A stretch of DNA of 30,556 nucleotides, taken from IMG/VR virus record IMGVR_UViG_3300024500_000078, positions 1 through 30,556 of that record; one strand, given 5' to 3'. A model generated the notes under the pieces. It was not told where the DNA came from, did no database searches, and saw nothing but the letters and a program-made list of their open reading frames with translations. The translations under genes and the position numbers were made by a program. Positions within the stretch are counted from its first letter, which is position 1, and every line of letters starts with the position of its first letter. This DNA is from a virus (lineage: Duplodnaviria > Caudoviricetes). This document shows, piece after piece, positions 1 through 30,556 of the stretch.

Positions 1-294
1 GTAAAGGTAATTGCCGTAACTGATCTTTCAGCACAGGTAACAGCTCTTACAGCACAACTTGCAGCAGCAAATGCTGCTAAGGCTACAGCAGAAACTGCTC
101 TTGCAGCAGAAAAGGCTGCTCGTGCAGCAGATAAGGTTGCAGCAGACGCAGCAGCAGCAAAGGCCGTAGTAGATCTAGCAAAGGCTAAGGCAGATGCTGA
201 TCTTGCAAAGGCTACATATATTGCAGAGTTTAATGCTCTAGCAAAGAAGTGGAACGCTAAGTTCCCTAAGCTTAAGGTAACTCTTAAGAAGTAA
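1..294 (+). CDS. 3' end of an Ala/Lys-rich coiled-coil protein (partial; possibly a surface protein)
   Basis: Frame 1 is open from base 1 to TAA at 292-294: VKVIAVTDLSAQVTALTAQLAAANAAK...EFNALAKKWNAKFPKLKVTLKK. Not in the ORF track because the start lies outside the window. Confidence 0.75.
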   Translation, partial: VKVIAVTDLSAQVTALTAQLAAANAAKATAETALAAEKAARAADKVAADAAAAKAVVDLAKAKADADLAKATYIAEFNALAKKWNAKFPKLKVTLKK

Positions 295-304
295 ATAATA
301 TCTA

Positions 305-353
305 TTTACAAACCGATTGGGGATATTGTATAATATATATGATATCCCCAATC
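305..353 (+). promoter_or_regulatory. SigA-type promoter overlapping an inverted repeat
   Basis: TTTACA(305)-N18-TATAAT(329), overlapping the ATTGGGGATAT...ATATCCCCAAT hairpin upstream of the halogenase. Confidence 0.55.
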
Positions 354-373
354 TTTATTAGAAAGAGAATAAA

Positions 374-1948
374 TTGAAAATTGTAATTGTAGGTGGCGGT
401 TCTGCTGGTTGGATGACCGCAAGTACCCTTGTTTCACAGTTAAAAGACGTAGATATAACACTTGTTGAAAGTCCCTATGTTCCTAGTATTGGAGTAGGAG
501 AAAGCACACTTGCTGGTTTACCAGCATGGCTAAATGCTATTGGAGTTGATCATAAAGAATTTATGCATTTTACAGATGCATCATACAAACTAAGTATTAA
601 ATTTAATAATTTCCACAGAATTGGTGACGGAGGATTTCATTATCCATTTGGACACCCAACATTAGAAAACTGTGAATTGCCAGGAGCAAATGACTGGCAC
701 GTTATGAAACATTATCTTCCAGAAACAACCACTACTCAAAGTTACGTTGAATCTTTATTTCCACAATCAGTTTTACTCAATTCTAGAAAATTAAAAAATC
801 CTAAAAATGGAGAATTGGGTAGATTCTCAATGGATAGAGATTTTGCTTTGCATTTTGATGCAATCAAATTTGCCGAATGGCTGTCAGAACACTTTGCAAA
901 GCCAAGAGGCGTAAAGCATATTGAAGCAGATGTATCTCAAATTGTAACAAATGATGATGGGGTAGAAAAGCTTATACTGGAAGACGGCAGAGAAATTTAT
1001 GCTGATATCTTTGTTGACTGTACTGGATTTAAGAGCCTGCTTTTGGGCGGATCAATGAATGAACCTTTTTATAGTCTAAAAGATAGACTGCCAGTAAATA
1101 AAGCATGGGCTGTTCAAATTCAATATGAAAATCCAGATGAAGAAGTTGATTTGTATACAGACTGTACAGCGTTAGGGCATGGATGGGTTTGGAATGCCCC
1201 ATTGTATTCAAGAATTGGTACTGGTTATGTATATTCAGATAGATGGACAACAAAAGAAGAAGCACTTGTAGAGTTTAAGCAGTATCTTGCAGATAGAATT
1301 GGTGCTCACCGTGTTCCAGAAGATTCAGCATTTAGAGAAATATTCTTTAAGTCTGGATGTTATGAAAGAACATGGGTAAAAAATGTTGTTGGTATTGGTT
1401 TATCTGCAGCATTTCTAGAGCCACTAGAATCTAATGGTTTATTCTTTATTCATGAGTCAGCAATGATGTTGGCAAGATTCTTAGCTCGTGGATATTTTAA
1501 TGCTATAGATCGAGATTTCTATAATGGAATTACAAGAAAGCATTTTGAATCATTTGCCACATTCTTGGAGTATCACTATACATTAAGTTCAAGAAGAGAC
1601 ACAGAATTTTGGAAGTATATGACAACCAGAGATGTTGCCCCAAAGCTTTGGGAGGCATCTACTGAATCAAACTTTATTGAAGAGTTAGTAAATAAAACAC
1701 AGCATCAGTCATACAGAGTTGCTATTGATAGTGGATTCCATGCAATTGCAATAGGACATGAGTGGTATCCAATACATGCAGCATCTATTCCATATTGGCA
1801 ACACTTGCATCCTACAAATTATGAACAGGTTGCTGGAAATTTCTTTATTAAAACTGAGAAATCTCAAAAGAAATGGAACGATTTTATTAAAGATGCACCA
1901 ACGCATTATGAGTATTTAAAGAAACATTATCATCAAGGAGATAACTAA
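374..1948 (+). CDS. Flavin-dependent tryptophan halogenase family protein (PrnA/RebH-like)
   Basis: N-terminal GGGSAGW FAD-binding motif, IGVGEST, FVDCTGF, GWVWNAP (WxWxIP-like) and FLEPLESNG motifs; 524 aa. Confidence 0.9.
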   Translation: MKIVIVGGGSAGWMTASTLVSQLKDVDITLVESPYVPSIGVGESTLAGLPAWLNAIGVDHKEFMHFTDASYKLSIKFNNFHRIGDGGFHYPFGHPTLENCELPGANDWHVMKHYLPETTTTQSYVESLFPQSVLLNSRKLKNPKNGELGRFSMDRDFALHFDAIKFAEWLSEHFAKPRGVKHIEADVSQIVTNDDGVEKLILEDGREIYADIFVDCTGFKSLLLGGSMNEPFYSLKDRLPVNKAWAVQIQYENPDEEVDLYTDCTALGHGWVWNAPLYSRIGTGYVYSDRWTTKEEALVEFKQYLADRIGAHRVPEDSAFREIFFKSGCYERTWVKNVVGIGLSAAFLEPLESNGLFFIHESAMMLARFLARGYFNAIDRDFYNGITRKHFESFATFLEYHYTLSSRRDTEFWKYMTTRDVAPKLWEASTESNFIEELVNKTQHQSYRVAIDSGFHAIAIGHEWYPIHAASIPYWQHLHPTNYEQVAGNFFIKTEKSQKKWNDFIKDAPTHYEYLKKHYHQGDN

Positions 1949-2244
1949 TGAAGTTTAGAACGCAATGGATTGAAGCACTAAAAACAATGCGATTTAAAAG
2001 TTATTGGAATAGGCCAAATACTGTAGAGTTTTTTGCCTTTATGACAAAGATTGCTATCATTTTCCCAGGACTTTTGCTTGGAAGACAATTTTGGTGGCTG
2101 TACATTTTTGCATTAATTTCAAGCTTAGCACTAATCTGGTCTTCTACTGTAAAAACTTTGCCAACAATTATTTGGTTTAACATTTTATGGTCGATTTTAG
2201 CAATATTGTCAATTGCTAAGCATTTTGGTTTGATATTGAGTTAA
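1948..2244 (+). CDS. Small membrane protein
   Basis: 98 aa with about 3 hydrophobic segments; TAATG coupling to the upstream gene. Confidence 0.7.
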   Translation: MKFRTQWIEALKTMRFKSYWNRPNTVEFFAFMTKIAIIFPGLLLGRQFWWLYIFALISSLALIWSSTVKTLPTIIWFNILWSILAILSIAKHFGLILS

Positions 2245-2245
2245 A

Positions 2246-2434
2246 ATGGATTTACGTGGCATACCAACTACAGCATGTCCAAACTGTAACTCTGCCATGT
2301 TAAAAATAAAAGCAAGATTTGATCCAGAAACTTATGAAATAGCAATGTATATGCTAGACTGTGAGTGTGCGGAATGTGGTTCTCTACTAACCGCACCAAC
2401 ACCAATTGATAGGGAGGCAGAAGATGAATTTTGA
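2246..2434 (+). CDS. Small zinc-ribbon protein
   Basis: CPNC...CAEC motifs; 62 aa. Confidence 0.7.
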   Translation: MDLRGIPTTACPNCNSAMLKIKARFDPETYEIAMYMLDCECAECGSLLTAPTPIDREAEDEF

Positions 2435-2597
2435 ACTAAAGAGTCAAGAAGAAATGCAACAGCATCCTATTGATACCTGTCGTATTAAAGGTTGTTGGGG
2501 GAAAGCAGAAGTTTTATGGTCTGGTAAAGAAGGACCAATTATTGACGTATGTATTGAACACAGAAAAAGATTGTCTGAGGAGGCAAGCAATGTCTGA
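2424..2597 (+). CDS. Small hypothetical protein (Cys/His, possible Zn-binding)
   Basis: ATG at 2424 after GGGAGG; CRIKGC...CIEH. Confidence 0.6.
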   Translation: MNFELKSQEEMQQHPIDTCRIKGCWGKAEVLWSGKEGPIIDVCIEHRKRLSEEASNV

Positions 2598-2790
2598 TTC
2601 TAATAAAAGAAGTTTGTTAAAAACTTTTAGTTGGGAAACATTCCATTTAGTTGGAGTTGCTGGAGTTATATACTTGTTCACTGGAGAATGGGAATATGCC
2701 AGCCTAGGTGCTCTTATTTATATTGCTTGGGAGTCTCTTGGGTATTATATCCATGAAAGACTTTGGGCAAAATTCGGAAAGAATAATTAA
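2590..2790 (+). CDS. DUF2061-like small membrane protein
   Basis: ATG at 2590 after GGAGG; RSLLKTFSW...YYIHERLW signature. Confidence 0.7.
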   Translation: MSDSNKRSLLKTFSWETFHLVGVAGVIYLFTGEWEYASLGALIYIAWESLGYYIHERLWAKFGKNN

Positions 2791-3500
2791 TGCAAAAAAT
2801 TCAATTTGCTTCTGCATTTGAGCATATTCCATTAATGAAGCCTGCAAAAAATTATGTTCCTGAATGGTATGCTAAAACTCCAATGTTTCTTGGCCAAAAA
2901 ATGGAATTTACAAAGTGGGGAATGAATCCTGGATTGAGAGCATGTGTTCCATTTATGGATTCATTTTTGACTGGTTACACAGCAGAGCTTTGGACAGACT
3001 TAGTTATTGAACAAGGAGTTCATGGATCTGTAATCCGATGGCCAGGACAAACTGCAGAACAAGGAACAGATTACTGGGAACCACTTCAGGTTCGTGGTCC
3101 AGAAATAACTCATCCAATGCCTGCCCCAAATGGATATGAAAATAAACATTATGCATGGCACAATCCATATTTAATTAAAACTCCGCCAGGTTATAGCATT
3201 TTGATTACACAACCTTTAAATCAATACGATACTCCATTTATGACAATGAGTGCAGTCATCGATTGCGACCAGGATCTTCTTGGAGCAGGAAGAATTCCTT
3301 TTTATGTTAAAGATGGCTTTGAAGGCTTGGTTCCAAAAGGGACTCCTTTATTTCAAGTCATTCCAATTAAACGTGAGCGTTGGGAATCAGTAGAAAATAC
3401 TGATCTTAGAAAAGATAATAAAAGAAGGATTTGGCAGGTAGGATCAGTTCTTACTGGTTGGTATAGAAACAACCTATGGAACAAAAAAGAATACCACTAA
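2790..3500 (+). CDS. Conserved phage hypothetical protein (DUF6065-like beta-fold)
   Basis: CVPFMDSFLTGY, TPPGYS and PKGTPLFQVIP motifs recalled from aquatic phage proteins; 236 aa. Confidence 0.6.
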   Translation: MQKIQFASAFEHIPLMKPAKNYVPEWYAKTPMFLGQKMEFTKWGMNPGLRACVPFMDSFLTGYTAELWTDLVIEQGVHGSVIRWPGQTAEQGTDYWEPLQVRGPEITHPMPAPNGYENKHYAWHNPYLIKTPPGYSILITQPLNQYDTPFMTMSAVIDCDQDLLGAGRIPFYVKDGFEGLVPKGTPLFQVIPIKRERWESVENTDLRKDNKRRIWQVGSVLTGWYRNNLWNKKEYH

Positions 3501-3562
3501 TGCTATAATTGTAGTGGACCAAAAGCATGCAGGTCCTATTAAACAACCTTAAGGAGAAAAAA

Positions 3563-3760
3563 ATGACAGACGGTATCAATACCACAGGGTTTACAGACCC
3601 AAAGATCAACCCAAGTTCACCTTGGGCAACTGAGTCTTACACAGAAGCACCAGCATCTGCTTTCCCAGCAAAGGACATGTCTACTCAAGGAAACGCAGGT
3701 TTCCAAAAAGAAGGCGCCATGGGAGAAATGGAAGCTGGAGACTATTCGGAGTCACTATAA
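3563..3760 (+). CDS. Small low-complexity hypothetical protein
   Basis: AAGGAG RBS at 3551, then ATG at 3563 (MTDGINTTGF...). Confidence 0.7.
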   Translation: MTDGINTTGFTDPKINPSSPWATESYTEAPASAFPAKDMSTQGNAGFQKEGAMGEMEAGDYSESL

Positions 3761-3888
3761 TGTGTGACATGTGCGGATGCTCAACAGTTGCATCACCAAC
3801 AGTAAATGACAAGTCTATTCAGAATGAATCTTCAGTCTATCTTGGAGCAATCATGGGAATGGACTCTGAAAACACGCTTGGGGCATAA
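3760..3888 (+). CDS. Small hypothetical peptide (MCDMCGC N-terminus)
   Basis: 42 aa, TAATG-coupled on both sides; CxxCGC metal-binding start. Confidence 0.6.
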   Translation: MCDMCGCSTVASPTVNDKSIQNESSVYLGAIMGMDSENTLGA

Positions 3889-4052
3889 TGTCTGAGAATG
3901 GTACAGGCGTAACGCCTCCACCAAATAATGAGCCTTCTGGAGCCACTACATCTAAAGATACAATAAATCTTAATGCAGATCAGGGTGGGAAAAGAAAGAA
4001 GAACTCGTTACACATAGGCTCAGTTTCAGATTCAATTAAGAATCCTAACTAG
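3888..4052 (+). CDS. Small hypothetical protein
   Basis: 54 aa (MSENGTGVTPPP...), TAATG-coupled and followed by a hairpin. Confidence 0.55.
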   Translation: MSENGTGVTPPPNNEPSGATTSKDTINLNADQGGKRKKNSLHIGSVSDSIKNPN

Positions 4053-4065
4053 CAGAGTTAAAAGT

Positions 4066-4091
4066 GTGGCCCCATAGAAATATGGGGCCAT
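4066..4091 (+). terminator. Stem-loop, probable terminator
   Basis: GTGGCCCCATA-GAAA-TATGGGGCCAT. Confidence 0.6.
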
Positions 4092-4108
4092 ATTAATTAG
4101 GGAGATAA

Positions 4109-4711
4109 ATGAAAACTTTTTACAAAGAAGATCCGTTTGGCGAAGAACTTTTTGATAAAATATATTCTGTTTGCATAGAAGCAGATTCAGGATTTAATGA
4201 TTTACAATATACAAAAAGATTTGGAAGATATGACACTTTAGTTGAGTGGGATCCAGATACAGAGAAAAAGATATTAGAGCTTGCTAGAAAAGAATTTGGC
4301 GAAGAAGATCTAGAGATTACATATAATCAAGTAACTAGATATCAGATAGTTGGAGAGTATAATCCAAGACTATTTATGCATGTAGATACACTCCCTGCTA
4401 CACATACAATAGATGTTTGTTTAGACACAACAGTTCCAGAATGGGGACTTAGAGTTTTGGATAAAGAAACTCAACAAGAAACATTATTTAAAGATAAAAA
4501 AGGATCTGCCGTGTTTTTAAAGGGCGACATAGATGAGCATGGAAGAGATGAATATCCATCTAAAGATCCATCAGATTATTGCAAGATGTTATTTATTAAT
4601 CTTGCTCCTTCAAATCACTGGGCTGTTATTGCAAAAAAGACTTTGCCCCCAGAAATGATTAAGTCAAAATACTATCCAATAAGCGTAGATGGATCATTGA
4701 CACAGCCGTAA
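4109..4711 (+). CDS. Putative 2OG-Fe(II) oxygenase superfamily protein
   Basis: HxD (MHVD) and a distal His-x-Arg (EHGR) in a beta-rich 200 aa protein; GGGAG RBS. Confidence 0.55.
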   Translation: MKTFYKEDPFGEELFDKIYSVCIEADSGFNDLQYTKRFGRYDTLVEWDPDTEKKILELARKEFGEEDLEITYNQVTRYQIVGEYNPRLFMHVDTLPATHTIDVCLDTTVPEWGLRVLDKETQQETLFKDKKGSAVFLKGDIDEHGRDEYPSKDPSDYCKMLFINLAPSNHWAVIAKKTLPPEMIKSKYYPISVDGSLTQP

Positions 4712-4725
4712 CAATTTAATATAAT
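4697..4725 (+). promoter_or_regulatory. Consensus sigma70/SigA promoter for the tRNA pair
   Basis: TTGACA(4697)-N17-TATAAT(4720), 10 nt before tRNA-Gly. Confidence 0.85.
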
Positions 4726-4735
4726 TAGATTAGTT

Positions 4736-4809
4736 GCGGATGTTGCATATTGGTAGTGCCTCTGCCTTCCAAGCAGAAGGGGTGAGTTCGATTCTCATCA
4801 TCCGCTCCA
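4736..4809 (+). tRNA. tRNA-Gly(TCC)
   Basis: GCGGATG/CATCCGC acceptor stem, TCTGC-CT-TCC-AA-GCAGA anticodon arm, GTTCGA T-loop, encoded CCA. Confidence 0.95.
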
Positions 4810-4810
4810 C

Positions 4811-4882
4811 GCCTTGTTAGCTCAGTGGTAGAGCACCGCTCTTGTAAAGCGGGGGTCCACAGTTCAAATCTGTGACGAGGCT
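4811..4882 (+). tRNA. tRNA-Thr(TGT)
   Basis: GCCTTGT/ACGAGGC acceptor stem, CCGCT-CT-TGT-AA-AGCGG anticodon arm, GTTCAAAT T-loop; no encoded CCA. Confidence 0.93.
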
Positions 4883-4914
4883 CGCAACACCGATATAGAC
4901 TAGGAGAAAAGCAC

Positions 4915-5271
4915 ATGGCAAATCCAACTATTACCTTAACAGGTAGAATTGGGCAAGAACCGACAGTACTAAGTAATGGCGGACTAAAACTACGAGTAGT
5001 AACAAATGATCGTGGTAAGAATGAACAAACTGGAATGTGGGAAGATAGACTCACATCATGGTGGACTGTAAAGGTCTGGAATAAGCTTGCAGAAGCATCT
5101 ACAGATGTTCTTAAGAAGGGACAAGAAGTAACAATTACTGGCACAATTTATGAAGAGAACTGGAACGACCAAAACGGCAATCCACGTACCTCATACGATA
5201 TTCGTGCAGAGACCATCGCCGTAACAACACGTAGTCTTGGTAAAGTTAAGTCAGAGGCAGTACCATTCTAA
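4915..5271 (+). CDS. ssb: Single-stranded DNA-binding protein
   Basis: ITLTGRIGQEP, WWTVKVW, LKKGQEVTITG and a C-terminal PF; actinobacterial-type OB fold with a short tail. Confidence 0.9.
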   Translation: MANPTITLTGRIGQEPTVLSNGGLKLRVVTNDRGKNEQTGMWEDRLTSWWTVKVWNKLAEASTDVLKKGQEVTITGTIYEENWNDQNGNPRTSYDIRAETIAVTTRSLGKVKSEAVPF

Positions 5272-5380
5272 CATCAGTATCAATATTCCTTATGGGTATC
5301 TCTATTGGCTTTGTCATAGGATACTCATTTGGACTATTCATAAATAAGCTTGATAAGAAAGTGAAATCGTCGGGAGAGAA

Positions 5381-5557
5381 ATGAAAAAAAATAATAATAA
5401 AAAGTCTTTACGTGGGGCTAAACGTCATGTAAAGAATTTACGACGACTTGCCCGTAAAACAATTTTGAGCACTGCTCAGAAGCGGGAAGAAAGAATGCGT
5501 CGTAGCATTTTTGCTGATTTAGACTTTACAGAAAAAATAGATAAAGAAGATCTATAG
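5381..5557 (+). CDS. Small basic hypothetical protein
   Basis: 58 aa, MKKNNNKKSLRGAKRH...; GGGAG RBS; stop overlaps the next GTG. Confidence 0.6.
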   Translation: MKKNNNKKSLRGAKRHVKNLRRLARKTILSTAQKREERMRRSIFADLDFTEKIDKEDL

Positions 5558-6096
5558 TGGTAATACTTAGCAAAATTTATACTAAAACTGGCGACAATGG
5601 TGAAACTTCATTAGCAGATGGCAACAGGGTTGCCAAATTTGATGCTGTAATAGATGCTATTGGCGTAGTTGATGAAGCAAATTCAGCAATTGGCATGATT
5701 CAGCCATACAATGATATTGTTCAAATGATTCAAAACGATTTGTTTGATATCGGCGCAGATTTAGCTAAATCAGATCTAAACATAGATGAAGAAAGAGTTC
5801 TATGGTTAGAAAGCGTCATAGATGACATGAACGAATACTTAGAGCCACTTAGATCATTTATTTTGCCAACTGGTCCAATTCATAATGCCAGAGCAGTTGT
5901 AAGAAGAGCAGAAAGAGTAGTATGGTTATTATCTGCAATATCAGATGGTAAAGACAACCCATATATTAATCCAGTGATACCAAAATATTTAAATAGGCTG
6001 TCAGACCTACTATTTGTTATGGCTAGATATAATAATAAAAATAATGAAGTATTATGGACGCCTAAAAGTGCGGCGGGAGAGAGACAAAATGCTTAG
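5557..6096 (+). CDS. pduO: PduO-type ATP:cob(I)alamin adenosyltransferase
   Basis: KIYTKTGDNGETSL, GVVDEANSAIG, IQNDLFDIGADLA, ARAVVRRAER, YLNRLSDLLFVMAR. Confidence 0.93.
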   Translation: MVILSKIYTKTGDNGETSLADGNRVAKFDAVIDAIGVVDEANSAIGMIQPYNDIVQMIQNDLFDIGADLAKSDLNIDEERVLWLESVIDDMNEYLEPLRSFILPTGPIHNARAVVRRAERVVWLLSAISDGKDNPYINPVIPKYLNRLSDLLFVMARYNNKNNEVLWTPKSAAGERQNA

Positions 6097-6244
6097 ATAT
6101 TTAAAGCTACGCTTTCACATATGGCGTATGATGAAAACTAATAAAGAACTATTAGAACGTCTAAATGATTATGATGAAAATGGTTGCCCATATTGGAAAA
6201 AGACAGGAACAGTAGATCCAGATTATGATCCAAAAATTAGTTGA
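6089..6244 (+). CDS. Small hypothetical protein
   Basis: ATG at 6089 after GGGAGAG; overlaps the pduO stop. Confidence 0.5.
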   Translation: MLRYLKLRFHIWRMMKTNKELLERLNDYDENGCPYWKKTGTVDPDYDPKIS

Positions 6245-6491
6245 TTTAATTTTTAAGTGGGATTCACTTCGGAAAGCCATATTTGCTGAGGTTGACTGGC
6301 ACAATTCAATTACCAGAATTATGGAAGATCCCGAAGATATGAAGATTGCCACAGCAATGTGGTGTGAATCAGATGGATGGCGGGGATGGACAATTGATGA
6401 TGGAAAGTATTACTTTAATGATATTCCAGAGAAATCATTGTCAGATTTGATGGAGATATTTGATGGCAGATCCGAATCAGACTCCCAGTAG
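6225..6491 (+). CDS. Hypothetical protein
   Basis: 88 aa ORF packed within the operon. Confidence 0.6.
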   Translation: MIQKLVDLIFKWDSLRKAIFAEVDWHNSITRIMEDPEDMKIATAMWCESDGWRGWTIDDGKYYFNDIPEKSLSDLMEIFDGRSESDSQ

Positions 6492-6663
6492 GGGAGATTG
6501 GGCATGCCCATGTAATGGATGTGCTAAGGCGGTGGCATTTGAGAGAAAACAATTAATCTCAGAAATAGAAAAACTAAAGGTAAAGGCATATTCAGAATTT
6601 GCCTATGATGAAGTAATTGAATTAATTAAAGGCAGAATGCCTAAGCCGAAGGAGAAAAAATGA
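6463..6663 (+). CDS. Small hypothetical protein (CPCxxC)
   Basis: GGAG RBS then ATG at 6463; ATGA overlap with the next gene. Confidence 0.6.
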   Translation: MADPNQTPSRGDWACPCNGCAKAVAFERKQLISEIEKLKVKAYSEFAYDEVIELIKGRMPKPKEKK

Positions 6664-7133
6664 TATATCATAAACACTTACTTGTAAATGCTAAAGTAAA
6701 GAATCCAATTAATACAGAACAACAGGGTATTGATTTTCTAACTAATCTGGTCAACCAGATTGATATGAAGATTATTAAGGGTCCATTTGCATCCTATGTA
6801 GATAAGGATGGCAATAAAGGCTTAACCGCTATCGTTATGATAGAAACTAGCCATATAGCCTTTCACATATGGGATGAGATAGACCCAGCTTTAATTCAAT
6901 TTGATCTATATACTTGTGGTCAACTAGAATTAGATAAGGTTATATCTATATTTAAAGAGACATTTGATTTGGTAGAGATGGACTATATTCTATTTGATAG
7001 AGAGAATGGCTTTGTTGTAGAAAATGAAGGGCGGGAAGCCGATGGTGTCTGGTATTCCAAATACCCTAATGGTAAAACGCCTGGACTAATGGATCCTAAT
7101 ATAGGCGGGAACAAAAAGAACCTTTGGGAATAA
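6660..7133 (+). CDS. speD: S-adenosylmethionine decarboxylase proenzyme (class 1B-like)
   Basis: HKHLLVN, GLTAIVMIETSHIAFHIW (ESH-like autocleavage site), FDLYTCG. Confidence 0.8.
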   Translation: MIYHKHLLVNAKVKNPINTEQQGIDFLTNLVNQIDMKIIKGPFASYVDKDGNKGLTAIVMIETSHIAFHIWDEIDPALIQFDLYTCGQLELDKVISIFKETFDLVEMDYILFDRENGFVVENEGREADGVWYSKYPNGKTPGLMDPNIGGNKKNLWE

Positions 7134-7316
7134 ATGTCAAATAAGTACCTAGACTATATAAGAGAACAAAATAAAGCAATGGCATCTCAATGTTATATAT
7201 GCCAAGATAAGACAACAGATATTATAGCCAAAGAGCATAAGATTCATTTTGTGTGTAAGACGCATTTTCTCTTGGATCAAGAGCTACGTCAGCCTACACA
7301 AATTTCATTTGAATAA
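7134..7316 (+). CDS. Small Cys/His hypothetical protein
   Basis: CYIC...CKTH; last gene of the + block. Confidence 0.6.
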   Translation: MSNKYLDYIREQNKAMASQCYICQDKTTDIIAKEHKIHFVCKTHFLLDQELRQPTQISFE

Positions 7317-7380
7317 GGCTAATATCTTACTCCACCCCCCACTTTTTATCTCTTCTATAGGCCTTTTAGAGCCTTTTAAA

Positions 7381-7406
7381 GTGGAGTAAAGTGGAGCATT
7401 GTGGAG
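7381..7406 (+). promoter_or_regulatory. Triple GTGGAG direct repeat (MraZ-box-like)
   Basis: GTGGAG-taaa-GTGGAG-catt-GTGGAG with exact 10-bp periodicity. Confidence 0.6.
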
Positions 7407-7471
7407 AATATGACTACAGATAATATCTCATATACTATTGTGTTATATGTAATTAGATATACATGTATTTC

Positions 7472-7501
7472 AGCATACTAAATACTCCCCCGTAATGTCA
7501 A
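7472..7501 (-). promoter_or_regulatory. SigA-type promoter facing the MraZ-like repeats
   Basis: Minus strand TTGACA-N18-TATGCT. Confidence 0.5.
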
Positions 7502-7744
7502 ATTTGCTGGCATGTTGGCCATATCATATTATATTGGGCATGTCAAGCATTCCAGTGATATAAAATATATGCCCGTAAATATGCATATTGGCCCGTATTT
7601 GTCAAGCATTTTCTGGAAAATTTGGCCAGATTTCTATATATTTCTATTAGATTTAATATACATTTTAAAAGATTTTGGCCAAAATTCCAGTGATTTTATT
7701 TGATTTATCGTAAATAGAGAATTTGGCCCGTATATCCGCACATA

Positions 7745-7773
7745 AAAAAATACCCCAGGTTTCCCTGGAGTAT
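7745..7773 (-). terminator. Intrinsic terminator ending the minus-strand block
   Basis: ATACTCCAGG/CCTGGGGTAT stem followed by a T-run on the minus strand. Confidence 0.65.
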
Positions 7774-7795
7774 CTTTAATTTATCTTATATATGT

Positions 7796-8083
7796 TTAAT
7801 ACATTTCTAGTTCTAATTGGTCATTCTCTGCAAGGAGTCTAAACCAATCTCTTGCTTTGATTAAGCCATAACTAGTTTCCGCCTCCACTTCCCAGTCTTC
7901 ATTATATTTCATATATTGATATGTGAGAATTGCCTCAATAAGTTCCATTATTTTATCTTGAGTATAATGTGGGGCAAAATTAACTAGATAGTTTGCTACT
8001 AGTGTTGGATTAAAGTTAATATCATTTGTTGCTAACTTAATGGCTTCCGCCAATTTTTCTTCTGGAGTTCTTTTCCGTGCCAT
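7796..8083 (-). CDS. Hypothetical protein
   Basis: 95 aa; GAAAGAGGA RBS; own promoter at 8108-8137. Confidence 0.75.
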   Translation of the reverse strand: MARKRTPEEKLAEAIKLATNDINFNPTLVANYLVNFAPHYTQDKIMELIEAILTYQYMKYNEDWEVEAETSYGLIKARDWFRLLAENDQLELEMY

Positions 8084-8107
8084 TGTTCCTCTTTCTACTA
8101 GTGCTCC

Positions 8108-8137
8108 ATTCTACCATTATGGGGTGGGGGTTGGCAA
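8108..8137 (-). promoter_or_regulatory. SigA-type promoter
   Basis: TTGCCA-N18-TAGAAT with an extended TG. Confidence 0.6.
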
Positions 8138-8171
8138 CGAAAGGGGAACCAACCCCCACTTCTAGAGGATC

Positions 8172-8321
8172 CTACTTCTTACGTGAAGTAGGGTTTTCAG
8201 CGGTGAAAGTAATGCCCTTCTGAGCTGCCTCAGATAGAGCCTGCTTTGCTGCAGATGAGAAACGACCACGGGCTCCAACTGTAATGCCCTGGGCCTTGAG
8301 ATATTCACGCTTTGTTGCCAT
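8172..8321 (-). CDS. Lsr2-like DNA-binding-domain-only protein (49 aa)
   Basis: MATKREYLKAQGITVGARGRFS..., matching the Lsr2 C-terminal R..A..G..V..RGR AT-hook pattern; GAAAGGA RBS. Confidence 0.75.
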   Translation of the reverse strand: MATKREYLKAQGITVGARGRFSSAAKQALSEAAQKGITFTAENPTSRKK

Positions 8322-8358
8322 TTGTTTTGTCCTTTCTAGACAATTGTTTTTGTGGTAT

Positions 8359-8387
8359 ATTTTACCACTTTTCGGGGTTTTTGTAAA
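8359..8387 (-). promoter_or_regulatory. SigA-type promoter for the Lsr2-like gene
   Basis: TTTACA-N17-TAAAAT with an extended TG. Confidence 0.6.
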
Positions 8388-8422
8388 TACTATCGTAAGG
8401 GGTCCCGCCCGCCCTCACAAAC

Positions 8423-8563
8423 TTAGTCTTGACTGATTAATCCATCATTGATTGCATCAGTAATTAATTTATTTAAAACATTCCTGGCCAGCTCAGGCTG
8501 GCCGTTGTCCAGCCAGGCCGCCGCCAGATCTATAGCGAATGCCGCTTTAGTCTCCTGGTTCAT
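8423..8563 (-). CDS. Small hypothetical protein
   Basis: 46 aa, MNQETKAAFAIDLAAAWLDNGQPE...; overlaps the end of the upstream gene. Confidence 0.5.
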   Translation of the reverse strand: MNQETKAAFAIDLAAAWLDNGQPELARNVLNKLITDAINDGLISQD

Positions 8564-8906
8564 CTAACCAACTGTCGTCATCCAGGGCCACGATGAAGTC
8601 TTTCTCCCTCATCCAATCTCTGATTGTTTCTTCAAGGATTTCTCCGCCATGGTCCATGGTGAGTCCCAGAGAATCTGAATCCTCCCAGAACTGGTCAAAG
8701 ATTTCTTTTAATGTAACACCCTCACGGATTGCTTCATCATAGCCAACTTCAGTATTCTCAAAGATGTCTTTAAGAATATCAAAGCACCAGGTCCATAACA
8801 GGGACGGGAAGACAGATAAATCAGATACAAGTTTATTAATCTCTAGTAACTGATTATATACATCATTCCTACGTGTTGCTTCAGGTAGATCTATTTCTTG
8901 TATCAT
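8547..8906 (-). CDS. Acidic hypothetical protein
   Basis: 119 aa; ATGA coupling. Confidence 0.75.
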   Translation of the reverse strand: MIQEIDLPEATRRNDVYNQLLEINKLVSDLSVFPSLLWTWCFDILKDIFENTEVGYDEAIREGVTLKEIFDQFWEDSDSLGLTMDHGGEILEETIRDWMREKDFIVALDDDSWLDEPGD

Positions 8907-9184
8907 TCTCCAGCCTCCTTAGCCGCTATTGCAAATGAGATGTCATATGTGTCTTTATATATCCATGTGTATGCGTCCAGCATTCCTTCTGCATACTTCC
9001 GCTCCATAGATTCCATTGCGTCTGAGTAATCGTTCTCTTCCTCAATACGCTTGGCTTCTGCATATTCCGCTTCCGCCTCTAACATGCGAAGTTTGAGTTC
9101 GCCATGCATGATATCAATGCCGCTAACTCCAGCGTCAACAAGACGCTGTAGATGTGGCTGTAGTTTGTCCGCCTGTTCTTGCAT
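8903..9184 (-). CDS. Acidic helical hypothetical protein
   Basis: 93 aa; GAGGAG RBS. Confidence 0.75.
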   Translation of the reverse strand: MQEQADKLQPHLQRLVDAGVSGIDIMHGELKLRMLEAEAEYAEAKRIEEENDYSDAMESMERKYAEGMLDAYTWIYKDTYDISFAIAAKEAGE

Positions 9185-9402
9185 TATTTCTCCTCTGTTG
9201 GAATGCCAAGTATATCAGAGCCCACTGACAATAAATGGTGGGTGGCAGTAAGTTGTCCTGATACCCAGTTATACTCTACATCTAAATAAGCATAATCCTT
9301 ACAATTAGGGTCAAGAGCATCCATTTGTTCAGATAGTTTTTCTAAATCTTGTTGTAAACTAATCTGATGAATCTTCATATATTCAATTAATTGATTAGAC
9401 AT
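9184..9402 (-). CDS. Hypothetical protein
   Basis: 72 aa; its 3' end contains a promoter motif. Confidence 0.7.
   Translation of the reverse strand: MSNQLIEYMKIHQISLQQDLEKLSEQMDALDPNCKDYAYLDVEYNWVSGQLTATHHLLSVGSDILGIPTEEK
9209..9230 (-). promoter_or_regulatory. PafBC-type promoter motif 1
   Basis: TGTCAG-TGGGCTCTGA-TATACT. Confidence 0.75.
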
Positions 9403-9560
9403 TATTCAGCCACATACCCCTCTGCTAATAGGCCTTCAAAGAAATCCCAAATAGTTAATAGACCTTGCCTGGTTTCCTTATCGGACGGCGGCAGATAAAA
9501 TTCTGCCCTATTTAAAGTAATACCAAACTCTTGTATCTCCTTATATGTATAACCTAACAT
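9402..9560 (-). CDS. Small hypothetical protein
   Basis: 52 aa, MLGYTYKEIQEFG...GLLAEGYVAE; TAATG-coupled on both sides. Confidence 0.7.
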   Translation of the reverse strand: MLGYTYKEIQEFGITLNRAEFYLPPSDKETRQGLLTIWDFFEGLLAEGYVAE

Positions 9561-9781
9561 TAATCAACCTCAAAATAATATTCATCATCAGGAGTTAAAT
9601 TATAAAACTCATTGTAAGATTTCTTGATGTCATTGGAGGCAAATTCAATGAACTTATGTTCAGCATATTCCTCCCCCTCATCAAGGTTATTATTATTCCA
9701 ATCATCAAATAGTTGTTCTTCAATTTCTACTTGAATAGCCCCTAGAATATGTTCTCCTAGAGTATCTGTAAACATTTCCAT
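9560..9781 (-). CDS. Highly acidic hypothetical protein
   Basis: Start revised to the ATG at 9781, after AACGAAAGGAA. Confidence 0.7.
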   Translation of the reverse strand: MEMFTDTLGEHILGAIQVEIEEQLFDDWNNNNLDEGEEYAEHKFIEFASNDIKKSYNEFYNLTPDDEYYFEVD

Positions 9782-9808
9782 ATTATTCCTTTCGTTAGAC
9801 ATGGCTTA

Positions 9809-9830
9809 ATTATAGTTCATACCACCGACA
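9809..9830 (-). promoter_or_regulatory. PafBC-type promoter motif 2
   Basis: TGTCGG-TGGTATGAAC-TATAAT. Confidence 0.85.
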
Positions 9831-9959
9831 TTTGTCCATATGATGTGGATCACATAAAATGACTAATAGGTTAGTTTGTCTCATATGCTGAAATTCCTGT
9901 GAAATATATTTGACACACGTAAATGATCTATGCTATCCTCAGGTTTTTGCGGGCAGCTC

Positions 9960-10086
9960 TAAAAAAAGAAGTGGGGCCCTAGCAGTCTCTCCCTCTGCTG
10001 GGCCCCTGGTGTTTGGCTGCATCCACACTATGCATATTTAAAGACTTGGGCGAAAGGAACCCTGATAGCCTCACCAAACGTTTGTG
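9960..10086 (-). ncRNA. Candidate structured small RNA with an anti-Shine-Dalgarno loop
   Basis: Extended -10 TGCTATAAT (10092-10100), multi-stem fold, GC-rich terminator with a T-run at about 9960-10007, no convincing ORF. Confidence 0.5.
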
Positions 10087-10112
10087 ATTACATTATAGCA
10101 TATTTTAGTAGA

Positions 10113-10454
10113 CTAAACTGTAACCCCCAAATGATAATTGATAAATTCATCCCATGTGTGACCGTCTACCATTTTATTAACCATGTCAACATCAATTGTG
10201 GTGTCCCACGCTGCAAAGTTGCTTGGCTTATCTACAGCACCAATTCCATATCCAGTCTCATCCAGGACCTCATGCTGAATCATATGAGAAATAATCATAC
10301 GAATGCAATAAGATGTGTCTTCCCACCTTGGACGGGCATGGTTTAATGCTGCTGCTAATTTAATTTCCCATTCATCTTCTCCCCAATGACTGTACAGCCA
10401 TACCGCAGGCTGGTCCTCACCCTCATTGAAGATATAATTAATACGTGCTCCCAT
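10113..10454 (-). CDS. Conserved phage hypothetical protein
   Basis: MGAR...LYSHWG...RWEDTSY; 113 aa. Confidence 0.75.
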   Translation of the reverse strand: MGARINYIFNEGEDQPAVWLYSHWGEDEWEIKLAAALNHARPRWEDTSYCIRMIISHMIQHEVLDETGYGIGAVDKPSNFAAWDTTIDVDMVNKMVDGHTWDEFINYHLGVTV

Positions 10455-10647
10455 TTGTTACTTCCGCCTTTTCTTGTTGTGTGTTTTCAATGGATAAGTC
10501 TACAACTTCATAGGACCATTTGTCAAGGGCCTCTTTGAATTCATTGTAGTGGTGGCCACAGAAAAATAAATCTCCTGCCAAGCCTCTTGCTTGATATACA
10601 GCTTTGGCTGTGACACATTTATCACATCCGATAAATCTGTTACTCAT
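10438..10647 (-). CDS. Small zinc-binding protein
   Basis: CDKC...LFFCGHH motif. Confidence 0.7.
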   Translation of the reverse strand: MSNRFIGCDKCVTAKAVYQARGLAGDLFFCGHHYNEFKEALDKWSYEVVDLSIENTQQEKAEVTNGSTY

Positions 10648-10790
10648 AGATTACCGCCCTCTATCATGTCTGACAATCTATCTAGAATCCAAGAGTCAAT
10701 ATCTGAGATATCAATCTCACGCAGCTTCTCCATGATTTCTTCACGAGCATACTTATACCCGTCATCCCAACCGCTCTTGTAATCTGACAT
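10644..10790 (-). CDS. Small hypothetical protein
   Basis: 48 aa, MSDYKSGWDDGYKYAREE...; AGGAG RBS; ATGA overlap. Confidence 0.7.
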   Translation of the reverse strand: MSDYKSGWDDGYKYAREEIMEKLREIDISDIDSWILDRLSDMIEGGNL

Positions 10791-10791
10791 A

Positions 10792-11004
10792 TTATCTCCT
10801 ATAACCTGTTGGTTCGTATTCTGAGGTATAACTTTCAGTTAAATTATACTTATCACGAATGCGACTTACTTTCTCTATACTACCTGTTCCTATCTCGAAT
10901 GTCAAGGTGTCTTTGATATGCAATGGATCCAATCCAAGCACATCTGCCTCCCAGTAGGCCCTTTGCAGGGCCAACTGGTTTGGCGCAGTTAATTCAAAAT
11001 ACAT
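10792..11004 (-). CDS. Hypothetical protein
   Basis: 70 aa; TAATG coupling. Confidence 0.7.
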   Translation of the reverse strand: MYFELTAPNQLALQRAYWEADVLGLDPLHIKDTLTFEIGTGSIEKVSRIRDKYNLTESYTSEYEPTGYRR

Positions 11005-11543
11005 TACCAGTCCACGTCCGCATCTTCGACATCGAACGATTCAACAATAACGTCGCCGTTATATGCATCTAATGTTAATGTATCTTGGAGGAAGTAGCGG
11101 GCATCGAAATCCTCTACTTCATCTAATGGACAATCATAGCGAACATCAAATGTGATGCTGCCAGTGATTCTGATTTCTTGCTTTGGTTCATGACCAAAGA
11201 TTTCACATAAATCAGAAAGAATTTCTGACTTATCAGTGTTAGGGTTGTACCAACCTTGTGCAGTCATGTTATCAATAACTTGACCGATTTGCTTTTCCTG
11301 TTGTTCAAGACGAGCATTAGTAAAACCACGAAGACGGAACATCTCCATGATATCAGTACGCTTCATGTTATGCACAGTGTGTGTACCGTCAGTGTGTGAT
11401 TCAATTACATCAATAGTTGGATTGACATAGAGCATTCCCTCTAGGTCAACAACCTTGATAGTTTCATATGTTGCTTCGCCGTCAACAATATGTTTTACTG
11501 TGACGAGAGCATTTGGGTTGTATGTGTATGGTGCTGTCTCCAT
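11004..11543 (-). CDS. Acidic hypothetical protein
   Basis: 179 aa; TAATG coupling. Confidence 0.75.
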   Translation of the reverse strand: METAPYTYNPNALVTVKHIVDGEATYETIKVVDLEGMLYVNPTIDVIESHTDGTHTVHNMKRTDIMEMFRLRGFTNARLEQQEKQIGQVIDNMTAQGWYNPNTDKSEILSDLCEIFGHEPKQEIRITGSITFDVRYDCPLDEVEDFDARYFLQDTLTLDAYNGDVIVESFDVEDADVDW

Positions 11544-12316
11544 TAGATTTTCTCCATTCTGTAGTGTGGGACATGTTCAGCGTCTAAGTATACCTTATGG
11601 GTCGGACATTCCTTGATGGCATCAAGGTCTGCTTCACCTAGATAGTTGCAGGCAGAGCATAACTCATTATCACATTCTTCGCAATAGGATAGAGTGTTAT
11701 ATTCGTCACAATCTCTACATCTGTTTTCATAATCCATTTCAGAGATAACTTCTCCACGTAGGAATTCGCATTCTCCGCCCCAACCTGTCTCTTCCTCATA
11801 AGATAAGGTGAATAACAAACTTGGGTATTGTTCAGATAGTTTAGCAAGAGCAGGCATTGGTGGAGACCAAGCAGTATTAAAGTTATAATAAACTACAAGG
11901 TTCTCTCCATTAGGAGTAGGCCCCTCTATATATGTTTCAGGATATTTATCACCGTCTTTAACAGCAACATCCCATTTGGTTCCCCAGTTGACAACATTCC
12001 AGTTATACCAACCTTTGTCTTCTTGGGCTATTTTCATTGTATCTGACCACCACTCAGGGTCGTCTAAAGATTTCTCAGAACGAATAGGTTGTTGAACATA
12101 TTCTTGGTCTGTGATACCTGCTTGACGGTGGTTATAGATATTATAGAATGCAAATACAGGATTTGGATATGTGGTCTGAGAGACTTCCATTTCCTGTGTT
12201 TCCATATTCCATGAATCATGTAGCATGACAAATGGCTTGTTCATTTGACGAACAAGGTCATTTACTAAATCAGGATTACCCTCAATGGTTAATCCGTTGT
12301 AACACCAATTTGGCAT
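11543..12316 (-). CDS. YubB/DUF1281-like ferredoxin-fold protein with a C-terminal Cys cluster
   Basis: MPNWCYN, WYNWNVVNWGTKWD, FNTAWSPP; C-terminal CxxC repeats. Confidence 0.75.
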   Translation of the reverse strand: MPNWCYNGLTIEGNPDLVNDLVRQMNKPFVMLHDSWNMETQEMEVSQTTYPNPVFAFYNIYNHRQAGITDQEYVQQPIRSEKSLDDPEWWSDTMKIAQEDKGWYNWNVVNWGTKWDVAVKDGDKYPETYIEGPTPNGENLVVYYNFNTAWSPPMPALAKLSEQYPSLLFTLSYEEETGWGGECEFLRGEVISEMDYENRCRDCDEYNTLSYCEECDNELCSACNYLGEADLDAIKECPTHKVYLDAEHVPHYRMEKI

Positions 12317-12339
12317 TTTACTTCCTTTCTTTGGGCCCT

Positions 12340-12361
12340 ATTATAGTGGAGCACACTGACA
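12340..12361 (-). promoter_or_regulatory. PafBC-type promoter motif 3
   Basis: TGTCAG-TGTGCTCCAC-TATAAT. Confidence 0.8.
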
Positions 12362-12486
12362 AGAGTCAAGGATTTCCAGTGAATTTTTCTATATTCCCAT
12401 ATGATCTATGTCACGCCCGTAAAAGCTGCGGGACATCCTTAGTATATTGCGGGCGTCTCATTATTTGAAATTGTTATCTCATATTG

Positions 12487-12559
12487 CGATGCGTACGGGA
12501 TTTGAACCCGTGATCTCTACCGTGACAGGGTAGCGCTTTAACCGCTAAGCTAACGCACC
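12487..12559 (-). tRNA. tRNA-Asp(GTC)
   Basis: GGTGCGT/ACGCATC acceptor stem, CTACC-CT-GTC-AC-GGTAG anticodon arm, GGTTCAAATCC T-arm, G discriminator; no CCA. Confidence 0.92.
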
Positions 12560-12560
12560 A

Positions 12561-12594
12561 AATAAAAAGCGGGGGAATTTTTAGTTCCCCCGCT
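12561..12594 (-). terminator. Intrinsic terminator after the DUF932 gene
   Basis: AGCGGGGGAA/TTCCCCCGCT stem followed by TTTTATTT. Confidence 0.75.
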
Positions 12595-12609
12595 AGTGTA
12601 ATCATTTTA

Positions 12610-13614
12610 TTAGAATGATTTTACTAACTTGAGAATTTTATTTTTCTCAGCAGTAAGAACAGGGTCAAAGCCACTTGCGCCCGCCATTAGCGATTCGCTA
12701 TTGCCACGACCAGAACGGAAATAATCAAGGCGTTCAGTAAGCGCATTGAAAGCACCCCATTTTGTTCCCTTGATATTAGCGTTAGTTGGTGAGTTATGAT
12801 AAAGGTCATCAATCAAGATAACTTTATTTTCCCACTTTTTGAGAGCACCCTTAGAATCTTTTTCAGGCTTAGGATAAATTGTCTGAATCAATTTAGAGAA
12901 TTCAGCATTTGTAATTTCAGCCTTGAAAAGTTCCTGCGCTTCTTTCTCGAATTCATCAAAGTATCCAAGAGCAAGCCCAAGAGTTTCACGAGCAACTTGA
13001 ATTCGTCCCTCAACAGATTGTGTGTGACGAATTTTGAATGATTGCTTAGCATTACGCATAGCAAGATTCAAAGTGTTTTGGCATACAACACGAACAGGTG
13101 TAATCGCTGCTTGAACAGCAACAGAGCCGTCGTGAGATGTCCATACGATTAGATAAAGTTTGGTTTGGTCATTAGCACCTTGTGGGTCTAATACCATTGT
13201 GCGAGGAACATCAACGGTTCCAAATACAACTTTACCATTCTTTAGAGAGCCAGCAGATTCCCAACGGCACTCAGGGTTAGCGTCATGAATATTATCTGCG
13301 AAAGCAAATAATTCTTCATTTTGAACAGGCTTGTATCGCTTACCAACGGTAGCAAGAACATCAGTTCCGCCATTGAATGGATTTGTGCGAATAACTAATT
13401 GAGCATTAGAAACATCATTCCATGATTCTGAAATATGGTCAGTTAGTGGAGAGAGGCGAACATTCCAGTTAGCCAATTTTGCTTCTTCAAGCATTGTTTG
13501 AGTAGTCACATCTTCATCTTGTGAGAAGATACGATTTGCGAGATTGTGCCATGCGGGAGTTCCACGCAAAGCAAAGGCAACTTCATTGCCATTTGTTTCA
13601 AGGTTATGAGCCAT
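12610..13614 (-). CDS. DUF932 family phage/plasmid protein (TIGR03299-like)
   Basis: MAH...PAWH, YKPVQN, ESAGSL, SHDGS, TPVRVVCQNTL, IRHT, GTKWGAFNA. Confidence 0.88.
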   Translation of the reverse strand: MAHNLETNGNEVAFALRGTPAWHNLANRIFSQDEDVTTQTMLEEAKLANWNVRLSPLTDHISESWNDVSNAQLVIRTNPFNGGTDVLATVGKRYKPVQNEELFAFADNIHDANPECRWESAGSLKNGKVVFGTVDVPRTMVLDPQGANDQTKLYLIVWTSHDGSVAVQAAITPVRVVCQNTLNLAMRNAKQSFKIRHTQSVEGRIQVARETLGLALGYFDEFEKEAQELFKAEITNAEFSKLIQTIYPKPEKDSKGALKKWENKVILIDDLYHNSPTNANIKGTKWGAFNALTERLDYFRSGRGNSESLMAGASGFDPVLTAEKNKILKLVKSF

Positions 13615-13647
13615 GATTTTTTCCTTTCGATTGTTAGATTGAGCCTA

Positions 13648-13669
13648 AGTATAACAGACCCCACCGACA
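13648..13669 (-). promoter_or_regulatory. PafBC-type promoter motif 4
   Basis: TGTCGG-TGGGGTCTGT-TATACT. Confidence 0.85.
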
Positions 13670-13735
13670 TTTGTCTATAGTTAGTTAGACATTAGGGCAA
13701 AACGGACATGTGATCAATCTCATATTTTTTCAGGG

Positions 13736-13767
13736 TTTTCCACAGGCAGCCGTAACGCTGTGGATAA
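13736..13767. promoter_or_regulatory. Inverted pair of DnaA boxes
   Basis: TTTTCCACA-N14-TGTGGATAA (the second is a perfect TTATCCACA on the minus strand). Confidence 0.6.
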
Positions 13768-13768
13768 C

Positions 13769-13786
13769 CCCGCACATATTTGCGGG
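13769..13786. repeat. CCCGCA-N6-TGCGGG palindrome (repeat family member)
   Basis: Also at 15851-15868, 17347-17363 and 19152-19169; degenerate at 12416-12432 and about 9936-9953. Confidence 0.7.
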
Positions 13787-13853
13787 CAGCTTGATCGGGG
13801 AAGTTGGGGCGGGAATCTAGATGATTACACAGTTCAAACCCGCCCCAAGATTA

Positions 13854-14036
13854 TTATGCTCCGATTTTTACCATAGCCCAACGCAAACCTTTTTCAGTTT
13901 CTAAACCAAGTTTTGTAAGTGTTGGTCTAACTGAAATAATTTCGCTAATTGTGCCAGTAATTCCTGATTTACCAGTTGTAAAGACATCGCCTTTTTTATA
14001 GAAGCGACCCTTCTTAGTATCTAGAATTGGTGACAT
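13854..14036 (-). CDS. Small SH3/KOW-like protein
   Basis: YKKGDVFTTGKSGITGTISEII; paralog of 14611-14787. Confidence 0.7.
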   Translation of the reverse strand: MSPILDTKKGRFYKKGDVFTTGKSGITGTISEIISVRPTLTKLGLETEKGLRWAMVKIGA

Positions 14037-14109
14037 TTTATTTCCTTTCGTTTGTTGGTGTGTTGGTGGGCAGTTTTACCTTAGGTGATACCCAGCACCA
14101 AATCTCTAA

Positions 14110-14529
14110 TTAGAGATAACGAGCAATAGCATTGTAAGTTGAAGTGCTTACAACTTCCTCGTCCGTCATTTTGAGAATACGAATTGCGTTCTCAATTTCC
14201 TCTACCATTTCCTTATACTGCCAATCGTGGTAAGTATCAAAGTCCTTAGTAGGTTCAACAGGTAGTTCAATAGAACCAGCAGGTAAATCAAAATCTACAT
14301 TTACCATACCATTGTATCGGACATTAGCACGGACATTTTCCGCCTTTGCGATTTTAGCAAGAGCAAGTTTAGCAATTTCTTTACTCCATTTTTCTTGAGC
14401 CTTTGAGTATCTTTCCTCATTGACTTTCTGATTAGCCTTATCCTTTTGGATTTGTGCTAACTTAGTTTCAAGAGCCTTGATTACCTTTGTGGTGGCAATC
14501 TTTACATTTATGGCTTTTCCTCTACTCAT
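14110..14529 (-). CDS. Lys-rich hypothetical protein
   Basis: 139 aa; AACGAAAGGAAA RBS. Confidence 0.8.
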   Translation of the reverse strand: MSRGKAINVKIATTKVIKALETKLAQIQKDKANQKVNEERYSKAQEKWSKEIAKLALAKIAKAENVRANVRYNGMVNVDFDLPAGSIELPVEPTKDFDTYHDWQYKEMVEEIENAIRILKMTDEEVVSTSTYNAIARYL

Positions 14530-14565
14530 TTGTTTTTCCTTTCGTTTGTTTGTTTGTGTGAGAGA

Positions 14566-14587
14566 ATTGTAGCAGAGCCCACCGACA
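14566..14587 (-). promoter_or_regulatory. PafBC-type promoter motif 5
   Basis: TGTCGG-TGGGCTCTGC-TACAAT. Confidence 0.85.
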
Positions 14588-14610
14588 TTTCGGTGAGCCC
14601 TGCCATTGAA

Positions 14611-14787
14611 TTAGGCTAGGCTATCAGCAGAGATAGTTGTCCAGCGTGTTTCTTTTGTTGGTAGTTCCAACAATACACGCACCGAGCCAGATGCGTTAGG
14701 AATAATCTCTTTGATTACGCCTGTTTTCTTTGACTTTAGGGTGGTGAATAAATCGCCAACCTTGTAAGTATAACCATTTATGGTCAT
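14611..14787 (-). CDS. Small SH3/KOW-like protein
   Basis: 58 aa, MTINGYTYKVGDLFTTLKSKKTGVIKEII...; GAAAGGA RBS; below the ORF-track cutoff. Confidence 0.75.
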   Translation of the reverse strand: MTINGYTYKVGDLFTTLKSKKTGVIKEIIPNASGSVRVLLELPTKETRWTTISADSLA

Positions 14788-14817
14788 TTTGCTTCCTTTC
14801 TATTAGTAGGTGGGTAG

Positions 14818-14839
14818 ATTATAGCAGGGGCTACCGACA
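14818..14839 (-). promoter_or_regulatory. PafBC-type promoter motif 6
   Basis: TGTCGG-TAGCCCCTGC-TATAAT. Confidence 0.85.
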
Positions 14840-14862
14840 AGTGGCAAGCCCTTGCTAATGAT

Positions 14863-14878
14863 TGTGAGATTTATCACA
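14863..14878. promoter_or_regulatory. CRP/GlxR-type site
   Basis: TGTGA-GATTTA-TCACA. Confidence 0.7.
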
Positions 14879-15137
14879 ACCAAGCCTCTAGGTGGTGAGC
14901 CTCGACAATAGCCGAAGCGGGAGCCGTATTTTTATCCCTCCAAGTAATTGGGGAGGGTAGGTCAATAAGGCGTTCATAGTCCTCATCATAGTAAGCATCA
15001 ATAGCATCAATACAAGGTTGAACCATTGATCGTGGGACGGGTGGGTAATGATTAGCGGATAAGTGAATAGCTATACTATCCTCTAAAGATAAACCTAAGT
15101 CTAGTTCAGCAAGTTCAGTAGCAAAATTACTCCCCAT
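14874..15137 (-). CDS. Conserved phage hypothetical protein
   Basis: HLSANHYPPVP...IVEAHHLEAWL; 87 aa. Confidence 0.8.
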   Translation of the reverse strand: MGSNFATELAELDLGLSLEDSIAIHLSANHYPPVPRSMVQPCIDAIDAYYDEDYERLIDLPSPITWRDKNTAPASAIVEAHHLEAWL

Positions 15138-15402
15138 TTTCTAATACCTCATCTCTCATTGTTTCCATTTCATCAATAGTAGCCATAAGTTCTTTTACCT
15201 GAGTTTCAGTTAGCAAAATTTTAGTAGCCTTATCTATTGCGAGAGAAGCAAGCATACAAGAATAAGTATAAATAGATTTAGCGAATTGTTCGTCATCTAA
15301 TTCTTTAGCGTGATAGCAGAAAGCCTGAGCAAAACCCATAATTTCCTCATCAAAAATACTTTCTTCAGTTGCCTGAATAAGAGCGGTTGCGGTTGATAGC
15401 AT
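15127..15402 (-). CDS. Hypothetical protein
   Basis: Start revised to the ATG at 15402, after AACGAAAGGAAA. Confidence 0.75.
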   Translation of the reverse strand: MLSTATALIQATEESIFDEEIMGFAQAFCYHAKELDDEQFAKSIYTYSCMLASLAIDKATKILLTETQVKELMATIDEMETMRDEVLENGE

Positions 15403-15430
15403 TTTTTTCCTTTCGTTGTGTGGTGGGTAG

Positions 15431-15452
15431 ATTATACACCTACCCACCGACA
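15431..15452 (-). promoter_or_regulatory. PafBC-type promoter motif 7
   Basis: TGTCGG-TGGGTAGGTG-TATAAT. Confidence 0.85.
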
Positions 15453-15454
15453 TT

Positions 15455-15706
15455 TTAGGCTAGGGCTAGGTAAGCCTGACCGTAGCCTTCATTTACACGG
15501 TCTAACTCATCCTGAATTTCAGAGCGGGATAAGAGAGATACTTTACCAATTAACTCACGAATTGCAGATTCGTTCATTTGAGTAAATACCTGTGCAGGCA
15601 CTCGTTGAATTTGAGCATACATTGAACCTTCAGGATTAATTAAAGATACAAAGTCTACACCGTCTACTGAAAACGGGTAGGATTTCCAATTTGAGAAGTT
15701 GGACAT
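15455..15706 (-). CDS. Hypothetical protein
   Basis: 83 aa; AACGAAAGGAAA RBS. Confidence 0.8.
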   Translation of the reverse strand: MSNFSNWKSYPFSVDGVDFVSLINPEGSMYAQIQRVPAQVFTQMNESAIRELIGKVSLLSRSEIQDELDRVNEGYGQAYLALA

Positions 15707-15736
15707 TATTTTTTCCTTTCGTTTGTTGATAGTGGA

Positions 15737-15758
15737 ATTATAGCGTAAGCCTGCGACA
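15737..15758 (-). promoter_or_regulatory. PafBC-type promoter motif 8
   Basis: TGTCGC-AGGCTTACGC-TATAAT. Confidence 0.75.
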
Positions 15759-15791
15759 TTATCTAATCCATTATCGGCGTGTCGCCGTGTT

Positions 15792-15807
15792 TGTGAGATT
15801 TCTCACA
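15792..15807. promoter_or_regulatory. CRP/GlxR-type site
   Basis: TGTGA-GATTTC-TCACA. Confidence 0.7.
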
Positions 15808-15817
15808 ATTCCCGTGA

Positions 15818-15849
15818 ATATCCACAGGTCCACTTAAATCTGTGGATAA
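15818..15849. promoter_or_regulatory. Inverted pair of DnaA boxes
   Basis: ATATCCACA-N14-TGTGGATAA; same spacing as 13736-13767. Confidence 0.6.
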
Positions 15850-15964
15850 CCCCGCAATATATTGCGGGCATTTTACAGTTTTGTCAACATATAAATTATT
15901 AATATAAACGGTGACAGTAACAATGCAATAAATAAAATAGCTGCAACAGATCCAAGGAGCTCTA

Positions 15965-16684
15965 TCATTTTTTACTCGCAGAAAATCTAATATCAGCCTT
16001 ATTAAATACACACAATCCACATGACACACATGCGCTGCCATTAGTTGAAATCAATGGAATTTGTTTATTATTTTCAGGACACTTAGCACCGACCTTGCCA
16101 GTTAATTCTTTCATAACGCTTTCGGTGACAGCAAACGTTTTGCCTAAGTATGCAAGACGGACATTATGCAAATCACGCAATGCGCCTGCAATTTCTTTAT
16201 TCTCATCGTCGGTAGAAAAATAAAGAGACAGATTAGGAATGTCAATTAGAATTGGTACAGCAGAATAAACACGTGTATAAACCCAAAATTGAACATCCGC
16301 ATGACGATTAATTACAGTCTTCCACGCATATGCGTAGGTATCTGAAAAGAAATCTCCGTCCCAATGGATACGGAATAATTTTTCTGCAGACTTTTTATCA
16401 CAATCTTTTTTAAAATCAACAATCATTTCATCCAGAAGAGAAACCATAGTTTCAACATCTGCATTCTTAAGTAATTCCCAATTGTGTAAGAGGACCGCTC
16501 TTACTCCCTTGTATACTCTTTCAAGTTTTCCTGCATAGCAAACGCTTTCACAAACACTAGTGGCACCAGGACACGAGAAATCTTTTCCAGCAGGTAATCC
16601 GAAGGTGTTGGCAATTGTTGGGGTTTTTCCATTTTTTGAGACGGCATTAGCGACCTTTCTATCGTTAGAACGTTTTAATTTCAT
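15965..16684 (-). CDS. GP88-family protein (mycobacteriophage gene product 88-like; Cys-rich)
   Basis: FGLPAG..SCPGATSVCESVCYA, FRIHWDGDF, FWVYTR, CP...CVSCGLC; start revised to 16684 after AACGAAAGG. Confidence 0.8.
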   Translation of the reverse strand: MKLKRSNDRKVANAVSKNGKTPTIANTFGLPAGKDFSCPGATSVCESVCYAGKLERVYKGVRAVLLHNWELLKNADVETMVSLLDEMIVDFKKDCDKKSAEKLFRIHWDGDFFSDTYAYAWKTVINRHADVQFWVYTRVYSAVPILIDIPNLSLYFSTDDENKEIAGALRDLHNVRLAYLGKTFAVTESVMKELTGKVGAKCPENNKQIPLISTNGSACVSCGLCVFNKADIRFSASKK

Positions 16685-16708
16685 GAGAGACCTTTCGTTA
16701 GAGGGCCC

Positions 16709-16730
16709 ATTATACACGGGCCCACCGACA
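16709..16730 (-). promoter_or_regulatory. PafBC-type promoter motif 9
   Basis: TGTCGG-TGGGCCCGTG-TATAAT. Confidence 0.85.
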
Positions 16731-16731
16731 T

Positions 16732-17229
16732 TTACCAAGAGGAATTGTAATAAAAGGACAATTTGTCGAAATCGGACAATTTGAACACCCGATCAAGTTT
16801 CTTGATAGTGTCCTTGATATCTTGCCAATACCATTCATCAATATCGGTATTGCCAAAGAAAAATCCACCTTGTGGCGGCAGCAAACTAGGGTCCTTAGCG
16901 AATAAGGCTTGACGGCAGGTTTCCCTTAATTCCTTTAATTTATCGTGTGATACATAGTATTCGCCACAATTATCTTCACCATTTTGTACATTATCTACAA
17001 ACCATTTGTGTATTTGATTAGACTTACGCCAATAAGCACAAGTAACTTCAACATTTACGCCATAAATATCTGTAGCAACATCTGACATTTGAGAGGTAGA
17101 AACAATATCTTTCCATAGAGGATTAATTGCTTCAGGACTATCATAAGACAAGTCTTGATTTTCTTGTAGGACCTGCCAATTTACTTTTTCCACATATTTC
17201 TTAGCGTGGAGATACATATCTAAACCCAT
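16732..17229 (-). CDS. Conserved phage hypothetical protein
   Basis: MGLDMYL...YWRKSNQIHKWF...LLPPQGGFFFG...YNSSW family pattern. Confidence 0.85.
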   Translation of the reverse strand: MGLDMYLHAKKYVEKVNWQVLQENQDLSYDSPEAINPLWKDIVSTSQMSDVATDIYGVNVEVTCAYWRKSNQIHKWFVDNVQNGEDNCGEYYVSHDKLKELRETCRQALFAKDPSLLPPQGGFFFGNTDIDEWYWQDIKDTIKKLDRVFKLSDFDKLSFYYNSSW

Positions 17230-17259
17230 AGTTATTTCCTTTCGTTGGGATACGCAGCA

Positions 17260-17281
17260 ATTATAGCGTAAAAGGCTGACA
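17260..17281 (-). promoter_or_regulatory. PafBC-type promoter motif 10
   Basis: TGTCAG-CCTTTTACGC-TATAAT. Confidence 0.8.
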
Positions 17282-17308
17282 TTTTCAGCGACACGCCGTC
17301 AAAATTCC

Positions 17309-17324
17309 TGTGATAAATCTCACA
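17309..17324. promoter_or_regulatory. CRP/GlxR-type site
   Basis: TGTGA-TAAATC-TCACA. Confidence 0.7.
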
Positions 17325-17380
17325 TCTACTTAACGACACGCCCGACCCCGCAGCTACTGCGGGCTTAGTTGAAATTTCAA

Positions 17381-17527
17381 CTAATCCCAATTCATAGTTT
17401 TACCAACAGCGGTTTTTTTATGTTTTTGTTTTCGCTTGTAAATTTTTTTACTAGGAATTGGAGTTGCGGCATTTGATCTCCGCAATTCCAAAACTTTTTT
17501 TATTCTTTCTTTATTTGGTAATTTCAT
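17381..17527 (-). CDS. Small very basic protein
   Basis: 48 aa, MKLPNKERIKKVLELRRSNAATPIPSKKIYKRKQKHKK...; AAAGGA RBS. Confidence 0.7.
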   Translation of the reverse strand: MKLPNKERIKKVLELRRSNAATPIPSKKIYKRKQKHKKTAVGKTMNWD

Positions 17528-17545
17528 TTTCTGTCCTTTTTTTAT

Positions 17546-17734
17546 TTAGTTACTGAAATTTGGAATTTTGTAATTTGAAGCCGAATAAAATTTAGTGGCG
17601 TCAAATCTTTCGTTATCTCTTGCGAACATCTCCGCAAAATCTACAACCATTTTAGAAAAAACGGCTGGGTGAGTTTTATCTGAAACATACCGCAGAATTT
17701 CTGCGGTAGCAACATAGTCTTTTCTTGTCATCAT
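17546..17734 (-). CDS. Small conserved phage protein
   Basis: MTRKDYVATAEIL...DNERFDATKF. Confidence 0.75.
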   Translation of the reverse strand: MMTRKDYVATAEILRYVSDKTHPAVFSKMVVDFAEMFARDNERFDATKFYSASNYKIPNFSN

Positions 17735-17943
17735 TATTTTTCAACCACCCTTCTACCTTCACGATAGAAAATTTTTGTGTAGCATTTTCCGCTAGGTGTA
17801 AATAAATTTACAGTTGAGTATTCGTTAGCAAATCCCCAATCAACATACTTAGCAAATTCTTTGTGTGCTTGTAGTTCATCTGAATATTGAAAAACATAAT
17901 CAGGGGTTTTGCTTTCATCATAGGTTACAGTTATTTTATACAT
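17734..17943 (-). CDS. Hypothetical protein
   Basis: 69 aa; GGAGG RBS. Confidence 0.75.
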   Translation of the reverse strand: MYKITVTYDESKTPDYVFQYSDELQAHKEFAKYVDWGFANEYSTVNLFTPSGKCYTKIFYREGRRVVEK

Positions 17944-18140
17944 TAGTTAGCCTCCGCAGTTTCAAATAGAGTTCCTGTATCAACTACGCTTTTATCATAG
18001 TCAAGAATTATTTTGTATGGATTACATTCGCAATACTCAAAATCATAGTCGCCGTCAGGTGATACCCAACCCGATACGCCTTGTCCATAGCACTCATCAC
18101 AATTTAGAATTGTGTCAATTAGTTCTGTTGTTGTTTTCAT
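17943..18140 (-). CDS. Small zinc-binding protein
   Basis: CDECYGQG...CEC. Confidence 0.75.
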   Translation of the reverse strand: MKTTTELIDTILNCDECYGQGVSGWVSPDGDYDFEYCECNPYKIILDYDKSVVDTGTLFETAEAN

Positions 18141-18142
18141 TT

Positions 18143-18265
18143 TTAGTTTTCCTTTCGTTCTGTTGTTGGAATTGTAGCAGTTAGCACCGACAAGGCTTCA
18201 GCCTTGCTTGCTTCACGCTGAGAGATAACATAAGACTTGAAGTCTTCGAGAGAATTGAATTTCAT
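18143..18265 (-). CDS. Small peptide (40 aa)
   Basis: MKFNSLEDFKSYVISQREASKAEALSVLTATIPTTERKEN; AACGAAAGGAAA RBS; the 3' half also encodes the next promoter and RBS. Confidence 0.65.
   Translation of the reverse strand: MKFNSLEDFKSYVISQREASKAEALSVLTATIPTTERKEN
18171..18192 (-). promoter_or_regulatory. PafBC-type promoter motif 11
   Basis: TGTCGG-TGCTAACTGC-TACAAT. Confidence 0.8.
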
Positions 18266-18292
18266 TAGTTTTCCTTTCGTTTAGTTGATTAG

Positions 18293-18314
18293 ATTATAGC
18301 GGAAGCCACCGACA
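18293..18314 (-). promoter_or_regulatory. PafBC-type promoter motif 12
   Basis: TGTCGG-TGGCTTCCGC-TATAAT. Confidence 0.85.
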
Positions 18315-18315
18315 T

Positions 18316-18531
18316 TTAGTAGTCGGTAAGCCTCACAGCGACAGTAGCCCATTGGTCTTGAATTGACCCTGTTGGGCGGTAGCGAATAGCAAAGTGTTCC
18401 CAACCCTCTGGCGGATAAGTATCCTCACGCTTTTCAGCAAAGTTTATAATTCCACCATTGAAACGGCGGGATAATGAAGTAGGCGCATAGTATTGGTCTA
18501 CTAGTAAATCTACAATTGAATAACTTCTCAT
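18316..18531 (-). CDS. Small beta-rich hypothetical protein
   Basis: 71 aa; similar to 19773-19970. Confidence 0.75.
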   Translation of the reverse strand: MRSYSIVDLLVDQYYAPTSLSRRFNGGIINFAEKREDTYPPEGWEHFAIRYRPTGSIQDQWATVAVRLTDY

Positions 18532-18625
18532 TAGTTTTCCTTTCTTTAGGTTGGCAATTTTACCAAAATTTTACGGGCTTTACAAATCCAAATCGGATTT
18601 TCTCAAATTTTGAGACGCTTAGCCT

Positions 18626-18641
18626 TGTGAGAAATCTCACA
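18626..18641. promoter_or_regulatory. CRP/GlxR-type site
   Basis: TGTGA-GAAATC-TCACA, upstream of a TTGTAA-N17-TAAAAT promoter (about 18557-18585, minus strand). Confidence 0.7.
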
Positions 18642-18759
18642 AAGCTCCCTCTTGAAATAAGCCAATTTCAAGGTTTAGCAATTCTTCAGGCGTAGCCTCG
18701 CTGAGATCAACCCAGCCAGCACCTTGTTCATCTAATCTAAAAATTTCAATGTAACCCAT
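18637..18759 (-). CDS. Small acidic peptide (40 aa)
   Basis: MGYIEIFRLDEQGAGWVDLSEATPEELLNLEIGLFQEGAL; GAAAGGA RBS. Confidence 0.7.
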   Translation of the reverse strand: MGYIEIFRLDEQGAGWVDLSEATPEELLNLEIGLFQEGAL

Positions 18760-18777
18760 TATTAGTTATCCTTTCTA

Positions 18778-18984
18778 TTAGTATCCAATAATTTCTTCAC
18801 CATAGTATTCTATGGCTTCAGGTAATCTCATCATACCTTTGTATTCTTTACATCTTGGGCAAAAACTATTCCACCCATCTGTCATTATTGAGCAAAATAC
18901 GCAAATTTTATCCATAGCGCATAAGCCTTTTTCTTCGATAATGTCGAAAGCATTTACTTTATTATTTTTATTTAGTGTAGTCAT
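18778..18984 (-). CDS. Small zinc-ribbon protein
   Basis: CVFC...CPRC; start revised to 18984 after GAAAGGTGG. Confidence 0.75.
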   Translation of the reverse strand: MTTLNKNNKVNAFDIIEEKGLCAMDKICVFCSIMTDGWNSFCPRCKEYKGMMRLPEAIEYYGEEIIGY

Positions 18985-19021
18985 TTTAGACCACCTTTCT
19001 TTTTTACTATCTAATAACTGA

Positions 19022-19043
19022 AGTATAACAGGGGGGTCTGACA
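19022..19043 (-). promoter_or_regulatory. PafBC-type promoter motif 13
   Basis: TGTCAG-ACCCCCCTGT-TATACT. Confidence 0.8.
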
Positions 19044-19082
19044 TTTACTGACCAGTAATGCCACAAATCGGACATTTTGTTT

Positions 19083-19098
19083 TGTGATAAATCTCACA
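19083..19098. promoter_or_regulatory. CRP/GlxR-type site
   Basis: TGTGA-TAAATC-TCACA. Confidence 0.7.
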
Positions 19099-19214
19099 TT
19101 TTTCGGGGTTTTCCGTGAATCTACTTAAATCGGACATAACGGTACAAATCGCCCGCAAAAGACTGCGGGCAGCTGCCGATTTTGTCAAATCGACACGCCG
19201 ATCCGTTTTGTGTT

Positions 19215-19367
19215 TTAGAACACACGCTTTCTGCGCTTGTAAATCTTGTAAGCAATAACGCCCACTACTACTAACGCCATACCTAGGGGAGAGAGGTAGA
19301 AATCAAATTGGGCGGTTTCAAAAGCAAGCCCATCGCTAGTGATATCTATTACTAAGTATCTATCCAT
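19215..19367 (-). CDS. Small single-pass membrane protein
   Basis: 50 aa, ...LSPLGMALVVVGVIAYKIYKRRKRVF (TM segment plus basic tail); GGAG RBS. Confidence 0.7.
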   Translation of the reverse strand: MDRYLVIDITSDGLAFETAQFDFYLSPLGMALVVVGVIAYKIYKRRKRVF

Positions 19368-19373
19368 TTTTAT

Positions 19374-19496
19374 TTACTCCATTTCCAAATCAAAATCAAA
19401 ATCATCATCAAAATCATTATTGAATTCGTGTTCATCGCCCCACACCTTTGGTGTGATAGGCTCTAAATCTGCCTGTATTGTATCCCATTTAGTCAT
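19374..19496 (-). CDS. Small highly acidic peptide (40 aa)
   Basis: MTKWDTIQAD...EFNNDFDDDFDFDLEME; TAATG-coupled. Confidence 0.65.
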   Translation of the reverse strand: MTKWDTIQADLEPITPKVWGDEHEFNNDFDDDFDFDLEME

Positions 19497-19621
19497 TAGT
19501 TATTTTCCTCTCTTACGCAATCGCAAGCGTCAATGGTGTAGTCATTGTTATCGCCATAGAATAGATAGCCTACTCCGTGGCAAGCCTTACAATCAAATTT
19601 TAGTGTTTGATACATTTTCAT
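19496..19621 (-). CDS. Small zinc-binding peptide (41 aa)
   Basis: CKACHGVG...CDC; AACGAAAGGA RBS; paralog of 17943-18140. Confidence 0.7.
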   Translation of the reverse strand: MKMYQTLKFDCKACHGVGYLFYGDNNDYTIDACDCVREENN

Positions 19622-19649
19622 TTAGTTTATCCTTTCGTTAGTTGAGGTC

Positions 19650-19691
19650 TTATTTGCTAGGCTCACCCTTTCGGTTTATTTGCTAGGCTCA
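19650..19691 (-). repeat. 16-bp direct repeat in a 5' leader
   Basis: TGAGCCTAGCAAATAA at 19650-19665 and 19676-19691. Confidence 0.8.
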
Positions 19692-19715
19692 TACCTCTTA
19701 TTTAGTTATAGTGGA

Positions 19716-19737
19716 ATACTATCCGATAGCACCGACA
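19716..19737 (-). promoter_or_regulatory. PafBC-type promoter motif 14
   Basis: TGTCGG-TGCTATCGGA-TAGTAT. Confidence 0.8.
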
Positions 19738-19765
19738 TTTTCAAGCCGACACGCTAGGGTGTAGG

Positions 19766-19781
19766 TGTGAGGTTAGTCACA
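19766..19781. promoter_or_regulatory. CRP/GlxR-type site
   Basis: TGTGA-GGTTAG-TCACA. Confidence 0.65.
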
Positions 19782-19970
19782 CGCTACGGCTACGCTGCGA
19801 TAGGTGTAGCCACCTGTATTCTTGCGTATCTCTACTAGATACGCCTCAGCGTTTTCATACCATACGGCATGAGGGTGTTTCTCAGCCGATACGATTTCGC
19901 CCTCTACGGAACGGCTACGATAAGGCTTTCCTACTAGTAGGGACTGGACATTGTATAAGTTAGCGGACAT
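19773..19970 (-). CDS. Small beta-rich hypothetical protein
   Basis: 65 aa; GAGAGGT RBS. Confidence 0.75.
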   Translation of the reverse strand: MSANLYNVQSLLVGKPYRSRSVEGEIVSAEKHPHAVWYENAEAYLVEIRKNTGGYTYRSVAVACD

Positions 19971-19998
19971 TTGCTACCTCTTTCTTTCTAATACGGGA

Positions 19999-20020
19999 AT
20001 AATAACACAAGGGAGCGACA
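19999..20020 (-). promoter_or_regulatory. PafBC-type promoter motif 15
   Basis: TGTCGC-TCCCTTGTGT-TATTAT. Confidence 0.7.
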
Positions 20021-20048
20021 TTATCAAGACGACACGCCGCATAGGGTG

Positions 20049-20064
20049 TGTGATTTACTTCACA
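20049..20064. promoter_or_regulatory. CRP/GlxR-type site
   Basis: TGTGA-TTTACT-TCACA. Confidence 0.65.
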
Positions 20065-20174
20065 CCCTTAGCATGAGCAAGTTGCTCAGCATAGTCGGGG
20101 TCTGATACTGAATCAGCACCAAACTCTAGATAAATATCTAGATAGATTTCGTCATAGTAATCATTGTAGTCCAT
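20055..20174 (-). CDS. Small Asp/Tyr-rich peptide (39 aa)
   Basis: MDYNDYYDEIYLDIYLEFGADSVSDPDYAEQLAHAKGVK; GAAAGG RBS; first gene of the minus block. Confidence 0.7.
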   Translation of the reverse strand: MDYNDYYDEIYLDIYLEFGADSVSDPDYAEQLAHAKGVK

Positions 20175-20209
20175 AGTTAGACCAACCTTTCTTTATCTTG
20201 ATACCTAGT

Positions 20210-20231
20210 ATCCTACCATAGGGGTCTGACA
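20210..20231 (-). promoter_or_regulatory. PafBC-type promoter motif 16
   Basis: TGTCAG-ACCCCTATGG-TAGGAT. Confidence 0.75.
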
Positions 20232-20269
20232 TTTTGGGGTGTTTTTCGGGCGTGTCGCAAAACTATTTT

Positions 20270-20285
20270 TGTGAATTGCATCACA
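20270..20285. promoter_or_regulatory. CRP/GlxR-type site
   Basis: TGTGA-ATTGCA-TCACA. Confidence 0.7.
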
Positions 20286-20369
20286 TGGGCGCACTATCCG
20301 TTTTGTCCGATTTGTATAAAAACTCGTATCATACAAATTAAAATTATATTAACATTTTCAAAAAACGAA

Positions 20370-20398
20370 TTGACCTGCTCAACTGAAAATGCTATTAT
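20370..20398 (+). promoter_or_regulatory. SigA-type promoter, probably giving a leaderless mRNA
   Basis: TTGACC-N17-TATTAT, with an ATG 7 nt downstream (20406). Confidence 0.6.
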
Positions 20399-20405
20399 GT
20401 CCTAT

Positions 20406-21155
20406 ATGAAAAAAGATCCGCTTATTGTATATTGGGCTCCATTAACTTCCCCAGAATCAGATTTTTACGGGGAATGGAACATGATGTATCCTGAACCTAA
20501 TTTACTTATGCATGAGCTTATGGAAAAAAGAAATCGGGATGAAAGAAATAATCGTGGATTTTTACAATGTCCTGCAGCTACAGGAAGATTTAAACATACA
20601 TATGTTTTTAGAACTGGAATGGGGTCAGAAGTAGACTTTGATTTTACAAATCCATATGATCCAAAATTAGAAATTACTGGAAAGACTTCTGTAGGATTTA
20701 AAATTGAAAGACCTTCAGCATTTACGGAGGGCGGATCAATATCATTTAATCAGGGATTTCTTTTCTTTGCAGAAGAACCTACAATTGGAGTATTTAGTCC
20801 ACCAATGATGCATGAACCTGGATATACAAAATATGGGACCTTAATTCCAGGTAGCTTTGATATTTCTCAATGGTTTAGACCTATGAATATAGAAATACAG
20901 ACCTGGAAAACTAAAGGTAAAATTATTATTGAAGAAAATGAACCTTTATTTTATTTTGAAGTTTTAACAGATAGAGAAGTAATACTTAAAAGATTTAGAT
21001 GTAATAAAAACTTAGTTAAATATGCTGATGCTTGTGCACAAGCTCCTGCATATTATGGAAAACATTTACCACTTACTAAAAGATATGAAAAGTTTAAGCA
21101 ATCTAAAATGAATTCAATAGTCTTAAACGAAATTAAAAATAATCTAGTCGACTAG
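20406..21155 (+). CDS. Conserved phage hypothetical protein (distantly similar to 2790-3500)
   Basis: FLQCPA, IPGSFDISQWFRP, EPLFY; start revised from 20271. Confidence 0.7.
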   Translation: MKKDPLIVYWAPLTSPESDFYGEWNMMYPEPNLLMHELMEKRNRDERNNRGFLQCPAATGRFKHTYVFRTGMGSEVDFDFTNPYDPKLEITGKTSVGFKIERPSAFTEGGSISFNQGFLFFAEEPTIGVFSPPMMHEPGYTKYGTLIPGSFDISQWFRPMNIEIQTWKTKGKIIIEENEPLFYFEVLTDREVILKRFRCNKNLVKYADACAQAPAYYGKHLPLTKRYEKFKQSKMNSIVLNEIKNNLVD

Positions 21156-21161
21156 GATATA

Positions 21162-21269
21162 ATGGCATCTCACAGAGTAGTAATTTGCGAAATATGTGGG
21201 CGGGAAATAGAAGTAAGATCTGGCTTTGCCCATGAAACACTAAATAGACATATGAAGGAACATAAGTGA
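21162..21269 (+). CDS. C2H2-type zinc-finger peptide (35 aa)
   Basis: MASHRVVICEICGREIEVRSGFAHETLNRHMKEHK; AGGA RBS; GTGA overlap with the next gene. Confidence 0.65.
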   Translation: MASHRVVICEICGREIEVRSGFAHETLNRHMKEHK

Positions 21270-21469
21270 AAGAACAAGCTCCACAATGGGTCATAGAAAG
21301 GCTAGAAGCCTATTTACACAATTGTTTAAATGTAGAGGGTAGTAAGTGTTACACCTGGTGGAAACATGATGAATGTTTAGCTTTAGGAATTATTCTATAT
21401 GATTTTACAGGTGATGATAAATACGCCAATGAAGATATGATTTTTGCATATAAAAGAAGCAAATTGTAA
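21266..21469 (+). CDS. Hypothetical protein
   Basis: 67 aa; AAGGA RBS. Confidence 0.65.
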   Translation: MKEQAPQWVIERLEAYLHNCLNVEGSKCYTWWKHDECLALGIILYDFTGDDKYANEDMIFAYKRSKL

Positions 21470-21599
21470 AAAATTATTTTTTTCTTAATTTTAACTTATT
21501 AATTAGTCGACTAAAAATATTCTCACGCTTAGGTAAAGCGTAATGCTTTACATAGCGTAATTCTGAAAAATATCTTCTAGGCATAATATAATTTTATCA

Positions 21600-21682
21600 C
21601 AAAAAAGCGAAAATCCCTTCGGAGGCGGATCCTAGGGGATTTTCTAATGAATGGGAGAATGGTGGTTCTCAACCAAACACTC
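21600..21682 (-). ncRNA. Candidate small RNA
   Basis: TTGACT-N17-TATTAT promoter (21688-21716), then about 80 nt with no ORF, ending in a GAAAATCCC/GGGATTTTC stem and T6. Confidence 0.45.
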
Positions 21683-21795
21683 CTGTAATAATAACATAAG
21701 TGTAATTTGTAGTCAACTACAATACTGGAGAATCTAAAACAATATCCACAGAATCATCTGTGGAATGTGGATGTTCTGCTGTGCAATCTCCACAA

Positions 21796-22017
21796 TTACG
21801 ACACATGTAATTCACCTTCCCATTTATTCAATGGACATGTAGCATTAAGCAATTGTGTCTTTAGTGGCATAATGCACAGACATTCTTTACATTGTTTAGT
21901 TGGTTTAAAAAATTGGGGGCAGGAAGAACAAGTCTCCATTCTTTTCTCTTGCACATTCTTAGGAGCTCTAGGTGTATTTGGATCTAGCAAATCCCATGGT
22001 CTAACTTCTCTTGCCAT
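21796..22017 (-). CDS. Cys-rich small protein (DUF6171-like)
   Basis: R...CSSC...CKECLC...K...CPLNKW. Confidence 0.7.
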   Translation of the reverse strand: MAREVRPWDLLDPNTPRAPKNVQEKRMETCSSCPQFFKPTKQCKECLCIMPLKTQLLNATCPLNKWEGELHVS

Positions 22018-22018
22018 A

Positions 22019-22192
22019 TTAAAATTCTCCTATTGGACAAGTAAAGTCGGAATCTACAAAATACTCCTTACTGTGCTTATCTACCATAGTGCATTTAAGT
22101 TCTATATGGCTAAATTCAAGACAGGAATTACAAATTCCCGCCCTAAAATCAGCTAGAAGTTTCTTCTGTACTTGTTCCTGTAGTTGACTCAT
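22019..22192 (-). CDS. Cys-rich small protein, paralog-like to the neighbour
   Basis: R..ICNSC...C...CPIGEF; start revised to 22192 after AAGGAAG. Confidence 0.6.
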   Translation of the reverse strand: MSQLQEQVQKKLLADFRAGICNSCLEFSHIELKCTMVDKHSKEYFVDSDFTCPIGEF

Positions 22193-22388
22193 TTTCTTCC
22201 TTAGGCTTAAATGCAGGCATTGGGCCAAGAATATGACCCTGTTCGTGCAGGCTTACAATATTCTGAATAAGTTCTGGTTTTTCTGTCATATGGCTAGTTA
22301 GCACGGATATTAGGTCATAAATTCTGGCCAACATAATATATTGAGCCATTTGGAGGTTATCCTCCAGATTGACGTTTTCTTCGCTCAT
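22149..22388 (-). CDS. Hypothetical protein
   Basis: 79 aa; YIMLARIYDL...LHEQG motif. Confidence 0.7.
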   Translation of the reverse strand: MSEENVNLEDNLQMAQYIMLARIYDLISVLTSHMTEKPELIQNIVSLHEQGHILGPMPAFKPKEENESTTGTSTEETSS

Positions 22389-22516
22389 TTTCGTAATACT
22401 TTCTAAGATGGCCCCTAGAATATTTTCTAGAGTTTAAATGTTTTCGTATTTTAGTATAGCATATAAAATTGGATACTTCTAGTCCGCCGAGCACTTTTTT
22501 AGCGCCCTTATTCAAA

Positions 22517-22783
22517 CTATCTCTCCAAAATTAGGACAGATACAGAAGATCCAGTTTCTCCAACTGCCCACAAATGATCATATGGTCCAAGATCAATTAC
22601 AAAATTTTCTAGTGGTTCAAGCTTCATTCCAAATGATGTAGATGTCACATTACTTCCGCCAAGAAAAACATGCTTAGAGTTATCTAGATTTTTAACATGT
22701 AGAGTTGATGGTCCTTCAACTTCATCAGAAATACTAAGTTTAACTGGTGTGGAGTTTAGAGTATATACTGCAGTTCTTAGCAT
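22517..22783 (-). CDS. Small beta-sandwich hypothetical protein
   Basis: 88 aa; VFLGGSNVT...FGMKLEP. Confidence 0.7.
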   Translation of the reverse strand: MLRTAVYTLNSTPVKLSISDEVEGPSTLHVKNLDNSKHVFLGGSNVTSTSFGMKLEPLENFVIDLGPYDHLWAVGETGSSVSVLILER

Positions 22784-22790
22784 ATGTATA

Positions 22791-23063
22791 TTATATCACT
22801 TTCTCTTCTGGCGCCGAGGCACTTTTCGCACTTTCAATTATTGCATATAGTAAATTCGCTATATCTTCTGGTATGACTTTATCGTCTACATTAAGTCTTA
22901 CCCATGGGCCATAAGAATCCATTCTGTCAGAACCTTGATATACTTGACCAGTTTCTTGATCAATCAAAATCCACTTTTCTGGAACCTTAGTTCTTACTAA
23001 AAGTTGAACTGGATCTCTTAATTGTTTAAGAGGTTTTCCATTCTTCAGTATTCTGTTTACCAT
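22791..23063 (-). CDS. Hypothetical protein
   Basis: TKVPEKWILIDQETGQVYQG; 90 aa. Confidence 0.7.
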   Translation of the reverse strand: MVNRILKNGKPLKQLRDPVQLLVRTKVPEKWILIDQETGQVYQGSDRMDSYGPWVRLNVDDKVIPEDIANLLYAIIESAKSASAPEEKVI

Positions 23064-23250
23064 AGTGTTTTTCTATGTATCTTTCTACTTTTTCATATAA
23101 ATCTAGTCCAACATAGTTTTTGTATGAACATTCTAAACAGTATAAGAATAGCTGATCTTGATCTGTTAGGTTTGGGTAAAGCATTGATTTGTCTATTGGG
23201 CAAAGCAGCGGAGGAACTTTTGATTCCTCCGCCAACTTTTGATAAGCCAC
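23026..23250 (-). CDS. Small zinc-ribbon-like protein
   Basis: CPID...CLECSY; start uncertain. Confidence 0.65.
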   Translation of the reverse strand: MAYQKLAEESKVPPLLCPIDKSMLYPNLTDQDQLFLYCLECSYKNYVGLDLYEKVERYIEKHYGKQNTEEWKTS

Positions 23251-23263
23251 GATTACTTGTGTT

Positions 23264-23845
23264 TTAATTTACTGCCTCTGTCTTTTTTGTTTTAGTTGTC
23301 ATTGTTAAACACTTTGCAGGAAATTCTTTTAAGAACTCCTTGTATCTTACAGTTCCGTAACTTGGCCAAGAACTCCAGTCCTTGCCTTGCTTCGTCATTC
23401 TATAAACGATTTCGGCGTTTAAAATGGGGTTAAATAGGTTAGAATTGGAAGTGAGACCATATTGATCTCTTCTCTCAACTCCGAGGTCATCAAGCATGTT
23501 TACTTGGAAAATCCCGTATGAGTTGTCCCCTGTTTTTCTGTTTCCGTTATGAGCAAGCGGTCTTCCGTTGGACTCTGTTTTTGACACAGCCCACGCTTTT
23601 TTTAGAGCCTGACCTTCAAAGCCAGCAATGCTCAAAACTTCAACAAGATCGCAGTGACTTAAATCAGTTGCTACTGAATAAGCCTCTACTTTTTTCTGTA
23701 ATTTTTCAGCAGCTAATTGCTCCTGAATTTTTACAGCATATGCAGGTCCATCTGTAATTGATACTAAATAAACTGCTACCATAAACAAAACGAATATGGT
23801 AGAATTACTAAGTACTTCATACAAACGTTTTATATTTTTCTCCAT
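23264..23845 (-). CDS. Membrane-anchored/secreted lytic transglycosylase (lysozyme-like, SLT)
   Basis: N-terminal hydrophobic segment; AWAVSKTESNG (catalytic Glu), SYGIFQVN, LFNPILNA, WSSW. Confidence 0.8.
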   Translation of the reverse strand: MEKNIKRLYEVLSNSTIFVLFMVAVYLVSITDGPAYAVKIQEQLAAEKLQKKVEAYSVATDLSHCDLVEVLSIAGFEGQALKKAWAVSKTESNGRPLAHNGNRKTGDNSYGIFQVNMLDDLGVERRDQYGLTSNSNLFNPILNAEIVYRMTKQGKDWSSWPSYGTVRYKEFLKEFPAKCLTMTTKTKKTEAVN

Positions 23846-23929
23846 AGGTTGTTACCTCCTAAGAGACAGTAAATATAATAATACTAAACAAAGTATGGGC
23901 TTGTCAAGTTAGTCGACCAGAAAGATATT

Positions 23930-24928
23930 ATGGATATTTCTTATTACACAGTAAAAGCGGGATTAAATCCAGCTGTGGGATTTGGTTATGCTGGTCAAAA
24001 TATAGTTAAATCATTACAAAGTTTAGGACACAAAGTAAATTTTGCAAATCCAAAAGCAGATTTACAATTAATGTTTACTCAACCTGACAATTTTAAATTT
24101 CATAGAAATCAATATCAAATTGGATATACACCTTGGGAATCTACTTCAATGGATCCAGCATGGGTTGAAAAATTTAACCTATGTGATGAAGTATGGGCAA
24201 CATCTCAATGGACAGCAGATGTTTTTAAAGCAAATGGTGTTGAAAAAGATGTTAAAGTTTACAGACATGGAATTGAAAGTTTTTGGAAACCAAAGAAAAG
24301 AATTCTAAAAGATGATGGAGTTTTTAGATTTCTTCATATTGGTGAACCAGCTCCAAGAAAAGACGGACAATTAGTAGTTGAAACTTTTATTAAATTGTTT
24401 GGTAATAACCCAAAATATCACTTAACAATCAAGGCGCATCTATTTAATACTATTAGAATATATAATAATTATAATATATTATCTTTACCTAATATATATA
24501 ATAATATATCAATTATAACAGAAGAGTATGACACTAGTCAACTCCTATTTTTATATCACTCTCATCATGCACTTGTTTATCCAAGTTGGGGAGAAGGATT
24601 TGGATTTATCCCTTTGCAAGGTTTAGCAACTGGTATGCCAGTAATATCAACTTATGATTGGGCAGATTATAAAGAATTTTTAGGACCTCTAAAGTTAAAG
24701 TCAACATTGACAGATGAGAAGTTACCTAAATCTGTAGGACATACTTATGTTGGAAAAATGTTTAAACCCAATAAAGAACATCTTGAAGAACTTATGTATG
24801 ATGTTGTTTTAAATTATAAAGCTTATTCTGGCTATTATTTTGCACAAGCTGAAAAAATTCATGAAAAATATAATTGGATTCAGTTGACTAAGAATGCTTT
24901 TGATCATTTAGAAAAAAAATTTTCTTAA
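23930..24928 (+). CDS. Glycosyltransferase family 4 (GT-B)
   Basis: YTPWEST, HIGEPAPRK, YPSWGEGFGFIPLQGLATGMPVI. Confidence 0.85.
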   Translation: MDISYYTVKAGLNPAVGFGYAGQNIVKSLQSLGHKVNFANPKADLQLMFTQPDNFKFHRNQYQIGYTPWESTSMDPAWVEKFNLCDEVWATSQWTADVFKANGVEKDVKVYRHGIESFWKPKKRILKDDGVFRFLHIGEPAPRKDGQLVVETFIKLFGNNPKYHLTIKAHLFNTIRIYNNYNILSLPNIYNNISIITEEYDTSQLLFLYHSHHALVYPSWGEGFGFIPLQGLATGMPVISTYDWADYKEFLGPLKLKSTLTDEKLPKSVGHTYVGKMFKPNKEHLEELMYDVVLNYKAYSGYYFAQAEKIHEKYNWIQLTKNAFDHLEKKFS

Positions 24929-24932
24929 CCCC

Positions 24933-24961
24933 TTGCCCCTATAAAAACTTTTAGGTATACT
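24933..24961 (+). promoter_or_regulatory. SigA-type promoter for RNR
   Basis: TTGCCC-N17-TATACT. Confidence 0.6.
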
Positions 24962-25019
24962 TAGACTTACCCAAAATAAAATTTAGCTGTAGAAAAACGG
25001 CGGAAAGAGTACTCTAAAA

Positions 25020-26951
25020 ATGTCAAGAACTATTGAAAACCCATATGAAAACTTTATTGCATTGTCAAGATATGCAAGATGGCTGTCTGATGAAAACCGT
25101 CGTGAAACATGGGGTGAAACTGTAGATAGGTACTTTGACTTTATGCTTTCCCACCTTAAAAACTTTAATTACTACCCAGACCTCAAACTTGTTGAGGAAT
25201 TAAAGCAAGCGGTTTATGATAGAAACGTAATGCCTTCTATGAGAGCTGTTATGACTGCAGGTGCAGCATTAGATAGAGACCATGTTGCAGGATATAACTG
25301 TTCATTTGTTCCAGTTGATTCCCCAAGATCATTTGATGAAACAATGTATATCTTGATGTGTGGAACTGGTGTTGGATTCTCTGTTGAATATAAATATGTT
25401 AATAAGCTTCCTGCCGTCCCAGAATCATTTGAAAAATCTACAACTACAATTGTAGTAGAAGATTCTAAGACTGGTTGGGCAAAGTCTTATCGTGAACTTC
25501 TTGCAATGCTTTGGGCTGGACAGATTCCTTCTGTAGACGTTTCTAAACTTCGTCCAGCAGGTGCACGTTTAAAGACAATGGGTGGTCGTTCTTCAGGCCC
25601 ACAACCACTTATTAATCTTTTTGATTTTACTATTGCTAAGTTCAAGCAAGCAGCAGGTCGCCAGTTGAAGCCTATTGAGGCACACGATATAATGTGTAAG
25701 ATAGGTGAAGTTGTAGTTGTTGGCGGAGTACGTCGTTCTGCAATGATTTCTTTGTCAAACATTAATGACATTGAAATGGCAGCAGCAAAATCAGGTAACT
25801 GGTGGGAAAACAATTCACAACGAGCTTTGTCAAATAACTCAGTAGCATATTCTCGCAAACCAGAGATGGAGCAGTTTATTGCTGAATGGAAAAACTTATA
25901 TGACTCAAAATCTGGTGAGCGTGGCATATACAATGTTGCCGCTGCTCAAAAGCAAGCAGCAAGATGGGGAAGAAGAGATCCTGAAATTCACTACGGAACT
26001 AACCCATGCTCAGAAATTATCCTTAGACCTTATCAGTTTTGTAATTTATCCGAAGTTGTAATTCGTGAAAAAGATACTGCTAAAACAGTAGCAGAAAAAG
26101 TTAGATTAGCTACAATTCTTGGAACTTGGCAATCAACACTTACAGACTTTAAGTATCTTCGCAAAATATGGAAAGATAATACAGAAGAAGAACGCCTACT
26201 TGGTGTATCTCTTACTGGTCAGTTTGGTAATAAATTCTTTTCTGGAAAAGAAGATCTCAAAAAACTATCAGAAGTTTTAGAAGGCCTTCGTGATTATGCA
26301 AGAGATACAAATAAAGCAGAAGCAGCAAAAATTGGTATTAACGAATCTGCTGCTATTACATGTGTTAAGCCTTCTGGAACGGTGTCACAGCTTGTAGGAG
26401 TTTCTTCAGGAATGCATGCATGGCATTCTCCATATTACATTCGCACTGTTCGTGGAGATAAGAAAGATCCTTTATCAACATTCTTAAAAGAAGTTGGAAT
26501 TCCAGTAGAAGATGACTTTATGAAACCAAATGACACTTATGTGTTTTCATTTCCAGTAAAGGCACCAGAAGGTGCAATTACAAGAGATCATTTGACCGCT
26601 ATTGATCATTTGAATACATGGCTTGTTTATCAACGTGCATGGTGTGAGCATAAACCATCTATTACAGTGTCTGTAAAAGAAGATGAGTGGATGGAAGTTG
26701 GTGCTTGGGTATACAAGCATTTTGATGAAGTATCAGGTATTTCATTCCTACCACATTCAGATCATTCATATAAGCAAGCACCTTATCAAGAAGTAACAGA
26801 AGAACAGTATCTTGAATTGTTAGCAAAGATGCCGTCTTCTATTAGGTGGGAAGATTTGTCATTCTATGAAACCGAAGATGGTACTTCAGGAACACAAACT
26901 TTAGCCTGTACATCAGACGGAAATTGTGAAATTGTAGATATATCCGCTTGA
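25020..26951 (+). CDS. nrdJ: Adenosylcobalamin-dependent class II ribonucleotide reductase (monomeric RTPR-type)
   Basis: RRETWGETVDR, YNCS, GTGVGFS, GGVRRSA, TNPCSEI, CVKPSGTVS, HKPSITV; C-terminal C-x4-C; 643 aa. Confidence 0.93.
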   Translation: MSRTIENPYENFIALSRYARWLSDENRRETWGETVDRYFDFMLSHLKNFNYYPDLKLVEELKQAVYDRNVMPSMRAVMTAGAALDRDHVAGYNCSFVPVDSPRSFDETMYILMCGTGVGFSVEYKYVNKLPAVPESFEKSTTTIVVEDSKTGWAKSYRELLAMLWAGQIPSVDVSKLRPAGARLKTMGGRSSGPQPLINLFDFTIAKFKQAAGRQLKPIEAHDIMCKIGEVVVVGGVRRSAMISLSNINDIEMAAAKSGNWWENNSQRALSNNSVAYSRKPEMEQFIAEWKNLYDSKSGERGIYNVAAAQKQAARWGRRDPEIHYGTNPCSEIILRPYQFCNLSEVVIREKDTAKTVAEKVRLATILGTWQSTLTDFKYLRKIWKDNTEEERLLGVSLTGQFGNKFFSGKEDLKKLSEVLEGLRDYARDTNKAEAAKIGINESAAITCVKPSGTVSQLVGVSSGMHAWHSPYYIRTVRGDKKDPLSTFLKEVGIPVEDDFMKPNDTYVFSFPVKAPEGAITRDHLTAIDHLNTWLVYQRAWCEHKPSITVSVKEDEWMEVGAWVYKHFDEVSGISFLPHSDHSYKQAPYQEVTEEQYLELLAKMPSSIRWEDLSFYETEDGTSGTQTLACTSDGNCEIVDISA

Positions 26952-26993
26952 TGGTAGAATATAAATATGGGTAAACCCCATTAAGGAGAAAAT

Positions 26994-27227
26994 ATGGCAA
27001 CGAAAAAGAAAGCAGAGGCACCAACAATGGATCTAGGAAAAGAAGCAAGCAAAGCTCTTGCAATTCTAGCAAGCTATGGTCGTTCATTTATGGCGGCAGC
27101 ATTAGCACTTTATATGACAGGAAATACAAATCCAAAAGATTTGGCAATGGCTGGAGTAGCAGCTGTAGCACCAGTTCTATTAAGAGCTCTTAATAAAAAC
27201 GACAAGGCTTTTGGCCTAACTAAGTAA
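26994..27227 (+). CDS. Putative holin
   Basis: 77 aa, two hydrophobic helices, SYGRSF...RALN..D.AFG; AAGGAG RBS. Confidence 0.55.
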   Translation: MATKKKAEAPTMDLGKEASKALAILASYGRSFMAAALALYMTGNTNPKDLAMAGVAAVAPVLLRALNKNDKAFGLTK

Positions 27228-27240
27228 ATACTTTAGGACG

Positions 27241-27272
27241 GTCCCTATGCTAAAATGAGCATAGGGACTTTT
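27241..27272 (+). terminator. Intrinsic terminator
   Basis: GTCCCTATGCT/AGCATAGGGAC stem followed by TTTT. Confidence 0.7.
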
Positions 27273-27292
27273 CTATTTAATAAGGTGGTATT

Positions 27293-27637
27293 GTGGCATC
27301 AACAAAAAATTTTGAGGTAGACCAAGGGGCTACTTTTTCTTTTCAAATTGAGTATCTAGACTCAAATGATAACCCTATTGATCTAACTGGTTCCACAGCC
27401 AAAATGCAGATACGTGATACAAAAGGCGGAAAGCAACTAGTTACAACTTTGTCTACTCCATCATCTAATGGAATAAATATTGCTGGTAATATGATTACAG
27501 TTACTATTCCTGCTAATGCAACAAATAAATTAATTTTTCCAAAATCAGCTTATGACATTCTTGTCACAGATACAAACGGTAATAAAATAAGAATCCTTGA
27601 AGGATTTTTAACACTAGATAGGTCGGTGACAGTATAA
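27293..27637 (+). CDS. Virion/baseplate-associated protein (BppU N-terminal-like)
   Basis: DQGATF...PIDLTGSTAKMQIR...YDI...RILEG. Confidence 0.7.
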   Translation: MASTKNFEVDQGATFSFQIEYLDSNDNPIDLTGSTAKMQIRDTKGGKQLVTTLSTPSSNGINIAGNMITVTIPANATNKLIFPKSAYDILVTDTNGNKIRILEGFLTLDRSVTV

Positions 27638-28080
27638 TGGTAGAAAAAGTAATAGTACATGAAAATGTAAACAAAGTTGTTATTGGAGATGTTGGAGCCC
27701 AGGGTCCAAGAGGAAAAGGTATCCTAAATGGAAATGGAGCCCCATTAAATACTATAGGTCTTATTGGTGATTTTTATTATGACAAAGATACAACAAGATT
27801 TTATGGTCCAAAGCCTTCCGACCTTTCTTGGGACGGAGCCCCAAACTACCTTTTGAATACAGAAGTTGCCATGGTATATCCTTGGGAGCTTGCACAAGTT
27901 ACAGGGCCAGTAAATGGCGTATATTCTGTAACAATTTATCACAATCTACAATTTCATCCAAACGTGACTGTTAAATCTAGTAGTGGTGACGTATTGGAAA
28001 CAGGAATAGACTATAATAGTATTAATGTCCTGACGCTAACTATGGCTCAGCCATTTTCAGGGACAGCATACCTGTCCTAA
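27637..28080 (+). CDS. Virion structural protein (tail-associated)
   Basis: GAQGPRG, GDFYYD...FYGPK, HNL...PNVTV...FSGTAYLS. Confidence 0.65.
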   Translation: MVEKVIVHENVNKVVIGDVGAQGPRGKGILNGNGAPLNTIGLIGDFYYDKDTTRFYGPKPSDLSWDGAPNYLLNTEVAMVYPWELAQVTGPVNGVYSVTIYHNLQFHPNVTVKSSSGDVLETGIDYNSINVLTLTMAQPFSGTAYLS

Positions 28081-28097
28081 AAGAGGAGTAACAAAAC

Positions 28098-29588
28098 ATG
28101 GCAAGAAAGTTTTTAGTAAGTTTAGATCTCACAAAGAATGAGTTGTTGAATGCCCGCATTCAAAATTTACCTTCTTCTTCTAAACCACAAAGTCCTGTAA
28201 CTGGTCAAATTTATTATGACAGCACGGACAATTTCCTTTATTTCTGGAACGGAACTACTTGGCTAAGAGCCTCTGGTGATTTTGGCGCAGGCGGACAAAC
28301 TACATCTCTATTTTTTGGTAATACAAAATCTGATGGAACATCTACATCAGTTGCTCGTGCAGATCACACACACGACATTCCAGATATCCTTGGTGAGCCT
28401 GGAGAAATTACAGTATCTAAGGATCCAATATCTGGCGATGCAACAATTGGACTTCCAAACACAACAGTAACAGCTGGAAGTTACGGTTCACAAACACAAA
28501 TCCCAACATTTACAGTTGATAGCACAGGTCGTTTGACTGCAGCTGGTCAAGTAAATGTTGCAACTACTCTTACTGTAAAAGATGATAACGATACAGTTGT
28601 TTCAATTGATCTTCTTACAGAAGGATTAAAAGTTGAAGGCGGAGAAGGCATTGATGTAACATCAGATGCTGCTAATAATAAGATAACAATATCTGCAGAA
28701 GATGCAACTCATACAAATAAAGGTGTTGCAAGTTTCCCAGCCACAGACTTTGAGGTTGTTTCTGGTTCAGTAACAATTAATAAAGAGCGTGTAGAAGACA
28801 TTGTAAATGATCTTGTTGCTGCAGGCGAAGGCATTGATGTAACTTATGATGATGTAAATAACAAACTTCAAATTGATGCCGAAATTGCAACAACAACAAA
28901 TCGTGGTGTTGCATCATTTGCAAATGCTGATTTTACAGTATCTGATGGCGCAGTTTCTATCAAAAATGTAAACCTTGGTTCACAAACAACTGGTGATTAT
29001 GTAGCTGGAATTCAAGGAACAACAAATGAAATTGAAGTAACCAACTCAGGCGGAGAAGGCTCAACAGTCACAATTGGTTTGCCAAACGATGTAACAATTG
29101 GCAATAATCTTACAGTTAATGGAAACCTAAATGTATTAGGAACAATTAACTCAGTAAATACAACACAGGTTAACATTGAAGATAATAAGATTAACCTTAA
29201 TTCTAATCTTTCAGAATCTGCTACACCAACAGTTGATGGCGGATTTATTATTCACCGTGGTGCAGAAGAAGATGCACTATTAACATGGAATGAGACAGAT
29301 GATCGTTGGCAGATTGGTCTAGACAATGGTCGTCAATATGCAATTGCTCGTAAGTTTGCAGCAGATCTTTCTACAACCGCACAATATGTAACAGTCAGTG
29401 GCGGAGGATCAGTATTCGTAGTAGACCATGGACTAAATTCAAGAGATATCAGCATTCAGGTTTTTGAAACAGCAGCTGAATGGAACAATGTTGAAGTAGA
29501 TACAGAAAGAACAACATTGAATACAGTTACAGTTAGGTTTGCAACAGCACCAGCAAACGGAGCATACAGAGTAGTTATAACGGGATAA
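28098..29588 (+). CDS. Tail fibre/virion structural protein
   Basis: Thr/Gly/Val-rich; AGEGIDVTY and KGVASF..DF.V.G.V repeats; GNLTVNGNL; C-terminal HGLN...YRVVITG. Confidence 0.7.
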   Translation: MARKFLVSLDLTKNELLNARIQNLPSSSKPQSPVTGQIYYDSTDNFLYFWNGTTWLRASGDFGAGGQTTSLFFGNTKSDGTSTSVARADHTHDIPDILGEPGEITVSKDPISGDATIGLPNTTVTAGSYGSQTQIPTFTVDSTGRLTAAGQVNVATTLTVKDDNDTVVSIDLLTEGLKVEGGEGIDVTSDAANNKITISAEDATHTNKGVASFPATDFEVVSGSVTINKERVEDIVNDLVAAGEGIDVTYDDVNNKLQIDAEIATTTNRGVASFANADFTVSDGAVSIKNVNLGSQTTGDYVAGIQGTTNEIEVTNSGGEGSTVTIGLPNDVTIGNNLTVNGNLNVLGTINSVNTTQVNIEDNKINLNSNLSESATPTVDGGFIIHRGAEEDALLTWNETDDRWQIGLDNGRQYAIARKFAADLSTTAQYVTVSGGGSVFVVDHGLNSRDISIQVFETAAEWNNVEVDTERTTLNTVTVRFATAPANGAYRVVITG

Positions 29589-29591
29589 CAA

Positions 29592-29891
29592 ATGGCAAGA
29601 CAATTTTTAGCAACCCTGTCACTGCCAACACTTCCAGATCATCCAACTGATGGACATGCTGGATCTTTATATTTTAATACAAATATGAATGCATTAATGA
29701 TGCATACTGGTTCAGAATGGATGCCAGTCAATTCTTCACAATATGTTTTAGAAGATCATATTCATACATATGATGGACCAGTTCATACAGTAATTGCAGG
29801 ATCTTACAATCCAAATCTTAGCGTTTTTGATGGCGGAAGTTCTAACCAACAATATAATAGTGATACATCACTTGATGGAGGCAATTCATAA
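29592..29891 (+). CDS. Small virion-associated protein
   Basis: N-terminus resembles the upstream protein (MARxFL); DGG repeats. Confidence 0.65.
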   Translation: MARQFLATLSLPTLPDHPTDGHAGSLYFNTNMNALMMHTGSEWMPVNSSQYVLEDHIHTYDGPVHTVIAGSYNPNLSVFDGGSSNQQYNSDTSLDGGNS

Positions 29892-30556
29892 TGGCAATTA
29901 GAATTCAAATGCGTAGGGATACACAACAAAATTGGTATGATAACAATCCAATTTTAAAACCAGGAGAATTAGCATTATCTTTAGATGTTGGAAGATTTAA
30001 AGCTGGATTTTCAGAAACATCAAGATGGAGAGATTGTTATTATCTAAACGTTCTTCCATCAGAACTTGCTGAAGCAGCACAAGATGCAATTGGTTTAGCA
30101 GTAAATCATTCTGATCATTCTCACATAACTGTTACTTATAATGATGCAACAAATAAATTTGTTTTTGCAACTGCCCCAGAAGTTGTTTTATCTGGCGGAT
30201 TAAATGACACGCTAGAAGATTACGTTACCCTTGCTTACTTTACAAATTTACTAGATGACTTAAATGGTATTCCACAATTAGATAACGCTGGTTTAATTAA
30301 AGATTCTCAAATTTCTACAAATATTGCTAGAGTTGCATCTCCTACATTTACTGGTACAGTTGGCGGCATTACAAAATCAATGGTTGGACTTGGAAATGTA
30401 GATAATACATCAGATGCTAATAAGCCTGTATCTACCGCAACACAAACAGCACTAAACTTAAAAGCTAATTTAGCAAATCCATCTTTTACTGGAACAGTTA
30501 ATACAGGAAATCTTACAGTTTCTGGAAATTTAACAGTTACTGGGTCTACAACAACT
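29891..30556 (+). CDS. Tail fibre protein with an Mtd_N/hyaluronidase-like N-terminus (partial, runs off the window)
   Basis: MAIRIQMRRDTQQNWYDNNPILKPGE...FKAG; later MVGLGNVDNTSDANKPVSTATQTAL. Confidence 0.75.
   Translation, partial: MAIRIQMRRDTQQNWYDNNPILKPGELALSLDVGRFKAGFSETSRWRDCYYLNVLPSELAEAAQDAIGLAVNHSDHSHITVTYNDATNKFVFATAPEVVLSGGLNDTLEDYVTLAYFTNLLDDLNGIPQLDNAGLIKDSQISTNIARVASPTFTGTVGGITKSMVGLGNVDNTSDANKPVSTATQTALNLKANLANPSFTGTVNTGNLTVSGNLTVTGSTTT

Follow-up and report, generated by a model that had tools for sequence, protein, structure and literature searches.

The actinobacterial promoters read by PafBC (RecA-NDp) are the closest described system, and they follow a 22-nt pattern, tGTCgg(N10)tA(N3)T, with GTC at -27 to -25 and a SigA-type -10 box (PMC8635444, PMC11804915, PMC8223512). 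In mycobacteria, as outlined there, ssDNA-bound PafBC slots in between the DNA and SigA domain 4 and reads GTC at -26 (PMC8635444, PMC11804915), and the PafBC paper describes the dependent promoters as being without a -35. The T4 MotA/AsiA system, as summarised in one of these reports, likewise replaces -35 recognition by housekeeping sigma with an upstream element (PMC8635444); T4 encodes its factors, whereas the factor matching the present locus is a host protein and none was found in phages. A link between phage promoters and a host regulator of the DNA-damage response is known from the Bacillus tectivirus GIL01 and host LexA, where a repressor holds lysogeny and damage releases it (PMC6182141); in contrast, here an ssDNA-activated activator would act, on a promoter array, in a phage related to the lytic BE phages. 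The PeSLs described for T4-like phages are likewise promoter cassettes that recur between small variable genes and may drive gene shuffling, but these are sigma-70 promoter/stem-loop units with no known tie to a damage activator (PMC2839356, PMC4122927).

The Streptomyces BE phages (Jay2Jay, Tomas; Stanwilliamsviridae) share with the present phage a homologous block, with DUF932 and Lsr2-like genes and one promoter per small gene in the same orientation. In Jay2Jay, however, all 17 promoters are of the TAGACT/TAGAGT type with a TTG- or TAGACA-type -35 at N17/18, TGTC lies at -28 in 4 of 17 and never as TGTCRG, and there is no CRP box. The BE phages run this block from ordinary promoters without a strict site, so the gene block needs no PafBC in principle. 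Literature searches returned, among the matches listed, neither a BE phage transcriptome nor, for PafBC or RecA-NDp together with phage, a phage PafBC regulon (subscription papers and supplements lay outside the scope).

The window analysed here is a stretch of 30,556 nt from the record of an uncultured freshwater phage of the Caudoviricetes (IMGVR_UViG_3300024500_000078), only about 27% of the phage genome. It contains 17 promoter-shaped sites, all on the minus strand and ahead of a block of small genes. The features are as follows (TGn, extended -10; -35 scored against TTGACA; CRP box, centre of the CRP-type box relative to the promoter).

7796–20285, minus strand: the promoter-array block, some 40 small ORFs in one orientation; its homologue in Streptomyces BE phages is the terminal-repeat region
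8172–8321, minus strand: Lsr2-like DNA-binding protein, its gene preceded by an ordinary -35/-10 site, TTTACA-N17-TAAAAT
9209–9230, minus strand: PafBC-type promoter; TGn, no -35
9809–9830, minus strand: PafBC-type promoter; 5/6 -35 at N18; one-mismatch CRP box at -44.5
11543–12316, minus strand: DUF1281_C ferredoxin-like (YubB-like) protein, by family match
11587–11608, minus strand: 17th site, TGTCCG-N10-TATACT; no -35, no TGn
12340–12361, minus strand: PafBC-type promoter of the YubB/ferredoxin-like gene; 5/6 -35 at N18
12486–12559, minus strand: tRNA-Asp(gtc), inside the block
12610–13614, minus strand: DUF932/TIGR03299 protein, sharing 51% identity with gp2-5 of BE phages (gp2-5 occurs twice per record)
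13648–13669, minus strand: PafBC-type promoter of the DUF932 gene; 5/6 -35 at N18, TGn; one-mismatch CRP box at -75.5
14566–14587, minus strand: PafBC-type promoter; TGn
14818–14839, minus strand: PafBC-type promoter; 5/6 -35 at N18, TGn; CRP box at -59.5
14863–14878, no strand assigned: perfect CRP-type box, TGTGA-N6-TCACA, leftmost of eight
15431–15452, minus strand: PafBC-type promoter; no -35, no TGn
15737–15758, minus strand: PafBC-type promoter (TGTCGC); 4/6 -35; CRP box at -69.5; sense GACACGCC begins 25 nt before TGTC
15965–16684, minus strand: GP88-family protein, by family match
16709–16730, minus strand: PafBC-type promoter of the GP88-family gene; 4/6 -35
17260–17281, minus strand: PafBC-type promoter; 4/6 -35; CRP box at -63.5
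18171–18192, minus strand: PafBC-type promoter; TGn
18293–18314, minus strand: PafBC-type promoter; no -35, no TGn
19022–19043, minus strand: PafBC-type promoter; TGn, no -35; CRP box at -75.5
19716–19737, minus strand: PafBC-type promoter; 5/6 -35 at N17; CRP box at -64.5
19999–20020, minus strand: PafBC-type promoter (TGTCGC); 5/6 -35 at N17, TGn; CRP box at -64.5
20210–20231, minus strand: PafBC-type promoter; TGn, no -35; CRP box at -74.5; sense GACACGCC begins 25 nt before TGTC
20249–20256, minus strand: GACACGCC element, one of six copies (starts 15776, 17290, 17335, 19192, 20031 and 20249; 0.15 expected)
20270–20285, no strand assigned: perfect CRP-type box, one of the eight
Starts 15792, 17309, 18626, 19083, 19766 and 20049, no strand assigned: the remaining perfect CRP-type boxes

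The first-pass annotation had listed 16 minus-strand 22-mers of the form TGTCR-N11-TANNNT, with starts from 9209 to 20210 and 14 of them TGTCRG-N10-TANNNT; all were present as described, and the site at 11587–11608, upstream of the ORF starting at 11543, was missing from its list. On the minus strand of positions 7401–20300, compared with 500 dinucleotide shuffles, TGTCR-N11-TANNNT was observed 16 times (shuffle mean 0.41, maximum 2), TGTCRG-N10 14 times (mean 0.07, maximum 2) and TGTC-N12 18 times (mean 0.81, maximum 4), and spacers of 6–21 other than 12 gave 0–6 sites each. An RBS-ATG had been claimed downstream of nearly all sites and was found 23–37 nt past the -10 in 15 of 16; at the site starting at 19716 the RBS-ATG pattern used places the ATG at +94. 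The flanks had been reported free of such sites, which holds for TGTCRG but not for the looser pattern, as positions 24512–24533 contain one TGTCAT-N10-TATAAT, which has a TTGACT -35. That flank site is antisense within a glycosyltransferase gene. The proposed identity with the PafBC promoter was borne out in sequence and spacing, tGTCgg standing exactly 10 nt before TANNNT in 14 strict and 16–17 loose sites. Unlike the described PafBC promoters, the phage has 14–17 copies in 11 kb on one strand before genes mostly of no known function, with -10 boxes of consensus strength, a -35 as well in about one third, and phased CRP-type boxes in many.

Most block proteins have no Pfam, PHROG or NCBIfam name, and the gene order downstream (transglycosylase, glycosyltransferase, RNR) is that of Jay2Jay. 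Because the block is homologous to the terminal-repeat block of BE phages, its genes are likely early.

The array recurs in related phages. An unconditioned test on the block of the window and three relatives found TGTC at -28 to -25 in 38 of 44 strong -10 plus RBS sites within the block, against 0 of 42 outside, and across 156 viral loci the non-seed sites numbered 344 at spacer 12 versus 14–40 at other spacers. Each of 16 long relatives, which were chosen by seed match, carried 5–27 strict sites against 0–3 in the backwards control. In relatives the sites were confined to one block. This phage family is a common one, as partial scans of IMG/VR led to estimates of about 550 stretches with the strict seed pattern and about 970 with the CRP-plus-promoter pattern. 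In 14 cultured actinophage genomes there were 0–4 strict sites, like the controls (0–5), and no array-bearing phage among them. The block was found in 20 runs, many of them possibly from one campaign, 19 recorded as RNA and all freshwater or riverine wherever named. In the four runs examined the block and flanks were covered alike (29–30 of 30 bins); being contigs in which DNA is possibly present, these mark habitat and presence only, not strand, starts or levels.

WhiB is encoded in 4 of 5 relatives and the closest cultured relatives are the Streptomyces BE phages, so the host is, to judge from sequence, very likely an actinobacterium, and the phage family likely infects dominant freshwater bacteria. 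Comparison of positions 4600–20400 with 151 genomes of the candidate order returned tRNA matches of 76–86% and one short phage-like contig in a single bin (G469), and a partial scan with the PduO-like gene of the phage gave mostly alphaproteobacterial matches (41–49%); neither result is diagnostic of host. A PafC HTH domain occurs in 372 of 401 Actinomycetes genomes. A search for pafB and pafC among candidate hosts found the pair in 5/5 small actinomycete genomes, and the GTC-reading residues R46/R50 as well as the WYL arginines R211/R214 are conserved relative to 7P5X. The same motif lies at recA of the candidate hosts: all 26 recA promoters examined in small actinomycete genomes carry it, adjoining a LexA-type box, and one of them differs from a phage promoter (G002) at 1 of the first 16 bases. 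Of 18 ORFs that follow motif sites in these hosts, 9 begin 6–7 nt past the -10, as expected of leaderless mRNAs. Genome-wide the strict motif occurs 9–16 times, with no excess over the backwards control (6–16).

We consider that the host PafBC reads the array, boosting rather than strictly switching the likely early genes, and from the sequence evidence we give this a probability of about 0.66. The host SigA holoenzyme would initiate about 6–7 nt past each -10, with basal transcription coming from the near-consensus -10 plus TGn or -35, and the contact of PafB with GTC would lift transcription once ssDNA is present, through processing of the incoming linear genome or through UV or replication stress of the host.

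A second input had been overlooked in the first-pass annotation. Eight perfect TGTGA-N6-TCACA boxes lie in the window, where 0.06 are expected, and seven of them sit at -59.5 to -75.5 relative to a promoter, two of the seven (-59.5 and -69.5) outside the main phase. In the relatives such a box, with at most one mismatch, lies upstream of 232 of 489 promoters, with centres peaking at -54.5, -64.5, -74.5 and -84.5/-85.5. The helical phasing was significant after dereplication to 69–210 sites (Rayleigh R 0.64–0.68 for a period of 10.5 bp, with p at its floor of 2e-4), and a separate scan of CRP boxes and promoters that allowed gaps of 24–30 saw only 27–29 (18, 110 and 9 of 137). Steps of about 10 bp upstream are also a feature of class I CRP promoters, placed at -61.5, -71.5 and -81.5, with Mtb whiB1 at -58.5 (PMC2844151). 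The phage peaks, however, are paired with a -26 element and lie about 3 bp upstream of the textbook positions (start sites estimated, -10 counted from -12). Crp is encoded in 5/5 candidate hosts (E 7e-77 to Mtb CRP) with conserved recognition residues, a domain search found the Crp HTH in 0/5 phage records, and the 22 host recA promoters examined are free of CRP-type boxes. Host Crp on the phased boxes would provide a second, class I-like activation. A bolder version, which we regard as tentative and rather improbable, is that ancestral ordinary early promoters became an AND-like PafBC and Crp regulon, in which ssDNA of the incoming DNA would turn on host PafBC and so fire takeover genes, surplus sites would drain PafBC from host repair and defence, and the 3-bp shift would mark an undescribed Crp-PafBC co-activation complex.

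The GACACGCC element includes the WhiA core GACAC, which makes WhiA a candidate binder only. In the relatives GACAC has its peak 25 nt upstream of TGTC (35 of 489 promoters) and GTGTC at -15 (20) and -56 (14), and GACAC precedes 19 of 22 host recA promoters too. WhiA was found in 3/3 hosts and 0/2 phages; the GACAC motif is short, and its spacing is variable in the papers.

The claim that the sites have no obvious -35 stood for 8 of 17, which score 3/6 or less, but six (ending at 20020, 19737, 14839, 13669, 12361 and 9830) have 5/6 TTGACA at spacer 17–18 and three more have 4/6. TGn is present in 8 of 17, and only the sites ending at 18314, 15452 and 11608 have neither. With six such -35s and eight extended -10s, a boosting role for PafBC is more probable than on/off control. 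The idea that the damage alarm is the switch kept its footing in the motif and in PafBC of candidate hosts, but strict dependence became doubtful in view of the -35s and near-consensus -10s. It is unlikely, though less so than the explanations below, that these are just strong SigA promoters, with TGTCRG a passenger from a host promoter spread by recombination of promoter-RBS cassettes, in the manner of the PeSLs of T4-like phages, or with PafBC active in unstressed streamlined hosts and no damage sensed. The relatives give this some ground, as their -10 is near consensus (TATAAT in 220/489), TGn occurs in 250/489 and a -35 of at least 4/6 in 161/489 (at least 5/6 in 80/489), while host recA promoters have weak -10 boxes and -35 scores of 0–3/6 in 22 examined. 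A 5/6 -35 is also commoner within the block (17/44) than outside (5/42) among strong -10 plus RBS sites of the window and three relatives. Plain -35/-10 arrays in the BE relatives, gene-skipping joints in RNA-run contigs, several of them ending at promoter/RBS repeats, and many host motif targets that are non-repair genes, some in islands, point the same way. However, a passenger TGTC should decay, yet it is kept at 0.89–0.93 per position, with spacer bases varying freely, across array-bearing phages whose DUF932 proteins are 53 to 88% identical; 151/489 sites have neither -35 nor TGn, and M. smegmatis PafBC requires ssDNA, which argues against a constantly active form.

We hold it to be quite improbable that a phage-encoded non-WYL activator at -26, a PafB mimic working like T4 MotA/AsiA, makes this a phage-controlled early or middle regulon. 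Most block ORFs are without a family, the relatives encode WhiB, a SigA binder, and the window covers a minor part of the genome. The alternative of a phage WYL activator was not supported, with WYL in 0/16 related phage genomes and PafB protein in 0/17 records; sigma70_r2 was likewise found in 0/16, so that neither such an activator nor a sigma factor came to light in searches of up to 17 records (completeness of 90% or more in 12), which a small divergent activator could escape. Moreover, the motif follows the host recA promoter in bases and spacing, which a private activator would not require, and were the block the first to be transcribed, the cell would not yet contain any phage protein.

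Equally doubtful is a decoy array whose main job would be soaking up PafBC-RNAP (and Crp) to blunt the host damage or defence response, gene expression being secondary. The 14 strict sites in 11 kb do rival the number on a whole candidate host chromosome, and should the block prove to be a terminal repeat, the phage would have twice as many. In hosts the motif stands ahead of recA, SOS genes, a type II methyltransferase and an HSP90-like ATPase, and defence genes of Moraxellaceae are reported to be driven by a WYL activator (PMC12392091). Every phage site, however, faces an RBS-ATG on one strand, and helical phasing of CRP boxes to the promoter is a need of transcription, not of a decoy; titration of PafBC could occur as a side effect. 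A chance or spacing artefact is ruled out by the shuffles, the spacer specificity in the viral loci and the unconditioned test. TGTC as the reverse-strand -35 of divergent promoters was rejected, the antisense -10 showing no peak over spacers 12–23 (4–16 of 487).

WYL-domain ssDNA sensors regulate DNA repair and anti-phage defence. The proposed boosting of the array by host PafBC can now be tested in vitro, as an M. smegmatis PafBC system has been published, and the hundreds of natural variants, which differ in having or lacking a -35, TGn and a CRP box, form a panel for studying sigma adaptation combined with a second activator. If host PafBC does read the array, the phage would be using the host alarm as a signal to start or boost its first genes. 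Comparable logic has until now been described for repressors of the LexA kind in temperate phages. Infection in lakes and rivers could then be modulated by UV or other DNA stress.

The block of small minus-strand ORFs (7796..20285) carries all 16 co-oriented PafBC-type sites that the first-pass annotation had placed there, 14 of them in the strict form TGTCRG-N10-TANNNT, and one further site was found:

11587-11608, minus strand, seventeenth PafBC-type site

In 500 shuffles of positions 7401-20300, 0.41 loose (TGTCR-N11-TANNNT) and 0.07 strict sites were expected against the 16 and 14 observed, and the gap between TGTC and the -10 was enriched at 12 nt only. A motif-independent test, in which strong -10 boxes with a ribosome-binding site and ATG downstream were collected from the window and three relatives, placed TGTC at -28 to -25 in 38 of the 44 such boxes inside the block and in none of the 42 outside it. 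The claim that these promoters have no obvious -35 held for a part of the array; a -35 matching at 5/6 and at spacer 17-18 precedes six of the 17 promoters, and in three more the match is 4/6. An extended -10 (TGn) is present in eight, and only three lack both elements. Four CCCGC...GCGGG inverted repeats lie between transcription units (13769, 15851, 17347 and 19152), and ATCGGACA words recur at 14316, 16771, 19067, 19129 and 20311. At 24512-24541 (minus), TGTCAT also occupies position -28 of a strong -35/TGn/-10 site; this site faces the lysozyme-like gene and runs antisense within the glycosyltransferase gene, where the sequence is AT-rich.

The window is a linear virus record of 30.6 kb with 37% GC, about 27% complete, encoding a class II ribonucleotide reductase (RNR), SSB, a glycosyltransferase, a lysozyme-like protein, three tRNAs and tail-type genes. 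Auxiliary genes at 374-7133 and 4736-4883 include a tryptophan halogenase-family gene, cobalamin adenosyltransferase, AdoMet decarboxylase, SSB, tRNA-Gly and tRNA-Thr; the cobalamin adenosyltransferase fits the B12-dependent RNR at 25020-26951. The closest cultured phages are those of Streptomyces cluster BE (DUF932 51%, RNR 67%). WhiB, which serves as an actinophage marker (PMC10202952), is encoded by four of five long relatives, and the sequencing runs in which the block occurs come from freshwater or rivers wherever their source is named. From the BE relatives, WhiB and these sources, we therefore infer an actinobacterial host, probably a low-GC freshwater one. RNA contigs from metatranscriptomes contain the block and its flanks alike, giving no strand, start or level. 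Some of them join over skipped genes within 13389-20185 (for example, 18987 to 20185 and 15403 to 18293), and several of these joints end at promoter/RBS repeats; they may represent related strains from which the skipped genes are absent, a pattern known from PeSL-type shuffling, or else repeats that were wrongly joined.

The seed scan of 14 of the 64 IMG/VR parts gave 156 loci, from which about 550 are estimated overall. With the seed matches left out, 344 sites in these loci had spacer 12, against 14-40 at other sense-strand spacers and 26-53 in antisense. Among 489 distinct viral sites, which share descent, the -35 matched at 5/6 or better in 80 and at 4/6 or better in 161, TGn was present in 250, and 151 had neither. 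Constitutive promoters, whose -26 element would be a passenger or always on, are an improbable reading of these sites. Sixteen long relatives (90-116 kb), all reached via a seed match, contain 5-27 strict sites each versus 0-3 in the backwards control. Three phage genomes, G001-G003, were examined by consecutive 20-kb segments (for G003, the first 100,000 of 100,390 bases), and in each a single block of 11-13 kb, which also encodes DUF932 and GP88, contains all RBS-linked sites, all perfect TGTGA-N6-TCACA (CRP) boxes (4, 7 and 7) and all copies of the repeated element GACACGCC.

No strict-site array was found in cultured actinophages, fourteen genomes having 0-4 sites, similar to their controls. 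The BE phage Jay2Jay shares the gene order of the window (small-gene block, transglycosylase, glycosyltransferase, RNR), and in its homologous block lie 17 TAGACT/TAGAGT promoters, each of which has a -35 of TTG- or TAGACA-type at N17/18; the -26 position is TGTC in four, AGTC in one and TGTCRG in none, and Tomas has one TGTC. Thus the freshwater lineage and the BE phages have the promoter array in common, and the -26 element is a speciality of the freshwater lineage. BE phages have long terminal repeats, and the presence of DUF932 twice per BE record, near the genome end, fits such a repeat. The Jay2Jay (L001) promoters with GTC at -26 besides the -35 lie at 7137, 7527, 8426, 8874 and 9898 on the minus strand (5/17); PafBC possibly contributes in part to these terminal-repeat promoters, which belong to a cultured phage open to experiment. 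Twelve CCGGACA words also lie upstream of promoters in the Jay2Jay block.

The phage motif matches the PafBC ChIP consensus tGTCgg(N10)tA(N3)T, in which GTC is read by PafB R46 and R50 while PafC contacts SigA domain 4, at promoters described as lacking a -35 (PMC8635444); activation of PafBC by ssDNA is seen in vitro (PMC11804915). Of 401 Actinomycetes genomes searched, 372 gave a match to the PafC HTH domain (363 of 392 without nine flagged unpublished ones, all of which matched). From this sample, 29 genomes of 1.0-1.5 Mb were chosen as candidate hosts; with this size and 47-52% GC at most loci, they fit Ca. Nanopelagicales. The recA upstream region, obtained from 26, has the PafBC motif and a LexA-type box in all 26, and one of its common forms agrees with a G002 phage promoter at all but one of the first 16 bases. 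pafB-pafC lies upstream of tatC in 5/5 genomes, and R46/R50 and R211/R214 are conserved (versus 7P5X). Whole host genomes showed no strict-site excess (9-16 sites versus 6-16 in the backwards control). Eighteen of 20 host motif sites in two genomes (G274 and G304) have a downstream ORF, nine beginning 6-7 nt past the -10. Genes behind these sites comprise DUF6504 and LysM genes with SOS boxes and those for a DEDD exonuclease, CarD, a type II methyltransferase and an HSP90-like ATPase, alongside CAAX proteases, a trypsin-like protein and proteins of no known kind; two resemble chance matches. In these hosts, then, the motif marks real promoters, and not those of repair genes alone. Many of the sites in such small genomes cluster in one region (G274:C1:411-433 kb, 7/13; G127:C1:462-510 kb, 9/13; G304:C1:422-457 kb, 6/13), where most of them serve one accessory gene each as a leaderless promoter (methyltransferase, HSP90-like ATPase, CAAX proteases, unknowns), and this island has the look of promoter-gene cassettes set in an array.

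Eight perfect CRP boxes, against 0.06 expected, lie in the block of the window, seven of them at -59.5 to -75.5 from the estimated start, and none was found elsewhere in the window. In relatives, a box that is perfect or has a single mismatch lies within 130 nt of 232 of the 489 sites, with peaks at -54.5, -64.5, -74.5 and -84.5/-85.5. The helical phase was kept after dereplication (R 0.64-0.68 at 10.5 bp, n = 69-210), and p reached its floor of 2e-4 in the comparison with uniform positions. A separate scan of 9 of the 64 IMG/VR parts, in which the gap from box to TGTC could be 24-30 nt, found 27, 28 and 29 nt only (18, 110 and 9 of 137), in 11, 28 and 6 intervening-sequence clusters. The Crp encoded by candidate hosts is close to that of Mtb, and the Mtb CRP consensus fits the phage boxes (PMC2844151). 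The peaks differ by about 3 bp from textbook class I positions, starts being estimated; this shift may reflect an altered DNA path with PafBC, the start estimate or another binder. No CRP-type box was found at the 22 host recA promoters examined. GACACGCC occurs six times in the block (0.15 expected) at preferred positions relative to the promoter, and its GACAC core recurs there at fixed distances; WhiA is a candidate binder (PMC3781837, PMC10243135). GACAC (as CGACAC) also lies 13-17 nt before TGTC in 19 of 22 host recA promoters (L267-L285).

We favour, at a probability of about two-thirds, host SigA holoenzyme beginning transcription at each site: a strong -10, TGn or -35 would supply basal transcription, ssDNA-activated PafBC would lift output through GTC, and Crp at a phased box would add further activation. 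That PafBC acts as a strict on/off switch we judge unlikely; that the phage's own DNA ends are the trigger seems doubtful, slightly less so. A phage-encoded mimic reading the -26 element is very improbable; the phage WYL activator offered earlier as an alternative did not appear in related phage records (WYL 0/16; PafB 0/17, with the host control detected), nor did sigma-70 region 2 (0/16), Crp HTH (0/5) or WhiA HTH (0/2), in searches where 12 records were at least 90% complete and which a small divergent factor could escape. PafBC titration as the main role of the array is equally improbable.

Our search of the openly accessible literature found no published description of a phage early-gene array of PafBC promoters; the nearest precedent is GIL01, whose promoters are repressed by host LexA (PMC6182141). 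The promoter array is real and conserved, and its mechanism is what we infer. The PafBC promoter class is already known, and what appears new is its deployment as an array before probable early genes of a phage.

Follow-up and report, generated by a model that had tools for sequence, protein, structure and literature searches.

Staphylococcus RsaE and the actinobacterial 6C RNA are host-encoded regulators that mask several ribosome-binding sites (RBSs) through seeds in C/U-rich loops; to our knowledge their targets share no dedicated tag, and we know of no such seed that has moved between loops of one scaffold. The C4 RNA is a small structured RNA encoded by phages, with a multi-stem junction and antisense bases in its loops, that acts in trans on one linked immunity operon of a temperate phage and is processed by RNase P. 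The likeness of the RNA described here to C4, an antisense RNA of phages P1 and P7 catalogued as RF01695 (PMC2864571), lies in the multi-stem junction with antisense bases in loops and is one of general topology only. In phage T4, the RegB endoribonuclease shuts off early mRNAs via the Shine-Dalgarno motif, cutting GGAG (PMC9409239). Lastly, Pope et al. 2011 (PMC3203893) report that in cluster K mycobacteriophages the RBSs of non-structural genes bear repeats named Start-Associated Sequences (SAS), of which each K1 genome has one inverted copy; these authors left open whether the binder is RNA or protein.

The window, by which we mean the whole 30.6-kb virus record analysed, holds a locus that recalls each of these systems in part. 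Its predicted RNA gives no match to the RF01695 model and, in a further difference from C4, would address 8-15 leaders of a lytic-type phage via one shared tag; we place it outside C4, as a putative trans-acting anti-Shine-Dalgarno (anti-SD) RNA. With RsaE and 6C it shares a pyrimidine-rich single-stranded seed complementary to target RBSs, but it has no Rfam match. Whereas RegB is a cutting protein, recognition in the window would be by RNA pairing, with no nuclease implicated. Set against SAS as described in PMC3203893, the window's tag is alike in that: 1) both are repeated, asymmetric, RBS-overlapping motifs a few bases ahead of start codons, in one orientation and in a non-structural region; 2) both conserve bases that 16S pairing does not explain (in the window, the C of CGAAAG); 3) both have a single inverted copy away from gene starts (in the window, nine sense copies and one inverted). 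The motifs themselves differ, as leaders in the window read AACGAAAGGAA and not the 13-bp SAS consensus of that paper.

A structured RNA in a probably early gene block

Judged by its 334-aa DUF945/DUF932-type protein, the virus has its nearest cultured relatives among Streptomyces BE phages (~50% identity), whilst near-complete relatives (G001-G005) span 104-116 kb. All five of the latter carry a WhiB gene, which points to actinobacteria as hosts, and the RNA runs that contain the locus are of freshwater or riverine origin. The locus lies inside a leftward block of small genes at about 7.8-20.3 kb, which is probably of the early class because of: 1) 16 PafBC-type promoters, TGTC(G/A)(G/C)-N10-TA-N3-T (window 9230-20231, minus strand), in agreement with the PafBC consensus as given in PMC8635444; 2) an lsr2-like gene at 8172-8321; 3) synteny with Streptomyces BE phages, whose 11-kb terminal repeat (PMC5764925) is filled by genes matching the block. 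The window also encodes a tryptophan-halogenase-like gene, a SAM decarboxylase, a ribonucleotide reductase and three tRNA genes (Table 1).

Every element that the initial annotation had listed for the RNA, from the extended -10 through the stems and loop to the terminator and its U-run, is present, with the difference that the helices are joined in a three-way junction and are not separate hairpins. The minimum-free-energy and centroid structures from ViennaRNA both reproduce this fold exactly, although on the strength of one sequence it does not reach significance (z -1.83; equalled by 9 of 200 shuffles). The complementarity to the RBS that had been noted at 10051-10059 is exact, but only seven of the nine bases lie in the P2 loop, where they are unpaired with a probability of 0.99-1.0; the U and G at the two ends of the segment close the loop as a wobble pair. 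A reading of this segment as the RBS of a plus-strand gene was rejected, there being no start codon at RBS spacing downstream.

Table 1. Coordinates of the predicted RNA, its parts, its predicted targets and other features (window positions unless a locus is named)
Feature	Position	Strand	Basis or remark
Predicted non-coding RNA, ~125 nt, three-way junction and terminator	9960..10086	-	fold and model matches
Extended -10 promoter element TGCTATAAT (TGnTATAAT), without the PafBC-type box of neighbouring early promoters	10092..10100	-	predicted
Conserved three-way-junction core: P1, P2a/P2b with asymmetric internal loop, junction, P3	10011..10079	-	
P1	10079-10073 with 10017-10011	-	
P2a	10072-10067 with 10046-10041	-	
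P2b	10062-10059 with 10051-10048	-	
P2 loop UCCUUUC	10058-10052	-	
Junction strand UAAAUA	10040-10035	-	
P3	10034-10030 with 10022-10018	-	
Anti-RBS segment UUCCUUUCG	10051..10059	-	
Intrinsic-terminator-like hairpin with U-run, loop holding GGAGAGAC	9961..10006	-	stem with compensatory changes
Terminator stem; U-run	10006-9973; 9970-9961	-	
CGAAAGGAA leader tag/RBS of the gene directly following the RNA	9786..9794	-	predicted target
CGAAAGGAA leader tag/RBS of the 334-aa DUF945/DUF932-type gene	13621..13629	-	predicted target
CGAAAGGAA leader tag/RBS	14042..14050	-	predicted target
CGAAAGGAA leader tag/RBS	14536..14544	-	predicted target
CGAAAGGAA leader tag/RBS	15407..15415	-	predicted target
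CGAAAGGAA leader tag/RBS	15713..15721	-	predicted target
CGAAAGGAA leader tag/RBS	17236..17244	-	predicted target
CGAAAGGAA leader tag/RBS	18149..18157	-	predicted target
CGAAAGGAA leader tag/RBS	18271..18279	-	predicted target
Second hairpin after the lsr2-like gene, loop showing CCUUUCGUUG / UUCCCCUUUCGUUG	8124..8159	-	possible second anti-tag display
Tryptophan-halogenase-like, SAM decarboxylase, ribonucleotide reductase and three tRNA genes (listed together)	374-1948, 6660-7133, 25020-26951, 4736-4882, 12487-12559		
Inverted SAS hairpin loop, cluster K1	L466:29871-29883 (Anaya); L469:18635-18647 (Angelica); also L470-L474		

By its sequence, the window RNA would have a promoter and a terminator of its own. 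Across 78 aligned homolog rows, a -10 stands within 110 nt upstream in 64 (42 distinct; TG in 40), and the 14 rows without one begin right after a stop codon. A late-type promoter was considered for the RNA, given the missing PafBC-type box, and rejected: extended -10 elements number 23-38 genome-wide against 13-28 in shuffled sequence, so near the shuffled values that no promoter class can be assigned to the RNA. An AGTC(A/G)ACT-like motif at 10107-10114 (minus strand), upstream of the promoter, is seen in many homologs and recurs once or twice at promoters outside the early block. Contigs, which do not give ends, strand or level, cover the RNA in two of four RNA runs; one of them stops at 9967 inside the terminator and another runs across it, whilst the runs X18 and X19 do not cover the RNA and are uninformative either way.

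Relatives were drawn from the DUF932-type gene (best 80 of 285), and 77 of these 80 loci were searched, three near-duplicates being left out. A covariance model was made from 16 copies, none of them of the window's lineage, and run over 93 sources. A single RNA copy was found in 70 of the 77 loci; the other seven end 88-1570 nt past the gene, short of the RNA site, so that within this sample the RNA is present in 70 of the 70 loci long enough to hold it. One strong copy was found in each of G001-G005, and the window RNA scores 31.1 bits (E 2e-4) against the model built without it. Removal of one spurious weak match from 48 distinct aligned rows leaves 47 distinct freshwater copies. In an alignment that was fitted to the model and includes the spurious row, 15 of 21 pairs change on both sides and 92.6% of cells pair, against 26-47% in slid controls; the fold that the initial annotation had drawn from one sequence is thus conserved in related phages.

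The same core lies downstream of the same DUF932-type gene in the Streptomyces phages Yaboi and Bmoc and was found by blastn in 92 Streptomyces phage records. Nine of nine further Streptomyces phage loci, including that of the BK-type Annadreamy, score 13-27 bits, and the Streptomyces phage Forrest reaches 60 bits with a second model. Taken alone, 13 Streptomyces-type copies covary (11 of 22 pairs, MAFFT alignment), and a model made only from them finds the window RNA as its sole match in the window (21.6 bits, E 0.007). Model searches drew a blank in Rhodococcus phage Trina, in the 8.8 kb of Streptomyces phage Coruscant that they covered and in G007, which is 27% complete; Arthrobacter phage Atuin gave no better than E 0.26. 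The core probably has an older role of its own, in binding a protein or in keeping the RNA stable, and acts as a scaffold on which a movable anti-RBS module is carried.

The element is almost certainly a real structured RNA: chance and a bare terminator are both ruled out by the motif count (10 against 0.18 expected), the homolog matches and the covariation. Rfam offers no family for it. A search of the window returned only the three tRNAs at gathering score, with two chance matches to the terminator, and five homolog loci gave no C4 match and no family; resemblances to hammerhead, pistol and flavivirus xrRNA elements were dropped, having no Rfam match. Host-encoded copies were likewise rejected, as nine pattern matches in genome contigs do not score with model R1 and a search of 151 actinobacterial genomes gave one weak match (E 0.007), which seems to be due to chance in U-rich sequence. 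Loose pattern searches for the RNA returned mostly chance matches. The literature searched, which includes few subscription papers, describes neither this RNA nor any anti-RBS RNA from phages of this kind. Fremin et al. 2023 (PMC10690425) mined IMG/VR and report about 8,500 DNA-virus candidates; the readable tables of that paper hold no matching sequences, and the fold may be listed, unnamed, in its alignment files.

The displayed motif and the leader tag

CGAAAGGAA occurs ten times in the window, against 0.18 expected: nine times on the minus strand, in the leaders of Table 1, and once on the plus strand within the RNA, where the chance of a complement falling inside the 127-nt stretch is ~4e-4. 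The initial annotation had counted about 10 genes with this RBS; the exact sites number nine, and the shorter GAAAGGA is found 15 times on the minus strand. Predicted targets comprise 9-15 leaders over 11 kb. In five genomes, with leaders predicted by script, CGAAAG stands in 44 of 157 leaders of the predicted early block and in 1 of 491 elsewhere (block vs rest, by genome: 9/37 vs 0/100, 8/30 vs 0/97, 9/28 vs 0/102, 10/33 vs 1/110 and 8/29 vs 0/82). AGAAAG and other GAAAG forms are found outside the block, CGAAAG almost never.

Pairing with the 16S tail would not account for this preference. Across 301 sampled genomes of the actinobacterial phylum, the 16S tail is CCTCCTTTCT in 180 and CCTCCTTTCG in two, with unpublished flags on seven of the former and one of the latter (G128, G009, G182, G056, G247, G026, G156, G234). 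As tails are mostly CCTCCTTTCT, the ribosome would favour A where the phage keeps C, and the C is left unexplained by 16S pairing; the displayed loop has a G that reads it.

The position of the motif in the RNA varies between lineages. Amongst the 47 distinct freshwater copies, 45 hold CUUUCGUU in the P3 loop, as UUCCUUUCGUU (type A), UUACUUUCGUUGG (type B) or UUUCUUUCGUUGG (type C); the other two are of the window's lineage (W), which has a short P3 and displays the motif in the P2 loop, as UUCCUUUCG. A quick tree nests W inside type A, among P3-loop phages (support 85-92), which argues that the motif changed loops without being lost. A search that ignored the loop and used the junction and P3 only (144 loci screened; metagenome scan over 15 of 64 parts), gave five distinct W copies, and four of the five keep CCUUUC in the P2 loop while the P2b stem changes. 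In the W copy L618 the loop reads CCGUCA, and in L595 an A replaces the tag-reading G. Types W and A have one inverted motif copy per locus, and the loops of L053 and L223 are complementary to a whole RBS-spacer-AUG.

Outside the freshwater phages, the motif is reduced or displaced: BE copies have only CCUUUCAAU, at the 3' end of P1 (all nine printed), and BK-type copies, which read CACCUUUCU, have CCUUUC or CCUUUUC 5' of P1 (three of three). Several BE leaders read ACGAA(A)GG, and the BE tail is without the G. L430 has a bare core without the motif, yet its upstream gene bears a full tag. We also considered a switch in which the junction strand would pair with the 5' part of the P3 loop, and dropped it, as changes in the junction are not compensated.

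Loss of the loop coincides with loss of the tag in one relative. G309, of W type with the loop CCGUCA, has AACGAAAG in none of 29 early-block leaders, including orthologs tagged elsewhere, with two leaders retaining CGAAAG and one ACGAAAGG in 109 kb; in G310, where the loop is intact, AACGAAAG stands in 5 of 24 leaders. This co-loss is one case, and the sequence of G309 reaches no further than 8.3 kb upstream of the RNA. The leaders of L618 show no new tag that would fit its altered loop. For loop types W, A, B and C, GAAAGGA stands in 67%, 51%, 29% and 21% of leaders and CAACGAAAG in 9%, 7%, 20% and 22%, the latter being higher where the loop extends to UUGG. The shift goes the way that pairing would predict; as the groups are related and kin share both loop and leaders, this trend is not independent evidence. 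A compensatory GAAAGTA RBS was not found in type B phages, nor a perfect long target near the RNA in types B and C. A single long target for the extended loop was also rejected, the pattern occurring in 9 of 353 loci, seven of them the RNA itself; the best genome-wide partners of the extended loop are ordinary early leaders.

Pairing and its possible outcomes

Since an exposed loop is exactly complementary to a shared RBS, silencing by base-pairing is likely. We hold with reasonable confidence that the loop pairs with the leaders, and on balance lean towards a trans-acting anti-RBS RNA that represses the early block. From its own predicted promoter, the RNA would be transcribed and accumulate as a stable transcript, and its exposed loop would base-pair in trans with the CGAAAGG(AA) RBS common to the probably early genes. 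A loop-leader helix of 7-9 bp would then outcompete the 16S tail, so that tagged RBSs are masked and early translation is shut off as infection proceeds, in a role that would be the counterpart of RegB in T4. The energies set a condition on this scheme: the 9-mer helix of the window stands at -12.0, with an opening cost of 1.9 kcal/mol, against -9.8 for the 16S-tail helix, and as this leaves the loop-leader helix with no advantage in strength over the 16S one, the RNA would repress only if abundant or aided by a helper. Mean duplex energies hardly differ between own and foreign leaders (by 1.5 kcal/mol at most), and the best match is with the own group for only some loop types.

The trans-acting anti-SD RNA put forward in the initial annotation is partly borne out: the RNA is structured and conserved, its displayed motif is kept while flanking stems change and has moved between loops, the target motif is confined to the early block, and loop and tag are lost together in one relative. 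What that account missed is that the scaffold predates the anti-RBS loop and is also found in copies that have no such loop. If repression is the outcome, a lytic-type phage times infection by an RNA that reads a tag in the RBSs of a whole gene class, where the comparable job in T4 is known only from a protein nuclease. If the pairing model fails, there is still an uncatalogued structured RNA family in abundant freshwater actinophages and Stanwilliamsviridae.

The age of the scaffold lends itself to another reading, in which the main function lies with the core, as the binding site of a ligand or of a protein from phage or host, or as a guard of a 3' end, while the loop was added secondarily or is a protein site complementary to the tag by chance. 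Freshwater and Streptomyces phages alike keep the core, whilst the motif is absent (L430, L618) or reduced (BE, BK); the 14 promoterless rows of 78, placed after a stop codon, resemble a 3'-UTR element; and a UUCGUUG loop recurs after lsr2. We nonetheless judge this unlikely, because it leaves unexplained a complement of 8-11 nt to a tag confined to one block, the motif kept through a move between loops, and the joint loss in G309.

Evidence for pairing is blind to sign and timing, and the RNA could pair with the same leaders in order to buffer, stabilise or store early mRNAs, or to set a threshold against leaky PafBC-driven expression. A duplex no stronger than the 16S helix would suit such an outcome, as would the BE phage RNA, which, like its neighbouring genes in the terminal repeat, follows a TTGACA-type promoter. 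This seems quite improbable to us, however, since the paired bases are the Shine-Dalgarno core itself, the masking of which normally blocks initiation, and since in five freshwater genomes the promoter of the RNA is without the PafBC-type box of early promoters.

CCUUUC, common to the window's lineage and the BE and BK copies, also matches the 16S tail, and a loop mimicking the 3' tail of 16S rRNA might mask GAAAGG-type RBSs of the host (host shut-off) or serve as a decoy for an anti-SD-recognising factor or nuclease of the host. We give this very little weight: the near-invariant CUUUCGUU (45/47) differs from the 16S tail (CUUUCU) at the very place where the tag does, and types B and C have lost the CC. 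That the motif acts in cis or as DNA, in a kissing loop with the purine-rich terminator loop (where GGAGAGAC, kept in 5/5 lineage copies, can pair with CUUUC using a wobble) or as an inverted operator (the tag lying just downstream of early promoters, an operator-like position), is hardly credible, as L618 keeps GGAGAGAC without the loop, the P3-loop majority has unrelated terminator loops, and a DNA site needs no loop placement in a covarying stem.

The inverted SAS of cluster K1 and neighbouring elements

Repression through a shared RBS tag may have a counterpart in cluster K1. In the regions fetched, the inverted SAS was located in Anaya (15 forward copies, one reverse) and Angelica (12 and one), and a long hairpin has its core CCUCCUAUCC as loop, within structured sequence that follows a promoter-like element (Table 1). 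The hairpin stretch is conserved in 150 records; across seven aligned rows the loop is kept in four, variant in two and lost in one, and 5 of 16 pairs change on both sides. No inverted copy was found in the regions fetched from TM4 and Pixie. We put the stretch forward as a candidate anti-SAS RNA. It is not homologous to the window's scaffold, giving no match with model R2, and the parallel is independent support for the design, not for the function of the window RNA. The Angelica copy lies under an annotated hypothetical gene (92).

A broader proposal can be made only tentatively: large actinophages may barcode the RBSs of a whole temporal class and switch that class off by one small RNA, built from an old junction scaffold with an exchangeable module at the P3 loop, P2 loop, 3' tail or 5' leader, and the same logic on an unrelated hairpin would explain the SAS of cluster K1. 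If true, the function of SAS, left open in 2011, would have an answer testable in cultured phages, K1 on M. smegmatis and BE/BK on Streptomyces.

Within the window, the hairpin after the lsr2-like gene has a loop sequence that recurs in relatives, where TCGTTG is found in 14 of 40 distinct lsr2 3' ends against a background of 0.009 per 60 nt. The terminator loop of the RNA (9986-9994, minus strand) is kept across the window's lineage despite changes in its stem; GUCUCUC, the complement of GGAGAGAC, lies between the RBS and AUG of the gene at 16684 and is absent from the G001 ortholog. GCCCGCA is repeated at 9954, 12454, 13787, 15869, 17364 and 19170 (minus strand), often with an inverted partner; copies precede several promoter regions, and the one 3' of the RNA is kept in relatives. 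In L085 (9490-9530), L101 and L110, a possible H-type pseudoknot leader followed by a hairpin stands directly upstream of a gene near the DUF932-type gene. Finally, in the terminal repeats of Yaboi and Bmoc (L354, L355), several leaders start with CATCGAAAGGG, which folds back onto a CCC(U/C) run some 40 nt ahead of the start codon to give a repeated 5' hairpin.
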